From assembly GCA_903835075.1 (NCBI GenBank), contig CAILLM010000003.1:1002-65001 (forward strand): DNA of 64,000 nucleotides, written 5' to 3'. This DNA is from Candidatus Staskawiczbacteria bacterium. GTDB lineage: Bacteria > Patescibacteriota > Minisyncoccia > Minisyncoccales > Staskawiczbacteraceae. Below are positions 1 through 64,000 of this stretch, in pieces (the first letter of the stretch is position 1; each line of letters opens with the position of its first letter). The position numbers and the translations under genes are program-made. A model generated the notes under the pieces. The model searched no databases. It saw only the letters and a program-made list of their open reading frames with translations, and had not been told where the DNA came from.

Positions 1-124
1 ATTCTTTCCACGCAAAGCAACAGCAACCTCAACAGCTAATCTGCCCAAAGGTTTGTTTTCTGCGTCTATTGAAATGACTTTTCTTGTTATTGTTTCCATG
101 TTATATTTTTGAAAAAAATTCCGG

Positions 125-475
125 TTATTTTACTAATTCGATTATTACCATTTTGGCGCCATCTGAATTACGAGGTCCAAGTTTTATTATTCTAGTATAC
201 CCACCTTGTCTGTCTACATACCTTGGAGCTATATCGCTTACAATTTTTTTTGTTAATGTGGGGGTTAGTTCTTGTACCAATATTCTACGATTAGCTAAAT
301 TAATTTTTTTTGCCCTAGTAATCATTTTTTCAGCAATAGAGCGTAATTCTTTTGCTTTTGCTTCAGTAGTTTTTATTTTTTCGTCACGCAAAAAGTTATT
401 AACTAATACTCTTAGCAAAGCTTTTCTTGGTCCAATTTTCCTAGAAAATTTTCTACCTTTGTTTTTCTTATTCAT
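125..475 (-). CDS. rplQ: 50S ribosomal protein L17
   Basis: 116 aa; L17-type sequence (GGYTRIIKLGPRNSDGA); follows rpoA as in the alpha operon. Confidence 0.95.
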   Translation of the reverse strand: MNKKNKGRKFSRKIGPRKALLRVLVNNFLRDEKIKTTEAKAKELRSIAEKMITRAKKINLANRRILVQELTPTLTKKIVSDIAPRYVDRQGGYTRIIKLGPRNSDGAKMVIIELVK

Positions 476-1418
476 CGCCTTTTAATTCTAAACCTAATTT
501 TTTTATTTTTCTTTTAATTTCTGACATTGCTTTGTCGCCCATTCCTTCTAATTCAGCCAAGCTTTTTTCTGACTTTCTAACAATTCCGCCAACTGTTTTA
601 ATGCTGTTGTTTAACAATGCATTAAGTGTTCTACCTGTTAATTTCAAGTCTTCAACCAACAATTTAGTTACATCTACCTCGCCATCATCTGCTTCAGTTT
701 CTTCGCCCTTGTCCGCCGAAGCTTCAGCGGAAGCGGAAGCTTCTCCATTGAAAATAACGTTGAAGTGTTTGATTAAAATATCACAAGCTTCAAAAAATGA
801 TTCTTCTGGAGTGATTGTGCCGTCTGTTTCAATATCTAAACTTAATTTATCAAAGTCCGTCCTATCACCAACACGCATATTTTCTACTTGGAAACTTACG
901 TTTCTGATTGGAGTGAAAATAGCATCAACTAAAATAGCACCAATTTCAGATTTTTTTACTTTTACCTGATCTTTTGGAACATATCCTATCCCCCTTTCAA
1001 TTGTTATTTCAATATCTAATTCTGTTTTCTTGTCTGTGATTGTGGCAATATGCAATTCGGGGTTTACCAATGTAATTTGTGAAGGACATTTGAAATCTGC
1101 TCCTGTTACTTTGTTATCTCCTTTTACTTTTAAAGAAACTTTTTGCGACTCGCCTTCAAAAATTTTAAATCTTAAATTCTTTATATTTAAAAGTATCATT
1201 ATAGTGTCTTCTAAAACACCTGGGATTGTGGAAAATTCGTGAGGAACTCCTTTTATTTTAACTTCTGTCACAGAAGCTCCCTGCAAAGATGATAATAAAA
1301 CTCTTCTTAAAGCGTTACCAATAGTAACACCGTATCCTGGGTATAATCCTTCTACTTCAAAAACTGCTTGATGTTTCTTTTTTTGAATTACTTTTGGTGG
1401 TAATGGAAGAGGTATCAT
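468..1418 (-). CDS. rpoA: DNA-directed RNA polymerase subunit alpha
   Basis: 316 aa; N-terminal GNALRRVLLSSL motif and C-terminal HhH domain (LTGRTLNALLNNSIKTVGGI); 8-nt overlap with rplQ. Confidence 0.95.
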   Translation of the reverse strand: MIPLPLPPKVIQKKKHQAVFEVEGLYPGYGVTIGNALRRVLLSSLQGASVTEVKIKGVPHEFSTIPGVLEDTIMILLNIKNLRFKIFEGESQKVSLKVKGDNKVTGADFKCPSQITLVNPELHIATITDKKTELDIEITIERGIGYVPKDQVKVKKSEIGAILVDAIFTPIRNVSFQVENMRVGDRTDFDKLSLDIETDGTITPEESFFEACDILIKHFNVIFNGEASASAEASADKGEETEADDGEVDVTKLLVEDLKLTGRTLNALLNNSIKTVGGIVRKSEKSLAELEGMGDKAMSEIKRKIKKLGLELKGDE

Positions 1419-1505
1419 TTTTATTTTTTTTAATTCCAGATATCAGTACTTCTTCCTCGCAATGCTCGGAATCAGCACTATCCCCCTGGCAAATTAAATT
1501 TAAAA

Positions 1506-2135
1506 TTATCTTGAATAGAACTCGAATATTGTTGAAATTTCTGCAGGAGGCTTTACTTCATCTAAGCTTGGCTCTCCGATAGTTTTTGCTTCTAATTTGT
1601 TTTTATCTAAAGACAACCACATAGGCATTTCTTTTCTCTTCAATTCATTAACTAATTCTTTGAATATGCCCTTTCCTTTTTTATGTTCTTTTATTGCAAT
1701 TACATCATCTTTTTTAACTTGATAAGATGCAATATTAACTGGCTTTCCATTTATTAAAAAATAACTATGTGAAACAAGTTGTCTTGCTTGGGCTCTGCTT
1801 TTAGCAAATCCTAATCTAAAAATAACATTGTCTAATCTTTTTTCTAATTTTCTAATAAGCTCAGCTGCAACGTCATCAACCTTATCCATTCTTTCAAGTG
1901 TTTCGCTCACATATCTTTTAAATTGTCTTTCTGAAAGACCATACCATTTCTTTAATGTTTGCTTTTCTTCTAGGGACTTTTTATATTCTGAAGGAGTGCC
2001 ACCTTTTCTCTTTTTTTGAGGCCCTGGAGCATAAGCTCTTCTGGTTAAGGCACATTTTTCTGAAAAACAACGATCGCCCTTCAAAAAGAGCTTCTGTCCT
2101 AATCGTCTACAAGTTTTACATTGATCGTATTGCAT
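1506..2135 (-). CDS. rpsD: 30S ribosomal protein S4
   Basis: 209 aa; N-terminal Cys knuckle CKTCRRLGQKLFLKGDRC plus S4 RNA-binding domain. Confidence 0.95.
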   Translation of the reverse strand: MQYDQCKTCRRLGQKLFLKGDRCFSEKCALTRRAYAPGPQKKRKGGTPSEYKKSLEEKQTLKKWYGLSERQFKRYVSETLERMDKVDDVAAELIRKLEKRLDNVIFRLGFAKSRAQARQLVSHSYFLINGKPVNIASYQVKKDDVIAIKEHKKGKGIFKELVNELKRKEMPMWLSLDKNKLEAKTIGEPSLDEVKPPAEISTIFEFYSR

Positions 2136-2147
2136 ATATATATAAAA

Positions 2148-2609
2148 TTAAACTCTTCTAACTTTCTTTTGCCTGCATCCATTGTGAGGAATTGGCGTTA
2201 CATCTTTTATTGAAACAACATTTAAACCTTGTGTAATTAAGGTTCTTACAGCTGATTCTCTGCCAGCCCCAATACCCTTGATAGAAACTTCTATTCTATC
2301 AACAACTCCCATTTTTTTACAAATTGTTGCAATTGTTTCTGCTACTCTTGAAGCTGCAAATGAAGTTGATTTCTTAGCTCCTTTAAATCCTACTGATCCT
2401 GCTGACTTCCAAGCTAAAACCTGACCTGTTGAGCTGGTAAGGGTTAAAATTGTATTATTATAAGTTGAAGTAATAAAAATTCTTCCACCTTGAACTCCGG
2501 CAACAGATTGCTTGGTTTTGTTGGCCTCTTTGGCAACTGTTTTATCAATCTTCTCCTGCTCTTTTATTGCCTCTTCTTGATTTGTTTCGACTATATGTTT
2601 TTTTCCCAT
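2148..2609 (-). CDS. rpsK: 30S ribosomal protein S11
   Basis: 153 aa; S11 core (GFKGAKKSTSFAA ... GRESAVR) with Lys/Glu-rich N-terminal extension. Confidence 0.95.
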   Translation of the reverse strand: MGKKHIVETNQEEAIKEQEKIDKTVAKEANKTKQSVAGVQGGRIFITSTYNNTILTLTSSTGQVLAWKSAGSVGFKGAKKSTSFAASRVAETIATICKKMGVVDRIEVSIKGIGAGRESAVRTLITQGLNVVSIKDVTPIPHNGCRQKKVRRV

Positions 2610-2633
2610 TTTGTTTGTTCTATTTTATAATTT

Positions 2634-3023
2634 TTAACCTGGTGATGCTGCTGGTTTTCTACCCGATCCCATAGTTTTTCTTGTATTTCCCCTTACTGTT
2701 CTATTGTTTGTTTTTGTTCTTTGTCCCCTTACTGGCAATCCTCTTGAATGTCTCATTCCTCTCCATGCTCCAATATCTTTTAACCTCTTAACATTAATCA
2801 TGATTTGTCTTCTCAAATCTCCTTCAATTTTATGATTCTTTTCAATTATTTCTTTCAAATCATTAACTTCTTTAGCAGTTAAATCTGAAGCTTTTTTACT
2901 TTCATCAATTTTCAAAGCCTCTAAGACTCTTTTACTCAAAGCATTACCTATTCCGTAGATATAAGTTAAAGAGATTACTATTCTTTTGTTTTCTGGGATA
3001 TTTACCCCGGCAATTCTTGGCAT
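2634..3023 (-). CDS. rpsM: 30S ribosomal protein S13
   Basis: 129 aa; MPRIAGVNIP start and GLPVRGQRTKTN motif. Confidence 0.95.
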   Translation of the reverse strand: MPRIAGVNIPENKRIVISLTYIYGIGNALSKRVLEALKIDESKKASDLTAKEVNDLKEIIEKNHKIEGDLRRQIMINVKRLKDIGAWRGMRHSRGLPVRGQRTKTNNRTVRGNTRKTMGSGRKPAASPG

Positions 3024-3027
3024 AGTC

Positions 3028-3077
3028 GTAGTTTAATGTTTATGTAGTTTAATGTTTATAAAGTTTATAAAGTTTAT
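3028..3077. repeat. Tandem direct repeats (16 bp x2, then 9 bp x2) in the rpmJ-rpsM spacer
   Basis: GTAGTTTAATGTTTAT twice (3028-3059), then AAAGTTTAT twice (3060-3077). Confidence 0.8.
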
Positions 3078-3121
3078 CAAGTCGACTTTATAACCTGTAA
3101 CTTGATGAACTTTTTACTCGT

Positions 3122-3238
3122 TTATCCTTGTCTTTGCTTGTGTTTTGGATTTTTTTTGCAAATAACATAAAGCCTTCCCTCTCTTCTGACAATTTTGCAA
3201 TCGTTACAAATTTTTTTAATTGATGGTCTTACTTTCAT
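3122..3238 (-). CDS. rpmJ: 50S ribosomal protein L36
   Basis: Not in the ORF track (38 aa). My translation is [38 protein letters not shown]; canonical L36 zinc ribbon between infA and rpsM. Confidence 0.9.
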
Positions 3239-3293
3239 TTTTTTTAAAAAAAACTTAAAACCTAAAAAGGTTTTAAAATTAAATTACAATATT

Positions 3294-3569
3294 TTATTTT
3301 AACCTATAAACAATTCTGCCCTTTTCATTATCATAAGGACTCATTTCTAGAGAAACCTTATCGCCAGGCAAAATAGTTATTCTATTCATTCTCATTTTGC
3401 CCGATAAAAATCCCATAATCTCTCTACCGTCGCTAAGCACTACCTTGAAAAAGGCATTTGGCAAAGCTTCTATAACTCTTCCGTCTGTTTTTATTATTTG
3501 ATTACTCCGACTTTGTCGTGAGTCCTCGACAGTGGAACCGTCGGGATTTTTATCTTGATTTATAGGCAT
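3294..3569 (-). CDS. infA: Translation initiation factor IF-1
   Basis: 91 aa; S1-like core [16 protein letters not shown] ... [12 protein letters not shown]; about 20 aa N-terminal extension. Confidence 0.9.
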
Positions 3570-3619
3570 TTGAAATAGTAGTCTTATATTAGCAAATTCA
3601 ATTCAAAAGGTCAAGCCCC

Positions 3620-4978
3620 CTACTGGAATTTCAAAAACACATGAACCGCACTTTGATTATTTGGAGCGGAAGAAACCCAGAATGGCCAAAACTTTATTTG
3701 AGTTTTAGAAACTTGGTCCCCCATGTTATTAGTTATTGTTTGTTTTATTTGTTCAGCATTCTCACCCATTAAAGACAACCCAATAGCATTTTTATCAATA
3801 TTTTGATAGGCGCCTAATGAAATATTTAAATTTAAAGTTGCCTTACCCCCGGAAATATCAATAACATTAGAAGAATAATCTACTTTTGTACTACCATCTA
3901 ATAAAGTTTTACCTGTTGGCATTTGTGATGCAATATAACTTTTCACAAAAGTATCAACATCTGATTTTTTGAAAGCCAATGCGCTTGCCTGCACTGTCAC
4001 GCTGTAATTAAAAGTATCAGCTATTGCTCCTGATTTTGATTTTGTTGAAGAATCAGTTACATTAGATAAAATTGCATTATCTAACAAAATATAATCTGCA
4101 GAAATTTGACCTTTTACATCTGCTGTAGCATCTGCTGTTGCTTTTTGAGTTAAAACATTTTTAGCTTCTTGCAAATCATCATCTGTAACTTTTTTAACTT
4201 TTCCAGTATAACCACCTGTCATAGCTTCGGCTGATGATGCAGAAACACTAAAATAAGAAGCAGTTCCTTTTAATCCTGGCACTGAAAAATTAGAAGGAGC
4301 AATGTTATAATCAGTTCCTCCTTCTACGGCTTGTATTTGGACACTAACCGAACCAGGCGTAATTTTACTTCCAACTTTTTTTGCCGCCGGAATTGTAATT
4401 TTTTGTAAAGCAATAAATAATTTTCCAGAATCAGACATAAAGTGAGTGCCTGCTACAAAATTAAAAGCTTTTGGCGGATCATATTTATTATATACTGTTA
4501 TGGTTCCCTGAGATTTTCCCTCATTTGACCCATTACCCGTTGACGGAAAATCTTGCGTAGCTGTTTTAATAGATTGGAAATATTGTGCAGGAATAACTGC
4601 CTTAGCGGTGTCAACAACTGTAATAGACTTGTCAGCAGTTAAGGTTTGTTGCAGACTTAATGTGTCTACTTTTGGCCAAATTGTAATATCAGCTTTTGGT
4701 AATTTAAAAAATAAATATATGGCAACAAATAATACAATTATTAAAATACTAATAAAAATTGGCTTTTTAGCAGACTTTCCTTCTTTTTTTGTTTTAGTTT
4801 GAACGGGCGTTTGTGGTTGAGCTGGTGCGTAATATTGAGTTACAATATTTTTTGACTCTTTTTCAATAGTCAAAGGCACTTTAGTTTTTTTCACTACAGG
4901 CTTTTTTACAACCGGTTTTCTTTCAACCTTTTTGATTGCTATTTTGGGAGGTTTAATATCGTATATTTTTTTTGCCAT
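3620..4978 (-). CDS. Membrane-anchored hypothetical protein (Lys-rich N-terminus, one TM, large extracytoplasmic domain)
   Basis: 452 aa; TM at IFISILIIVLFVAIYLFF. Segment VQIQAVEGGTDYNIAPSNFSVPGL weakly recalls baseplate J/gp47-like families (low confidence). Confidence 0.6.
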   Translation of the reverse strand: MAKKIYDIKPPKIAIKKVERKPVVKKPVVKKTKVPLTIEKESKNIVTQYYAPAQPQTPVQTKTKKEGKSAKKPIFISILIIVLFVAIYLFFKLPKADITIWPKVDTLSLQQTLTADKSITVVDTAKAVIPAQYFQSIKTATQDFPSTGNGSNEGKSQGTITVYNKYDPPKAFNFVAGTHFMSDSGKLFIALQKITIPAAKKVGSKITPGSVSVQIQAVEGGTDYNIAPSNFSVPGLKGTASYFSVSASSAEAMTGGYTGKVKKVTDDDLQEAKNVLTQKATADATADVKGQISADYILLDNAILSNVTDSSTKSKSGAIADTFNYSVTVQASALAFKKSDVDTFVKSYIASQMPTGKTLLDGSTKVDYSSNVIDISGGKATLNLNISLGAYQNIDKNAIGLSLMGENAEQIKQTITNNMGDQVSKTQIKFWPFWVSSAPNNQSAVHVFLKFQ

Positions 4979-5031
4979 AATGAAAATTTTAATTTAAAAT
5001 TTTTTAGCGTAGCGATATATTTTTTTGTTCT

Positions 5032-5181
5032 AAGGCGAGGTAACAAACTTATAGCGAGACAGTTAATTTTTAGCGTATTTCAGGACACGAAGTGCCTGAC
5101 GAAGCCATTTAGACGCGAAACGTATCAATGGCGGTAGCAGAAAATTAATTGCCGAGCGATAAAAACGCTTGTTGCCGAGCG
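5032..5181. repeat. Composite GC-rich palindromic element, nested copy (A-type core)
   Basis: GGCGAGG.. / AGCGAGAC left boundaries, two GCCGAGCGA right boundaries; core hairpin TCAGGACAC-GAA-GTGCCTGA. Near-identical to the copies at 12827 and 56959. Confidence 0.85.
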
Positions 5182-5187
5182 AAAAAA

Positions 5188-7062
5188 TTATTCGAGCACT
5201 GCTTTAATTCTTCGGACTCCCGAAGAAGAGCTTTCTTCTTTTTGTATTTTAAATTTCCCCAAAACTCCTGTATGTTCTACGTGAGGCCCACCACAAATTT
5301 CTCTGCTGGCAATTTCATGATCATTACCAACAGTATAAACTTTTACGATTTGGCCATATTTAGATTCAAAAACTCCCATTGCATTTAACTCTTTAGCTTT
5401 TTCTATTGGCATTTCCTCACATACAACAGGCATATCTTTTTCTATTATACCATTTACAAAAATTTCTACATCATTTATTTGTGCACTGGTCATTTTTTCA
5501 GGATAAGTAAAATCAAACCTCAATCTTTCAGCTGTAATATTGCTTCCTTTTTGAAATATAGTATCCCCCAAAACTTTTCTTAAACCTGCCAACATTAAGT
5601 GGGCTGCTGTGTGTAATTTTGTAGTTTGTTCTGAATGATCAGCTAATCCACCCTTAAACATTCCCGCAGAAGCGGTTCTTGAAAGATCTTGGTGCTTTCC
5701 TAATTCTTTTTCGAATTCCTCAACATCAACTTCAATTCCTTTTTCTTTTGCCAACTCTTTTGTTATTTCGATTGGAAAGCCATAGGACTGATAAAGATTA
5801 AATGCATCTTTTCCGGATATATTTTGCAGCTTCTCAAATTCCTTTAATCCGTTTTGCATTGTTAAATTAAATTTTTCCTCTTCTTTGATGAGTTCCGCTA
5901 TAATCTGCTTTTCTTTCTCTTTTAAATAGGGATAAGAATTCGCATAAACTAGGATATATTCTTTAGCAATATCACTACAAAATTCCTTATTAATTCCTAG
6001 ATTATACGCAAATCTAATGGCCCTTCTAACCAATCTCCTGGTAAAATATCCTTGATCTTTATTTGAAGGAAATGCTCCGTCAGCGATCAAAAAGGTTGCG
6101 GCCCTTAAATGATCCATTATAATCCTAAAAGCTTTTGTTTCTTTACTGTCCTGACCATAAATTTTCCCAGATAAATTTTCAATTTTAGATTTTATAGCTT
6201 CAAAAATATCTATTAAAAAAATGTCTGGAATATTTAATTTAGCAGTTGCAATTCTTTCTAGGCCTCCTCCAAAATCGATATTTTTATTTTTTAATTTCTC
6301 AAATCCTTTTTCTGTTTTTATGTATTCCATAAAAACATTATTTCCAATTTCCAAAAATCTTCCGCAATCACAATTTACGTGGCAAGGAGAATCTTTAAAT
6401 TCAGAATTCTCATGTATTTCTAAATCAACTCCGAAATCCCAGAACATTTCCGAATCAGGACCACCTGGCTCACCCACTGGCATATTTTCAGTAATTCCGG
6501 CGCGCGACCACCAATTTTTAGTTTCATCATAATAAAAAATCCTACCTCCCTGCATCCCATTTTTTTCTGAAAAATCTACCACTTTAGCATTTATACCTAC
6601 CTTATCAAACTGCTCTATCCAAATTTGTGCCGCTTCTTCGTCAATTGGAATACCGACAGCTTCTTTGCCACGGAATACGGTGACATATATGTTTTCAGGA
6701 TTTAATTTTGCTTCTTTTGTAAGAAACTCAAACATCCATGCAATCTGTTCTTTTTTAAAATAATCTCCCAATGACCAATTCCCCAGCATTTCAAAAAATG
6801 TGGTATGCCTAGAATCTCCAACTTCTTCAATGTCTTGAGTTCTAAAGCACTTTTGAGAATCAGTAATACGCACGCCCGCTGGATGTTTTTCTCCCAATAA
6901 ATAAGGAATCATTGGTTGCATTCCTGCGCTAGTAAATAAAGTTGTTGGGTCATTTTCCGGAATCAAAGAAGCACTAGGAATTATTTTATGCCCTTTTCTC
7001 TCAAAAAACTTTAAATATTTTTCTCGTAATTCCGAGGATTGCATATTGTTATTATTCTTCAT
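5188..7062 (-). CDS. alaS: Alanine--tRNA ligase, short form lacking the C-Ala domain
   Basis: 624 aa; class II core (FTSAGMQP, FFEMLGNWS) and editing-domain motifs HTAAHLM and CGGPHV; ends just after the editing domain. Confidence 0.9.
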   Translation of the reverse strand: MKNNNNMQSSELREKYLKFFERKGHKIIPSASLIPENDPTTLFTSAGMQPMIPYLLGEKHPAGVRITDSQKCFRTQDIEEVGDSRHTTFFEMLGNWSLGDYFKKEQIAWMFEFLTKEAKLNPENIYVTVFRGKEAVGIPIDEEAAQIWIEQFDKVGINAKVVDFSEKNGMQGGRIFYYDETKNWWSRAGITENMPVGEPGGPDSEMFWDFGVDLEIHENSEFKDSPCHVNCDCGRFLEIGNNVFMEYIKTEKGFEKLKNKNIDFGGGLERIATAKLNIPDIFLIDIFEAIKSKIENLSGKIYGQDSKETKAFRIIMDHLRAATFLIADGAFPSNKDQGYFTRRLVRRAIRFAYNLGINKEFCSDIAKEYILVYANSYPYLKEKEKQIIAELIKEEEKFNLTMQNGLKEFEKLQNISGKDAFNLYQSYGFPIEITKELAKEKGIEVDVEEFEKELGKHQDLSRTASAGMFKGGLADHSEQTTKLHTAAHLMLAGLRKVLGDTIFQKGSNITAERLRFDFTYPEKMTSAQINDVEIFVNGIIEKDMPVVCEEMPIEKAKELNAMGVFESKYGQIVKVYTVGNDHEIASREICGGPHVEHTGVLGKFKIQKEESSSSGVRRIKAVLE

Positions 7063-7090
7063 TTTACATCAAAAAAATTATTCACGCAAG

Positions 7091-7117
7091 AAACAAAAAC
7101 CCCGCTGGGCGGGGTTT
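7091..7117 (-). terminator. Rho-independent terminator after tpiA
   Basis: Hairpin AAACCCCGC-TGGG-CGGGGTTT followed by a T-run on the minus strand. Confidence 0.7.
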
Positions 7118-7129
7118 AATATTTATAAA

Positions 7130-7843
7130 TTATTCGGCGGATTTTACTATTTTTATAAATTCTTCGGCAATTAACGATGCTCCGCCGACCAACAACCCAT
7201 TTGCCCCTGCCTCTTTTATATATTCACCCGAATTATCGCTTTTAACGCTACCACCGTAAAGTACGCGAACTTGCCCAATTAATGTTCTTATAAAATCAAG
7301 CGATTCTTTTGTCTCCTCAACCCCGCAATTATTTCCTGTTCCAATTGCCCAGACCGGCTCGTAAGCAACATTCAAATTAGCCAAATCTGTTATTCCGTCT
7401 AGCCCAATTTTAATTTGCTTTTCTAAGACTTCATTTTTCTTACCGGCATCGTGTTCTTCCTGAGTTTCACCAACACAAAAAATAACTTTTAATCCAGCTT
7501 CAAGTGCTTTTTTTATTTTTTTATTTATAATTTCGTCAGTTTCGCCAAAATATTTTCTTCTTTCCGAGTGGCCAATAATTATATATTCTACTTTTAAATC
7601 TTTTAGCATTTCAACTGAGATTTCTCCTGTAAAAGCGCCCTTATCTTCAAAATAAACATTTTGTGCTCCCATGGAAACAACTCCTTCTCCGAAAATTGAG
7701 GCATACAAATAAACAGCAGGCGGACAAACAATAACTTCTACATCTAATCCGCGAGAGCCCTCTCTAATGGCGTCAAAAATTTCTTTAGCCTCTTTTTGCG
7801 AATTTGGATTCATTTTCCAATTCGCCACAATCAAATTTTTCAT
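7130..7843 (-). CDS. tpiA: Triosephosphate isomerase
   Basis: 237 aa; NWKMN, GHSERR and YEPVWAIGTG motifs. Confidence 0.95.
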   Translation of the reverse strand: MKNLIVANWKMNPNSQKEAKEIFDAIREGSRGLDVEVIVCPPAVYLYASIFGEGVVSMGAQNVYFEDKGAFTGEISVEMLKDLKVEYIIIGHSERRKYFGETDEIINKKIKKALEAGLKVIFCVGETQEEHDAGKKNEVLEKQIKIGLDGITDLANLNVAYEPVWAIGTGNNCGVEETKESLDFIRTLIGQVRVLYGGSVKSDNSGEYIKEAGANGLLVGGASLIAEEFIKIVKSAE

Positions 7844-7849
7844 AATTTT

Positions 7850-9475
7850 TTATTTATGTGTTAACACTAAAAATTTTGCCTGTAAAAGTTGCAAAACCTG
7901 CGTAATTAGAGCAATCAATTGCTTTTTTAATTCAATAATTGTTGCAGTACCACTCTTAACTGTTGGGACCACAATATTAATTGATGTTGGTACTGTTGAA
8001 AAATTTGCTAGAATTGTGTGGGGTTGGGTAATACTACTAAATGTATGGGTTGATTCAACTCCAACAGACACATTATCTACCAATACGTCTGCAATTTGAT
8101 AGCCTGTATTTGGCGTAATGTTAAAAGTATAGTTGCCACCTTGAACAATATTTTGGCTGCCAGGACTTATTGAACCATTTGGCGTAACATAAACTGAAAT
8201 AGGATAAGATGTTGCACCTCCACCAGGAGCCCTAGTTACAATAATTGTATATGTATTTGTTGTTATGCCATCTTGGGCAGTAACAACTGTTGTAATTGTG
8301 TTGCTTCCAACGTTTAAGGTTATAGCTCCAGAAGCATTCCCAGAAGCTACTAGTGTTCCGTTCACTGTGACTGTGGCGTTAGCTTGATTGGTTGTTGGGG
8401 TAACGGTTAAACTCGTAACTCTGTTGGCAACGCTAGCGGTATATGAAGTTGTGCTAGGTGAAAACACTGGGGTTAGCGTACCCGAGCTAATAGTAAAATT
8501 ACTCAATGTGGCATCAGTGGTAAATGGATTTTGGCATGTTTCAGATGGTAAAGATGGTGTGCTTATAGTAATATTGGAAACAGTATTTATCACTCCAGAA
8601 GTAGTAGAATATATATTGTTATTGGCTATATTAAAAATTCCGCCATCCTCCCTTAAATCGTAATGCCCCACACCTCCAGATGAATTCTCCATGCAATGAT
8701 AAGCATTCATGGTCCCATACAAAGAAAGAAGTGCGTAGTTAGTATTATTATTCGTGGCGGTAAAATTAGAATTATAAAGATTCAATGTCCCCCCGCTACC
8801 CCTCACAGACCCTGCCGTTCCCATAATGGGAAGAAAATATGGACCTGCTGAAATAAAAGTAGAATCGTAAACATTAACCGTACTCCCAGACGAATCTAGG
8901 GCGATGCTGTCAAATTTTGAGTTTACAGTAGAATTAAAAATATTTGCCGTAAAAGTTGTACTCGTGGAATAAAAATAAAACCCATCAGACTCCGCGATTA
9001 GCTTTACGTTCTCAACCGTAAAATTTGTTGGGATAGTATTTATGCCCTGATAAAAACCAACTGGCAGTTGGAGGTTATGGAACCCTTCGTTGCCATTAAC
9101 GGTTAAATAACCAATTACACTGCTTGTTCCAGGAACAACAATTGCTCCGCCAACCCCGCCTAAAACTTGCGATTTTATAATAGTAGTATCAATTCCGCGA
9201 CCATAAAGAGACACGGAAGTTGGCAAGGTTATGCCCGCGTTTCCAATATCAAAAGTGCTAGCAGATAAATAAAGAGTATCCCCTGCAACAGATGCAGTAA
9301 CAGCATTTTTCAAAGCTGTTCCCCTGGAAATGTCTGAATTGCTTGCTGATGCATAATCTGTTTCCGTGCAATTAGAGTGCATTATAGACACTCCGCCATT
9401 GGGGAAAATACCACTTGCAAAAACAGTCCCTGGCACGACCAAACAAAACAATAATACTGTTAGAATATATTTCAT
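7850..9475 (-). CDS. Secreted surface protein: beta-helix-like region, cadherin-like beta-sandwich, InlB B-repeat-like domain
   Basis: 541 aa; signal peptide [20 protein letters not shown]. Segment [28 protein letters not shown]...YTIIVTR resembles the cadherin-like beta-sandwich family. Confidence 0.65.
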
Positions 9476-9527
9476 ATTTAAAAAAATTTAATAAAAAACT
9501 TTATATTATATTATATTACCACAAAAA

Positions 9528-10274
9528 CTAATCTGTTAAAATTTTGGGACCAATTCTTGTAATGGCAATTGTGTGTTCAAAATGCGCGGACAAAGAGTTG
9601 TCACGCGTGGCATAACCATAACCATCGTCTGAGTGCCTTAAATTATAATCCCCCATTGTTACCATTGGTTCAATACAAATTACCATTCCTTCAACTAATT
9701 TTGCTCCGCTTTGTCTTTTTCCATAATTTGGAATTTTGGGGTCCTCATGAACTGTTTTGCCAATTCCATGACCACATAAGTCGCGTACTACGCCGAACCC
9801 TTGGTCTTCAATACATCTTTGCACGGTATTTCCAATATCTCCAATTGTATTACCAATTTTTGCTTTTTTAATTCCCAAGCGAAGCGATTTTTTTGTAACA
9901 TTTATAAGCCTTTTTGCTTCATACGAAACATTCCCAACTGCAACTGTTATGGCCGAATCAGTGTTGAACCCTTTATATAAAACACCCAAATCTAATTTTA
10001 CTAAGTCGCCATCTTTTATTTTATAATTTGAAGGATATCCATGAACAATATTTTCATTTACAGAAACACACAAAGAGTAAGGAAAGCCTTCATAACCCTT
10101 AAAAGCTGGTTTTGCACCTGCATGAGAAACAATAAGAGCCTCTGCGGCTCTGTCCAATTCTATGGTGGCAATTCCGGGCTTTGTCATTTTTTCTAAAGCC
10201 TTAAGTGTAGCAGACAATATTTTTCCACCTTCTCTAATTGTTTGAATTTCTTCTGGTGTTTTTAATGTAATCAT
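9528..10274 (-). CDS. map: Methionine aminopeptidase type I
   Basis: 248 aa; metal-ligand context DGDLVKLDLG, GHGIGKTVHE, EPM. Confidence 0.95.
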   Translation of the reverse strand: MITLKTPEEIQTIREGGKILSATLKALEKMTKPGIATIELDRAAEALIVSHAGAKPAFKGYEGFPYSLCVSVNENIVHGYPSNYKIKDGDLVKLDLGVLYKGFNTDSAITVAVGNVSYEAKRLINVTKKSLRLGIKKAKIGNTIGDIGNTVQRCIEDQGFGVVRDLCGHGIGKTVHEDPKIPNYGKRQSGAKLVEGMVICIEPMVTMGDYNLRHSDDGYGYATRDNSLSAHFEHTIAITRIGPKILTD

Positions 10275-10846
10275 TATTTCAAAGTTGATAAAAATTTCTG
10301 AAGCTGGTTTTTTGCATCCTCAACAGAACTTGTATTAATTATTGTAAAATCTGCCATTGCAATTGGCCCACCTTTTTCAATATTTTCAATTTCAGCATAA
10401 TCACGTTTTTTGGAATCTGCCTTAGGAGTAGACCTAAATCTATTATTAGGATCATTTTCTACAGCTCTATTTTCCAATCTTTCGTATCTTAATTCTGGTG
10501 GAGCAAAAACACCTAAAATATGCATAGCCTCGCCGTATTTTTCTTTTAGTATTTTATATTCTGTCCAGCTGTATAAACCATCTCCCACTACGTTTGAATT
10601 TTTGAGAAGTTCATCAAATTTTGGAATGTTTAAAGTTGCAAAAGCGCCCATACCATATTGTTTGCGCAACCCTTCTCGCATTGCCTTTTCATTGGTTTCA
10701 TTAACTTCTTGCCCAGTTTTTTTCAACTCATCCATTGTAATCTGCCCAAACCTTACATATGCAAAACCTTCTTTTACGAGCTCGTCTGAAACAATACTTT
10801 TACCCGAACCTGTCATACCAACTATAAAAATTATTTTATTTTCCAT
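10274..10846 (-). CDS. P-loop nucleotide kinase (dephospho-CoA kinase-like / UPF0200-like)
   Basis: 190 aa; Walker A GMTGSGKS; 1-nt stop/start overlap with map and 11-nt overlap with adk. Confidence 0.55.
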   Translation of the reverse strand: MENKIIFIVGMTGSGKSIVSDELVKEGFAYVRFGQITMDELKKTGQEVNETNEKAMREGLRKQYGMGAFATLNIPKFDELLKNSNVVGDGLYSWTEYKILKEKYGEAMHILGVFAPPELRYERLENRAVENDPNNRFRSTPKADSKKRDYAEIENIEKGGPIAMADFTIINTSSVEDAKNQLQKFLSTLK

Positions 10847-11540
10847 TTTTTTCTATTGCATTTAAAATATCATTAAAAACTTTATCTATTGTCTGATCGC
10901 CATTTATTTTATTAACTTCAAAATTATTTTTATTAAAATAATCAATCATTGGGAGAGTTCTTTCAACATATTGATTTATTCTTTTTTTAATAACTTCAGG
11001 ATCATTGTCATCTTTTCGCATCAACAATTTTGACCCGTCTAATGGGCAAAGAGTTAAATTTTTTGTTTCTTCATTTGTCAAAATAGAATGCCTCATCAAT
11101 TCACAAGTCTTTCTGTTAGAATTTCTTAAAATTGTGACTTCCGGCTCTACCTCAATTAAAACTATTTTTATGTTTTCTTTGCCGTATAAATTTTCAATAA
11201 ATGGCATCATTTTCTCCACCTCATAAGCGGTTCTAGGTGATCCGGAAAAAATAATTGACCTACCTTCATCTGCCAATTCCTTAATTTTCTCAAGCATTAA
11301 AGTTACCACAAAAGGCGGGTCCCATAATGTGCCCGCATCAGCTATTTCTTTTTCCTTGGCAAAGTAATATTTTTCTCCGTCAACTTCCACAAAAGCACCA
11401 GGTTGTGCTTCTGCAATTTTTTTACCTATAATTCCGCTGGTTTCGCTAACGTACAAACCCAATTTATCTGAAAGAAGTTCAGATTGAGTACCCTTCCCTG
11501 CTCCGGGAGGTCCAAACAAAATTATAACTTGTTTTAACAT
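10836..11540 (-). CDS. adk: Adenylate kinase
   Basis: 234 aa; GPPGAGKGT P-loop and long LID region; canonical position after secY. Confidence 0.9.
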   Translation of the reverse strand: MLKQVIILFGPPGAGKGTQSELLSDKLGLYVSETSGIIGKKIAEAQPGAFVEVDGEKYYFAKEKEIADAGTLWDPPFVVTLMLEKIKELADEGRSIIFSGSPRTAYEVEKMMPFIENLYGKENIKIVLIEVEPEVTILRNSNRKTCELMRHSILTNEETKNLTLCPLDGSKLLMRKDDNDPEVIKKRINQYVERTLPMIDYFNKNNFEVNKINGDQTIDKVFNDILNAIEKNGK

Positions 11541-11541
11541 T

Positions 11542-12819
11542 TTAAAATGTTTCGTATTCGCGCATTTGAAGTTGCGCGTTAATTTGTCTTACTGTATCAA
11601 GAACCACAGATACCACAATTAAAAGAGAAGTACCTCCAACCAAGAATGCGAACCCTGTAACACCTGTAATTCCTGCAACAATTGATGGCAAAATAGCAAT
11701 TAATCCCAAGAACATAGCACCTGTGAACAAGACTCTGTTTAAAATATGTTTCATAAAAACAGCTGTTGATTGCCCTGGCCTTACACCTGGGATAAACCCA
11801 CCCATTTTTTGCAAATTTTCAGAAATTGTTTTTGGATCAAAAGTTACTGCAGTATAAAAATATGTAAATATAATAACTAACAAGAAGTATAAAGCTCCGT
11901 GTATCCAAACATTGTTAAAAAATGCTCCAACATTTGTGGCGACCACTCCAACCATTCCTGCGTATGTTCCAAAATAACTAGCAATCATTCCAGGAAATAG
12001 AAGAATAGACAATGCAAAAATAATAGGTATAACTCCTGCTGGGTTAACACTCAAGGGCAAATATGTTGAAGTTCCTCCGTACATTTTTGAGCCTCTAATT
12101 CTCTTTGCATAAGAAACCGGAATATTTCTACGGGCCTCAGTAATTAAAACCACTCCCGCAACTATAACAATGGCCAGTACAAAAAATGCAATATAGGAAG
12201 GGATTTGTGATGGCGTATAAGAAGAAAATGTTTGAAAAATGTTAATTGGAATTCTAGCCACTATACCAGCAAAAATTAACAAAGAAATACCATTTCCCAT
12301 TCCTTGCTCTGAAATTATTTCTCCAATCCACATTAAAAACATTGCTCCAGCAGTTATTGTTAAAACAGCTGATACCATTATTGGCCAAGAAAGGCCTGTA
12401 ATAATTCCCTGTTTTGCAAAAACTATAAGCATACCATAGCCTTCAAATGCTGCCAATGGAATTGTGAACAATCTTGAATATTGGTTAAATTTTTGTCTGC
12501 CAGACTCTCCCTCTTCCTTGTAAAGTTTTTCCAAGGCAGGAAATATCATTGTTAAAAGCTGTAAAATAATGGTAGCCGTAATATAGGGCCCAAGGCCTAA
12601 CAAAACAATTGAAAAATTACTTAAAGCGCCCCCAGTGAACAAATTTAAAAGACCAAAAACCTGGTTTTGGTCAAAGAATTTCCTTAAGTTTTCAGCTCCA
12701 ATTCCTGGTATTGGTATATTAGCTGCTAGTCTAAATACAACAAATAGAAAAACAACAAATAGAAATTTTTTTCTGAGTTCTTTGTTTTTAAAAAGAAATA
12801 ATATTTTTTCGTACCACAT
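11542..12819 (-). CDS. secY: Preprotein translocase subunit SecY
   Basis: 425 aa polytopic membrane protein; canonical position after rplO. Confidence 0.95.
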   Translation of the reverse strand: MWYEKILFLFKNKELRKKFLFVVFLFVVFRLAANIPIPGIGAENLRKFFDQNQVFGLLNLFTGGALSNFSIVLLGLGPYITATIILQLLTMIFPALEKLYKEEGESGRQKFNQYSRLFTIPLAAFEGYGMLIVFAKQGIITGLSWPIMVSAVLTITAGAMFLMWIGEIISEQGMGNGISLLIFAGIVARIPINIFQTFSSYTPSQIPSYIAFFVLAIVIVAGVVLITEARRNIPVSYAKRIRGSKMYGGTSTYLPLSVNPAGVIPIIFALSILLFPGMIASYFGTYAGMVGVVATNVGAFFNNVWIHGALYFLLVIIFTYFYTAVTFDPKTISENLQKMGGFIPGVRPGQSTAVFMKHILNRVLFTGAMFLGLIAILPSIVAGITGVTGFAFLVGGTSLLIVVSVVLDTVRQINAQLQMREYETF

Positions 12820-12826
12820 GTAATTT

Positions 12827-12973
12827 AGCGAGGCAATTTTTTTAGCGAGGGAGTTAATTTTCAGCGTATTTCAGGACACGAAGTGCCTGACGAAGCCATT
12901 TAGACGCGAAGCGTATCAATGGCGTTAGCAGAAAATTAATTGCCGAGCGAGAAAAAAGTTTTTTGCCAAGCGA
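12827..12973. repeat. Composite GC-rich palindromic element, nested copy (A-type core), filling the rplO-secY spacer
   Basis: AGCGA-GGCAATTTTTTT-AGCGA-GGGAGTTAATTTTC ... GAAAATTAATTGCC-GAGCGA-...TTTTTTGCC-AAGCGA; ends 2 nt from the rplO stop. Confidence 0.9.
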
Positions 12974-12974
12974 T

Positions 12975-13418
12975 TTATTTGATACTTCCTCCTGCTTTTT
13001 CAATTGCCTCTTTAGCAGATTTTGATGCTTGGCAATTTTCTACAACCAATTTTTTTGTGAACTTTTGGTCGTTTTTTGAGTCACCTAAAATTTTAACTTT
13101 TGGAGATCTTCCTTTTATTTTACTGATAATTCCTTTTTTAATCAAATTTTCTGGATTGATTGTTTCTCCATCCTTAGAAGTTTTTTCCAAAACACTCAAA
13201 CTAACCACTGCAACATCATTTTCTACTCTAAAACTTCTATATCCCTTTAATTTAGGATACCTTTTAATTAATTCTCTTATAATTGGTACCATTTTTCTAC
13301 CTGCTCTGGATTTTTGACCCTTCGCACCCTTTCCGGAAGTAGTTCCTTTCTTTCCTCCTCTACCAATTCTCTTTTTGGTTCTATTTTTATGTTTTGGTTG
13401 TAATTCGTGAAGTTGCAT
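12975..13418 (-). CDS. rplO: 50S ribosomal protein L15
   Basis: 147 aa; GRGGKKGTTSGKGAKGQKSR motif. Confidence 0.95.
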   Translation of the reverse strand: MQLHELQPKHKNRTKKRIGRGGKKGTTSGKGAKGQKSRAGRKMVPIIRELIKRYPKLKGYRSFRVENDVAVVSLSVLEKTSKDGETINPENLIKKGIISKIKGRSPKVKILGDSKNDQKFTKKLVVENCQASKSAKEAIEKAGGSIK

Positions 13419-13419
13419 A

Positions 13420-14034
13420 TTATATTTTATTCTTCAGTTTCTTTAAAGCTTCTATTGTTGCTCTGGCATTATTTAATTTATTTTTTGAACCTGAAAGAAT
13501 TTTTGAAGAAATATTTTTAATTCCAGCCAATTCGCAGATTGTTCTAACTGCACCGCCAGCAACCAATCCTCTGCCCTTTTTCTGTGGTTTCAATAAAATT
13601 ACTGCTGGTCCTGATTTTGCCATTGTTTCGTGAGGAATTGTACCGTTTACGATAATAACGTTAACCAAGTCTCTTTTGGCGCGTCTGGTAGCCTTTTCTA
13701 CAGCCTGGGAAACATCCTTTCCTTTATCTATACCAATTCCAATTTTACCTTTTTTATCACCAGCAACAACAACTGCTCTAAAGCTCATTCTTTTTCCTCC
13801 ACCAGTAACTCTGGTAACTCTAGCCAAATCTAAGAGCTTTGTTTGGAAATCATCTTTTGGGACATCTCTGCCAGCTCCAGCCCTGTTAAAACCAGGCCTT
13901 CTTTGTTGCCCAAAACTATTGTTTCTTTGCCCCTGTCCTTGCCCACCTCTTCCAGCGTCTCTTTGAGCTGGCTGTTCTCCAGTAGGAATTGGCACAAAGC
14001 CGTCACTTGATTGTTGTTTGATTTCGTCTGCCAT
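13420..14034 (-). CDS. rpsE: 30S ribosomal protein S5
   Basis: 204 aa; S5 dsRBD and C-terminal domains with Gly/Gln-rich N-terminal extension. Abuts rplO, with no L30 gene between them. Confidence 0.95.
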   Translation of the reverse strand: MADEIKQQSSDGFVPIPTGEQPAQRDAGRGGQGQGQRNNSFGQQRRPGFNRAGAGRDVPKDDFQTKLLDLARVTRVTGGGKRMSFRAVVVAGDKKGKIGIGIDKGKDVSQAVEKATRRAKRDLVNVIIVNGTIPHETMAKSGPAVILLKPQKKGRGLVAGGAVRTICELAGIKNISSKILSGSKNKLNNARATIEALKKLKNKI

Positions 14035-14069
14035 AATTTCTATATTTAAACGTAGTGATATATTTATTA

Positions 14070-14429
14070 TTAAAATTGTAATCCGCCTTCTCTTGCTCCA
14101 TCGGCTAAGGATTTTACTCTGCCGTGGAAAAGATTTCCTCCTCTATCAAAAATAACTTTTTCAATTTTGCTTTCTTTTGCTTTTTCTGCAATTAACATTC
14201 CAACCTGTTTAGAAAGTTCTGATTTATTGCCCTTTTTTGCTTTTAAATCCTTATCTGAAACGCTAGCTAAAATTTTCTCGCTATCGTCATTTACCAATTG
14301 AGCATAAATATGTTGGTTTGATCTAAATACAAAAAGCCTTGGTCGATCTTTTGTACCGTGCATATTTATTCTCATTTTTTTATGCCTTCTTATTCTTTTT
14401 TCTGTTTTGATTGACATGATAATTTTCAA
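14070..14429 (-). CDS. rplR: 50S ribosomal protein L18
   Basis: 119 aa; RLFVFRSNQHIYAQL and FDRGGNLFHGRVKSLADGAREGGL. Confidence 0.95.
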   Translation of the reverse strand: MKIIMSIKTEKRIRRHKKMRINMHGTKDRPRLFVFRSNQHIYAQLVNDDSEKILASVSDKDLKAKKGNKSELSKQVGMLIAEKAKESKIEKVIFDRGGNLFHGRVKSLADGAREGGLQF

Positions 14430-14432
14430 CTA

Positions 14433-14981
14433 TTATTTACTTGATGCTACAACTTTTTTACCTTCTTTTCTTCTAATTTTTTCTCCTTGGTATTTAATTC
14501 CTTTTCCCTTATATGGTTCAGCTTTTTTCTGAATTCTAATCAATGCAGCCATGTGCCCTACTCTTTCCTTGTCTGATCCAGAAACCGTAATCAAGTTCTT
14601 TTCCACTAAAAAGCTAACTCCGTCTATTTTTTTTATTTTAATAGGATTTGTAAATCCAACATTCAAAACTAGAAAATCTCCATCAACATTAGCCTTAAAA
14701 CCAACTCCTTCAATCTCTAATTTCTTTTCAAAACCCTTACTTACTCCTTCAACCATGTTTGAAATTAAAGCTCTGTATAAACCCCACAATCCTCTTCCTT
14801 TTTTGGAAAGTTCTCCTTTTGGAGCAACCAAAATCATGTTGTCCTTTACTTCAACTTTAATTTCAGGGTGTATTACCTGTTTTAATTCTCCTTTTGGCCC
14901 TGAAACTTTAATCTCTCTTTCAGAGATGTCTGTTTTAACGCCCTCTGGAATTTCAATTGGTTTTTTTCCTATGCGTGACAT
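14433..14981 (-). CDS. rplF: 50S ribosomal protein L6
   Basis: 182 aa; MSRIGKKPIEIP start and PYKGKGIKY motif. Confidence 0.95.
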   Translation of the reverse strand: MSRIGKKPIEIPEGVKTDISEREIKVSGPKGELKQVIHPEIKVEVKDNMILVAPKGELSKKGRGLWGLYRALISNMVEGVSKGFEKKLEIEGVGFKANVDGDFLVLNVGFTNPIKIKKIDGVSFLVEKNLITVSGSDKERVGHMAALIRIQKKAEPYKGKGIKYQGEKIRRKEGKKVVASSK

Positions 14982-15012
14982 GATTTTATTTATTTAAGCG
15001 AATAATTATATT

Positions 15013-15402
15013 TTACCAAACTTTACAAATTACTTCTCCTCCTAATTTTTTATATCTTGCATCTTTATTGGTCATTAAGCCTTTTGATGTTGAAATTATT
15101 GATATTCCAAACCCTCCTCTTACCTTTTTAATATCTGCAAATCCTTCATAAATTCTTTGTCCAGGCCTTGAAATTCTTTTGAAACCTTCCATTGCTGGAA
15201 TTTCGTTATTATATTTTAAAGTAATTTTTAAACCTTTTATTTTGCCTTTTGAAGCTTTTTTTACTTCTCCAACAAATCCTTCTTTTGATAATATATTAGC
15301 AATTTCGTTTTTTATTTTAGACAAAGGAATCAAAACATCTGTTTTAGCAACAGCTTCGGCATTCTTTATTTGATTTAACATGTCTGTAATTGGGTCTGTC
15401 AT
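15013..15402 (-). CDS. rpsH: 30S ribosomal protein S8
   Basis: 129 aa; DPITDMLNQIKNA start. Confidence 0.95.
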   Translation of the reverse strand: MTDPITDMLNQIKNAEAVAKTDVLIPLSKIKNEIANILSKEGFVGEVKKASKGKIKGLKITLKYNNEIPAMEGFKRISRPGQRIYEGFADIKKVRGGFGISIISTSKGLMTNKDARYKKLGGEVICKVW

Positions 15403-15514
15403 ATTTTTTGTTTAGTTTGAAGCGAAGTAATAAACTTTTTGAAGGTTTAGGTCTACTTGCTCAAAGAGCAAGAGGGAAACCTGCTACCGGAAAAAAGTTT
15501 GTTACTGAGCGTGA

Positions 15515-15700
15515 TTACCATGATGATTTTTTGATTCCTGGGATCTCTCCTTTATTAGCTAATTCTCTGAAACAAATTCTGCAAAGACCAAAGGCTCTCA
15601 TAAATCCGTGCCTTCTGCCACATTTAAAACATCTCCTTATTTTTCTTGATGGATATTTTGGTTTTACTTTTGCTTTTGCTTCTTGTGATACTTTTGCCAT
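15515..15700 (-). CDS. rpsN: 30S ribosomal protein S14, zinc-binding type Z
   Basis: 61 aa; [23 protein letters not shown]. Confidence 0.95.
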
Positions 15701-15705
15701 GGTTA

Positions 15706-16275
15706 TTATTTAGATTTGGTTTCCTTCATTGGAAATCCTAATAATTTATATAATTCTAAACCTTCTTCTTTTGTTTTGGCATTTGTAACAACTGTTACTT
15801 CAAATCCAAAAATTGTTTTTTCTTTTTCTGTAAAAATTTCTGGGAAAAATATGTGCTCTTTAAATCCAATAGACAAATTTCCATTTTTATCAATTGATTT
15901 TGAATCAATACCTCTAAAGTCCCTAGATCTTGGCAAGGAAAGGTAAATTAATCTTTCTATAAAATCCCACATTCTTGATTTTCTTAATGTAACTACAGCT
16001 CCAATTTCTAGGCCTTCTCTCAATTTAAATCCGGCAATTGATTTTTTAGATTTAACTAAATTGGTTTTTTGTCCGGCAATTAATGATAAGTCTTGCATTA
16101 TAAAATTAAAGATTTTCTCTCTTTCTGAAGCAGACTTTCCCACAACTGCTTTACCAAAAGAACTATTTATGACTACCTTTTTTATTGAAGGAACAGCCAT
16201 TTTGTTCTTATATCCCAAATTTTTCATCATTGCTGGGATAACCTCTTTATTGTATTTTTCTTTTAAGCTTTGCAT
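15706..16275 (-). CDS. rplE: 50S ribosomal protein L5
   Basis: 189 aa; conserved order and L5 core. Confidence 0.95.
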
Positions 16276-16280
16276 GATAA

Positions 16281-16586
16281 TTAAATTTCTTGTTTACACT
16301 TTTTACAAACTCTTTTTTTAACATCTTTTTCTACTGAATATCCCACTCTTGTAGCTTTCCCACATTTTGAACAAATGATTTTTACATTAGAAATATTTAA
16401 AGCAGCTGGGATTTCAACAACTTGACCTTTTTCTCCTTCTCTTTTTGGTCTTACGTGCTTTTTCTTTAAATTAATCCCTTCAACTAAAATCTTTAAATCT
16501 TTTGGAAAAGACTTTATTATTTTACCTGTTCGGCCCTTATCTTTGCCCGCAGTTATTAAAACTAAATCTCCTTTTTTTATTTTCAT
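16281..16586 (-). CDS. rplX: 50S ribosomal protein L24 with Cys4 C-terminal tail
   Basis: 101 aa; KOW motif KKGDLVLITAGKDKGRTGKI; C-terminus CSKCGKATRV...CKKCKQEI. Confidence 0.9.
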   Translation of the reverse strand: MKIKKGDLVLITAGKDKGRTGKIIKSFPKDLKILVEGINLKKKHVRPKREGEKGQVVEIPAALNISNVKIICSKCGKATRVGYSVEKDVKKRVCKKCKQEI

Positions 16587-16618
16587 GTCTTTTTTGTTAT
16601 AATTTGGAAAATTTCCGG

Positions 16619-16987
16619 CTATAGTAATTCTGATGACATCATAGCTATTGTCCCAAAACCTTTTTCTTTTAGCTCTTTGGCAATTGGCCCAAGAATTCTG
16701 GTACCTTTTGGCTCTTTTGCATCTCCTAATATTACTGCTGCATTATCGTCAAACCTGATATAAGAACCATCTGCCCTTTTAAATTCTTTTCTTTGTCGTA
16801 CGATTACTGCTTTAACTTTTTCGTGCTTTTTAACAGTTTTTCTTGGTTCTGCTTTTTTAACTGCAGCCACAACAATATCTCCCAATTGAGCATATCTTTT
16901 TCTGGTTCCTCCTGGAACATTAATAACCTGGATGATTTTAGCACCTGAGTTATCTGCTACTTTTAACATTGATCTTGGCTGTATCAT
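16619..16987 (-). CDS. rplN: 50S ribosomal protein L14
   Basis: 122 aa; MIQPRSMLKVADNSGAK start. Confidence 0.95.
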   Translation of the reverse strand: MIQPRSMLKVADNSGAKIIQVINVPGGTRKRYAQLGDIVVAAVKKAEPRKTVKKHEKVKAVIVRQRKEFKRADGSYIRFDDNAAVILGDAKEPKGTRILGPIAKELKEKGFGTIAMMSSELL

Positions 16988-16991
16988 AAAT

Positions 16992-17225
16992 TTAAATCTT
17001 TTTAATTACTACCCAATTTTTATCTTTTGAAATTGGCTTTGACTCTTCTATTACAACCTTATCCCCCATGTGATATTCCTGGTTTTGGTCATGAGCCTTA
17101 TATTTTTTGTGACTCTTGTATCTTCTTTTGTATTTTGGATGTTCTTTAATTGTTTCAACCTTAACTACAACAGTTTTCTGCATTTTATCTGAAACAACTA
17201 TTCCTTGTAATGTTTTTTTAGGCAT
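16992..17225 (-). CDS. rpsQ: 30S ribosomal protein S17
   Basis: 77 aa; GIVVSDKMQKTVVVKVE. Confidence 0.95.
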   Translation of the reverse strand: MPKKTLQGIVVSDKMQKTVVVKVETIKEHPKYKRRYKSHKKYKAHDQNQEYHMGDKVVIEESKPISKDKNWVVIKKI

Positions 17226-17415
17226 GTTCCTTTTCTTTTTCTTTAATTAAGGTTAATATTCTGGCCTTTTCTTTTTTAATATTATTAATTTCTTTAACAT
17301 TCTTCAACTTACCAGATGAAAATTTAAATCTAAGGTCACTAAGTTTTTTAGTCAACTCTTGGATGCTTCTCTCCAATTCTTTTTTATCTTTTTTTCTTAA
17401 TTCTAGTACTTTCAT
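17218..17415 (-). CDS. rpmC: 50S ribosomal protein L29
   Basis: 65 aa; position between rplP and rpsQ, helical Lys/Glu-rich. Confidence 0.9.
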   Translation of the reverse strand: MKVLELRKKDKKELERSIQELTKKLSDLRFKFSSGKLKNVKEINNIKKEKARILTLIKEKEKEHA

Positions 17416-17416
17416 G

Positions 17417-17836
17417 TTAAATTGTATCTTTTTTAATAAATTTTGTCTTAATTGGCAATTTTCTTCCAGCTCCCTCTAAGGCTTCTCTTGAAACATCTTC
17501 TTTTAATCCATCTAATTCAAATAATATTCTTCCAGGCCTTACTGCAAAAACATAATGATCAACTGCTCCCTTTCCAGATCCCATACCAACTTCTGACCCC
17601 TTGGCGGTAACAGGCTTATCTGGGAATACTCTTATCCAAAGCTTTCCTCCTTTTTTTAAATATCTTAAAATATATCTTCTTGCTGATTCTATTTGTCTTG
17701 CTGTAATCCATCTTGTATCTAAAGCTTTCAAGCCAAATTTACCGAAATTTATTTCCGTTGCTCTATTTTCAACGCCCTTTGAGGCGCCTTTGTGCCACTT
17801 TCTGTGTTTAACTTTTTTCGGCATTAATATTGACAT
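17417..17836 (-). CDS. rplP: 50S ribosomal protein L16
   Basis: 139 aa; MPKKVKHRKWHKG start and RMGSGKG-like motif. Confidence 0.95.
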   Translation of the reverse strand: MSILMPKKVKHRKWHKGASKGVENRATEINFGKFGLKALDTRWITARQIESARRYILRYLKKGGKLWIRVFPDKPVTAKGSEVGMGSGKGAVDHYVFAVRPGRILFELDGLKEDVSREALEGAGRKLPIKTKFIKKDTI

Positions 17837-17866
17837 AGTTTTGAGAATGTAATAATTTATTTTCTA

Positions 17867-18526
17867 TTATGCTTCTTCAAATTTATCTCCTTTGTATATC
17901 CAAACTTTTATACCAATTTTTCCATATGTACACTGTGCCTCATCTTGAGCGAAATCAATATCAGCCCTAATAGTGTTTCTTGGTAATCTACCTTGGCTCA
18001 ACCACTCTCTTCTGGCAATTTCAATTCCATTCAAACGTCCTGAAACTTCAATTCTTATCCCTTTGGCTTCCCTATTTGTCATAACTCTTTCAATAGACTT
18101 TTTCAAAACTCTCCTGAAAGGCATGCGCTTTTCTATTTGCTGAGCAGACATTTGGGCAACAAGTGCTGAAGAAATCCAAGGATTTTTTATTTCTCTGATT
18201 TCTATTTTAATTTCTCTTTTTGTCTTATTTGTTAGTTTTCTTTGTATTTTGTTCTCTATTTCTTTTTTTAAAGCCTCCACTCCATTTCCGCCTCTACCAA
18301 TAATCATACCAGGACGGGCTGTTTCAATAATCACATTAAGCTTGTTTGCAGAATGTTCTATTTGTATGTTAGCCACTGAAGCCTCTATCAATTTCTTTCT
18401 TAAAAAATCTTTTATTAAAAAATCTTCTTCTAAATATTGGGGCATCTTTCTACCATAAAAACCACGGATGTTCCAATCCTCTGTCTCCTTTATCCTAAAT
18501 GATTTTGGGTGAACTTTATGTGACAT
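17867..18526 (-). CDS. rpsC: 30S ribosomal protein S3
   Basis: 219 aa; KH domain GMIIGRGG and C-terminal domain. Confidence 0.95.
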   Translation of the reverse strand: MSHKVHPKSFRIKETEDWNIRGFYGRKMPQYLEEDFLIKDFLRKKLIEASVANIQIEHSANKLNVIIETARPGMIIGRGGNGVEALKKEIENKIQRKLTNKTKREIKIEIREIKNPWISSALVAQMSAQQIEKRMPFRRVLKKSIERVMTNREAKGIRIEVSGRLNGIEIARREWLSQGRLPRNTIRADIDFAQDEAQCTYGKIGIKVWIYKGDKFEEA

Positions 18527-18527
18527 G

Positions 18528-18959
18528 TTATTTTACTTTTTTTGCTTTGGTTACTTTTTTTACTTTTTCTGTTGGTTTTTCTACTTTTATATTCTTTTTT
18601 ACTTCTTCTTTCTTTACTGGGGTCGAGTTTGATTCTTTTATTATAATAGCTACATGTGCTGATCTTTTTATAATAGGATAGGCGCGTCCTCTAGACATTG
18701 GGTGCCATCTTTTCAATTTTGGACCTTCGTCAACTGTAATTTCAGAAATAAAGAAGTTTGTTTCATCTAAATGAAAATCATTTTTTATGGAAGCTATGGC
18801 TGAATTTAAAAGTTTTAACACTGGTCTAGCAGATTTGTTTGTTGTAAACAAAAGTATAGACTGAGCATCGCCCACTTTCTTTCCCCTAACCAAATCAACA
18901 ACTTGTCTAACTTTCCTAGGTGAGGTTCTTAAATTACTTAATTTAACTTTGATTTCCAT
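18528..18959 (-). CDS. rplV: 50S ribosomal protein L22
   Basis: 143 aa; SPRKVRQVVDLVRGK; Lys-rich C-terminal extension. Confidence 0.95.
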   Translation of the reverse strand: MEIKVKLSNLRTSPRKVRQVVDLVRGKKVGDAQSILLFTTNKSARPVLKLLNSAIASIKNDFHLDETNFFISEITVDEGPKLKRWHPMSRGRAYPIIKRSAHVAIIIKESNSTPVKKEEVKKNIKVEKPTEKVKKVTKAKKVK

Positions 18960-18971
18960 AATTATGCTTTA

Positions 18972-19292
18972 TTACTTTTTAGCTTTAGGAGTTGCAACTA
19001 CTTTCTGTTCTTCTCCTGATTCAATGGCTTTTTGCATTTTACCTCCGTGTCTGATAAATTTTGTTGTTGGTGAAAATTCTCCTAATTTATGTCCTATCAT
19101 ATCTTCGGAAACATAAACTGCAACAAATTCCTTCCCATTATGCACTCCAAATGTATGTCCCATCATTTCCGGTGATATTGTAGAATGCCTTGCCCAGGTT
19201 TTAATAATCTTTTTTTCGTCTTTTCTAAGACTTAGAACCTTTTCAAGTAATTTTGGGTCAATATATGGGCCCTTTTTTAAACTTCTTGACAT
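18972..19292 (-). CDS. rpsS: 30S ribosomal protein S19
   Basis: 106 aa; [12 protein letters not shown] and [10 protein letters not shown]. Confidence 0.95.
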
Positions 19293-19326
19293 AGTGATTA
19301 ATTTATCTTTCTTTTGCTAATGATTA

Positions 19327-20154
19327 TTATTTCTTTCTTCTGCTCACAATTAACTTACTTGACCATTTCTTTTTATTTCTTGTCCTAACTCCTAAAGCAT
19401 GCTTACCTTGTGGAGTTTTTGGATATTTTAGACCAATTGGCTGTCTTCCTTCTCCTCCTCCATGTGGATGATCTACCGGGTTCATGGCAGAACCTCTAAC
19501 ATGTGGCCTTCTTCCTTTTAATCTTGATTTACCGGCTTTTCCTACTCTATAAAATCTATTTTCTGGATTTGATACCATTCCAATTGAAGCGAAACATTCT
19601 CCTTTAAACTTTCTTACTTCTGAAGATGGCATTTTTAAGTTAACATAGTCTCCATCGTGAGCCAATACTTGGGCCGAAGAACCTGCTGACCTTACAACCT
19701 TTCCACCTTTTCCTGACTCCATTTCAACATTATAAACTGCTGTTCCAACCGGCACATTTTTCAATTTAATTCTATTTCCAACTGTTAGCGGCGCGTTTTC
19801 TGAGAAAATTACGTCATCTCCAACTTTTAAATTTTGCGGAGCTATGACATATTGTATTTTATCGTCACTATATTTTATTAAAGCAATAAAAGCTGTTCTG
19901 TTTGGATCATATTCCAAAGCAATAACCTTTGCAGGAATATCCATTCTTGTTTGAGCAAATTCAATAACTCTATATAATCTTTTAACTCCACCACCTTTAT
20001 GCCTGACCGTTATTCTTCCTGTTGTATTGGATCTTCCTACGTTTCTTTTAACGTATTTTATAAGACTCTTCTCTGGCCCCTTTTTGGTAAGCTGTGAGAA
20101 GTCTATTCCTGTCATTCCTCTTCTGGCTGGTGATGTTGGCTTATAATGTTTCAT
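19327..20154 (-). CDS. rplB: 50S ribosomal protein L2
   Basis: 275 aa; GSAMNPVDHPHGGGEG motif. Confidence 0.95.
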   Translation of the reverse strand: MKHYKPTSPARRGMTGIDFSQLTKKGPEKSLIKYVKRNVGRSNTTGRITVRHKGGGVKRLYRVIEFAQTRMDIPAKVIALEYDPNRTAFIALIKYSDDKIQYVIAPQNLKVGDDVIFSENAPLTVGNRIKLKNVPVGTAVYNVEMESGKGGKVVRSAGSSAQVLAHDGDYVNLKMPSSEVRKFKGECFASIGMVSNPENRFYRVGKAGKSRLKGRRPHVRGSAMNPVDHPHGGGEGRQPIGLKYPKTPQGKHALGVRTRNKKKWSSKLIVSRRKK

Positions 20155-20155
20155 A

Positions 20156-20590
20156 TTATAAAATCTCTATTTTTTGACCTTCTTTTATTTTTACTACTGC
20201 TTTTTTAAAAGATTTTCTAAAACCTTCTGTTTTTCCTAATCTTCTTTTCTTTGCTGGAATTTTTATTATATTAACTGATAAAACGTTTACTCCATAAATT
20301 CCTTCCACTGCATCTTTAATTTCATGTTTGTTATAATTTGGAGCAACTTCAAATGTGTATTGGTCTTTTTCAGCTAAATATGATGCTTTTTCTGATATAT
20401 GTGGTTGTTTTACAGCTTCATATGAGAATTTTCCATTTTTAGCAACTGTTTTAGCTGGCTTTACTGCTGAGACTGTTTTTTCTTCTTTATTATCTTCTTT
20501 TGCAACTAAAGGTTTCTTAACCGATTTTTTAACGGGTTTTTTAGCCTTTGCAGCGTCTTCTTTATTTTTTAAAAAGTCTAATATTGCCAT
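20156..20590 (-). CDS. rplW: 50S ribosomal protein L23 with N-terminal Lys-rich extension
   Basis: 144 aa; L23 core YTFEVAPNYNKHEIKDAVE. Confidence 0.9.
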   Translation of the reverse strand: MAILDFLKNKEDAAKAKKPVKKSVKKPLVAKEDNKEEKTVSAVKPAKTVAKNGKFSYEAVKQPHISEKASYLAEKDQYTFEVAPNYNKHEIKDAVEGIYGVNVLSVNIIKIPAKKRRLGKTEGFRKSFKKAVVKIKEGQKIEIL

Positions 20591-20594
20591 AATT

Positions 20595-21224
20595 CTATTT
20601 AGTGAATGTATTTTCTATTGTCTTAATGCTTTCCTTTGTCAACAATAAATACTTTGAAGTTAATAATTGCAAAACATTGATATTTCTTGCGTCTTCTACG
20701 TAAGTTTTCTTTATGTTCCTTGTGGCCATAAAAATCTTTTTATCGTAATTTGGCAATGCAACTAATGTTCCTGCATTTTTACATGGCAATTTCATTAATG
20801 AGTTAGCCATTTCTTTTGTCTTTCCTTTTTCAAGCTTAATTTCGTCTAAAATTACCAAACATTTATTTCTTGCTTTCTCAGACAAAACCATAAACAAAGC
20901 TTTTCTTCTCATTTTTATAGGAATATCTTTAGCAAAAATTCTATCTGTGCGGGGACCATGTGTAATTCCTCCACCTTTCCATATTGGGGAGCGGCTTGAA
21001 CCGTGTCTGGCGCGTCCTGTGGACTTTTGTTTCCATGGCTTCTTTCCACCTCCTCTAACTTCTCCTCTTGTTTTTGTGTGTGCTGAAATCTGCCTTTTGT
21101 TTGCAGACAAGGAAACTGACACTTGGTGCACTAAATCAGCGTTAAACTTTACATCAAAAATTTCTTTTGGTAAAGTAGCGCTTCCTGTGACTTCTCCGTT
21201 TTGATTGTAGATGTCTGTCTTCAT
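20595..21224 (-). CDS. rplD: 50S ribosomal protein L4
   Basis: Track ORF runs to 21281 but overlaps rplC. The ATG at 21224 (MKTDIYNQNGE) gives a typical L4 start; KPWKQKSTGRARHGS motif. Confidence 0.9.
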   Translation of the reverse strand: MKTDIYNQNGEVTGSATLPKEIFDVKFNADLVHQVSVSLSANKRQISAHTKTRGEVRGGGKKPWKQKSTGRARHGSSRSPIWKGGGITHGPRTDRIFAKDIPIKMRRKALFMVLSEKARNKCLVILDEIKLEKGKTKEMANSLMKLPCKNAGTLVALPNYDKKIFMATRNIKKTYVEDARNINVLQLLTSKYLLLTKESIKTIENTFTK

Positions 21225-21234
21225 GGTTTTAAAA

Positions 21235-21831
21235 TTAACCTCTAATTTCCAATAGCGTGCTTTTTGTTCCTGGAACTGCACCCTTGATTACTAATAAATT
21301 ATTTTCTGGGTCAACTTTCATTATTTTTAATCCTTTAACCGAAATTCTTTCAGAACCCATTCTACCTGGCATTTTTCTTCCTTTTATAACGTGTTGAGGG
21401 AACCTTGATCCTGTTGAACCAATTTCTCTTTCTTCGTGTTTTACACCGTGAGTGGCGTTTCTTCCATGCATACCGTGTCTTTTAACTCCTCCTTGGAATC
21501 CCTTTCCTTTTGATATTCCGGAAACTTTAACAATATCTCCTTCTTGGAAACTTGAAACTGTTATTTCATCGCCAACATTTAAATCATTTATGGCTTCTCC
21601 TCTGTATTCTTTAATGTGTCTGTATTCCTTACCTTTCATGGATTTGCCTATTTTGCTCTTTTTCTCAATTTTTTTAAAACCTATTTGTAGGGCTTCATAT
21701 CCTTCTTTTTCAATATTTTTCTTTTGTAAAACAGAGCAAGGCCCAACCACAACCAAAGTAACTGGCGTCATTTTGCCGTTTTTATCAAACATTTGAGTCA
21801 TTCCAATTTTATTTCCTAGTATAAATTTCAT
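21235..21831 (-). CDS. rplC: 50S ribosomal protein L3
   Basis: 198 aa; GKGFQGGVKRHGM motif. Confidence 0.95.
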   Translation of the reverse strand: MKFILGNKIGMTQMFDKNGKMTPVTLVVVGPCSVLQKKNIEKEGYEALQIGFKKIEKKSKIGKSMKGKEYRHIKEYRGEAINDLNVGDEITVSSFQEGDIVKVSGISKGKGFQGGVKRHGMHGRNATHGVKHEEREIGSTGSRFPQHVIKGRKMPGRMGSERISVKGLKIMKVDPENNLLVIKGAVPGTKSTLLEIRG

Positions 21832-21847
21832 TTTTTTTCTTATTAAC

Positions 21848-21873
21848 TAAAAATGGGCTATGCCCATTTTTTC
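21848..21873. terminator. Terminator/attenuator-like hairpin between rpsJ and rplC
   Basis: A-run, ATGGGC-TAT-GCCCAT, T-run; reads as a hairpin plus U-run on both strands, 17 nt upstream of the rplC start. Confidence 0.5.
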
Positions 21874-21977
21874 CACCACTTGGCGGACTGGCAATGTTGT
21901 TAGCTCGACTCCGCAGAGCGGAATCGGCAAGTTAACTATCGCGAATTAACTGATTTATGTTGTAATTAAGTATGTTA

Positions 21978-22394
21978 CTAAATTTTTATCGTAATGTCAA
22001 CACCAGATGGCAAATTTAAATCTCTTAGTGATTCTATAATTTCTGCATTTGGATTTAAAATGTCAATAATTCTTTTATGAACTCTCATTTCAAATTGCTC
22101 TCTTGCATTTTTGTGTACAAAAGAAGATCTGTTCACGGTGTATTTAAGAATTTCTGTTGGAAGTGGTACTGGCCCTGAAACTTCAGCTCCAAATCTGTTG
22201 GCAATATCAATTATCTGCTTGGCAGAATTATCAATAATTTTATGATCATAAGCTTTCAATTTTATGCGAAGCTTAAGACCTGCTATTTCAACAGCCTTAG
22301 GATTTACTTTTGCCTCGTCTTTTCTTGCTTTTCCGCCCAAGGCGGATCCGCCTAGGGCGGACTTTTTTACGATGGTTTTTTTAGTAGCTGGCAT
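21978..22394 (-). CDS. rpsJ: 30S ribosomal protein S10 with about 40 aa N-terminal extension
   Basis: 138 aa; core LRIKLKAYDHKIID; the extension contains a repeat-derived ALGGSALGG. Confidence 0.9.
   Translation of the reverse strand: MPATKKTIVKKSALGGSALGGKARKDEAKVNPKAVEIAGLKLRIKLKAYDHKIIDNSAKQIIDIANRFGAEVSGPVPLPTEILKYTVNRSSFVHKNAREQFEMRVHKRIIDILNPNAEIIESLRDLNLPSGVDITIKI
22333..22362. repeat. Two tandem GC mini-hairpins inside the rpsJ 5' region
   Basis: CCGCC-CAA-GGCGG then TCCGCC-TAG-GGCGGA; translated in-frame as SALGGSALGG. Confidence 0.8.
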
Positions 22395-22395
22395 T

Positions 22396-23592
22396 TTATT
22401 TTACAATTTTGGTTACTACTCCTGCTCCGACTGTTTTTCCGCCTTCTCTAATGGCAAATTTGCTCTTTTCTTCCAAAGCAACAGGTACAATTAATTTAAC
22501 TGTTAATTGAGCTGTATCTCCAGGCATAACCATTTCTGTTCCTGCTGGCAATGTTACGTCTCCTGTAATATCAGATGTTCTGATGTAAAGTTGTGGTTTG
22601 TATCCTGAGAAAAATGGAGTATGTCTTCCACCTTCATCTTTGGACAAAACATAAACTTCTGCTTCAAATTCTGTGTGAGGAGTAATAGAACCTGGTTTGC
22701 AAAGAACTTGTCCTCTTTCAATGTCTTCTTTTTTCAAGCCTCTTAACAAAATTCCAACGTTATCTCCCGCTCTTCCTTCGTCTAAGCTCTTTTGAAACAT
22801 TTCAACAGATACAACAACTGCTTTTTGGGTTGGTCTTAATCCTACAATTTCAATTTCTTCGTTTGGATGGATTACTCCTCTTTCAATTCTTCCTGTTGCA
22901 ACTGTTCCTCTTCCTTCAATTGAAAATACGTCTTCAATGGCCATTGAGAATGGTTTGTCCAATTCTCTGGCTGGTTCAGGAATGTAGTTATCACAAGCAT
23001 CTAACAATTCAACAATTGGCTTGACTGCTTCGTCATCAACTGAAGTTGCGGCCAAAGCTTTTGTAGCAGAACCTCTTATAATTGGAGTTTCATCTCCTGG
23101 GTAGCCATTTTTCTTTAATAATTCTCTGATTTCTGATTCAACCAAATCCAAAATTTCAGGATCATCAACCATATCGCATTTATTCATGAAAACAAGCAAT
23201 GATGGCAAACCAACTTGTCTGGCCAACAAAATGTGTTCTTTTGTTTGTGGCATTGGTCCGTCTGGTGCAGATACTAAAAGAATACCTCCATCCATTTGAG
23301 CGGCTCCTGTAATCATGTTTTTGATGTAGTCGGCGTGACCTGGGCAGTCAATTAAAGCATAGTGTCTTTTTGGTGTTTCACATTCCAAGTGAGTAATAGA
23401 AATGGTAACTCCTCTGGATTTTTCTTCTGGGGAAGCATCAATTTGATCAACGTCTCTGTCGGAAGACTTAAAACCGCGCAATTTTGAAACTTTCATAATT
23501 GCAGCTGACAATGTGGTTTTTCCGTGATCAACGTGACCAATTGTACCAATGTTTACGTGAGGTTTAGACCTCTCAAATTTTTCTGTTGCCAT
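22396..23592 (-). CDS. tuf: Elongation factor Tu
   Basis: 398 aa; [18 protein letters not shown]. Confidence 0.97.
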
Positions 23593-23716
23593 TTTTACTT
23601 TTTTTCTGTCGCCATAGACCTGGCAACAGATATTATTATTTTTTTATTATTTATTTTTTTAACGTATTATAATCTTATTATATTATTTTAAATAAGTCAA
23701 CACCCTTATGCAAACA

Positions 23717-23744
23717 TTGACTTCATTATCAAATTGATTATACT
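23717..23744 (+). promoter_or_regulatory. Sigma70-like promoter for the plus-strand small-gene triplet
   Basis: TTGACT (23717-23722), 16 nt spacer, TATACT (23739-23744). Confidence 0.5.
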
Positions 23745-23791
23745 TTATCTAACGCTGTTTGACAATCTCTAACCATAAACCAGCAATCGCC

Positions 23792-24058
23792 ATGAAAGAA
23801 TACCAAAGAATATCTGCACCGAACGAGAACGCGCTCAACGAGAAACTCGCCATAATGGTTAAGAATGGATGGCAACTATGCCCCGGATGCTATCAATCTG
23901 TCTCATTTAAGATCTACGAGCCATCGCAGGGTAAAAATGTAATAGCGCATTCTCTCTCCGTAATAATGGAGCGGGAAATCCCTGAAAAAAAGATTATCAA
24001 AGCGAAACAACCGACAAAAATTACTACAAAGCAAACCACGAAAGGAAAACGGAAATGA
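23792..24058 (+). CDS. DUF4177-like small protein with basic tail (copy 1)
   Basis: ATG at 23792 (track ORF starts at an upstream TTG). MKEYQRI...LNEKLAIMVKNGWQL...MEREIPE, then KQPTKITTKQTTKGKRK; the stop overlaps the next ATG (ATGA). Confidence 0.55.
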   Translation: MKEYQRISAPNENALNEKLAIMVKNGWQLCPGCYQSVSFKIYEPSQGKNVIAHSLSVIMEREIPEKKIIKAKQPTKITTKQTTKGKRK

Positions 24059-24207
24059 AACATTTTGAATGGGCAACCGATGAATGGGGCCAAACAATAT
24101 GCTTAGAACGGGAAATTCCTGAACCGCCATTAGCTCAACGAGCCGTCAAACCCAAACAACCGGCAAAAATTACTACAAAGAAAACTACGAAAAAAAGTCG
24201 GAAATGA
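24055..24207 (+). CDS. Small ORF, truncated paralog of the flanking DUF4177-like genes (copy 2)
   Basis: 50 aa, my translation: MKHFEWATDEWGQTICLEREIPEPPLAQRAVKPKQPAKITTKKTTKKSRK. Shares the start, the REIPE motif and the basic tail; ATGA overlaps on both sides. Confidence 0.45.
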   Translation: MKHFEWATDEWGQTICLEREIPEPPLAQRAVKPKQPAKITTKKTTKKSRK

Positions 24208-24428
24208 AACGATTCGAAAATGAATGGACGGGCGCGCAAGGTCTCAATGAATTACAGACTATGTGCGATAGGCTAGGGAAGGAAGGCTGGCAAGTTACGG
24301 CTGTATTTGTTAAGACCCTCGGCGAACATGAGTCCGAATGGGGTGCATGGCTCACACGGGAAATTACCGAACCAACGCCCGCTGAGTTACCTACCACTCC
24401 TCCGCCTGCTGGCTATACGGCTGGGTAA
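24204..24428 (+). CDS. DUF4177-like small protein (copy 3)
   Basis: 74 aa; LNELQTMCDRLGKEGWQVTAVF...AWLTREITE fits the DUF4177 pattern; Pro-rich tail. Confidence 0.55.
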   Translation: MKRFENEWTGAQGLNELQTMCDRLGKEGWQVTAVFVKTLGEHESEWGAWLTREITEPTPAELPTTPPPAGYTAG

Positions 24429-24445
24429 GATTTTCAAGTCGCAAT

Positions 24446-24488
24446 GCGCCAAAATTCTGAAATTTCAGAACGAGGCGCTCTTTTTTTT
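24446..24488 (+). terminator. Rho-independent terminator after the small-gene triplet
   Basis: GCGCC...GGCGC stem enclosing TTCTGAAATTTCAGAA, followed by a T-run (8 consecutive T). Confidence 0.6.
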
Positions 24489-24562
24489 ACTTCAAAAAAA
24501 ACACAATCAACTACATAAAAAATTCCAAAATCTCAAATCTCAAAACTGAAAAACTCTTAAAT

Positions 24563-24590
24563 AACTTTTTTGCCACGTGGCAAAAAAGTT
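24563..24590. promoter_or_regulatory. Perfect 28-bp palindrome flanking PaaX-like gene 1 (downstream copy)
   Basis: AACTTTTTTGCCACGTGGCAAAAAAGTT; identical to the copy at 25165-25192. Confidence 0.85.
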
Positions 24591-24591
24591 T

Positions 24592-25131
24592 TCATTTTAT
24601 ACCAAATTTAAATTTAATGCCATCTTGTCCATCTATGTAATCCAATAAACCAAACCTAATATATTTTTTAATTTTAAAAAACTCCACCAAGGACTCAATC
24701 TCATTTTTACACTCATAAGGATATAAAAATATGCTTTCTTGCATTTCATAGAATCCCCCAGTTTTAAGCCTATATACTAGTGCTTTTCTACCCTTTTCGC
24801 ATTCTCTGGGTATATCGAAGGCGACCATTCTCCATTTACCGTCCCATTTCTCTCTTTTATAATTAAGCCGCCTAAATTTATAATTTATTGCCCGTAGAAT
24901 TCCTTTTTCAGTTAAGGAAACCAAAACCAACCCTTCATAATTTTTCTTTTTTTCAATTAATTTTTCTTTCTCCAGGTCGTTCACAGCCGAAGTCAACTGC
25001 TTTCCAGTATAAGAATGAATATCTTTCAACACCAGATTTATAATAAAAAATCTGGCATCACCATGCGCACCCATCTTTTCTCTGCTTAGATAATAAATAT
25101 TCCACAATATCTCCTCCAAAATTTCTCTCAT
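24592..25131 (-). CDS. PaaX-like / Cas2-fold winged-helix regulator (family common in CPR)
   Basis: 179 aa; WDGKWRMVAFDIPRECEKGRKALVYRLKTGGFYEMQESIFLYPY matches the PaaX-type C-terminal pattern; paralog at 48605-49132. Confidence 0.6.
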   Translation of the reverse strand: MREILEEILWNIYYLSREKMGAHGDARFFIINLVLKDIHSYTGKQLTSAVNDLEKEKLIEKKKNYEGLVLVSLTEKGILRAINYKFRRLNYKREKWDGKWRMVAFDIPRECEKGRKALVYRLKTGGFYEMQESIFLYPYECKNEIESLVEFFKIKKYIRFGLLDYIDGQDGIKFKFGIK

Positions 25132-25164
25132 AAATTTATTATATTATTTTCATTTCTCAAATAC

Positions 25165-25192
25165 AACTTTTTTGCCACGTGGCAAAAAAGTT
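25165..25192. promoter_or_regulatory. Perfect 28-bp palindrome flanking PaaX-like gene 1 (upstream copy, candidate operator)
   Basis: AACTTTTTTGCCACGTGGCAAAAAAGTT, 34 nt upstream of the start codon at 25131. Confidence 0.85.
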
Positions 25193-25226
25193 ACTGCAAT
25201 CATATAATATATAATATCTATGTATT

Positions 25227-25264
25227 AAAAAACTCCGCGTGATATTCAAAGATGCGGAGTTTTT
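25227..25264 (-). terminator. Rho-independent terminator after fusA
   Basis: ACTCCGC ... GCGGAGT stem flanked by A and T runs, 13 nt after the fusA stop. Confidence 0.7.
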
Positions 25265-25276
25265 AAAATTATTATT

Positions 25277-27352
25277 TTATTTGCGTTTGCCGTCGATAAT
25301 TTCTTGAGCTACGTTTGCAGGGACCTGTTCATAACTGCTAAATTCCATATTAAAGCTTGCTCTTCCTTCAGTTAATGACCTAATTGATGTTGCATATCCA
25401 AATGTTTCACTTAATGGAACTGTTGCATCAACAACTTTCATACCTGCTCTTTCTGATGTTTCTTTAATTTGTCCTCTGCGCGAGCTTATGTCGGAAATAA
25501 CTTGGCCGAAGAAATCTTCAGGTGTTACAACTTCCATTTTCATAACAGGCTCTAAAATAACAGGCCTGGCTGCTTTTGCTGCTTTTTGAAAAGCCATACT
25601 TCCGGCAATTTTAAAGGCAAATTCTGAAGAGTCAACTTCGTGGAAAGAACCGTCATATAATGTAACTTCCACGTCAACCATTGGATATCCTGCAACAACT
25701 CCCTTATCCATGGCTTCAACAACTCCTTTTTCAACTGGCTTAATAAATTCTTTTGGAATAGAACCTCCTCTAATTTCATCAACAAATTCAAATCCTGCAC
25801 CTCTTTCTTTTGGTTTAACAGTAAGCATAACGTGTCCATATTGTCCTTTTCCTCCAGACTGTCTAGCATATTTTTCTTCTCCATTTGCTTCAGCAGTAAT
25901 TGTTTCACGGTAAGCTACTTGTGGCTTTCCATAGTTAGCTTCAACGTGAAATTCTCTTCTTAATCTGTCAGCAATAATGTCTAAGTGCAATTCTCCCATA
26001 CCGGAAATAATTGTTTCTCCGGTTTCCAAATCTTCTTTAATTCTAAATGTTGGATCTTCTTCTGTAAGTTTCCTAATAGACATAATAAGTTTTTCTTGAT
26101 CAACTTTTGTCTTAGGCTCAACTCTAATTCCAATAACTGGTTCTGGAAATACAATTTTTTCTAATATAACTGGGGCTGATTTGTCGCACAATGTGTGTCC
26201 CGTGCTGGTTGCTTTTAATCCAACTGTTGCTCCAATTTCTCCTGCATAAATAATATCAAGTTCTTGCCTTTCATCGGCGTGCATTCTTAAAATTCTGGCA
26301 ATTCTTTCTTGTTCACCAGTATTTGCGTTTAATACATATGAACCTTTTTGTAAAAATCCGGAATAAACTCTAAAGAAAGTTAATGTTCCCACATATGGGT
26401 CGGTTGCAATTTTAAAAACCAAGGCAGAAAATGGCTCTGTATCTGACGAGTGTCTTTCTATTACAGCCCCTGTTTTAGGGTCTGTGCCTTGTTGAGCTGG
26501 CACTTCTAATGGAGAAGGCAACAATTCAACAACTGCGTCCAAAATTGTTTGTACGCCCTTATTTTTTAAAGCTGAACCACAAAAAACCGGAATTAATTTA
26601 TAGTTTAAAACTGCTTTTCTTAATACTGCTTTAATTTCTTCGGCGGTTATTTCTTTTCCTTCTAAGAATTTTTCTGTTAAAACATCATCTTCTCCTGCAA
26701 CTTTTTCAATCATTTTCTTATGCCACATATCAGCTTCTGCCTTCCATTCTTCTGGAATTTCTTTTTCAACAACTGTAATTCCTTTTTCTCCTTCAAAAAA
26801 TAAAGCTTTCATTTTCATTAAATCAACAACTCCTTCTAAGTTTTCCTCTAATCCCATTGGAAATGATACTGCAACTGCATTTGGAGTTAATTTTGTTAAA
26901 ATTGATTGAAAACTTTTTTCAAAAGAGGCTCCCATTCTGTCTAATTTGTTTACAAAACAAATTCTAGGCACCATATATTTGTCTGCTTGCCTCCATACTG
27001 TTTCAGATTGTGGTTCCACACCGGCAACTCCATCAAAAACAACAACAGCTCCGTCTAAAACTCTAAGCGAGCGTTGAACTTCAGCTGTAAAATCAATGTG
27101 GCCAGGAGTATCAATAAGGTTGATTTGATGGTCTCTCCAATACATGGTTGTGGCAGCAGAAGTAATTGTTATACCCCTTTCTCTTTCCTGCACCATCCAG
27201 TCCATAGTGGCTTCTCCTTCGTGAACTTCTCCAATTTTGTGAGAAACACCGGTATAAAAAAGTAAACGCTCGGAAAAAGTTGTTTTTCCGGCGTCAATGT
27301 GAGCAATAATACCTATATTTCTTAAAGATTCTAAAGGATGTTGTCGAGCCAT
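25277..27352 (-). CDS. fusA: Elongation factor G
   Basis: 691 aa; [18 protein letters not shown]. Confidence 0.97.
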
Positions 27353-27397
27353 ATAATACTTAATTTATAATTTTTAATTTAAAATTTCTGATTTACT

Positions 27398-27510
27398 AGC
27401 GAGGCAGTGAATTCGAAGCGTACCCTGCAGGCCCGCCCAGGGCGGGCCGAAGCCTGAGTGAGTTGCGCGCTGGCGCAACGAACGCTAGCGGAGAATTCAC
27501 TGCCGAGCGA
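27398..27510. repeat. Composite GC-rich palindromic element (B-type core) in the rpsG-fusA spacer
   Basis: AGCGA-GGCAGTGAATTC...GAATTCACTGCC-GAGCGA; internal hairpins GGCCCGCC-CAG-GGCGGGCC and TTGCGC-GCTG-GCGCAA; ends 2 nt from the rpsG stop. Confidence 0.9.
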
Positions 27511-27511
27511 T

Positions 27512-27976
27512 TTATCTAGCAAATCTGGCGAAAGCTTTGTTAGCTTCGGCCATTCTGTGAGTATCTGCTTTCTTTTTGATAGCGTTTCCTTGGTTATTGA
27601 CGCAATCCATTAATTCAGCGGCTAATTTTTCTGCCATTGGCTTTCCTTTTTTACCGCGAGCTGCATCTAAAATCCATTTTGTAGCTAAGGCTAATCTTCT
27701 TTCTCCTCTTACTTCCATAGGAACCTGATAGGTTGCACCTCCAATTCTTTTTGGCTTTACTTCTAAAAGTGGGGAAGCATTTTCAATAGCTAATTTAAAA
27801 ATCTCCAAAGGTTCTTTCTTTGTTTTTTCTTTTATAATTTCAAAAGCTTCGTAAACAATTTTTTGAGCAATTGTTTTCTTTCCGCTCTTCATTACTTTAT
27901 TTATAAACTGAGATACAACAACTTCATTGTAAACTCCGTCTGGTGATACTTTATGTTTTTTATAAGCTCTTCTCAT
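27512..27976 (-). CDS. rpsG: 30S ribosomal protein S7
   Basis: 154 aa; canonical S7 sequence and position. Confidence 0.95.
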
Positions 27977-27985
27977 AGGTTTTTA

Positions 27986-28399
27986 TTATGCTTTTACTTT
28001 TTTAGTTCCGTATCTACTTCTTGTTTGCTTTCTATTTTCAACACCAGCAGTATCCAACACTCCTCTAACAATGTGATATCTTACACCTGGTAAATCTTTA
28101 ACTCTTCCGCCTCTAATTAAAACAATTGAGTGCTCTTGCAAATTGTGTCCTTCTCCTGGGATGTATGCTGTAACTTCCATACCATTTGACAACTTTACTC
28201 TTGCTACTTTTCTTAAAGCTGAGTTTGGTTTTTTAGGTGTTTGTGTAAAAACCTTGATACAAACCCCTCTTTTAAATGGCGAGGAATATCTTGAAGTTTT
28301 GTTTCTTAAAACATTAAAACCGCGTTGCAAGGCAACACCTTTTTTTGCTTTCTTTTTATTCTTTCTATTTTTCTTAACTAATTGATGTATTGTTGGCAT
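27986..28399 (-). CDS. rpsL: 30S ribosomal protein S12
   Basis: 137 aa; [19 protein letters not shown] motif. Confidence 0.95.
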
Positions 28400-28452
28400 A
28401 ATAATAAAACAAACGCAAAGTGCGTATGTAATAACAGTTTAGCAAAATTTAT

Positions 28453-29091
28453 TTATAATGTCAACATATGTCCGGTAATTATTTGGAAAATAAAGCTTGT
28501 AATGCTAAACCAAATACTTCCTCCAAACAAAATTAACAAAACCAATATCATAACTCCATATTGCCGTAAAAAGTTTTCCACATTTCTGGCACTAGCAGGT
28601 AGAAAACTAAATAAAATCCAAGAACCGTCTAGTGGAGGAATTGGAATAAGGTTAAAAACTGCCAACCAAATGTTTATCATAACAATATAGCTAAGTGCAA
28701 TTTCTATTCCTGGGTTAGCAGAAATAATTCCATAAGGAATAAACCGCAGAATTAACCCAAAAAATATTGCCAATGAAAAATTTGACAATGGACCTGCTAT
28801 GGAAACTTTTACTTCTCCATATTTTTTATCTCTAAAATTATAAGGGTTAATTGGTACTGGTTTTGCCCAACCAAACAAAAATGGGCTGTGTAAGATAAAT
28901 AAAAGCAATGGTAAAATAACCGAACCAAACGGGTCTAAATGCTTTAAAGGGTTTACTGTTAGCCTGCCTGCGTATTTTGCAGTTGGGTCACCCAACGAAT
29001 AAGCCACATAGCCGTGAGCTAATTCATGTATAATCACCGAAAAAAGAAAAACAACCAAAGATAAAATTGTAATAATTATTGTTGGATCCAT
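28453..29091 (-). CDS. Site-2 protease family (M50) zinc metalloprotease
   Basis: HELAHG motif and multiple TM segments. Start set at ATG 29091 (MDPTIII), which abuts a conserved leader motif; the track ORF extends to 29151. Confidence 0.8.
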   Translation of the reverse strand: MDPTIIITILSLVVFLFSVIIHELAHGYVAYSLGDPTAKYAGRLTVNPLKHLDPFGSVILPLLLFILHSPFLFGWAKPVPINPYNFRDKKYGEVKVSIAGPLSNFSLAIFFGLILRFIPYGIISANPGIEIALSYIVMINIWLAVFNLIPIPPLDGSWILFSFLPASARNVENFLRQYGVMILVLLILFGGSIWFSITSFIFQIITGHMLTL

Positions 29092-29116
29092 AAGTTTACG
29101 TAGCGTAGCGATATAT
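29092..29116. repeat. 25-bp leader motif AAGTTTACGTAGCGTAGCGATATAT abutting a start codon
   Basis: Identical 25-mer at 63432-63456, also abutting an ATG; partial copies at 5006-5020 and 14050-14063. Confidence 0.8.
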
Positions 29117-29201
29117 TTTTTTATAATACACCATATTCTCAATACTTGCAAAATATATTATATAATGGTAAGATAATTCTATAAAAAGATAAATAAAACT
29201 T

Positions 29202-29390
29202 ATGGCAGAAAAAACATGTACAATTTGTAGTAAAAAATCCTCAATGAAAACAGTTTTGGTTAAATTAAGAGGAAAATATAATCCAACAACAAAAGTTAGA
29301 ACAAAACCAAATCTTCAATGGATGCGAACATCAGCTGGCAAAAGAATTTTAGCTTGCACTAAATGCATCAAGCGCTCAACTAAAATATAA
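29202..29390 (+). CDS. rpmB: 50S ribosomal protein L28
   Basis: 62 aa; CTICSKK...KPNLQW...ACTKCIK fits the L28 pattern with Cys pairs. Confidence 0.75.
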   Translation: MAEKTCTICSKKSSMKTVLVKLRGKYNPTTKVRTKPNLQWMRTSAGKRILACTKCIKRSTKI

Positions 29391-29444
29391 TACGTTTTAA
29401 AAAATAAAAAGCGGCCTTCTGGTCGTTTTTTTGTTGTGAAATTT

Positions 29445-29515
29445 GTCGGGATACTGAGATTTGAACTCAGACTAAATCCACCCCATGGACTCGTGCTACC
29501 GTTACACTATATCCC
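29445..29515 (-). tRNA. tRNA-Pro (anticodon GGG)
   Basis: Hand-folded 71 nt cloverleaf: acceptor CGGGATA/TATCCCG, D stem GTGT/GCAC, anticodon stem AGTCC/GGATT with loop AT-GGG-GT, T arm CTGAG-TTCAAAT-CTCAG, discriminator A, no encoded CCA. Confidence 0.85.
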
Positions 29516-29555
29516 GAAATATTTTATTTTATATTATAACAATATTGTTCTAATA

Positions 29556-29584
29556 TTGACAACTAAATCTGAAAGACGTAGTAT
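29556..29584 (+). promoter_or_regulatory. Sigma70-like promoter for the PEP-CTERM gene
   Basis: TTGACA (29556-29561), 17 nt spacer, TAGTAT (29579-29584). Confidence 0.5.
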
Positions 29585-29655
29585 GTAGTTGATAAAACAT
29601 TTTCTTTGAAAATTAGTCAACCATACCAACCAAACCATCCACGCCAATCAAACCA

Positions 29656-30399
29656 ATGAAACCTCGCATCGCATTCTTTTCGGCGATAATCGCCATGCTT
29701 ATTTCTTTGGCTAGCGCCGCAAGCGTTGTGCTTTCTGGGGTGCCCGCGTATCTAGAACCAAAGGGGTGTGCATCCTCTGCAATTCTTTCCATCCTCGGAT
29801 ACTACGACTTCAGATACGGTGCCACTGGACTGCTTCCAGGCATTGCCGTGGCCGACATCTATTTGACCAGTAATGTCACCGTACCACTTCAAAACATTGC
29901 ACTGGCCTGTAATACTGACGTCTCGGGCAACACAGATACGGGCAACATCGGCCCAGGCCTAGTAAATTATGCAGCCACGGTTGGATATAATTTCCAGGTC
30001 AGCATGTCTGGTAATGTTGTGCCTAGTAACCCCCATGGAAGCCAAATATCGGTAACTACTGCCTATGACATGGTTGCAACGGCTATTACCAATAATCAAC
30101 CAGTCTTACTACGAGTTGACTCAAATGCCGATGGCGTAGCAGACCATCTTGTTCCTGTGTTTGGTTATGACCCTAATTACCAAGAACTAGGCAAATCTTT
30201 CGCCTTCTACACCGGTAATAATGAATCGGAAACCGTCATTTCTTGGTTGCCATTCCAAGCCATTAGCGTTGGTGTAAGCTACGGGGTATCAAATGTGGCT
30301 ATCGTTATTCCCCCCACCTTCGTGCCCGAACCCTCGTCAGCTATTATCGTTCTCTTTCTTGGTACGTTGATGGCTTTTCGTCATAAACGCACCGCCTAA
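29656..30399 (+). CDS. Secreted papain-like (peptidase C39-like) protein with a C-terminal PEP-CTERM sorting signal
   Basis: 247 aa; signal peptide. Candidate catalytic Cys in KGCASSAILSILGYY and His in DHLVPVFGYD. C-terminus VPEPSSAIIVLFLGTLMAFRHKRTA is PEP, TM, basic. G+C clearly above the surroundings. Confidence 0.7.
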   Translation: MKPRIAFFSAIIAMLISLASAASVVLSGVPAYLEPKGCASSAILSILGYYDFRYGATGLLPGIAVADIYLTSNVTVPLQNIALACNTDVSGNTDTGNIGPGLVNYAATVGYNFQVSMSGNVVPSNPHGSQISVTTAYDMVATAITNNQPVLLRVDSNADGVADHLVPVFGYDPNYQELGKSFAFYTGNNESETVISWLPFQAISVGVSYGVSNVAIVIPPTFVPEPSSAIIVLFLGTLMAFRHKRTA

Positions 30400-30421
30400 A
30401 TGCCCTCAGGCAAGCAATCTT

Positions 30422-30457
30422 TCCCGAACTTACCACTATTTGTTCGGGACTTTTTTT
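30422..30457 (+). terminator. Rho-independent terminator after the PEP-CTERM gene
   Basis: TCCCGAAC ... GTTCGGGA stem followed by C and 7 T. Confidence 0.7.
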
Positions 30458-30519
30458 ACATAGAAACTAATAACCCTATAACTCCTGATTTCTAAAACTA
30501 AAAATCAAAAGCTATAGGG

Positions 30520-30885
30520 TTATTTGGCCGTCTTTTTTATCAAAACTTCAAGTAAATTTTTAGTTTGAGCAGTAGCATCATCTTTAGTTTGAGCAGTAGT
30601 AAATCCTTCCCAGCACTTGAATATTTCCTTATCATTAAGAGCCCTTACTGCAGTTTCCAAAGAAAGTCTTGTCTCAAAATCAACTTCTTTTCCTGAAAGC
30701 AAAACATTTTGCTCAAACATATTTCTAAAGTCTACAACCTTTTGATTTACTTGATGCTGTGAATATGCCTGGTTATTTTTTGCTATAGTGCACACCAAAA
30801 AAATGTTAAGTGCAATAGAAAAAGCAGCTAGAAATGACAATGCAATAATAAAGAACGTTGTTTTTTTTATTGTAATTATATTCAT
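30520..30885 (-). CDS. Small N-terminally anchored membrane protein, last gene of the surface cluster
   Basis: 121 aa; TM FFIIALSFLAAFSIALNIFLV; 20 nt downstream of the giant gene. Confidence 0.55.
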   Translation of the reverse strand: MNIITIKKTTFFIIALSFLAAFSIALNIFLVCTIAKNNQAYSQHQVNQKVVDFRNMFEQNVLLSGKEVDFETRLSLETAVRALNDKEIFKCWEGFTTAQTKDDATAQTKNLLEVLIKKTAK

Positions 30886-30905
30886 AAATATTATTTAATA
30901 TTATT

Positions 30906-33900
30906 TTATTTTCGACCTTTTTTTACAATTATTAAAACCACCATTACGCTCAACAGAATAACTATCACCAAGAAAACTATCATTATTTTCAAATTCCAAC
31001 TAAACCATGCAGGAAGAATGCTCTTTTTTTGTAATTCAACATCCATGTGGATCCCATTTCCACTTTGCACAACAAACGAACTGCTCTTATACTGGTAATA
31101 ATTTGGGGTATCAATGGTTAAGTAGTAAGTACCTTGAGGCACCAAGAAAGAGTATTTCCCTGTTTCATCTGTCACAATAGGATTTTTTTGCAAAAACTTC
31201 TCAGCTGGCCATAATTCATATTTATTTGTGCTTATATTGAGCTGATAAATAGAAACTGTTGCGTTTGGAACACGGGCTTGCATGCCAGAAATATTTTGGT
31301 AAATATATCCTTCGGGGTCAACAACCATTGTAAGGTGAGTTGTGGTAGGAACAGTTTTTTGATCTTTGTATTCTATAATAGTAATAACGTCATATTGCCC
31401 AGAAACAACGGGTGCATTAAACTCTACCTTAAATAACCCTGGCTTAACCTCCTGATAATCTGACTTTTGAATAAGCACGCCATCTGTTGGAACATTTTCT
31501 GATGTGGCAACAGCATTAGAAGCAGACAACGCTGCCCCAAAATAACCTGCCGAAAAACTGCTATTTTTCAACACCTGTGCACTTTGTGGGCTCTTTAACG
31601 TTATAATCTGTGTAACTCTGCTAGCAGGCTGTTCGGGCTTTATTACTAATTGCATTTGTATACCCGAGACTGTTGAAACCACTTGGCTTGCACCGCCCTG
31701 TTTATCTATTGAAAGGGCAGAAACAAAATCAATTAATCCTTGGGAAGCACTAGCAAAAACAACGTTACTTGGAATTTTAGCAAGTTTTGCAGGGGTAAGT
31801 TGTTCTACTGGTATTGCTTGATTTTGGGCAAGCGGGCTTAGTTGTAAAATTTCTGAAGGGGTAAATAATGTTTTGGTCAAACCAGGCAAATACAATTCTG
31901 TTTGAGCTAATTTGCTTATATCAGCAGGTTTTTTAATGTCTATTGATAAACTTTCAAGCGCTTTTTTAAGTTGAGGAATTTTATTTGAGAAAAATCTTAT
32001 GTCTGATGCAATTGGAGTTAATTCAAAGCCAGCAAGCGGGTTAACACTCATAAAATCTAAACCCTGAAGCGCAAGCGGAGTTGTTTTTGGAATTGCAACC
32101 TCTTTTTTGTTTGAAACAAAATTGCTAATTTCTTTGGCTACATTACTAATTTGTTTTACCACTGCTTCGGGAATATTTTGCAATTGCTGAATTATTGGGT
32201 TTTTTGAAATAACTGAAACAATGGTTGTCCCGCCAGGTGGTACTGGGCCACCTCCACAATTTACGCAATCAGAAGGACAAGTACCACAAGATTCATTTCC
32301 ATTACAAATTCCATCACCACAAGTTACTGCTGGAGGCGTTATTATTGCTGTTGCTGAACAATTAACGGTATCGCCACCATTTGACCCAGCGCAAGACCAT
32401 GCCCAAGGGCCAGTTCCAGATACGGTTGTAGGCGTTCCAGTTATACATAAGCCACCAGTTGGCGCCAAAACAAAACTTACACCATCAGACAAACCACATA
32501 CACCGTTAATTGGAACTTGTACGTCTTCGCCTCCACCATTTGTACCATTTGTGACAGTATTGCAACTAGCGTCTGTTCCACCGTTAGGACTTGTGCAACC
32601 CCATGACCATGGGCCAATGCCAGAAACTGTTGTTGGCGAGCCCTGCAAGCAAAGATTTTCTGTAGGAATAGTAGAAGGACTTTGGCCATCAGCCGAGCCA
32701 CACACACCATCGACTAAACCCGTAACATGATTACTACAAACTCCATCTATACATTGCAATTGCCCGTCGCAATCATTAATACTACCGCACTCAGCCCCTT
32801 CTGCACCATTAGTACACTTATTTATTGTGCTACACCAATTTGATAAACATTGTGAATCTGAAATGCAATACCCCCCATTTCCCATCAAGGTTGGTGATGT
32901 ACACTGATTTGTGTCCCAAGTTTGTCCGCTTGGGCAAGTAATTGTTCCACCATTATTAGATACTATTCCATTAATTATAAGCCCACCACTTAAATCAAGC
33001 GTTGCGTTGCTTTCCACCGTTACATCTCCATTTAGAGTGCCCGAGCCATTAACTGTGCCACCGGCAATATAAAAACCGATTCCTCCATCAATGTTGGTAA
33101 TTGTTGCTGGGCCGTTAATGGTTATGCTAGCGGTATATGCATCCGAACCATTATAAATACCATACCCACTGCTATTATTGTTTACAGTTCCACTAATGCT
33201 ATTAATGGATGACAAGTATCCATTAACTATTCCAGAACCCCAACTATTATTGTCAACAACTCCGCTGATATTATCAATTATGGCGTTATTCTCGTTCCTA
33301 ATTCCTTCATAACCGGAATTGTTAGTAATTATTCCGCTTATATCAGTAATGGTGCCGTAGTTAGTAATGCCAGTTCCTCCACCATTAGTCATAGTTCCAC
33401 TAATATCGCCGATAATACCTTCGTTCCAGAGCCCACTAAAGTAGGTATTATTAATCGTCGCGCTGATATTGGTTATTGCCGCACCAGGTGCAACGTAAAC
33501 CCCCATACTGCCAGCACCAGTACTATCAATTGTAATGTTTTGTATGGTAGCCTCTGCTCCGTAGGAAATATAAATTCCACTTTCTCCTGGAGTACTGCCA
33601 GAATTTTCAATAGAGTAAGTGTTTCTTCCATCTATAATTACACCAGTTACACCCGTGTCAACAGTAATGCAATTCCCGCTAGATGCCGTAAGGCTCTGCG
33701 TTAAATTATATGTTCCGCTTGAAACTATTGTTCCGCAAGAATCTACATTTATAGAACCGCCTTGTGCATCAAAACTTGGTAAAGAACAATAACCATCTAC
33801 ACAACTACCACTCACACAATCGCTGGGATCACCACACCCTGAGCCCGCAACCCCCTTGGATTCGCTACAAGCATTGCTTACACAGTAAGGATAATTATTG

Positions 33901-36900
33901 CCATCGCAATCCGAATAATAAAGGCAATATGCGCTATCACCACCACAAACACCGTTTATCCCACAACTAAACTGCCCATTACAACCATTATTAGCCCAAC
34001 AATCTTGCCCTGCATTGCCAGACGTGCAATAACCGTATGGGCTACATTGACCAGAAATACAGGTTTCATTAAGGTTACAACTGTCTCCGTCAGAAATAAG
34101 TGCTTGACAGAAACCTCCATTCCAGTATTTACCAGATCCGCAAATTACTGTTCCATTGTTACTGAATGATGATGAAAAACTCGGTGGACCATAGCTTACA
34201 CCGGTCATATCAATTGTTCCATAATTATATACAGAGCTTTGGTATAAACCACCATAAATGTAGTTATAATTTGCATCAACAGTTACTGTGCTATAAAAAT
34301 TTCCTGCATGGATTTCACCCATGCTAAGCTCTACTGGAGAATAGAAATATCCACCTGAAATCATTGCACCCGAGTTTAATACAACCGGAACATTAAATGT
34401 TCCTCCAGACACGTTTGTACCTTGGAAAGAAAGTGACCCGTTGCCATCAATTTGCCATGCGCCAGACCCAAAATTATATCCATAAGGAACCGTCACATAA
34501 GCGTTACCAAGGTGCACCGTTGAGCCATCAGGAGGAACTATATGGTTATCCCAATTTAATTGATCATCCCAATAAGTGCCGTTTCCCTGCCCAGTCCAAG
34601 TGAAAGAAGATGGCATACAGACACTATTTACGCAAGCTAAAAATCCTTCACACTCTGTGCTCGTGTTGCACGTTGCCCCCATTCCTCCGCAGGTATTATA
34701 AGGGGCGCCTGGGTCACGGTATGCAGAACAATTATTATTAGCACAATACATTCCGCTGTTATAGCCACCAGGACATGAAGCACCTACACCTCCACAAATA
34801 GTTTGACATTCACCACCCAAACCACCATCATAAGCATTTGTAGCACACTGAATACTTGTCGTACAACTTGCGCCATTATTTAAAAGTTGAGAACACTGGC
34901 TTCCGTCAAAATACTGACCATAATCACAAGAAGACACCGTACACTGATTTGTATTCCAAGACTTGCCACTTGGGCAAAGGTAGCCCCCACTATAATCTGT
35001 GACTGTTGCGCCAAGCATGTCTGGTGGACCATAACTTGTCCCGATTGCATCAATTGTTCCATAGTTATCTACGGTGCTGGTATAAGTTCCACCATAAATA
35101 TATGCACCAACTTCATTCAATACACTTACCGGGTACATACCATATTGGATTACGCCATAATTGTCTATTCCAATTCCGCCACCCGTGTTTGTCAGGGCTC
35201 CACTGATGTTTGCAATGGTGCCCATGTTGTTAATACCAAAACCAGCACCATTATTGTTAAAAGTCCCGCTGATATCGGTGATTATTCCGCCATTATTTTC
35301 TATGCCAGAAGCACCGTCGCTATTATTATCATTAACTACTCCACTAATATTGGTGATTGTTCCATAATTTAAAATCCCTGCACCAGAAGTACTAATTGTG
35401 AAAGTTCCGGTAATATCAGTTATAGTGCCATTATTAACAATTCCATACCCACTTGTATTATTGATTGTTACATTATCCAAAACAACTCCTCCGAAGTTGT
35501 CGTTTTTATTTGTATAACCATAAGGAATAACTGGACTATTTAGTGAATTTGAATCAATCATAATACTTGCACCCTCTGGTGGCAAGCCCAACGTCCCTCC
35601 TTCCGCCCAATTTTGGGAATCTGTCCAATTATCGCTGTTTCCGCCAACCCAGTGGAAAGTTGGAGCTGCTGCAGGGCATTGTTTTGCGTTCGGGTCCCAT
35701 GTCCCATTGTCAGGACAAATAATTGTCCCACTATTATTTACCGTAGCACCAGTTAAATCTGGCGGAGTCCCATCTGTATAGTCTATAGTTCCGTAGTTCG
35801 TTACAGTTCCTGCAAATGTACCACCTGTTATTGTGCCGCTATTTAGCACTAGAAAAGTAAAATTTCCACCGGTTATTGTACCACCATTTCCGCTATTTCC
35901 AACTGGTCCGTTAAATGTTCCACCAGTTATTGTACCACCATTACTGATATAATAACCACCGTTAAATGTTCCACCATTTATTGAAAAACTATTATTAAAA
36001 ATCATGATTGCCGACCCGCTATCCATGGTTACAGTACCCATGTTCATAGATCCACTAAAATTTATTACGGGATCAGCCATATTGCCAGTATCTGGAATAT
36101 AAATATCTGAACCATCTGGTGGCACAGCACCATCTTGCCAGTTAGCATCGGTGTTCCAGTCTCCGCCGTTATTCCCGCCAACCCAATAATAAATTGGGTC
36201 AACAATGTAATCAAAATCAACACTACCCGTAACCTTCAAATCAAATTTGTCAGTTGGTGTTTGTAGGTTTGTTAAAAAAACTTTATAGGTGTTGGCAGTT
36301 GTAATGCTATCAAAAGTAGCAACAATTGAGCCTTCTGTTGTATTACCATCTGCATCTGTATAAACCGGATAAACTTCTATTTTTGCAGGGCTATTTAGAT
36401 TTGTAGCCCTTGCATAAATAGTGTTATCATTTTTATTGTTTAGTGGGCTATCAAAAGTTACCCTAACAGATTGTCCGTTAGTTATTGTGGTGTAATTATT
36501 ATCTTGAGTTTTAACTGTGTCATAAATATCAGCTAAAATTGATTGGTCTGTATCAAGCTGAAATGCCTTAGAAATAAAAATGATATTAAAAATTTGTTCG
36601 GACAAATGGGGGACCGTCCATTCAACGTAATCTAAATAACCATCACTATTTGTGTCATAAGCGCTAAATACTACTTCTTGATTGCCTTGATTTTCCCATT
36701 TAATTTTAATTTTATCTTCTTGTCCTACCTTAAATATTTTTGGAATTTTTGTAGAAGCTAAAATATCCGTAAGCGGAGCTTGCGGATCTTCATTAGTGGC
36801 AGAAACTGTTACTTGTTGACCGGTGTTGGTAGTCTCTGAAACAATTTGTGGAGCAGGGGTATCATATTCAACAGCTATGTAGTCTGACAATGGCTCAGCT

Positions 36901-37697
36901 GGCAATGTTGGAGAAACTTCAGGGGTTGGCGCATCTGAATTTCGTTGTGAAGTAGCTTCAGTTGAGGATGGAGTTTCTATTGAAGTTGTTGGGACATCGG
37001 GTGTTACCGGCGAATCTTGAGTTTGTGCAACTTCAGAAGTTACTGGTGCTGTCGTCTGGCTACCGTCAGAAAGATTAACATATGTAGCATCTAAAGTAGA
37101 AATTGTACCTTGCCCAGCAGAACCATCAACAATTGATTGGACTACATCTGCCACGGGTGCTATATTTGCCACAGCATCACCTAAATCAGCAAACATATAT
37201 TTAAACGCACCTCCAATACTAGCCAAAGCAGTACTACATCCTTTTACAAAAACATTTTTAGAAATTTTCAATGGAGTTGCAGATAACTGCTGTTTCTGAA
37301 CCAATGATAGTTGTTGGGCTGTTTTCCTTGTAGATATATTTTTTGCTTGCTCTGCACTTACCGTTGTTAGCCTTATGTTTTGTGCCCCTCGTGGCAACTG
37401 CGCCAAAAATTTACCACTTATAATTTGACTTTTAGGAATCAATGTCACCCACTTAGCTGGTTGGCCGGCAACAATTTGTTCTTGTTTTATAGTAGAACCT
37501 TTTACAACCTTATTTGCAGGTATTTTTGGAAACAAAATAGCAGAACTAACCCCCAAAACTAAAAACAAAAATACAACTGAAACGCAAGACCAAATAATTA
37601 TATTTTTCTTTCTTTGTTTTTTTGCCAATTTTTTTCCTTCGTATGCGACAATAAGCTCTGGTGGAAAAACTATTTTTTTCTCTTTAGCGCCTGCCAT
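30906..37697 (-). CDS. Giant surface protein (2263 aa) built from six modules
   Basis: Continuous ORF. Modules: N-terminal TM anchor, shared stalk module, Gly/Asn-rich beta-helix-like repeats, Cys-rich knots, CarboxypepD_reg-like domain, C-terminal TM. N-terminal ~500 aa is paralogous to 41147-46126; C-terminal ~470 aa is paralogous to 37795-39138. Confidence 0.85.
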   Translation of the reverse strand: MAGAKEKKIVFPPELIVAYEGKKLAKKQRKKNIIIWSCVSVVFLFLVLGVSSAILFPKIPANKVVKGSTIKQEQIVAGQPAKWVTLIPKSQIISGKFLAQLPRGAQNIRLTTVSAEQAKNISTRKTAQQLSLVQKQQLSATPLKISKNVFVKGCSTALASIGGAFKYMFADLGDAVANIAPVADVVQSIVDGSAGQGTISTLDATYVNLSDGSQTTAPVTSEVAQTQDSPVTPDVPTTSIETPSSTEATSQRNSDAPTPEVSPTLPAEPLSDYIAVEYDTPAPQIVSETTNTGQQVTVSATNEDPQAPLTDILASTKIPKIFKVGQEDKIKIKWENQGNQEVVFSAYDTNSDGYLDYVEWTVPHLSEQIFNIIFISKAFQLDTDQSILADIYDTVKTQDNNYTTITNGQSVRVTFDSPLNNKNDNTIYARATNLNSPAKIEVYPVYTDADGNTTEGSIVATFDSITTANTYKVFLTNLQTPTDKFDLKVTGSVDFDYIVDPIYYWVGGNNGGDWNTDANWQDGAVPPDGSDIYIPDTGNMADPVINFSGSMNMGTVTMDSGSAIMIFNNSFSINGGTFNGGYYISNGGTITGGTFNGPVGNSGNGGTITGGNFTFLVLNSGTITGGTFAGTVTNYGTIDYTDGTPPDLTGATVNNSGTIICPDNGTWDPNAKQCPAAAPTFHWVGGNSDNWTDSQNWAEGGTLGLPPEGASIMIDSNSLNSPVIPYGYTNKNDNFGGVVLDNVTINNTSGYGIVNNGTITDITGTFTISTSGAGILNYGTITNISGVVNDNNSDGASGIENNGGIITDISGTFNNNGAGFGINNMGTIANISGALTNTGGGIGIDNYGVIQYGMYPVSVLNEVGAYIYGGTYTSTVDNYGTIDAIGTSYGPPDMLGATVTDYSGGYLCPSGKSWNTNQCTVSSCDYGQYFDGSQCSQLLNNGASCTTSIQCATNAYDGGLGGECQTICGGVGASCPGGYNSGMYCANNNCSAYRDPGAPYNTCGGMGATCNTSTECEGFLACVNSVCMPSSFTWTGQGNGTYWDDQLNWDNHIVPPDGSTVHLGNAYVTVPYGYNFGSGAWQIDGNGSLSFQGTNVSGGTFNVPVVLNSGAMISGGYFYSPVELSMGEIHAGNFYSTVTVDANYNYIYGGLYQSSVYNYGTIDMTGVSYGPPSFSSSFSNNGTVICGSGKYWNGGFCQALISDGDSCNLNETCISGQCSPYGYCTSGNAGQDCWANNGCNGQFSCGINGVCGGDSAYCLYYSDCDGNNYPYCVSNACSESKGVAGSGCGDPSDCVSGSCVDGYCSLPSFDAQGGSINVDSCGTIVSSGTYNLTQSLTASSGNCITVDTGVTGVIIDGRNTYSIENSGSTPGESGIYISYGAEATIQNITIDSTGAGSMGVYVAPGAAITNISATINNTYFSGLWNEGIIGDISGTMTNGGGTGITNYGTITDISGIITNNSGYEGIRNENNAIIDNISGVVDNNSWGSGIVNGYLSSINSISGTVNNNSSGYGIYNGSDAYTASITINGPATITNIDGGIGFYIAGGTVNGSGTLNGDVTVESNATLDLSGGLIINGIVSNNGGTITCPSGQTWDTNQCTSPTLMGNGGYCISDSQCLSNWCSTINKCTNGAEGAECGSINDCDGQLQCIDGVCSNHVTGLVDGVCGSADGQSPSTIPTENLCLQGSPTTVSGIGPWSWGCTSPNGGTDASCNTVTNGTNGGGEDVQVPINGVCGLSDGVSFVLAPTGGLCITGTPTTVSGTGPWAWSCAGSNGGDTVNCSATAIITPPAVTCGDGICNGNESCGTCPSDCVNCGGGPVPPGGTTIVSVISKNPIIQQLQNIPEAVVKQISNVAKEISNFVSNKKEVAIPKTTPLALQGLDFMSVNPLAGFELTPIASDIRFFSNKIPQLKKALESLSIDIKKPADISKLAQTELYLPGLTKTLFTPSEILQLSPLAQNQAIPVEQLTPAKLAKIPSNVVFASASQGLIDFVSALSIDKQGGASQVVSTVSGIQMQLVIKPEQPASRVTQIITLKSPQSAQVLKNSSFSAGYFGAALSASNAVATSENVPTDGVLIQKSDYQEVKPGLFKVEFNAPVVSGQYDVITIIEYKDQKTVPTTTHLTMVVDPEGYIYQNISGMQARVPNATVSIYQLNISTNKYELWPAEKFLQKNPIVTDETGKYSFLVPQGTYYLTIDTPNYYQYKSSSFVVQSGNGIHMDVELQKKSILPAWFSWNLKIMIVFLVIVILLSVMVVLIIVKKGRK

Positions 37698-37794
37698 AAA
37701 TTAGAGAGTTTTTTAAAAAATGTATGCGTTAGTATATTATATAATAATTTCTAGACAACAACAATGCACAAAAAAATGCTAAAACTGTGGATAA

Positions 37795-39138
37795 CTAAAC
37801 CCTTTTTGCGTCTCTGAAAAAATTATAAGCCACTAAGCAAAATAAAATAAATATAAGTACTGTATTCCAATTAATAAGTGCCGATAGATCAAACTCTTTT
37901 TTAAGCGCTATATTGGCATGTATTTCCTTGCCTTCAGCCACGCTAAAAGCGTCTCCTTGAAAAAAGTAATAATTTGGAACTGAAACAGTAATATAATATG
38001 TTCCGGCAGGCACCAAGAAAGCATAATTTCCGGTTGTGTCAGTTATCTGAGGGTTTTCTTGACCAAATTCGCCAGCACTCCATAACTCATATTTATCATT
38101 ATTAAATCTGTACAGAGAAACTACAGCATTATTTATACGAAGTTCTTTATCACCGGATTTCTCATAAATATATCCTTCGGGATCAATCAATGTAGTAAAT
38201 TTAATATCTTTTTTATTCTCAACTGCACCGCCATAATCTATTGAAGATACAACCTCATATTCCCCTTTTGCCACAGGGGCCTTTATGTCAGCAGTATAAA
38301 TACCATCTTTGTCATCATCATTATAATTAAAATTCAAAACCGTGAATTGTTGGTCTAATTCTGAAGTTATTTTCGTACTATTCTTAACAATATGACTAGA
38401 AGTAATATCAGAACCACTCAATGCTGAAAGTGCCATATTAAAAGATGGAATATATCTACCTGTAAAAGCAACTTTTGGATTATATGATTTAAAAATTATA
38501 TATCCAGAAACTGCTTTTGCCCGAGCTTTTGGTTTCAAAATTAAATGCATTGACTCTCCTGGAAAAACATTGATTTTTTGAGCTACAACATCGCTATTTG
38601 AAAAATCTAATTTGATTAAAGCATCTATTTTTCTGTTAGCCAACTGAACAAAAACTATTTCTGTTGGTATTTTATTGTCTCCAATTTTTTTAAGTCCTGG
38701 CAAAAAAATATTGTAATTATTAAGGCTTGCCACATCTTCTGCGTTGCTAATGTTTAACTTAGAAAGTATTGCCCCAAAATCAGGAATTTTTTGTGTTAAA
38801 TCAGCAACGGCAAGCGGTAAAAAACTTATAATTGATGGCTGACTTCCCTGCTCTGGCTGTGTTGCCTGTGGGACAGTGTTATTTGATGGAGTTGTATTTG
38901 TATTAATAGGTGGTTTTTTCTCAGGAGTGACTACTGTGTTGCCTACTACTGGCAATATTCTACCGCCAGCACTGCCGCTGCTACTACCGGTTGGCTGGTC
39001 TGTTTGGCTGTCAGACACAAAAACACTCACATTAGAAATTTTTGCAGTAAAAAAACTACTAGCAAATGGTACAAAAACTAAAATAAGAGATACTATAAGT
39101 GCCAACCCCAATATTTTACCTTGTATTTTTTCAACCAT
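37795..39138 (-). CDS. Membrane protein paralogous to the C-terminal module of the 2263-aa protein
   Basis: 447 aa; N-terminal TM, Pro/Thr/Gln linker. IDPEGYIYEKSG...NAVVSLYRFNN...TDTTGNYAFLVPAGTYYITVS matches VDPEGYIYQNIS...ATVSIYQLN...TDETGKYSFLVPQGTYYLTID; C-terminal TM. Confidence 0.75.
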   Translation of the reverse strand: MVEKIQGKILGLALIVSLILVFVPFASSFFTAKISNVSVFVSDSQTDQPTGSSSGSAGGRILPVVGNTVVTPEKKPPINTNTTPSNNTVPQATQPEQGSQPSIISFLPLAVADLTQKIPDFGAILSKLNISNAEDVASLNNYNIFLPGLKKIGDNKIPTEIVFVQLANRKIDALIKLDFSNSDVVAQKINVFPGESMHLILKPKARAKAVSGYIIFKSYNPKVAFTGRYIPSFNMALSALSGSDITSSHIVKNSTKITSELDQQFTVLNFNYNDDDKDGIYTADIKAPVAKGEYEVVSSIDYGGAVENKKDIKFTTLIDPEGYIYEKSGDKELRINNAVVSLYRFNNDKYELWSAGEFGQENPQITDTTGNYAFLVPAGTYYITVSVPNYYFFQGDAFSVAEGKEIHANIALKKEFDLSALINWNTVLIFILFCLVAYNFFRDAKRV

Positions 39139-39141
39139 TTT

Positions 39142-40125
39142 TTATTTATGAATTTTTAATTTTTTAACTTCTGGCTCGCCAGGCTCGCTACTGTCAGAGC
39201 TTTTGCCCTGATTTTTCTTCTTACGCAAAATTAAAATAATAATTATCACCAATACTACAATTATTATCACAGCTCCAACTAACACATAAACCCAAAAAGG
39301 AATTGCTGAAAAGTTAGGCATTGAAAATGCAAATCCTTTGTTTTTGGCCACTGCTGACGGACTTACCACGTTAAAAACTAACCTACTATCCACTGCAACC
39401 TTGTCGTCACTATAAATTTTAACATCAGCCCAGTAAGAACCAACGTCTAAATTATTGGGAAACTCTACTGAGATATCTTTTGTTTGGAATGATTGAACTT
39501 TTTCTGCAACACTTAATTCTTGCTGACCTAATTGTTTGTTGTGGTATTGGTCAAAAAAAGTTAACCCAACTTTTGTGGGCCCGTTTTCAGTATTCCCGCT
39601 ATTCTTAACTTTAATTACAAACTTAATAGGAGAACCTTTTGCTGTATCGGGAATTTGAAAGTTTTGTATTGAAAAATCAGAAACCTTAATGTCAGTAATA
39701 TCTAAATTAATAGCTACTTCTGCACCAAGTGTTACTTGAACGCCTCCGGGGTTTCCATTTGCAGGCGAAGTATTTACTGTAATTGTTCCTTTATAATTGC
39801 CAAGTGGGGCGCTTGAGGGGACATTGACATCCACTTTCATTGGAAACTGCTGAGTTCCTTTTGGAATATCAAAAGTATTGCCGTTTTCTATTTTTATCCA
39901 GTTACTAATTGTCCCTGCGTCAATTTTAACTGTTGCATGAAGCGTTTGGTCGGGTTTACTTTGAACTAAATAAACATCTTGCTCGTAAAAAGAACCTGGA
40001 ACCAAATTTTTATTTGAAACAGATGGTGGGGAAACGCCAAAACCAGCTTTTGCAACACCATTTTGCAAAAAGAAAAGCGCAAAACTTAAAAATAAAAACA
40101 CTAACGCTTTCTTTTTATAATTCAT
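39142..40125 (-). CDS. Secreted two-domain Ig-like (CARDB/NEW3-like) protein with C-terminal TM anchor
   Basis: 327 aa; signal peptide, two beta-sandwich-like segments, TM then a basic tail. The overall layout recalls DUF916/DUF3324 proteins (inference). Confidence 0.6.
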   Translation of the reverse strand: MNYKKKALVFLFLSFALFFLQNGVAKAGFGVSPPSVSNKNLVPGSFYEQDVYLVQSKPDQTLHATVKIDAGTISNWIKIENGNTFDIPKGTQQFPMKVDVNVPSSAPLGNYKGTITVNTSPANGNPGGVQVTLGAEVAINLDITDIKVSDFSIQNFQIPDTAKGSPIKFVIKVKNSGNTENGPTKVGLTFFDQYHNKQLGQQELSVAEKVQSFQTKDISVEFPNNLDVGSYWADVKIYSDDKVAVDSRLVFNVVSPSAVAKNKGFAFSMPNFSAIPFWVYVLVGAVIIIVVLVIIIILILRKKKNQGKSSDSSEPGEPEVKKLKIHK

Positions 40126-40152
40126 AGAATATTATTTATTTATATTAAATTA

Positions 40153-41097
40153 TTAAATCGCTGCTTGGGCAGTAAAAGTTGTACTCCCAGAGCATGTTCC
40201 TTTTGTTCCATTTGGAATTGCAATTTGCCAATAACTTGTGTCGTTAACCGGAACAGTTGCCTGCGCAGGTGCTGGTAAATTAGCATTAACATCTGTTGAT
40301 GTATCAGACAAGGCTGTTCCTGTGCCATAAGTAAAACTAGATAATGCATATTGCTGGTTAGCTACAGGAATGCTCCCCCTGGTTGCACAAGTTAAATCAG
40401 TACCAGAAATTTTAAAATCAAGAGCAGTATTTCCCGTGTTGGTTACTGTGGCGGTATGATCACCCGAAGAATTTCCTCCTGGAGCAACCGAGCCATATGC
40501 TATATCGCCAACATTAAGTGATTGCAAATCATTAAGCGTGACCCCAGTAGAAGTATCTGGTGTGCCTGCTCCCACAATATCAGACGCTAACACTGCTGCC
40601 TTCCAAGTTCCTCCGTCTGTGTAATACTGAATAGAAAAATTATGACTAGCAGAATAACTTACATCGCTATCTCCTGTACAGCTTGAATCAGAAGCAGGGG
40701 AGCTGTCAGTCCAAAAATAACAAGTATCGTTGTTTGCATCACCAGAAGTTGCACAAGTTGTTCCATCTTTAAAAACTGCAATAGAAACAGAAGCCAAATC
40801 TTTACAACTGTTATAATCAGTTACTGTTCCAGTTGCTGTAATTGAAGTTGTGGTATTTTCAGTTAAATTTATTGTGTTACCCCCATTTAAAGAAGCTCCG
40901 GAAGATTCTGGCAATGAGTTAGAAACATCCACAGAAACGCTAGATAAGTCAGCCTTAGAAAACTTTTTTAAATTATGCAATTCTTGCGGATAAATAGTAA
41001 TTAACAAAACTAACAAGCAAACAGCCAAAATCCCCACCAATATCATAAGTGTTTTTACAGATTTTTTTTCAGTATTTAAATCATCTCTATCGTCCAT
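40153..41097 (-). CDS. N-terminally anchored protein paralogous to the C-terminal domain of the 1659-aa protein
   Basis: 314 aa; ...HTATVTNTGNTALDFKISG...IPVANQQYALSSFTYGTGTALS...YWQIAIPNGTKGTCSGS parallels ...HTVTVTNTGNIATGFKVAG...IPVGNQQYNLSSFSYGAGTALS...YWQVAVPTGTKGTCTGS. Confidence 0.75.
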   Translation of the reverse strand: MDDRDDLNTEKKSVKTLMILVGILAVCLLVLLITIYPQELHNLKKFSKADLSSVSVDVSNSLPESSGASLNGGNTINLTENTTTSITATGTVTDYNSCKDLASVSIAVFKDGTTCATSGDANNDTCYFWTDSSPASDSSCTGDSDVSYSASHNFSIQYYTDGGTWKAAVLASDIVGAGTPDTSTGVTLNDLQSLNVGDIAYGSVAPGGNSSGDHTATVTNTGNTALDFKISGTDLTCATRGSIPVANQQYALSSFTYGTGTALSDTSTDVNANLPAPAQATVPVNDTSYWQIAIPNGTKGTCSGSTTFTAQAAI

Positions 41098-41146
41098 AAA
41101 TTAATTAATTTTAAACTATTAATTATTCTATTACAAGTTAATAAAT

Positions 41147-44100
41147 TTAATTAATAATAAATGAAGTAGACCCTGTGCATGTCCCTTTTGTTCCAGTAGG
41201 CACCGCAACCTGCCAATAAACATTTTGAGTAACAGTTGGAGTTGATTGTGTTGGCTTGTTTAAATTTGCCCCAACATCAGTTGCTGTAACAGACAAAGCT
41301 GTTCCCGCACCATAACTAAAACTACTCAAATTATATTGCTGATTACCAACTGGTATAGAGGATCTAACCGAACACCCCAAATTGTTACCAGCAACTTTGA
41401 ATCCTGTTGCAATGTTACCGGTGTTAGTAACTGTTACTGTATGGTTTCCAGTTGTATTATGATTTGGAGTAAGTGAACCATAACTTATGGTTGCCCCAAC
41501 ATCAATAGATTTTAATGTATCCATTTCAATCCCCGAAGAAGTTGTTCCTGTACCCCCGCCAATGTGATCTGATGGCGTAATTTTGCAAAGCCAATTTTCA
41601 GAAGAATAAGTCCCCGAATCTGTTGCATCGGCGTAATAATAAACCGGGAATGTGCAAGTATAAATTTGCGTGTTACCCGACCCTCCCGAGGCAACACACT
41701 GGCTGGTGAGGGTATAATGGTTTGCCCTATCATCACTTGCGCCAACACCAATTCCGCTTCTATATAACACTGCAGTAACTCCAGTTAAGTCGGCGTACCC
41801 GTTAGCGTCGTAGGCAGTTGCCGAGCATACAACATTTTTAGTTGTCCCCTCCATTAAAGTTATGTCAGTTGAAGACAAAGTTGTGGCATCATAAGTTAAA
41901 ACACTTCCCGATATATACGGCAAAGTATTAAATTGCCAACCCAAGTTATTACCACCATCGGTGCTGTTTTGTTGTTGAATTGGCTGCGCTGCTCCGTTTG
42001 ACGCATTATTATCATAAACAGTTGCATATTGAACATAGGCATGGCCGTGGTTATCAGAAACAACAGCAATGTCTAAGCGTGCTCTACCAGCTTTAGCACC
42101 GTCGGTTCCGGCTTGATCAGATTTTAACAAAATATTGTGCCCATTTGAACCTTCCAATTGAAACGTGCCGGAAATTGTTGTGGTTGTTGCTTGCGGAAAA
42201 ATAATTATTTGGCTTGGCGTAATGGCTGTAAAATTATAAAACGTTGTTGTGCCAGAAATTGTTGTGGTTGCACCAGAAAATACAACCGCACCAAGTTGTG
42301 GCGTAAAAGTTCCTGTATTTGCCCAATTTCCTGTGTTTGTAATTCCATAATTGCTTCCACTTTTAGCATCAAGCGTACCGGCTGTAATATTTACTCCGGC
42401 CACCGTAATATTTGTTGGCAACGTAAATGTTCCGCCATTGCCGTTTATTTTTAAAATTGCATTTGTGTAAGTCCAATTTTTAATATCTCTTGTACCAGAA
42501 GTAGCAGTATATTCCACCGTTGAACCAGCGCTTAGCGTTGGCGTTGAAACAGTTTCTCCGCCTTGCAGTTGAAGCTTTGCAGTTGAAACAAAAGTTGGCG
42601 AAGTTAAATTATTCCCAGCTAAATTAAGAACCCCAGTAGAACTTAAGGTTGTGCTTACTGCCGATTGATTTCCAGCCAAGGTTACTGTGTTTGAGTCAAT
42701 TACAACCGTATCATAAGAACCAGGATAACCCACCCCCTCTACATTTCCCGCTTTTCCCCAAGTAGCACCTAAGTTCCAATTTCCGTTTACAGCATCGTTG
42801 AAAGAAATTGGCGAAGTTGAACCACCATCAGTTATTGTCCAGCCATAAGTTCCTGTTAAAACTCCGCGTGCGGTTGCCGGAGCACCTGTATAATATTTTG
42901 CACCACCTCCGCTAAAGGTTATCCCTGATTTTACGACTTGCCCAGACCAGCCTACTAATATGTTGCTATAGTTGATAGAAGATAACCCAGAGCTTGTGAA
43001 CATACTAGCCATACCTCCGGCAGCAGTAACTCCAGTCACATTCCAAGTGGCAAGATTTTGATTAAATACAGTGGCGCCATTAAACATATTACTCATTGTT
43101 GTAACACTTCCCGTGTTCCAACCACTTATGTTTTGATTAAAAGCGGTACCCGTAAACATATAACTCATATCTGTTACATTCGCAGTGCTCCAACCGCTTA
43201 TATTTTGATTAAAAGCCCCGTCGTATCCAAACGCATAACGCATGTCCGTAACACTTGACATATTCCAACTTCCAATTGGTTGGTTAAATGGTGCGTTAAA
43301 AAACATCGTATTTATAGATTTAGCACTAATCGTATTCCAGTTCCCAATTGGCTGGTTGAATCCTGACGCTCTAAATGTACCAGCAAAACTCGTAACTTTT
43401 GAAACGTCCCAATTATTTATTGTATTGCTACCACCGTTATTAAAGGCGGTGGCGGTAAAAAACATAGACCCCATATTAATAAGACTAGTTGGAGTCCAAG
43501 CTCCAATGTTTTGGTTAAAAGCAGTGTCTGAATCAAACATGGACAGCATAGTTGTAACTTTGGAAACATTCCAACCTCCAATATTTTGGTTGAACACAGC
43601 ATCCGATTGAAACATATAACTCATATCCCCCACATTCCCTGTGCTCCAACTTCCGATGGGTTGGTTAAAAACAGTCGAAGTAAACATCCATTTCATATCA
43701 GTAACTTTTGATGTATCCCAATTATTTATCGTATTACTACCACCGTTATTAAAGGCACTGGCGTTGCGGAACATGCTATTCATGGTTGTTACAGCTTCTG
43801 TACTCCAACCACCAATGTTTTGGTTAAAGGCCGTACCAAAAAACATACTAGCCATACCCGTGACCTTTGCGGTGTTCCAACTTCCAATGGACTGATTAAA
43901 ATTAGTGTCATAAGCAAACATAGCGGTCATATCTGTAGCACTTATGGTGCTCCAATTTCCAATGGGTTGATTAAATGCAGTATCCTGATAAAACATATAG
44001 CCCATTGTCCCAACCTTTGAAACATCCCAGTTATTTATTGTATTGCTACCACCGTTATTAAAGGCATTAGCACCAAAAAACATATTTGCCGTGTCTGTAA

Positions 44101-46126
44101 CACTTCCAGTATTCCAACCTCCAATGTTCTCATTAAAAGCAGCGGCACTATAAAACATGCGGTTTAAACTTGTAACGCTTGCCATATTCCAACTGCCCAT
44201 AGAAGGAGCAGTTATAATTCCGCTGGCCCTGAAAGCGCTACCCATGTTTGTTATTCCTGTCGTGTCCAAAGCGTCTACTGCGGTAATTCTTAAATTAGTG
44301 GTTCCATAAAAATAACTACCAACATTTCCCAATCTCAATATTCCCCATTGCGAAATAGTTTTTATCTTTAAAACGTCTCCAGTATTATTGAATTGCCAAC
44401 CAGTAAGCGTGCCCGTGATGCTCAGCGTATAGGTTCCCGAAGTTGCGTAAGTATGAGTGACTGCCGCCTGGTTCCATGCGGTAATTGTGCTGGTACTGGT
44501 GTCTCCCCAATCTACTACAAAATTATAAGTGCCTCCATTATACAAAGGAAGTTTAATCTGGCTTGCAGTGCTAGAACCCGTTGAAGTTAAAGTTGTATCC
44601 CATGTTGAAATAAAAGGACTTGGGTCAACAATGTAATCAAAATCCACACTTGCATTAACAACTTTTAAGTCAAAAAGGTCTGTTGGTTTTTGCAAATTTT
44701 GAAGTAAAATTCTGTATTTCTTCGCCTCGCCGAAGCCCGAAGGCGAAGGCGGGTCCGACGTAATATTACTAAAATCGGGGTTCATTCCGTCATTGACTGG
44801 CACTAATTTGTTACCCTCAGTTTGATTTCCATCGGCGTCTGTATAAACGGGGTAGACATCTATTGAACCTTCCATACCTGAATCGGTTGGTCTGGCAAAA
44901 ACAGTTATATCATTTCCAGTACTTAGAATTTGGTCAAAAGTTACCCGCACATAATTATCTTGCGGGACAGTTGCATAAACACCATCTTGCGTGGCAACAG
45001 TGTCATAAATATCAGCTGTTATGTTTTTATCAGCATCTAACTGAAAAGCCTTTGAAATAAAAATAATATCAAAAACTTGCTCAGACAAATGGGGGACAGT
45101 CCATTCCAAATAATCTATCATTCCATTACCATCTAAATCTTTGGCAGTAAATGGAACTTCTTGCCCATTACTATTTTTCCATTTAATTTTTATTTTATTT
45201 TCATCTCCAACTTTGTAGATTTCGGGGATTGTTGTAAAAGCCAAAACATCTGTTAATGGAGTTGTTTCGTCTTTAGCTGAAATAGTAACTTGTTGGCCAG
45301 TGTCTGTGTTGGTTTTCTCAATCACGGGAGCTGGGGCAACATATTCCACGGCAATACAATTATCAGTTTCATCTCCTTGGCAAGGTTGTTTGTCAATTAG
45401 GGGTTGATCTTGAACATCAGGGCTGGGGCTCGCTGGGTCAGCAGACTCAGTGTCCGGTTGAATAACAGGATCAGCAGGTTGCGCGGGCAATTCAGCTGGC
45501 GTCTCGGCGAGCGTTGCTTCCGAGCCTGACGTTGCTTCCGGAGTTGGTGTTACCTCCGGCGTGGTCAAGACTTCTGCTGTGCCAGATACATCAACAAATT
45601 GCGAACTATTATCTGGCAAAATAGCTGAGACAGCTCCTTCCACGGCCTGTTGCTCATCAGCTAAAAATAAGTTCATGCCATAAGCCAAGCTACCCAAAAA
45701 ATTTTTCGCATAATCTTTTTTAGCTACTGGCTTAACTACTTTTAATACATTTAATTTTTGGTCTATGGTAATTTCTGCACCCTTATTTTTCTCTATATTT
45801 CTTATTTCTGCAGGTGTTATTTTCTTAATTTTTATGTCTGTAGCATTCTTAGGAATTTTCACTAAGTGTTTACCATTTTTTATTTCATTAGCATCAACCA
45901 AAGTAACCATTTTTATAGGCAACCCCGCAACTACTTGTGCAACAGGTATAGTTCGTGCGTTTTTAAATGTGAATGTTTCTTCTCGCGAATGACTCAACTC
46001 AAACCAAACACCCCAAGCCACAAACAGCAGCACTAGGGCAAATAAAAATCCCAAAATTATATTTTTATTTTTGGTAAAAAAATTCACTAAAAACTTGCAA
46101 AATTGGTTTACAACTTTATTTTGCAT
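41147..46126 (-). CDS. Giant surface protein (1659 aa) built from five modules
   Basis: Continuous ORF. Modules: N-terminal TM anchor, shared stalk module, about 17 DUF285/BspA-type 26-residue repeats, beta-helix-like region, C-terminal domain shared with 40153-41097. Repeats of the form MF..a.aFNQ.IG.W.ts.Vt.M. Confidence 0.85.
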   Translation of the reverse strand: MQNKVVNQFCKFLVNFFTKNKNIILGFLFALVLLFVAWGVWFELSHSREETFTFKNARTIPVAQVVAGLPIKMVTLVDANEIKNGKHLVKIPKNATDIKIKKITPAEIRNIEKNKGAEITIDQKLNVLKVVKPVAKKDYAKNFLGSLAYGMNLFLADEQQAVEGAVSAILPDNSSQFVDVSGTAEVLTTPEVTPTPEATSGSEATLAETPAELPAQPADPVIQPDTESADPASPSPDVQDQPLIDKQPCQGDETDNCIAVEYVAPAPVIEKTNTDTGQQVTISAKDETTPLTDVLAFTTIPEIYKVGDENKIKIKWKNSNGQEVPFTAKDLDGNGMIDYLEWTVPHLSEQVFDIIFISKAFQLDADKNITADIYDTVATQDGVYATVPQDNYVRVTFDQILSTGNDITVFARPTDSGMEGSIDVYPVYTDADGNQTEGNKLVPVNDGMNPDFSNITSDPPSPSGFGEAKKYRILLQNLQKPTDLFDLKVVNASVDFDYIVDPSPFISTWDTTLTSTGSSTASQIKLPLYNGGTYNFVVDWGDTSTSTITAWNQAAVTHTYATSGTYTLSITGTLTGWQFNNTGDVLKIKTISQWGILRLGNVGSYFYGTTNLRITAVDALDTTGITNMGSAFRASGIITAPSMGSWNMASVTSLNRMFYSAAAFNENIGGWNTGSVTDTANMFFGANAFNNGGSNTINNWDVSKVGTMGYMFYQDTAFNQPIGNWSTISATDMTAMFAYDTNFNQSIGSWNTAKVTGMASMFFGTAFNQNIGGWSTEAVTTMNSMFRNASAFNNGGSNTINNWDTSKVTDMKWMFTSTVFNQPIGSWSTGNVGDMSYMFQSDAVFNQNIGGWNVSKVTTMLSMFDSDTAFNQNIGAWTPTSLINMGSMFFTATAFNNGGSNTINNWDVSKVTSFAGTFRASGFNQPIGNWNTISAKSINTMFFNAPFNQPIGSWNMSSVTDMRYAFGYDGAFNQNISGWSTANVTDMSYMFTGTAFNQNISGWNTGSVTTMSNMFNGATVFNQNLATWNVTGVTAAGGMASMFTSSGLSSINYSNILVGWSGQVVKSGITFSGGGAKYYTGAPATARGVLTGTYGWTITDGGSTSPISFNDAVNGNWNLGATWGKAGNVEGVGYPGSYDTVVIDSNTVTLAGNQSAVSTTLSSTGVLNLAGNNLTSPTFVSTAKLQLQGGETVSTPTLSAGSTVEYTATSGTRDIKNWTYTNAILKINGNGGTFTLPTNITVAGVNITAGTLDAKSGSNYGITNTGNWANTGTFTPQLGAVVFSGATTTISGTTTFYNFTAITPSQIIIFPQATTTTISGTFQLEGSNGHNILLKSDQAGTDGAKAGRARLDIAVVSDNHGHAYVQYATVYDNNASNGAAQPIQQQNSTDGGNNLGWQFNTLPYISGSVLTYDATTLSSTDITLMEGTTKNVVCSATAYDANGYADLTGVTAVLYRSGIGVGASDDRANHYTLTSQCVASGGSGNTQIYTCTFPVYYYADATDSGTYSSENWLCKITPSDHIGGGTGTTSSGIEMDTLKSIDVGATISYGSLTPNHNTTGNHTVTVTNTGNIATGFKVAGNNLGCSVRSSIPVGNQQYNLSSFSYGAGTALSVTATDVGANLNKPTQSTPTVTQNVYWQVAVPTGTKGTCTGSTSFIIN
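44720..44757. repeat. GC hairpin element (family GCCTCGCCGAAGC..GCGAAGGCGGG) in-frame in the giant gene
   Basis: CTTCGCCTCGCCGAAGCCCGAAGGCGAAGGCGGGTCC, translated as PPSPSGFGEAKK; related copies at 57390, 56711 (inverted) and 55869. Confidence 0.8.
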
Positions 46127-46175
46127 TATATAACTTTATCATTTTCAAATTATTTTACAATATACTTTTATGCAC

Positions 46176-46199
46176 AAAAAAGCACCGCTTTCGCGATGC
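46176..46199 (-). terminator. Rho-independent terminator (GAAA tetraloop) downstream of the AK-like gene
   Basis: Minus strand reads GCATCGC-GAAA-GCGGTGC followed by TTTTTT. Confidence 0.6.
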
Positions 46200-46371
46200 C
46201 AATTTGTCGCCCTGAAATTCCTTAAAAAATTCTATTTAAATTAAGGTGGGTGCTCTCATGCCACAACCACGGTTGTAACAAATTTGAGCTCCCTAATAGA
46301 AAATTGTATAGAATTTATTGTGAAATATCAGAGCTATCTTTATTATAATCTGTTAAACTGTTGCGTCAAGT

Positions 46372-47436
46372 CTATAGACCTAAAGCTTCAACCAGCTGTT
46401 TTATTAACGAAACTACTACAGGAGGTGGCATCAAACTGTTAGACAAAGTGCCTTCGTCATCTTTAATTTCCCATGGTTTTTCAAGTGTTTCCACTTTTCC
46501 ATCTTTAAATTCATAGCTGAATTCTGGTGTGACCTCGTAGTCGTCGGCAACATCTTTTGTTTTATCTGCAGGAATGGAATTTCTTAACATAACTCTTGGA
46601 ATTCCCTGCAATTTATAAGCTTCTTTAATTAACATTTCATCTTTTTCTAATCTTTCTTTAATTGGAGCAATTCCCTGTTCGTCGCCCTCTTTAGCAACCA
46701 TTCTAGCTCCTGGGCAACCAGAATTATCGCAAATTAAATGAAAAGTTTTATCGCTTTCTTCGTACTCAACTCTCTTAGTTGGCAAAAGTTTTAAACTTCT
46801 TGAATTGTTGCAAAGTGGACAAATAACTCTTGTTTTTACCCTTTCATCAATAATTGTTGTTGGCACATCAATTAAAACAAAAACATCTTTGTCTTCGCGG
46901 TATCCAATTAAGTCTCTAAAAAACAAAGCATAAGAAATTTGATCCAAGTCTCTTGGGAAACCGTCAATAAAAATTGTTTTCTTTCCAAGTTTTGCAATTT
47001 CTCTTTTCGCCAAAGCCAAAATTAATTCCGTTGGCAACAAGACTTTTGTTGACCTTGTTTCAAAGGCCTCCATTATTTTTTCCAAAGGTAAATATCCTCT
47101 GTAATTTTGTTTTAAAAATTCTACCAATTCACCCTTTTTAGCCTCATCTTTCATTGTTTCGTCAAAAGACCTTATCATGTCTCCAATAGAAAAATGGGCA
47201 ATTTTTTCTTTATCAATTATTTCTGCAAACATTTTTGCATAAGTTCCTTTTCCAGAAGACTTTTTCCCCATTAAATATGCAATAAAAGTGTTATTTTGCA
47301 TATATTCTCGCAATTTTACAATTTCAGGTCCTGCTTTATACTCAAAATACTCTCGGCGCTCTTTTGCGTCAGTTAAATCAAATTTTTTATATTCATCACT
47401 TTTTGTTTTAAAAAGCGGAAAATCTAAATCTTTCAT
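46372..47436 (-). CDS. Adenylate-kinase-family paralog with Cys4 LID and long C-terminal extension
   Basis: Start at ATG 47436 (MKDLDF); the track ORF extends into the repeat. GKKSSGKGT P-loop-like, IDGFPR, CPLCN...CDNSGC. Confidence 0.55.
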   Translation of the reverse strand: MKDLDFPLFKTKSDEYKKFDLTDAKERREYFEYKAGPEIVKLREYMQNNTFIAYLMGKKSSGKGTYAKMFAEIIDKEKIAHFSIGDMIRSFDETMKDEAKKGELVEFLKQNYRGYLPLEKIMEAFETRSTKVLLPTELILALAKREIAKLGKKTIFIDGFPRDLDQISYALFFRDLIGYREDKDVFVLIDVPTTIIDERVKTRVICPLCNNSRSLKLLPTKRVEYEESDKTFHLICDNSGCPGARMVAKEGDEQGIAPIKERLEKDEMLIKEAYKLQGIPRVMLRNSIPADKTKDVADDYEVTPEFSYEFKDGKVETLEKPWEIKDDEGTLSNSLMPPPVVVSLIKQLVEALGL

Positions 47437-47450
47437 GTTTATGTTTTTAA

Positions 47451-47603
47451 AGCGAGGAAAATGGGTTTTGTGGCGCGTTTCAGGACACAAAGTGCCTGAC
47501 CGAGCGAGTTAGTTTTGCGTAGGGTCGCGAGGAATTAATACGAAGTATAATTCCCCGACCTAGCAAAAATCACGAGCGTCGCAACAAAATCATTTTCCGA
47601 GCG
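47451..47603. repeat. Composite GC-rich palindromic element, divergent copy; its right arm overlaps the 3' end of the ComEC-like CDS
   Basis: AGCGA-GGAAAATGGGTTTTGT ... ACAAAATCATTTTCC-GAGCG; contains TCAGGACAC-AAA-GTGCCTGA and GGAATTA..TAATTCC hairpins. Confidence 0.8.
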
Positions 47604-48534
47604 TTATATTATTACCGTCAGAAATAAAGGTAACGTCACCATTTATGTCTGTTCTTAACACCTTTATACCAAAATTTTGCAATCTTTGCAAAGTTTCGGG
47701 CGTTGGGTGCCCATAAGAATTTTTCCCAACCTCAATAACCGCAAATTTTGGTGTTACACTTGCTAAAAATAAATCACTAGTTGAATATTTACTTCCATGA
47801 TGGGCCACTTTCAAAACATTGGCCAAAATATCTTGCCCTGAGCCGTGCCAAATGATTTCGCCAACAATCTCTTTTTCAGCTTTTGTATCTATATCTCCAG
47901 TAAATAAAAAAGAGTTTTTTCCATAAATTATTTTTGAGACCACGCATGAATCGTTAGAGCTACTTTTCATTTCTTTGCCTTCCATGCTTTGCAACGGATA
48001 AATTGTATCAATTAGAACATTGCCGGCTTTTATTTCCTGCCTGCCGGCAGGCAGGCCTGCCCCCGATTGTGCGACTATAATTTTGGCTCCCATATTTTTT
48101 TGATACGCCAAAATTTTCATCCATGCGTAATATTCTGGGGCTGATTTTTTAATGCCACTCCACAAAATATAATCTGCTTTATATCTTTGCAAAGCATATA
48201 AAATCCCTTGCATATGATCGGACTCAGGGTGAGTTAAAATTACTAAATCAATTGTTTTATCCCAAACTGGCATATTTTCAGATAATTTTCCCAAAACTGT
48301 GGCATTTGGCCCACCATCTATTAAAATTTGGTGGCCCTCTGGGGTTTCAATAAACTCTGCATCTCCTTGCCCAACACTTAAAAACACAACTTTCAAATAA
48401 TGTGAGCCATATAGAGAAAAAACTTCCTGCCATGCAACAAAATTCAAAACCAACAAAAATCCAACAATAAATAAAACCGCACTCTTTTTCATTTTAATTA
48501 AATATACCCTTTTGTAACTGTATAACCGTCTCAA
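47590..48534 (-). CDS. ComEC/Rec2-type metallo-beta-lactamase domain protein (N-terminal TM, no competence channel domain)
   Basis: 314 aa; HPESDHMQG, KVAHHGSKYS, YGHP. Alternative start ATG at 48492; contains the LPAGRQ palindrome insert. Confidence 0.75.
   Translation of the reverse strand: MRRLYSYKRVYLIKMKKSAVLFIVGFLLVLNFVAWQEVFSLYGSHYLKVVFLSVGQGDAEFIETPEGHQILIDGGPNATVLGKLSENMPVWDKTIDLVILTHPESDHMQGILYALQRYKADYILWSGIKKSAPEYYAWMKILAYQKNMGAKIIVAQSGAGLPAGRQEIKAGNVLIDTIYPLQSMEGKEMKSSSNDSCVVSKIIYGKNSFLFTGDIDTKAEKEIVGEIIWHGSGQDILANVLKVAHHGSKYSTSDLFLASVTPKFAVIEVGKNSYGHPTPETLQRLQNFGIKVLRTDINGDVTFISDGNNITLGK
48036..48055. repeat. 20-bp perfect GC palindrome in-frame in a CDS
   Basis: CCTGCCTGCCGGCAGGCAGG, translated LPAGRQ. 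Confidence 0.9.
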
Positions 48535-48567
48535 AAACCCCTTATCAAAAATCCTTTATCAAAAATC

Positions 48568-48602
48568 CTTACAAATATCCAAACGTTTCCAAAAAAGTAA
48601 GA
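48568..48602. promoter_or_regulatory. 35-bp repeat with palindromic core flanking PaaX-like gene 2 (downstream copy)
   Basis: CTTACAAATATCCAAACGTTTCCAAAAAAGTAAGA; about 29 of 35 positions match the copy at 49168-49202. Confidence 0.75.
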
Positions 48603-48604
48603 TT

Positions 48605-49132
48605 TTAGACTTTCTCAATTAAAAATATTTTGACATACTTTTCTAAAGAATGTGCTTGAAGCAAAGTTTCTGTTTTTTCTGAAACATCATACGGAGTTAT
48701 CCAAACGCTCTGCTGGAATAATTTATATCCCAAATTATGCAAGATACTTCTAAGCAAATCTCTGTCATTTCTGCGGTTTCTGGGTATATCAAAAATCATC
48801 ATTATCCACTTTCCATCTTTTCTTTTCTCAGCTTCTCCTAGCTTAAAACTAGCCATTATCGCCTTTTCGATTCCATCTTTTGTTAAAATTATTGCTTTTT
48901 TATTTTCTAAATTTTTTACTTTTATGTAACCCTTTCTTTTAAGATAATAGATAAAATTTCCAAATTGCTTCTCACTTTTTTCTTTCCGATACTTTTTATA
49001 TATAGGATTTTTTGGGCCTGGCAAAAAATTGTTCATCGTTATTGGTTGAGCTGAATAACGAACAACCTCTCCCGCTAAATATATAAATTTATAAACATCC
49101 CAAAGAAATTTATCGGTAATTGGAATTTTCAT
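48605..49132 (-). CDS. PaaX-like / Cas2-fold winged-helix regulator, second paralog
   Basis: 175 aa; KDGKWIMMIFDIPRNRRNDRDLLRSILHNLGYKLFQQSVWITPY. Confidence 0.6.
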   Translation of the reverse strand: MKIPITDKFLWDVYKFIYLAGEVVRYSAQPITMNNFLPGPKNPIYKKYRKEKSEKQFGNFIYYLKRKGYIKVKNLENKKAIILTKDGIEKAIMASFKLGEAEKRKDGKWIMMIFDIPRNRRNDRDLLRSILHNLGYKLFQQSVWITPYDVSEKTETLLQAHSLEKYVKIFLIEKV

Positions 49133-49167
49133 ATTATTTATTATCTACTCATTAATTATACTATTCT

Positions 49168-49202
49168 CTTACAAAATACCAAACGTTTGTTAAAAAGTAA
49201 GA
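49168..49202. promoter_or_regulatory. 35-bp repeat with palindromic core flanking PaaX-like gene 2 (upstream copy, candidate operator)
   Basis: CTTACAAAATACCAAACGTTTGTTAAAAAGTAAGA; core CAAACGTTTG with outer arms CTTAC/GTAAG; 36 nt upstream of the start. Confidence 0.75.
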
Positions 49203-49223
49203 AAATAGAAAGGGAAATAAAAT

Positions 49224-49248
49224 GTAAAAAACGCCCCGAAAGGCGTTT
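49224..49248 (-). terminator. Rho-independent terminator after the DUF5679 gene
   Basis: AAACGCC-CCGAAA-GGCGTTT with a T-run on the minus strand. Confidence 0.65.
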
Positions 49249-49255
49249 TAACATG

Positions 49256-49420
49256 CTATTTTTTCATTCCTAATATTTTGAACATTCCTGTTCCGCAAGT
49301 TGGGCAAGTTCCTTTTAGGGCCGAACGTTTTTTTCCGCCCTTACCGTTCATTTCCACTTCTTTTTCATCTTTCATTTCTCTTTTTGCTTTACACTTTACA
49401 CAATAAGCTTCTGAAGCCAT
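49256..49420 (-). CDS. DUF5679-type small zinc-ribbon protein
   Basis: 54 aa from ATG 49420: MASEAYCVKCKAKREM...GTCPTCGTGMFKILG. The upstream part of the track ORF lies in the repeat. Confidence 0.6.
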   Translation of the reverse strand: MASEAYCVKCKAKREMKDEKEVEMNGKGGKKRSALKGTCPTCGTGMFKILGMKK

Positions 49421-49430
49421 AATTTTTTGT

Positions 49431-49549
49431 AGCGAGGCAATAAATTTTTCAGCGAGGCAATAAATTTTTTGAAGCCCTGTGCACACGAAGTGGCTCAATA
49501 GCGAAAAAATTTGATTGCCGAGCGATTTTAAAAGTTTACTGCCGAGCGA
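49431..49549. repeat. Composite GC-rich palindromic element, nested copy (C-type arms)
   Basis: AGCGA-GGCAATAAATTTTTC-AGCGA-GGCAATAAATTTTTTGAAG ... CGAAAAAATTTGATTGCC-GAGCGA-...TTTACTGCC-GAGCGA. Confidence 0.9.
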
Positions 49550-49571
49550 ATATTATTTATATTAGACTATT

Positions 49572-50372
49572 CTAACCTGCAGTCCACCCGCCGTCAACAA
49601 CCATTACACTACCAGTCATGTATGAAGACTCATCGCTTGCCAAAAATAATACTGCACCAGCAATTTCCTCGGCCTCACCTTGTCTTTTCATTGGAATTGG
49701 AGCTAGCATTGCCACCCTTTGCTCGTCTGTCATTTTTGCTTGGGAAGCACCAGGGGTATTGATTGCTCCGGGGTCAATTACATTAATTCTAATTCCTAAA
49801 GGAGCCAATTCTAATGCCATGGCCCTTGTCATACCAACCATTCCACCTTTTGAAGCGCAATAATGTGTTAAGCCGGCAAAACCCATTAAAGCTGCAATTG
49901 AAGCAATATTTATAATAGAACCTTTTTGACCTTTTTCATTCGGCTGATTTTTTTGCATTTCTTTTGCAACAGCCTGTGTTAACAAAAATGTTCCTTTAAG
50001 ATTAACATCAATTACTTTTTCAAATTGCTCTTCTTTCATTTCTAGAAAAGGTTGAAATGGATAAATACCGGCGTTATTTACTAAAATATCTATTTTCCCA
50101 AATTTTTTAATGGTTTCTGAAACTGTATTATCAATGTCTGCCTTTTTTCCTATGTCACACCTTACAACAAGCGAATCCCCTCTCATTTTTTTTATTTGCT
50201 CAGCCACTTGCTGGCACGAATCCACATCAATGTCGCACAATACAACTTTAGCGCCTGCACCAGCCAATTTTAGTGCGTCAGCCGAGCCCATTCCTTTACC
50301 AGCTCCAGTAACAATGGCAACTTTTCCTTTTAATTCGCAAAATTTTGTTGTTGTTTTATTTAATCCAAACAT
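49572..50372 (-). CDS. Short-chain dehydrogenase/reductase (FabG-like)
   Basis: 266 aa; TGAGKGMG, NNAG, YCASKGG. Confidence 0.85.
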   Translation of the reverse strand: MFGLNKTTTKFCELKGKVAIVTGAGKGMGSADALKLAGAGAKVVLCDIDVDSCQQVAEQIKKMRGDSLVVRCDIGKKADIDNTVSETIKKFGKIDILVNNAGIYPFQPFLEMKEEQFEKVIDVNLKGTFLLTQAVAKEMQKNQPNEKGQKGSIINIASIAALMGFAGLTHYCASKGGMVGMTRAMALELAPLGIRINVIDPGAINTPGASQAKMTDEQRVAMLAPIPMKRQGEAEEIAGAVLFLASDESSYMTGSVMVVDGGWTAG

Positions 50373-50395
50373 ATTTTGTATTTATTTAATTATAT

Positions 50396-50884
50396 TTAAA
50401 AAGATTGCTGAGTTGCATAACACATGGGGCCATATGGATGAACTTTGTCAGTGCCAGTGTATCCCGTATAGTCGGCGCAAGCATAAAAAGGTCCTGCATT
50501 ACCTATTTTGATATAAGCCACCCACTTACCAACGAAATTAGACAACGCGCTATTAGATGTTGAGTATTCTCCATTTGTATAAGACAACGCCCCAGCTTCG
50601 TCCTCAAAAAAAAGCGAATAATTAGAATTCTCGCCGGTTATACTGTTTGCGATTGCTAACAACTTAGTATCAGCGTAAAGTCCAGAAAATCCTCCATTGT
50701 TATTATAATAATCCGTAGCAAGCGTTTGAACTTGTTTTAAATCGGCCAGCATCGCCGCGTTTTTCCCTTTATTAATATACTGCGTAACATTTACTAAAAC
50801 TATTCCTGCCAAGACGGCAATAATAGCAATAACCACAATTAATTCTATAATTGTAAAACCTTTCGAAAATTTTTGCATCTTCAT
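50396..50884 (-). CDS. Type IV pilin / pseudopilin with prepilin-type N-terminal methylation motif
   Basis: 162 aa; KGFTIIELIVVIAIIAVLAGIVL. Confidence 0.85.
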   Translation of the reverse strand: MKMQKFSKGFTIIELIVVIAIIAVLAGIVLVNVTQYINKGKNAAMLADLKQVQTLATDYYNNNGGFSGLYADTKLLAIANSITGENSNYSLFFEDEAGALSYTNGEYSTSNSALSNFVGKWVAYIKIGNAGPFYACADYTGYTGTDKVHPYGPMCYATQQSF

Positions 50885-50955
50885 ATTCTTATTTTTAATT
50901 TTTATAATATTAAATTATTATATCACAAAAATCTTTGTCAAACAAAATAGTAAAC

Positions 50956-50985
50956 AAAAAGTAGACGCCCGACGTCTACTTTTTT
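50956..50985 (-). terminator. Rho-independent terminator after the 177-aa gene
   Basis: GTAGACG-CCCGA-CGTCTAC flanked by A and T runs. Confidence 0.65.
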
Positions 50986-50989
50986 AAAT

Positions 50990-51523
50990 TTATTCTCTGC
51001 AACAATCAATAACTGCTTGCACTACCTTTCCCAATTTTGCCATAATTCCCTTTTTATCGGTGTCTAATTTATTAATTTGATTATCTTCTATTTTTTTAAC
51101 TTCTCCCATGTCTATAAGTTTTAAATTCAAACCCCAAAAAAGTGAATATAATTGGTAAGATTTTTTAAATAAATCTTCTGCATCTTTTTTGTTATTGCGA
51201 GCATGTGCTTTTGTTCCAACCTCCATCAAACGCATGCTGGCGGCCAACAAGTGTTTAGAAATGCACCAAACTTCTCCCTCGGGGTCTTTTACAATTCTTT
51301 TTAGAAGCTCACCCCTCATTTTTCGTGCCTCTTGCAATAAATCAAAATATTCTGATTTACCGGTTTTATTAGCTGTAAAGAAAAAATGCTCTTCAATTGA
51401 AATTAAGTTCATTATAGCAATTGATAAGTCTTCGTCTGAGGACAAATCCAATTGATTGTCTTTATCTTCTTGAACTTTTTTTATAAATGCTTCTACTTTA
51501 TCGTCGCTTAAATTGTTTTCCAT
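50990..51523 (-). CDS. Hypothetical helical protein
   Basis: 177 aa ORF with no family recognised; a terminator follows. Confidence 0.5.
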   Translation of the reverse strand: MENNLSDDKVEAFIKKVQEDKDNQLDLSSDEDLSIAIMNLISIEEHFFFTANKTGKSEYFDLLQEARKMRGELLKRIVKDPEGEVWCISKHLLAASMRLMEVGTKAHARNNKKDAEDLFKKSYQLYSLFWGLNLKLIDMGEVKKIEDNQINKLDTDKKGIMAKLGKVVQAVIDCCRE

Positions 51524-51599
51524 AATTATAAAGGAGGGAGGAATTTAAAAATTTATTTTTATATTCCGGCCGAGTGATTAATTATATAAGCTTATATGG

Positions 51600-52127
51600 C
51601 TATATAACTTTATATAAAATAAAGCTTGTTACTAATAAAAATATTACTGGCACCACAACTCTTTGATATGGAAAAAATACTTTTCCATTATTTTGTTTTT
51701 TTAAATACAAATTAAACCAATGCCCCAAATATAAAACTATAAATCCCATGACAGAACCTACAATTATTTTGTCTAAGCCCCAAATTTGATTTAATGGGTG
51801 CCCCACAATTCCGGCATAGTATAGTGGAATGTATGTTAGCAAAACATAAGCTAAGGTGATTACAATTCCATCATCAGTAAAGCTCCATTTTTTCTTTTTC
51901 ATGTAGTCTAAGGTCCAAGAAATAATGGCAATCATAAATGCTCCAATCCAAACTGAGGATACCACGTCGTCAATTCCAAACCAGCGTGAAAATCCAAGTC
52001 CAGCTCCAATTGCCACAACACAAACAGGGCAAACTTGCGCGCTTACAAAAGTTGCCCTGCCTACCGGCAGGCAGGCGAAAATAATTCCTAAAAATAATAA
52101 TCCTAAAAATAAATATTTATATTTCAT
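51600..52127 (-). CDS. Integral membrane protein with CPVC motif
   Basis: 175 aa, about 5 TM segments; QVCPVCVVAIGAG. Contains a palindrome insert; last gene of the copper/redox run. Confidence 0.55.
   Translation of the reverse strand: MKYKYLFLGLLFLGIIFACLPVGRATFVSAQVCPVCVVAIGAGLGFSRWFGIDDVVSSVWIGAFMIAIISWTLDYMKKKKWSFTDDGIVITLAYVLLTYIPLYYAGIVGHPLNQIWGLDKIIVGSVMGFIVLYLGHWFNLYLKKQNNGKVFFPYQRVVVPVIFLLVTSFILYKVI
52056..52075. repeat. 20-bp GC palindrome (1 mismatch) in-frame in a CDS
   Basis: CCTGCCTACCGGCAGGCAGG, translated CLPVGRA (read in a different frame from the other copies). Confidence 0.85.
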
Positions 52128-52138
52128 AAATTAAATGT

Positions 52139-52250
52139 AGCGAGGCAGTGAATTCAAAGCGTACCCTGCAGGCCCGCCCTGGGCGGGCCGAAGCCTGAGT
52201 GAGTTGCGCGCTGGCGCAACGAACGCTAGCGGAGAATTTACTGCCGAGCG
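52139..52250. repeat. Composite GC-rich palindromic element (B-type core)
   Basis: Near-identical to 27398-27510 (AGCGA-GGCAGTGAATTC ... GAATTTACTGCC-GAGCG); ends 6 nt from the upstream stop. Confidence 0.9.
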
Positions 52251-52255
52251 GGAAT

Positions 52256-52669
52256 CTATTTTATTCCAGCAACTGTCTTTAAAAAGTTGGGCACGTCCAC
52301 TTCTCCTATATAACATTTTCCCGCCTGCCCTGAGCTTGCCGAAGGGTCATATAAAAATGGCACCCCAACTGAATCCCCTTTTATGTTGCATATTTTTGCA
52401 ACCTGCGCTAATGTGCCCTGATTATTTTTATTATACCAAACTTCCATTCTAGTAATTTTTACCTTCTCTTCAATTTTATTTTCAGTTATAAATTTTTCAA
52501 CATCAGCACAGTGCGGACACCCCTGCCCATAAAACAAAACTATACCTGCAGGAAGCGGCGTAGCATTTATTGTTGAGCCGGGGCTAGAAAAAAATCCTGT
52601 TTGAAACCCCCAAAACATAAATCCTGCAAAAACTACAATAATAATAGTTAATATGATTGTTTTGTCCAT
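52256..52669 (-). CDS. Membrane-anchored thioredoxin/glutaredoxin-like protein
   Basis: 137 aa; N-terminal TM, GQGCPHC active site; GC-rich insert encoding SASSGQAG. Confidence 0.7.
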   Translation of the reverse strand: MDKTIILTIIIVVFAGFMFWGFQTGFFSSPGSTINATPLPAGIVLFYGQGCPHCADVEKFITENKIEEKVKITRMEVWYNKNNQGTLAQVAKICNIKGDSVGVPFLYDPSASSGQAGKCYIGEVDVPNFLKTVAGIK

Positions 52670-52709
52670 GTTATTTTAATTAAATCACAAAATAATTACA
52701 AAATCAACA

Positions 52710-54992
52710 CTATAATTTCATACCTTTAATTCTCAAGCTATTCCCTACTACGCTTACGCTTGAAAATGCCATAGCCAGACCTGCAAAAATTGGGTTTAAC
52801 AACACTCCAAAAAATGGATACAGTAATCCCGCTGCAATGGGAATTCCTACAATATTATAAATAAACGCCCAGAATAAGTTTTGCTTAATGCCACGCATAG
52901 TAATTTTTGAAAGCTTAATGGCTTTTACCATTTTTGAGATGTCTCCTCCCAACAAAGTAATACCAGCAGTTTCTATGGCAACATCTGTGCCAGTGCCCAT
53001 GGCAATCCCAACATCAGCCTGAGCCAATGCTGGCGCATCGTTTACCCCATCACCTGCCATTGCAACAACTTTTCCTTCTGCCTGTAATGTTTTTATAGTA
53101 ACTAATTTATCTTCTGGAAGAGCTTCTGCTACTACTCTATCAATGCCCACTTGTTTGGCAATTGCTTCTGCGGTGTTTTTATCATCGCCAGTTAACATTA
53201 CCAAACTAATTCCAAGTTTATGCAAATTATTAATTGCTTCAATTGCTTCGGGCTTTATTGCGTCAGCAATCATAAACACAGCAATAATTTCACTTTTAGT
53301 TGCTAAAATTACGGGCGTTTTGCCTTGCAAAGTTTCAGCCTCAATTGTTTTCAAATCAAAGGAAATTTTCAAATCAGAAATAAGTTTTGCATTCCCAGCA
53401 AAATATTCTTTTTTATTTATGGTCCCCCTTAATCCTTTTCCTTTAATAATTTCAAATTTTTGGGCTTCAGCTATTTCAATGGAGTTATTTTTTGCGTATT
53501 CCATTACCGCATAAGCAATGGGATGCTCTGAATTTTTTTCTAAACCCGCCAAAATGGCAACAACTTCTTCTTCATTTAAATTGGACTGCCCCGAGGCGTC
53601 TCGAGGGGAATAATTTTTAATACTTACTAATTCTGGTTTACCTTTGGTAATAGTTCCGGTTTTATCAACTACTACAGTATTTACTTTATACAGTTTTTCT
53701 AAAGTTGCGGCATCTTTAATTAAAATCCCTTCTTTAGCTCCTTTACCAACCCCTACAATAATGGCTGTTGGGGTGGCTAATCCTAATGCGCACGGGCAAG
53801 CAATAACTAAAATTCCCACAAAAGACATTAACCCAAATGAAAGAGCTTTTAAAAATCCCAAATAATAAGTTCCCAAACCTAACCATGTTAAAAGCGTTAA
53901 AAACGCAACTACCAATACTATTGGCACAAAAACGCCAGAAATTTTATCGGCTAATGCCTGAATTGGCGCCTTGCTTCCCTGAGCATCTTGCACCATTTTT
54001 ACAATATGAGCTAACAAAGTTTCAGAACCAATTTTTGTAGCCTTAAAAGTAAAAGCGCTATTAGTATTAATTGTGCCCGCCACAACCGTGTCTCCAACTT
54101 TCTTTTCTTTTGGCATTGGCTCACCTGTTACCATGGCCTCATCAATAAATGAAGTACCAGCGGCAACCACACCATCTACTGGAATTTTTTGCCCCGGTTT
54201 TACAACAATTAAATCTCCATGGACAACTTCATTTACAGAAATTTCTTTTTCTGAGCCACTGCGAATTACTAATGCAGTTTTTGCTTGCAAATTTAGTAAT
54301 TTTTCTATTGCGTCGCCGGTTTTTAATTTAGACCGCGCCTCAAGAAATTTTCCTAATGCAATAAATGTAATAACCACAATAGTTACATCAAAATAAGTTT
54401 GTTCAACATTAATAAACTTTCCTAGGGGACCTTCAAAAGCTGTCACAATAAAACTATAAAAAAATGCTGTAATTGTTCCAATACCAATTAAACTGTCCAT
54501 ATTGGCTTTTCCATATCTAAAAAACCTGTAAGCGCCCAACAAATAAGGTTTCCCCACCACAAATAACATATAACTGGCCATTATTGGCAATAAATGATGA
54601 AAAAATTCGCTGGTATCATAATTCATTGGCGAAACAATTTTTAACTGCGACAAAATATCCCATGCCATAATAAAAATGCTGATTACGGCTAGCGGAATTG
54701 CGGAAATTACTTTATTTTTTTGATCTTTAATTTCATCTAATTTTTCTTTTTTAGATTGGTTAATTTCTGGTTCATTTTCGCTTGGCATAACAATAGAATA
54801 ACCAAAAGGCTCAATCTTTTTTGATAAAGCTTCAAGATTAGTTTTTTTGTCATCAAAAGCAATTTTTACAGCTTCTGTTCCATAATTTACTTCAACCGAA
54901 GTCACTCCGTCAGTTTTTTTGAAAGTTCCTTCTATAATGTTTGCACAAGAAGCACAGTGCATTCCCTTAATTTTATAAGATTTTTTCTCCAT
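52710..54992 (-). CDS. copA: Copper-translocating P-type ATPase
   Basis: 760 aa; HMA domain [28 protein letters not shown]. Confidence 0.92.
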
Positions 54993-55016
54993 TTATTTTA
55001 TATTTTATAATTATTT

Positions 55017-55238
55017 TTATAAAGTTTTATACCCCAGATCTTTAATTTTATTTTCTATTTCCGGCAAACTTGTTTCTGTTGGGTCAAACTCCAAAAAAAC
55101 TTTTTCTGAGCCAAAATCTACATTAGCAGAAGCAACCCCCTTTTCTTCTTCTAAGCCAAATTTAATTATTTTGGCACAAGACTGGCATTTCATGCCTAAT
55201 ATTTTTAATGTTGTTTTTTGCATATTATTTTGGGACAT
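55017..55238 (-). CDS. copZ: Copper chaperone, HMA domain
   Basis: 73 aa; GMKCQSCAKII. Confidence 0.8.
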   Translation of the reverse strand: MSQNNMQKTTLKILGMKCQSCAKIIKFGLEEEKGVASANVDFGSEKVFLEFDPTETSLPEIENKIKDLGYKTL

Positions 55239-55425
55239 TAAGTTCTTTTAAAATTTTATCTAAATCCAACCCATAGGCCTTACAAATTTCTCCAACTTGC
55301 AAGTCATCCATTTCAAACTCGGCCATTGGGCAAGACAAGCACGGCACCCCATTTTTTGCTAAAATTTTATCGGCACCTTTTTGTTTAATTATTTTTGCTA
55401 AAGTAGTAGTTTTTGTTATTTTCAT
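55225..55425 (-). CDS. DUF1858-type redox-disulfide small protein
   Basis: 66 aa; GVPCLSCPMA...TLGEICKAYGLD-like pattern. Confidence 0.6.
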   Translation of the reverse strand: MKITKTTTLAKIIKQKGADKILAKNGVPCLSCPMAEFEMDDLQVGEICKAYGLDLDKILKELNVPK

Positions 55426-55431
55426 AAAATT

Positions 55432-55561
55432 AGCGAGGCAGTGAATTCGTAGCGTGCCCTGCAGGCAATTTTGCTTGGTCCGCCGATAGGCGGAAAATTG
55501 CCGAAGCCTGAGTGAGCCCGCGCTGGCGGGCGAACGCTAGCGAAGAATTCTCTGCCAAGCG
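55432..55561. repeat. Composite GC-rich palindromic element (B-type scaffold with substituted hairpins)
   Basis: AGCGA-GGCAGTGAATTC ... GAATTCTCTGCC-AAGCG; hairpins GGCAATTTT..TCCGCC-GATA-GGCGGA..AAAATTGCC and CCCGC-GCTG-GCGGG. Confidence 0.9.
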
Positions 55562-55563
55562 TC

Positions 55564-56952
55564 TTAATTTACAACTTCTATTGTTCCCCTAATCATTCCC
55601 ATGGTGCAAGAGAATCCAAAGGTTCCTACATTTTGTGGAGTAAATTCTTTTACAGAAACCTGCCCCGGAGTTAAATTGATTTCATCATTAAATAAATCCC
55701 TAGAAATAATAGCACCATTACAACCCAAAGAGTTTCCGGCAGTAATTTCCCATTTTACAGGAATTCCAGCTTTTACTTTGAAATAGTTTGGGCTATCTGC
55801 AGATCCTGTGGCTGTCATGGCAATAACCTGAACGCCATTAACAACTGGCGCCAAACCACCTTGCTTTTCCTCGCCGGAGCCTTGCGCGGAGGCGGGTGTT
55901 TGATTTTGATTTAAGTTAACTCCTAAAACCGCAACTTGATTAGACATATTAAATAGCGCGAAAAATATCACTAAAAATCCTGCTACCTTAGAAAATCTTT
56001 CAGCCAAGTGAGGTTTTGAAGAAAGCTTTACGCTTGAAAGTCCAATAAAAAATAATACTGGAATTGTTCCTAGCGCAAAAGCTCCCATTATTAATGCTCC
56101 GCTAATCATATTTCCAGACAATAATGCTAAACTTTGAGCAGTTATTGTAAACCCGCAAGGCAAGAAAAATGTTAACGCTCCCATAACAAACGGCATATAT
56201 TTACCGTGAAAATTATTTTCATTGGCAATTTTTCTTGTGAAACTTTTTGGTGCTGAAAGTTGAAATCTTCTGAAAGCTTTTACTCCAAGCATTTGCAACC
56301 CCAAAGCAATCATTAATAAAGAAATAGCAATAACCAAATATCCTGTAATTTGTGGTGAAATTTGCAATCTGCTACCAATCAAGCCCAAAACTCCACCCAA
56401 AATAATATAAGAGACTAATCTTCCCGCATTAAACATAATATGTGGCTGAAGTTTTTTTGATGTTTTATCATTTTCAGCATAAATGCTATTCCACTGTTTA
56501 GACATTGATAAAACAATTCCTCCAACCAAAGCAGCACAAGAAGACATTCCGGCTAAAAGTCCAAATCCAAAAAATGTAAAAATAGAAGATGTTGAGCTTA
56601 AACTTAAAAAATTAGCAATTCCTAATTTATCTAAAATTAAAAAAGCAATAATTATAAAAATTGCGATATTAAAAGCCACCAACGTTGGGTTGGCGCCCTT
56701 AGTGTCACCACCCGCCTTCGCGTTTTCGTGCTTCGGCGAGGCAAAGTCAGAAAAAGTATAATTCTCTTCTTTAAATAAATGACTTAATTTCTCTGGATTT
56801 GGTCTATCGCCATCAAATTCAATGGTCACTTCACCATTGCCAGTTGAAGCGTCAACTGCTTTTACATTTGGTAAATCCAGTAACTTTTTTTCTATTAAAA
56901 TTTCACACGAGGCGCAATGCATTCCCTTAACTTTATATGTGTGTTCATTCAT
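55564..56952 (-). CDS. HMA domain, TauE/DsbD-like membrane domain and C-terminal cupredoxin-like domain protein
   Basis: 462 aa; MHCASCEILIE, about 7 TM segments, C-terminal GCNGAIISRDL...FSCTMGMIRGTIEV. Confidence 0.7.
   Translation of the reverse strand: MNEHTYKVKGMHCASCEILIEKKLLDLPNVKAVDASTGNGEVTIEFDGDRPNPEKLSHLFKEENYTFSDFASPKHENAKAGGDTKGANPTLVAFNIAIFIIIAFLILDKLGIANFLSLSSTSSIFTFFGFGLLAGMSSCAALVGGIVLSMSKQWNSIYAENDKTSKKLQPHIMFNAGRLVSYIILGGVLGLIGSRLQISPQITGYLVIAISLLMIALGLQMLGVKAFRRFQLSAPKSFTRKIANENNFHGKYMPFVMGALTFFLPCGFTITAQSLALLSGNMISGALIMGAFALGTIPVLFFIGLSSVKLSSKPHLAERFSKVAGFLVIFFALFNMSNQVAVLGVNLNQNQTPASAQGSGEEKQGGLAPVVNGVQVIAMTATGSADSPNYFKVKAGIPVKWEITAGNSLGCNGAIISRDLFNDEINLTPGQVSVKEFTPQNVGTFGFSCTMGMIRGTIEVVN
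55869..55896. repeat. GC hairpin element (variant CCTCGCCGGAGC..GCGGAGGCGGG) in-frame in a CDS
   Basis: Translated within PASAQGSGEEKQGG. Confidence 0.7.
56711..56742. repeat. GC hairpin element, inverted orientation, in-frame in a CDS
   Basis: CCCGCCTTCGCG..CTTCGGCGAGGC is the reverse complement of GCCTCGCCGAAGC..GCGAAGGCGGG; translated within SPKHENAKAGG. Confidence 0.75.
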
Positions 56953-56958
56953 AAATAT

Positions 56959-57100
56959 AGCAAGGCAATTTTTTTTAGCGAGGGAGTTAATTTTCAGCGT
57001 ATTTCAGTACACGAAGTGACTGACGAAGCCATTTAGACGCGAAGCGTATCAATGGCGTTAGCAGAAAATTAATTGCCGAACGAAAAAATTTTATTACCGA
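56959..57100. repeat. Composite GC-rich palindromic element, nested copy (A-type core)
   Basis: AGCAA-GGCAATTTTTTTT-AGCGA-GGGAGTTAATTTTC ... GAAAATTAATTGCC-GAACGA...; near-identical to 12827-12973. Confidence 0.9.
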
Positions 57101-57106
57101 TTATTA

Positions 57107-57382
57107 TTACTTGTTAAATAATTTAGTTACTTTTAAAATTTCGTCAGTCATTTCTTTTTTTCTTTTCTCGTTTTTAGATGCCATAGCATTTTTAAAACAA
57201 GAATTTAAATGACTTTCCATTAGCATTTCGTGAGCAGAACGCAAAAGACCTATAACAGCCAAATTTTGCTGCATAATGTCCATGCAATATTCCCCTTTCT
57301 CGGTCATTTCTATTATTTTAGAAATAGAACCGTGTGCTTTTTTAAAACTAATTAAAGCTTTTTTCCTATTTTCACTTATCAT
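57107..57382 (-). CDS. csoR: CsoR/RcnR-family metal-sensing repressor
   Basis: 91 aa; YCMDIMQQ ... H....C pattern; first gene of the copper run. Confidence 0.8.
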   Translation of the reverse strand: MISENRKKALISFKKAHGSISKIIEMTEKGEYCMDIMQQNLAVIGLLRSAHEMLMESHLNSCFKNAMASKNEKRKKEMTDEILKVTKLFNK

Positions 57383-57389
57383 AATATTT

Positions 57390-57430
57390 CTTCGCCTCGC
57401 CGTAGCTCTTTTAAGGAGCGAAGGCGGGTT
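57390..57430. repeat. GC hairpin element in the csoR leader
   Basis: CTTCGCCTCGCCGTAGCTCTTTTAAGGAGCGAAGGCGGGTT. Confidence 0.8.
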
Positions 57431-57457
57431 ACATATTTATTAATAATTCTATTTATT

Positions 57458-57480
57458 ACCTACACCTATGGTATAGGTCT
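57458..57480. promoter_or_regulatory. Candidate CsoR operator
   Basis: Pseudo-palindrome TACCTACACC-TAT-GGTATAGGTC, 76-98 nt upstream of csoR; resembles the TACC..GGTA type operators known for CsoR proteins. Confidence 0.45.
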
Positions 57481-57517
57481 ATTATATCAGGTTTAAGGAC
57501 CGTGTCAATACCCTAGC

Positions 57518-58726
57518 CTATTTTATAATTCCGCCACCCAACACCTGGTTGCCTTTATAGAAAACTGCTGACTGGCCTGAAGTAATTGCGCGGTCTGATT
57601 TTTTAAAAACTAACTTACCGTCTTTATATAAAGTTGCTTTTTGCAAAGGTGCCCTATAACGCGTGCGAGCATCTACCAGCACTGGAAAAGCTTCTGGTTT
57701 ATTTATCCAATTTATGTTTACAATTTTTGCTTCTTTCACTGCCAAATCTTTTTCTGTACCAACATAAATAATATTTTTCTTTATGTCTTTTTTAACTACA
57801 AAATAAGGTCCGTGCCCATCTTTAATGTCTAAACCATGCCTTTGGCCAATTGTGTAGTAATAAACGCCATCGTGCTTACCTATTTTTCTGCCGTCTAAAG
57901 AAATTATTTCTCCTATTTTTGGCTTTATATACATTTTTAGGAAAGCCTTCATATCAAACTGCCCAATAAAGCAAACCCCTTGGCTGTCTTTTTTCTCAGC
58001 ATTTTCTAATTTAAATTTTTTAGCTAATTTTCTAACTTCCGGCTTTGTAAGCCCACCAATTGGAAATAAGATTTTGTTTAACTGATTTTTCTTAATTGCA
58101 TACAAAAAATATGTTTGATCTTTATTTTGGTCAACAGCCTTTAGCAAGCGAGGCAAAGCAATGGAGCGAGGCAATGAACTTTTTCGAGAAGAAGGTGCCC
58201 CGTAGAGAGGCTCTCCTCGCAGAAAAAGTTTATTGCCGAGCGAAGTTTGCTGGCGGGCGAACGCTAGCGAAGAACTCAGCGCCGAGCGATTTTTGTCGAG
58301 CGTAGTCTGCGCATAGTGGCCAGTTGCCACAAAATCAAAACCTTCTTTCATGGCCCTATCAAAAAAATAACCAAATTTTATAATTTTATTGCACATTACG
58401 TCGGGGTTTGGCGTAATTCCCTTTTTATATGAATCGATCATATATTTGCCCACTTCTGCCTCATATTCTTTAGAATAATCCCAAGTTAAAAAAGGGATTT
58501 GCAATCTAGCACAAGCTCGCATAGCATCCTGCCTGTCTGTTTTCCAAATGCACTCTTTACCTAAAATTTCTGGAGCCCATTGCTTCATATAAATTCCAAC
58601 AACATCAACCTGCCTGCCGGCAGGCAGGGACCAGCCCTTTTTTAGTAGTGCAGCCGAAACTGAGCTGTCTACACCACCAGACATCGCCACGGCAATTCTT
58701 ATTTTTTGTTTACTGCTCTTATGCAT
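57518..58726 (-). CDS. mnmA: tRNA 2-thiouridine(34) synthase MnmA carrying two repeat-derived inserts
   Basis: 402 aa; PP-loop AMSGGVDSS, ATGHYA, KDQTYFLY. Extra ~45 aa lie between the last two motifs. Confidence 0.9.
   Translation of the reverse strand: MHKSSKQKIRIAVAMSGGVDSSVSAALLKKGWSLPAGRQVDVVGIYMKQWAPEILGKECIWKTDRQDAMRACARLQIPFLTWDYSKEYEAEVGKYMIDSYKKGITPNPDVMCNKIIKFGYFFDRAMKEGFDFVATGHYAQTTLDKNRSALSSSLAFARQQTSLGNKLFLRGEPLYGAPSSRKSSLPRSIALPRLLKAVDQNKDQTYFLYAIKKNQLNKILFPIGGLTKPEVRKLAKKFKLENAEKKDSQGVCFIGQFDMKAFLKMYIKPKIGEIISLDGRKIGKHDGVYYYTIGQRHGLDIKDGHGPYFVVKKDIKKNIIYVGTEKDLAVKEAKIVNINWINKPEAFPVLVDARTRYRAPLQKATLYKDGKLVFKKSDRAITSGQSAVFYKGNQVLGGGIIK
58144..58302. repeat. Composite GC-rich palindromic element inserted in-frame in mnmA
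   Basis: AGCAAGCGA-GGCAAAGC..-AGCGA-GGCAATGAACTTTTTC ... GAAAAAGTTTATTGCC-GAGCGA-..GCTGGCGGGCGAACGCTAGCGAAGAACTCAGCGCC-GAGCGA. Confidence 0.85.
58609..58628. repeat. 20-bp perfect GC palindrome in-frame in mnmA
   Basis: CCTGCCTGCCGGCAGGCAGG, translated LPAGRQ. Confidence 0.9.
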
Positions 58727-58728
58727 AT

Positions 58729-59409
58729 TTATCCGTAATATTTTTCTAAATAAAATTTAATAAGTTGTTCAATTTCTGGAATTGCCTCGGGGTCACCAAC
58801 GCCAACTTTTAATTTCTTTTGAACGTCTAATAAAGTTCGTGCTCCTTCTAAAACTGCATCTTCAATGTCATGATCTGTAATGTTTAATCTTTTATCTATA
58901 ACTTTATGCCCCAAAACAATAATTTTTTCGTGTTGCCCCTTGCTTCTAAAATAATTATTAGCAGCTTGCATAAATGCTTTGTCGCACAATACAGAACAAT
59001 GCACTTTTCTAACAGGCAAACCGCCAAGTCGGCTCATTATGTCTTGCGGTTTAATTTTTAGAGCTTGGTCAACTGTCATTCCCCCTTTTTCTGTTACCAT
59101 AACTGAAAACATAGAAGTTGCCGCAATTGCAGAAGCACAACCAAAAGTTCTCCATTTTAGTTTTTTAATTTTGGGGTACCCTTTGGGTCCTTTGGGGTCA
59201 ACTTTGAACCAAATCTTCATTACGTCCCCACATTGAGGCGAGCCAACTTGTCCCTCTGCATCAAACTCACCCTTTTTAGGTAATTTTGCCAAAAAATTAT
59301 GCGGTTTAAAAAAATGGCTTTTAACTATATCCGAATAAATCCACCCCTCACCTGAGTGGGAGCTGGCAACATCTAATTTTTTAATTTTCTTTGTATTTTT
59401 TGTTTTCAT
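58729..59409 (-). CDS. iscU: Fe-S cluster scaffold protein (IscU/NifU N-terminal type with C-terminal extension)
   Basis: Start at ATG 59409; the track ORF starts at a TTG inside the repeat. Cys ligands in QCGDVMK, GCASAIA and HCSVL. Confidence 0.8.
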   Translation of the reverse strand: MKTKNTKKIKKLDVASSHSGEGWIYSDIVKSHFFKPHNFLAKLPKKGEFDAEGQVGSPQCGDVMKIWFKVDPKGPKGYPKIKKLKWRTFGCASAIAATSMFSVMVTEKGGMTVDQALKIKPQDIMSRLGGLPVRKVHCSVLCDKAFMQAANNYFRSKGQHEKIIVLGHKVIDKRLNITDHDIEDAVLEGARTLLDVQKKLKVGVGDPEAIPEIEQLIKFYLEKYYG

Positions 59410-59428
59410 AAATATTATTAATTTGTAA

Positions 59429-59523
59429 TGAGGCAATAAATTTTTTGAAGCGAGGCAGTGAATTCGAAGCGTACCCTGCAGGCCCGCCCTGGGCGGGCCG
59501 AAGCCTGAGTGAGCCCGCGCTGG
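59429..59523. repeat. Composite GC-rich palindromic element, right half missing
   Basis: ..GAGGCAATAAATTTTTTGA-AGCGA-GGCAGTGAATTCGAAGCG...GAGTGAGCCCGCGCTGGA, ending 2 nt from the iscS stop codon. Confidence 0.85.
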
Positions 59524-59524
59524 A

Positions 59525-60808
59525 TTAAACCCTTACATTTACTGGCGAAATTCTTCTTAAATCTGCTACAATTTTTGGTAAAACTTTCAAAACATAATCT
59601 AAATCTTTTTTTGTAGTACTTCTGCCCAAAGTGAAACGCAAATTACCGTTGGCATATTCATATGGCCTTGAAAGGGCTAAAATGACGTGTGAGGGCTCTA
59701 AACTTTGCGAGTCACATGCAGAGCCAGTTGAACAATAAATTCCATATTTATCAAGCCACAAAAGCATTGCCTCTCCTTCAATATCTAAAATAGAAATATT
59801 TATATTATTTGGTAATCGTTTTTGTGCGTGTCCGTTTAGAACAACCTTAGAAACTTTTTTGGAAACTTCTTTTATAAAATAATCTCGCAACTTGGCTTCT
59901 TTTGCAGATTCTTTTCCCGTTGCCTGAGAAATTTCTAAAGCCTTGGCCAAACCAATAATTCCCGAAATATTTTCTGTGCCACTGCGCTTGCCATTTTCTT
60001 GACCGCCCCCAAAAACTATTGGGTCAATTTTGGTACCAGCTTTAACATATAAGACTCCTGTGCCCTTAGGCCCATAAATTTTACTCCCATTTAAAGTTAA
60101 TAGGTCAACTCCTAATTTTTGAACATCTAAATCTAAATAGCCAGCTGCCTGGCAAGCGTCTGTATGAAAATAAATTGGGGTGCTTATATTTCTTTTGAAT
60201 CTATTTGCTCTTATTTCTTTAATAATTTTTCCTATTTCTTCTATTGGCTGAATGGTTCCAATTTCATTATTTGCATACATAATTGAAATCAAAACTGTTT
60301 CATCTGTTATTACTTTTTTAAAGTCTTCTAAAAGTAAAATTCCATCTTTATCAACTTTTGAAGAAGTCACCTTAAAACCCTCTTTTTCTAATTGCTCACA
60401 TGGGTACAAAACCGCATGATGTTCTATATTAGAAGTAATTATATGAGCCGATAAGGCCGAGCTAAATAAATTTTTGGAGGAGGGGTAATCGCCTTGAGGA
60501 CATTCCCCCGACGAGCAAAAATTTGATTTGGCGAGGCCGAGCGAACGCGCGCAGGCTCTCGCCACGCCTAAAATAGCTAAATTATCACTTTCTGTCCCAG
60601 AACCTGTAAAAATTATTTCTTCTGGTTTACAATTTAAAATTTGAGCTATTGATTTTCTAGCTTTTAAAATTGCTGTTTTTGATTCACGGCCTGCTGTGTG
60701 CAAAGATCCTGCATTACCATAAATTTTATTATAATAAGGCTCCATTGCTTTTAACACACGAGAATCTGTTGGAGTTGTAGATGCATTATCTAGGTAAATT
60801 TTATTCAT
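59525..60808 (-). CDS. iscS: Cysteine desulfurase carrying a repeat-derived insert
   Basis: 427 aa; YLDNASTTP, SKIYGPKGTG, STGSACDS. Extra segment RACARSLGLAKSNFCSSGECPQGDYPSSKNLFSSALS precedes HIITSNIEHHAV. Confidence 0.9.
   Translation of the reverse strand: MNKIYLDNASTTPTDSRVLKAMEPYYNKIYGNAGSLHTAGRESKTAILKARKSIAQILNCKPEEIIFTGSGTESDNLAILGVARACARSLGLAKSNFCSSGECPQGDYPSSKNLFSSALSAHIITSNIEHHAVLYPCEQLEKEGFKVTSSKVDKDGILLLEDFKKVITDETVLISIMYANNEIGTIQPIEEIGKIIKEIRANRFKRNISTPIYFHTDACQAAGYLDLDVQKLGVDLLTLNGSKIYGPKGTGVLYVKAGTKIDPIVFGGGQENGKRSGTENISGIIGLAKALEISQATGKESAKEAKLRDYFIKEVSKKVSKVVLNGHAQKRLPNNINISILDIEGEAMLLWLDKYGIYCSTGSACDSQSLEPSHVILALSRPYEYANGNLRFTLGRSTTKKDLDYVLKVLPKIVADLRRISPVNVRV
60445..60566. 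repeat. C-type palindromic element derivative inserted in-frame in iscS
   Basis: Arms AAATAAATTTTTGGAGG / GCAAAAATTTGATTT match the arms of 49431-49549; flanked by GCCGAGC and GGCGAGGCCGAGCGA. Confidence 0.75.
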
Positions 60809-61212
60809 TTTGTTAAACTTGCCAAAGTTATTGAATATAAAGTTTTTGATAAAGATTGCCCTACCTTATCCCAAACATTTTTTGACACACATTTTTTAGC
60901 CTTACTACATAGCACACAATTAACAGGATTTATCTTTCCGTCTATGGTTTCCACTATAATTCCTGCGGTAATTAGTTTCGATGATTTTGCCAAATAATAA
61001 CCACCATTAGCGCCGTGTATGGATGAAACTAACCCTGCTTTCTCTAAACAGCTAAAAATTTTACTTAAAAATTCAAAAGGCACTTCTTCAATATTCGAAA
61101 TTTGTCTTATAGAAACAGCCTTTTTACCGTGCCTACCGGCAGGCAGTCTTTTATTACGGGCGAGATGCACCATTGCAGTAAGTCCATATTCGGCTTTTTT
61201 TGATATTTTCAT
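60805..61212 (-). CDS. Rrf2-family (IscR-like) transcriptional regulator
   Basis: 135 aa; wHTH N-terminus, C-x2-C-x5-C cluster-ligand-like motif, 4-nt overlap with iscS; contains an LPAGRH insert. Confidence 0.8.
   Translation of the reverse strand: MKISKKAEYGLTAMVHLARNKRLPAGRHGKKAVSIRQISNIEEVPFEFLSKIFSCLEKAGLVSSIHGANGGYYLAKSSKLITAGIIVETIDGKINPVNCVLCSKAKKCVSKNVWDKVGQSLSKTLYSITLASLTK
61130..61145. repeat. GC palindrome (short variant) in-frame in the Rrf2 gene
   Basis: TGCCTACCGGCAGGCA, translated LPAGRH. Confidence 0.8.
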
Positions 61213-61237
61213 ATTATTATTTTTGTATTATTATCCT

Positions 61238-61264
61238 CATAACCGACTAAATTAGTCGGTTATG
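61238..61264. promoter_or_regulatory. Perfect 13-1-13 palindrome, candidate Rrf2/IscR operator
   Basis: CATAACCGACTAA-A-TTAGTCGGTTATG, 26-52 nt upstream of the Rrf2 start codon. Confidence 0.55.
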
Positions 61265-61273
61265 ATTAATATA

Positions 61274-61303
61274 ACAAAATAAATACGCCCCGTCAAGGGC
61301 GTA
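61274..61303 (-). terminator. Rho-independent terminator after the NUDIX gene
   Basis: TACGCCC-CGTCAA-GGGCGTA with a T-rich tract on the minus strand. Confidence 0.6.
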
Positions 61304-61330
61304 CTTATGATAATAAATGTACCAAAAACT

Positions 61331-61792
61331 TTAACCTTCTAAAACCTTTAAATCATGATCCAATATTTTATCATCTTCCCCAAAAACAAAACTTGCTTCT
61401 ACTTTTTTCCCTTGCAAAACATGGGGCATCCAGTGAGCGTCATCTGGCCACATTTCTTGATATGGGATTTCGTTATGTGAAAACCATTTTGGCATCATTT
61501 CCTCAGATTCTGCTGGCTCACCAACCCATTCTTTAGCCACAAATAATGTGACTCCTTGATTCCACATTGGCTTATCTGCAAATTTAAAATCAAAAAATCC
61601 ATATTTTTCAATATTTTTCACATCAACACCAATTTCTTCTTTGGCTTCGCGAATTGCAGCATCAATGATTTTTTCTCCAAATTCAACTTTTCCACCCACC
61701 CCATTCCATTTACCAACACCAAACCCTCTTTTTTTCATAGCTAAAAGAATTTTATCATCTTTAACTAATAAACAAAGGGTTGCTTGTTTCAT
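61331..61792 (-). CDS. NUDIX hydrolase (MutT-like)
   Basis: 153 aa; Nudix box GGKVEFGEKIIDAAIREAKEEIGV. Confidence 0.85.
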   Translation of the reverse strand: MKQATLCLLVKDDKILLAMKKRGFGVGKWNGVGGKVEFGEKIIDAAIREAKEEIGVDVKNIEKYGFFDFKFADKPMWNQGVTLFVAKEWVGEPAESEEMMPKWFSHNEIPYQEMWPDDAHWMPHVLQGKKVEASFVFGEDDKILDHDLKVLEG

Positions 61793-61795
61793 AAA

Positions 61796-62038
61796 TTATT
61801 GGTTTATTTCAGTTGATTTTTCCTTAGCAAAATAAAAAATGTAAATTATTTTCAATATACCGATTGTGTTTAAAACTAACAAAGCTATAAACCATGACTT
61901 ACTACCATTCTTAGCAGCTTTCCACAAAGCAATTCCCTTCCAAATTATCACCCAGACTACCAATAGTATAATACCCATCATGAATTTTGGATCTTCCAAC
62001 TGCTTTACAAAAATTGTTAGTTGTTGTTCTTGTGTCAT
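61796..62038 (-). CDS. DUF5652-type small membrane protein
   Basis: 80 aa; WKGIALWKAAKNGSKSWFIALLVLNTIGIL. Confidence 0.6.
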   Translation of the reverse strand: MTQEQQLTIFVKQLEDPKFMMGIILLVVWVIIWKGIALWKAAKNGSKSWFIALLVLNTIGILKIIYIFYFAKEKSTEINQ

Positions 62039-62062
62039 ATATGTTAATAGCTTAGCGAATAT

Positions 62063-62560
62063 TTACCGATATTTATTTATTTCATATCCTGCAATCCCAA
62101 AGGATACCGAAACGTTTAACGACTCTTTTTGCCCCGACATTGGCAAAAATATTATTTTATCTGATTTTTTTAATATTGCTCTAGAAACGCCCTTAACTTC
62201 ATTTCCTAAAATTAATGCCAAGGGAAATTTAGGCTTTAACTTTAAATAATTTATAGCTTTCTTACCCGCCTGCCGAGCTGGCAGATCTTGCTCCAATGCT
62301 ACTATATTTATTTTACTCCTTTTTAATTTGTCTATCAACTTGTTGATGTTTTTACAATGCTCAAAAGAAACTGTTTTTTCAGCACCTAAAGCTGTTTTAG
62401 CTATTTTTTTGTGAAGCCCTTCTTCCCAAGTTGGCACCTGCCCAGTTATTCCACACAAAAAAATTTTAGTTACACCAAGAGCATCGGAAGTTCTAAAAAT
62501 AGAACCCACATTTTCTAAACTTCTAATATTGTCACAAATCACATAAAATTCCTTTTCCAT
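62063..62560 (-). CDS. SpoU/TrmH-family RNA 2'-O-methyltransferase
   Basis: 165 aa; ENVGSIFRTSDALG, LGNEVKGVS, SLNVSVSFGI; contains an LPARQAG insert. Confidence 0.8.
   Translation of the reverse strand: MEKEFYVICDNIRSLENVGSIFRTSDALGVTKIFLCGITGQVPTWEEGLHKKIAKTALGAEKTVSFEHCKNINKLIDKLKRSKINIVALEQDLPARQAGKKAINYLKLKPKFPLALILGNEVKGVSRAILKKSDKIIFLPMSGQKESLNVSVSFGIAGYEINKYR
62268..62284. repeat. GC hairpin variant in-frame in the SpoU gene
   Basis: CTGCC-GAGCT-GGCAG context, translated LPARQAG. Confidence 0.7.
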
Positions 62561-62584
62561 TACTCAATATTATACTTTTAGCAC

Positions 62585-62609
62585 TAAAAAACAACCCTTA
62601 GGGCTGTTT
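62585..62609 (-). terminator. Rho-independent terminator after the sod gene
   Basis: AACAGCCC-TAA-GGGTTGTT plus a T-run on the minus strand. Confidence 0.6.
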
Positions 62610-62619
62610 TAAAATAAAA

Positions 62620-63249
62620 CTATTTTTCAGAGAAGCGTTTTTCTACTTCTGGCCAATTTACAACATTCCACCAAGCTTTTAAGTAATCTGCTCGGACATT
62701 TTTGTATTGCAAGTAATAGGCGTGTTCCCAAACATCGTTAGCTAAAATTGGAGTTTTTCCATTACTAATTGGATTTTCTTGGTTGGCTGTTGAAATAATT
62801 TCTAATTTACCTGAAGCATCTTTAACTAGCCACACCCAACCCGAACCAAACCTTTTCAACCCTTCGTCATTAAACTTTTGCTGAAATTCTGCAAAGCTTC
62901 CAAATTGATTTTTTATTTCTTCTGCTAATTTACCAGATGGCTCTCCTGCCTGCGCAGGCAGGCCTCCGGCGCTTGGTGACATTATTTCCCAAAACATTGA
63001 ATGGTTAACGTGCCCACCAGCATTATTTATAACTGCTGTACGAATATCTTCTGGGATGCTTTCTAAATTAATCAATAATTCTTCTGCGGTTCTTTCAAAT
63101 AATTCTGGATTTTTTTCAATAACTGCATTTAAGTTATTAACATATGTTGCATGATGCTTATCATGATGCAGCTTCATTATTTCTTCTGAAATATAAGGTT
63201 CTAAAGCATCATATGCATATGGCAATGCTGGTAATATATATTTTTCCAT
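62620..63249 (-). CDS. Fe/Mn superoxide dismutase with a 6-aa palindrome-encoded insert
   Basis: 209 aa; [14 protein letters not shown]; loop [18 protein letters not shown]. Confidence 0.92.
62945..62962. repeat. 18-bp perfect GC palindrome in-frame in the sod gene
   Basis: CCTGCCTGCGCAGGCAGG, six codons LPAQAG. Confidence 0.9.
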
Positions 63250-63260
63250 AAGTTTATTTT

Positions 63261-63431
63261 TTAACCCTCATCTACTCGCGAACATACTGGGCAATGAGCC
63301 AATAAATGACCTGCCATTTTTTCTTTTTTATCTTCACTAATTTTTGAGTTGCTAAGCCAAATTTCAAACTCGGCCGCACACTTGCCACATTGTTGACTTT
63401 CTACTTTATTTTTTTGTGTTGCTTTTTTCAT
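63261..63431 (-). CDS. Small zinc-finger protein resembling the anti-sigma zf-HC2 (ZAS) motif
   Basis: 56 aa, not in the track. My translation: [56 protein letters not shown]. The start abuts the conserved 25-bp leader motif. Confidence 0.45.
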
Positions 63432-63456
63432 AAGTTTACGTAGCGTAGCGATATAT
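63432..63456. repeat. 25-bp leader motif AAGTTTACGTAGCGTAGCGATATAT abutting a start codon
   Basis: Identical to 29092-29116. Confidence 0.8.
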
Positions 63457-63493
63457 TATTTTTTATTAACTGAGCTACACAAATTACTACGTA

Positions 63494-63823
63494 CTAACAA
63501 CAGTCTTTAGGTGCTGTGAATTCCACTCTTTCTTCAAACTCCTGCTTTTTGCCCTTATGCCATTGCTGAACAGGCCTAATGTAACCAACAACCCTAGAAT
63601 AAACCTCACAAGGCTGATAATTTGTTAATGCAGGATTCGTTGCGTAGCAATCATTACACTTTAAAATATTTATTTTTTCGCCAGCATTATCATATGCAAG
63701 ACAAACACCCCCTTGAATTTCCTCATTACTAACTGCTAATTCTCTGCCACAGTCATGACATTTATTTTCTTGATTCATTTTTTTTATCACAAAATTATTT
63801 TTTACAGGATCCACAGATGCCAT
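63494..63823 (-). CDS. Stand-alone NrdD C-terminal-like protein (zinc ribbon plus glycyl-radical motif)
   Basis: 109 aa (or 94 aa from ATG 63778); CHDCG...CNDC...EVYSRVVGYIRPVQQWHKGKKQEFEERVEF parallels the class III RNR C-terminus (RVCGYL...NAGKQEE..RV in E. coli NrdD). Confidence 0.65.
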   Translation of the reverse strand: MASVDPVKNNFVIKKMNQENKCHDCGRELAVSNEEIQGGVCLAYDNAGEKINILKCNDCYATNPALTNYQPCEVYSRVVGYIRPVQQWHKGKKQEFEERVEFTAPKDCC

Positions 63824-64000
63824 AAAAATTTATTTTATAATGATTAATTTTACCTACTTTTGTTTTTCTATTTTTTAAAATTCCACATTTTGAACATTCA
63901 TCATAAATATCATAAACATTCTGGCATTCTTCACAAATAAAATGAGCATGATCTGAAATGTCAGCATCAAAATGCACTGTATCTTTAGTATCAATTGAAA
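63795..64000 (-). CDS. Fur-family transcriptional regulator, C-terminal part (5' end outside the window)
   Basis: Frame stays open to the window edge; DHAHFICEECQNVYDI...H.KINFYGICGSC fits the Fur/PerR/Zur dimerisation domain with CxxC pairs. Confidence 0.65.
   Translation of the reverse strand, partial: SIDTKDTVHFDADISDHAHFICEECQNVYDIYDECSKCGILKNRKTKVGKINHYKINFYGICGSCKK

Follow-up and report, generated by a model that had tools for sequence, protein, structure and literature searches.

A palindrome of 18 to 20 nt, present in frame in six genes of a Staskawiczbacteria contig and dispersed over phyla and phages, looks like an exceptionally small mobile DNA element

Within a 64-kb stretch of bacterial DNA (referred to here, at its full length, as the window), six genes contain copies of one short GC-rich palindrome. 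We put the probability that all six derive from a tiny palindromic insertion element of non-autonomous type, a 'mini-hairpin', at about 0.57. The palindrome has the look of unusually small mobile DNA, tolerated by proteins in their surface loops, and our data show that the same unit is dispersed over phyla and phages far above chance. An initial annotation of the window had treated the palindrome as an insert in the housekeeping genes of this genome. Its presence in housekeeping genes holds here, but the palindrome is not confined to one genome since the family spans phyla and phages.

The window has a G+C content of approximately 35%, its minus strand carries nearly all genes, and the named homologs of its superoxide dismutase (SOD) and MnmA belong to Candidatus Staskawiczbacteria or Parcubacteria, which makes the organism a member of the CPR (Patescibacteria). 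The palindrome, CCTGCCTGC(CG)GCAGGCAGG, occurs six times between 48 and 63 kb, as three perfect copies, one copy with one mismatch, and two decayed copies, all within minus-strand ORFs. We scanned the window for the exact pattern CCTGCCTGC-N0-4-GCAGGCAGG and found three perfect occurrences, compared to none in 100 dinucleotide-preserving shuffles; allowing up to three mismatches added two window copies (52056-52075 and 61128-61147), and the shuffle expectation was again zero. The first perfect 20-nt palindrome (CCTGCCTGCCGGCAGGCAGG, 48036..48055, minus strand) lies in a gene for an MBL-fold protein similar to the ComEC C-terminus (47590-48534) and is read as G-LPAGRQ-E, while the second (58609..58628, minus strand) lies in mnmA (57518-58726) and is read as S-LPAGRQ-V. 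The third perfect copy is an 18-nt variant in which the central CG is missing (CCTGCCTGCGCAGGCAGG, 62945..62962, minus strand), located in the Fe/Mn superoxide dismutase gene (62620-63249) and read as G-LPAQA-G. The 20-nt copy with one mismatch (CCTGCCTGCCGGTAGGCAGG on the mRNA strand; 52056..52075, minus strand) lies in the signal-peptide region of a conserved membrane protein gene (51600-52127) and is read in another frame, as A-CLPVGR-A. Of the two decayed copies, one has three mismatches (ACTGCCTGCCGGTAGGCACG on the mRNA strand; 61126..61147, minus strand) and encodes LPAGRH in the gene of an Rrf2-family regulator (60805-61212), and the other is 21 nt long (CTGCCAGCTCGGCAGGCGGGT, 62264..62284, minus strand) and encodes LPARQAG in a SpoU-family methyltransferase gene (62063-62560). 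Pfam searches of the host genes returned Sod_Fe_N/C, tRNA_Me_trans (MnmA), Rrf2, SpoU_methylase, and Lactamase_B (the 'ComEC-like' protein), and gave no match for the membrane protein. As RNA, the 20-mer forms a hairpin with a stem of 8 bp and a 4-nt loop (-13.9 kcal/mol), and G.U pairs on the mRNA strand preserve pairing in two decayed window copies. Coordinates, shuffles, and minus-strand ORF translation bore out the six copies and translations given by the initial annotation, and its account of the reading frame (CTG-CCT-GCx in five of six copies, another frame in one) was likewise correct.

We compared the host genes with their relatives, principally with a syntenic contig (L121) whose proteins are 83-90% identical to those of the window, with the exception of Rrf2 at only 50%. 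L121 has the same gene order from SOD to a P-type ATPase and lacks the inserts. Codon alignment with L121 gives SOD a net gain of 18 nt, as GG[CCTGCCTGCGCAGGCAGG]A, and MnmA a net gain of 21 nt, composed of the perfect 20-mer plus one base. Correspondingly, SOD has an insertion of six amino acids relative to PDB SODs, its 203-aa nearest homologs, and L121 SOD, and MnmA has one of seven amino acids relative to PDB MnmA, L121 MnmA, and about 115 homologs. The decayed copy in SpoU adds a net 21 nt, seen as an exact 7-codon gap in the 87%-identical L121 ortholog; the decayed copy in Rrf2 adds a net 18 nt (6 amino acids) relative to L121, with less certain boundaries because the comparator is 50% identical. 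The MBL/ComEC-like protein has seven extra amino acids relative to its homolog in L167, with the gap exactly at the palindrome, and the membrane protein has a seven-residue insertion relative to all 44 of its nearest homologs (closest 81% identical, 168 aa). Ortholog alignment thus yields gaps of exactly 18 nt (SOD, Rrf2) or 21 nt (SpoU, MnmA, MBL/ComEC-like, membrane protein). Close orthologs are without the LPAGRQ-type residues, which are thus not ancestral in these families. By alignment, an insertion of 18 or 21 nt is confirmed for each of the six window copies. Several samples yielded conspecific contigs (96-100% identical), which contain the same copies throughout, decayed ones included, and no gain or loss event within the population was found among them. 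Insert-free alleles, which had been proposed as something to look for in population data, did not occur in the sampled population of the species, nor did protein databases contain near-identical alleles without the insert. Since copies are identical in conspecific contigs and near-identical alleles all carry the insert, we take the insertions to be old and fixed in the species.

The palindromic unit has three readings, PACRQAG, LPAGRQ, and CLPAGR, none of which contains a stop, and LPAGRQ is the sole frame without Cys. Hosts of the LPAGRQ reading, verified by Pfam or homology, are the mnmA and MBL genes of the window, MnmA in three other loci (L168, L169, L196), FtsK (L013), GatB (L104), a sugar dehydratase (L021), and a PMT_2 glycosyltransferase (L071); the sole exception to this frame is the membrane protein of the window. 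By our own arithmetic, nine of 10 independent sites sharing one of three frames corresponds to a binomial P of approximately 4e-4. Coding copies were seen only at net lengths divisible by three, either as the 18-mer or as the 20-mer plus one base. The description of an in-frame insert of 18-20 nt therefore stands with respect to frame but needs correction with respect to length, as a 20-mer alone is out of frame and the coding copies are 18 or 20+1 nt. These coding copies show that, within genes, only frame-preserving forms survive, nearly all of them Cys-free.

The mnmA copies illustrate how a 20-nt unit may come to be accommodated in a gene. The family consensus of MnmA at this position is K-A-G-F-D-V-V, and the window protein reads K-G-W-S-LPAGRQ-V-D-V-V, with the 20-mer after nucleotide 1 of the conserved Phe/Leu codon. 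Alignment suggests that a GGG run at 58635..58637 (minus strand) contains one G more than in orthologs; this extra G is a separate base, in a G-run nine bases upstream of the 20-mer. Removal of the 20-mer and of one G from the window gene leaves AAG GCT GGT CTT GAT GTT, encoding K A G L D V. Two further MnmA proteins, 54% (L168) and 44% (L196) identical to that of the window, read N-G-W-F-LPAGRQ-V-D-V-V and E-G-W-F-LPAGRQ-V-D-V-T, respectively, and in all three genes deletion of the perfect 20-mer plus one upstream G restores K/N/E-A/G-G-L/F-D-V. A metagenome search with the mnmA junction found one further lineage. We infer that the 20-mer would have split the Phe/Leu codon, that a +1 change in the nearest G-run would then have restored the frame, and that the conserved 'AG' would since be read as 'GW'. 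Loss of the palindrome alone would now cause a frameshift in mnmA, which would lock the insert in. Among MnmA homologs the palindrome occupies at least four positions (P0179, P0208/L169, P0237, and the 'GW' site). Window mnmA also contains, in frame, a 144-nt MITE-like repeat, which is a true case of the type known from Rickettsia palindromic elements (RPEs).

For SOD, the initial annotation had placed the insert in a loop, and structural modelling agrees. The AlphaFold model has a mean pLDDT of 88, and the insert (residues 95-100) is the sole segment with pLDDT below 50, forming coil in the interdomain loop that joins the N-terminal helical hairpin to the C-terminal domain. In this one modelled case, the insert is predicted to be a disordered surface loop. 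The 18-mer, which needs no frame compensation, occurs at the same SOD codon in four lineages that are 69-77% identical, twice as a perfect copy and twice with one or two substitutions; it is absent from the 84%-identical SOD of L121 and from roughly a hundred other homologs. In further CPR lineages, this SOD loop accommodates numerous additional short inserts of unrelated sequence, which suggests that CPR loops are generally colonised by short GC-rich sequences.

We scanned one genome per GTDB species for exact matches to the 20-mer and found it in at least 120 species-representative genomes; the matches listed are 120 stretches from 120 different assemblies. Approximately 36 of the matches listed are from CPR, approximately 39 from Bacteroidota, 10 from Omnitrophota, and eight from Planctomycetota/PVC, and the remainder include Nitrospirota, Chloroflexi, Elusimicrobia, and MAGs labelled as Proteobacteria. 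Carriers include a single-cell genome, a curated complete genome, and cultured isolates, among the latter the Bacteroidota Winogradskyella echinorum, Flagellimonas yonaguniensis, Longitalea luteola, Flavivirga sp., Aquiflexum lacus, Aestuariivivens sediminis, and Agriterribacter humi. Among the matches listed, the 20-mer is mostly intergenic in Bacteroidota and others, its density is mostly one copy per 8-kb stretch or less, and the sequences flanking it are unrelated. An all-against-all BLASTP of 1808 ORFs from these loci revealed no recurrent neighbour gene, with no family at more than six of 120 loci. In IMG/VR, the 20-mer is present in 35 viral stretches, while three palindromes of the same composition and architecture and the reversed junction GGCAGGCAGGCCTGCCTGCC gave zero matches each; the 18-mer is present in 25 viral stretches, compared to one for a control 18-mer. 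That the palindrome exceeds expectation from composition is thus supported both by the window shuffles and by the viral collection. A BLAST search of 9.6 Gb of cultured phages (2.3 Gb) and plasmids (7.3 Gb) found no perfect 20-mer and only partial matches of 17 nt or 19/20, in GC-rich replicons, which suggests that high G+C alone does not generate the palindrome.

The unit has two basic forms, a 20-mer with the structure (CCTG)2-CCGG-(CAGG)2 and an 18-mer with the centre CG, and the 16-, 18-, and 20-mer variants consist of CCTG-repeat arms joined in different phases. In non-coding DNA the unit measures exactly 20 nt (or 18 nt). The clearest junction is in a curated WWE3 genome (L037), in which a duplicated 5' fragment of tRNA-Lys differs by exactly the 20-mer from the intact gene, located 260 nt downstream. 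The 20-mer there separates the D-loop from the 3' strand of the D-stem, and nothing is duplicated or deleted. A second case is a family of hairpin repeats in a viral contig (L150), in which plain loops read …CGGTTTTTG|CAAGGGTGGG and one loop is filled by the 20-mer, at the loop/stem junction. In three loci (L018, L042, L021) the unit sits inside another copy, displaced from its centre by 1 nt, and in L154 removal of the palindrome leaves an intact tRNA-Met. Direct repeats of at least 3 nt flank the unit at six of 123 sites. These junctions show the addition of a discrete unit to DNA without target-site duplication, and the sites together show that it enters other copies of itself, hairpin loops, tRNA genes and their fragments, and protein-coding genes.

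We found that 13 of 170 sites lie in a tRNA gene or within 150 nt of one, and that a flanking stem of at least 6 bp is present at 8.5% of sites compared to 1.7% of control positions, a 5-fold difference. Hairpin targeting is at most a partial rule. The base preceding the unit is A at 41% and T at 9% of sites; at 33 of 123 sites, A|T flanks extend the palindrome to 22 nt. G|G and C|C flanks are about twice as frequent as expected, the SOD insert being surrounded by GG..GG. Only one intact interrupted tRNA was found, the other tRNA cases being 5' fragments beside intact genes, and on these grounds we rejected a tRNA intron. Growth from the centre by P-nucleotide-type addition, worked through by hand, covers the step from 16 to 18 nt and fails for the step from 18 to 20 nt. 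A half-site search of 1.3 Mb of loci returned pairs that constitute the palindrome itself, its 16- and 18-nt variants, and a few small bounded elements. Every bounded element comes from a viral contig: those in L152 measure 73 nt or more, L163 has about 400 nt together with a tandem array, and in L180/L181 and L150 inverted copies lie 650-1400 nt from each other. No transposase was identifiable in these elements, the ORFs of L150 and L180 being judged from the listing alone. A remnant or TIR-only derivative of a normal IS is not supported, given that no transposase was identifiable in the bounded elements of these 1.3 Mb and that GGCAGGCAGGCCTGCCTGCC had no viral match.

If the palindrome is a mini-hairpin element, its inserts would be translated, nearly neutral passengers rather than functional motifs, and a 20-nt insertion would be brought back into frame by a +1 slip in a neighbouring G-run and then locked in. 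Movement may proceed via single-stranded hairpin DNA. The absence of target duplication together with the preference for loops, tRNA genes, and its own copies suggests insertion into transiently single-stranded DNA. The mover could be a hairpin-specific enzyme, of HUH/Y1-type or similar, that is encoded at another location and acts in trans, or copies could arise by templated copying from existing copies at stalled forks.

Other explanations account for part of these data. Enzyme-free templated insertion would take place during replication or repair, through template switching or through illegitimate recombination of short patches where microhomology exists, and would dispense with a dedicated transposase; its donors would be copies in the same genome or environmental DNA that has been taken up, the GC-rich hairpin being an unusually efficient donor in AT-rich genomes. 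The absence of a recurrent neighbour gene and of target duplication, G/C microhomology at several junctions, and the joining of CCTG arms in different phases all agree with it, and the same insert at orthologous positions of divergent genes could reflect short-patch transfer. CPR bacteria have DNA-uptake genes, and within the window these are represented only by the MBL-fold ComEC-like fragment. We nonetheless regard templated insertion as unlikely since it explains neither why one sequence, and not many, is common to several phyla nor why that sequence is absent from the 9.6 Gb of cultured phages and plasmids, and usable microhomology is missing at most junctions. Still less probable is an ordinary REP mobilised by a REP-associated tyrosine transposase (RAYT) and found in genes because the genome is compact. 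REPs are species-specific, whereas this perfect palindrome is identical over phyla; the GTAG/CGTC tag of REPs is not enriched, occurring within 6 nt at 12 of 334 flanks of the 20-mer and four of 58 flanks of the 18-mer (about chance); no Y1-transposase-like gene recurs near copies within the 8-kb stretches; and the window copies are intragenic. These points outweigh a size and GC-rich hairpin that fall within the 20-40 bp range given for REPs (PMC3733652), the lack of target duplication, and the mostly intergenic location of copies in Bacteroidota and others.

We also considered whether the palindrome is a selected signal, acting for example in DNA uptake, in protein binding or recombination, or as a hairpin of the mRNA, with the peptide as a by-product. 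A perfect 20-mer at the same codon of MnmA genes that are 44-54% identical, the retention of the 18-mer at one SOD codon by four lineages, and a stable RNA hairpin (-13.9 kcal/mol) that two decayed copies still form through G.U pairs would fit a signal. Its sites, however, are scattered over unrelated protein loops, a signal peptide, tRNA fragments, intergenic repeats, and phages; the closest relative is without all six copies, of which several are decaying; and density is far below that of known uptake sequences, so that we think a selected signal very unlikely. A mini-intron or bypass element comparable to mitochondrial byps, which would be removed or skipped to leave the protein unchanged, could draw on the strong hairpin and on the copies within tRNA genes, including one otherwise intact tRNA-Met. 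Under removal or bypass, length and frame should be free, yet lengths are always 3n and one frame is used nearly always, a compensating +1 accompanies the 20-mer in MnmA, and most tRNA cases are dead 5' fragments adjoining an intact gene; this makes it highly improbable. Nothing we found favours chance, ancestral residues, or an artefact of sequencing or assembly, which we consider practically negligible: the shuffle expectation is zero, control palindromes are missing from the viral collection, orthologs lack the residues, copies have acquired point mutations and are identical in independent assemblies from several samples, and cultured-isolate, single-cell, and curated complete genomes carry the palindrome.

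The preferred reading, a very small non-autonomous insertion element, is itself strained by the copies at shared codons. Perfect 20-mers at the same codon of MnmA genes 44-54% identical, and the 18-mer at the same SOD codon, stand against it because a neutral passenger should have decayed. Such same-codon copies point to conservation, gene conversion, a preferred site, or the transfer of short patches, and a simple selfish-element picture predicts none of these. The recurrence in MnmA needs re-insertion at a favoured site with compensation arising in parallel, exchange of short patches among orthologs, or a conserved hairpin. Also against the preferred reading, the loci analysed yielded no transposase or other enzyme, no gain or loss was caught within the population, and flanking hairpins are present at only 8.5% of sites. 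We tentatively suggest a bolder version, which we think possible though doubtful: the palindrome would be the smallest known mobile element, with a widespread host or phage enzyme that recognises its sequence and pastes the hairpin into single-stranded DNA (hairpin loops, tRNA genes, transcribed genes), and the palindrome would cross phyla and recurrently re-target the same codon of conserved genes such as mnmA and sodA.

If confirmed, a mobile element of this kind would bring the minimum size of DNA that is mobile or spreads selfishly down to about 20 bp, and would mean that a unit of about 20 bp colonises conserved enzymes (SOD, MnmA, GatB, FtsK) over CPR by way of stop-free frames and surface loops. 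Since one exact word is present in CPR, cultured Bacteroidota, the PVC group, and phages, it can be profiled against gene content, and such profiling could reveal a new hairpin-specific DNA-joining activity or a cross-phylum route of DNA exchange. The inserts are lineage-specific indels in marker proteins that shift gene-length statistics of CPR and can mislead alignments and phylogenies. The '20 + 1' arrangement in mnmA would provide a clear case in nature of a compensating frameshift that locks an insertion in place.

Searches of the literature returned no full-text match to the palindrome, its sub-strings, or the peptide LPAGRQ; topical searches returned only work on RPEs, REPs, MITEs, and organellar hairpins, in which the palindrome was not described, and the motif is absent from RepRanger (PMC12306157). 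The closest parallel is with RPEs (Ogata et al. 2000, summarised in PMC10969869), which are imperfect palindromes of approximately 100-150 bp, in ten families, from Rickettsia only. RPEs are hairpin repeats that sit in frame in housekeeping genes unrelated to one another, within a genome that is small and AT-rich, and that orthologs lack, as here, and their inserts are translated as extra peptide segments that are tolerated in protein structure. Unlike RPEs, the present unit is 18-21 nt long, a perfect palindrome, and identical over many phyla and phages; with this size and with hosts in CPR, Bacteroidota, and others, it falls outside the RPE families. REPs, described (PMC3733652) as GC-rich palindromes of 20-40 bp with a GTAG or CGTC tetranucleotide at one end, and the related REPINs share with it a short GC-rich hairpin, the absence of target duplication, a non-autonomous nature, and presumably handling as a single-stranded hairpin. 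They differ in that the palindrome has no GTAG/CGTC tag, spans several phyla, has no recurrent Y1 transposase nearby, and is intragenic here: REPs are extragenic, while all six window copies lie in ORFs and further copies lie in FtsK and GatB elsewhere.

Mitochondrial GC clusters of yeast, double-hairpin elements, sponge RHEs (PMC2800124), and byps are likewise GC-rich mini-palindromes in AT-rich compact genomes, and mitochondrial hairpin elements are sometimes located in coding regions, as in the window. These elements differ in being organellar, approximately 30-60 nt or more in length, and lineage-specific, with some bypassed in translation; unlike the bypassed mitochondrial elements, the palindrome has a frame and length that, from the coding copies, appear to be under selection. 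MITEs are also non-autonomous inverted repeats, and the 20-mer can formally be described as two abutted 10-nt terminal repeats, but it has no target-site duplication and is ten-fold smaller than a typical MITE. Cyanobacterial HIP1 and the uptake sequences DUS/USS resemble it as short over-represented words that are often palindromic and occur in genes in preferred frames. HIP1 and DUS/USS arise by substitution and reach thousands of copies per genome (hundreds to thousands for the family-specific DUS/USS), whereas the palindrome is added DNA, sparse in most carriers, and common to several phyla; the copy density of DUS/USS is high, far above that of the palindrome. The most economical reading would be a selfish, non-autonomous mini-hairpin that works like RPEs or mitochondrial GC clusters, at roughly a tenth of their size and with no restriction to one lineage. 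In-frame selfish palindromic inserts are already known, and the unexpected property is the occurrence of an identical 20-mer over phyla and phages.

The interdomain loop of superoxide dismutase (SOD) carries, in other CPR lineages, many short inserts besides the 18-mer, as we found by comparing the loop equivalent to window positions 62930-62980 across homologs P0003-P0115. These inserts include PASAEASAGK, AETGRSLVPGG, FGTAQSKSKVG/FGAAQGKPNG and PTSQQGGPKG, as well as GPEPRSAGWLPE and GQDAREADFAGSPVSE, and one homolog (P0055) has a 24-aa insert adjoining the 18-mer. Since such varied short inserts share one SOD loop, the sequences suggest that short GC-rich inserts form many families.

We also found in-frame GC-rich insertions that differ in sequence from the 20-mer in three further window genes, scored relative to the syntenic contig L121. 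The insertion in iscS (60464-60553) adds 30 aa to IscS, that in the copper P-type ATPase gene (53586-53609) adds 8 aa, and that in nifU (about 59170-59190) adds 4 aa to NifU. The copper ATPase insert reads PRDASGQS and contains the palindrome CGAGACGCCTCG.

A second mini-hairpin family, with the pattern TCCGCC-N3-4-GGCGGA, was present in 22 of the 195 fetched loci; shuffles of the window gave 0 matches to this pattern. Two tandem 15-nt copies (22332-22361) are coding and yield the peptide SALGGSALGG in the N-terminal extension of ORF 21978-22394, which, read by eye, we take to be ribosomal protein S10. Another copy (55479-55494) lies at the tip of an intergenic repeat. In the viral contig L150 the TCCGCC and GGCGGA arms occupy hairpin tips, and they also recur in loci of several phyla.

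The 20-mer itself was found in-frame in a 127-aa ORF of a Daviesbacteria MAG (L047, 3199-3579); by eye, this ORF resembles ribosomal protein bS6. It reads SDG-LPAGRQ-GEIF across the 20-mer, and the G-run beside the 20-mer is again longer by one G. Short tandem repeats of 6-14 nt, with units such as AATTACG, GGTGAGA, TCTAAAA and TCTCGTCTCTCGCT, flank the 20-mer in contigs that are viral, Planctomycetes-like or from Bacteroidota (loci L002, L005, L050, L058, L082, L101, L130, L132, L138, L151, L153 and L155). One repeat unit is often present on both sides, as if the 20-mer had been inserted within a microsatellite-like array. At one end (3911-4142), the viral contig IMGVR_UViG_3300025106_000007 (L163) has a palindrome-like unit of 21 nt, CCATGCCTACCGGCAGGCAGG, repeated perfectly in 11 tandem copies, and one inverted copy lies 390 nt upstream (3501-3521), such that inverted copy and array bracket a small ORF. 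The CCTACCGG variant met in this contig is the variant of the window membrane-protein and Rrf2 copies. In three loci (L037, 2090-2490; L030, 3620-3790; L015, 4020-4225), a 5' fragment of a tRNA gene (for Lys, Val and one other tRNA) stands 30-260 nt upstream of an intact tRNA gene and has the 20-mer in its D-arm. In L015, a 3' half that matches the interrupted tRNA seems to be present as well, downstream of an intervening tRNA-Met.

The window holds longer repeats too. A separate intergenic family of approximately 134 nt, with core TTTCAGGACACGAAGTGCCTGACGAAGCC, has copies that are 81-92% identical (5049-5182, 12840-12973, 56973-57106 and, partial, 47467-47512). Two very large minus-strand ORFs of 2263 aa (30906-37697) and 1659 aa (41147-46126) contain degenerate internal repeats of 72-84 nt, and have 230-nt segments in common; their products are probably surface proteins rich in repeats. 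Four intergenic copies (27397-27509, 52138-52250, 55425-55561 and 59448-59560) belong to a MITE-like, GC-rich repeat that is about 113-140 nt long and has AGCGAGGCAGTGAATTC / GAATTCACTGCCGAGCG as its terminal inverted repeats. A fifth copy, diverged and full-length, lies in-frame within mnmA (58163-58306) and adds 48 residues that MnmA of L121 and PDB MnmA lack. This mnmA copy is a true case resembling the Rickettsia palindromic elements, which are in-frame palindromic inserts of ~100-150 bp.
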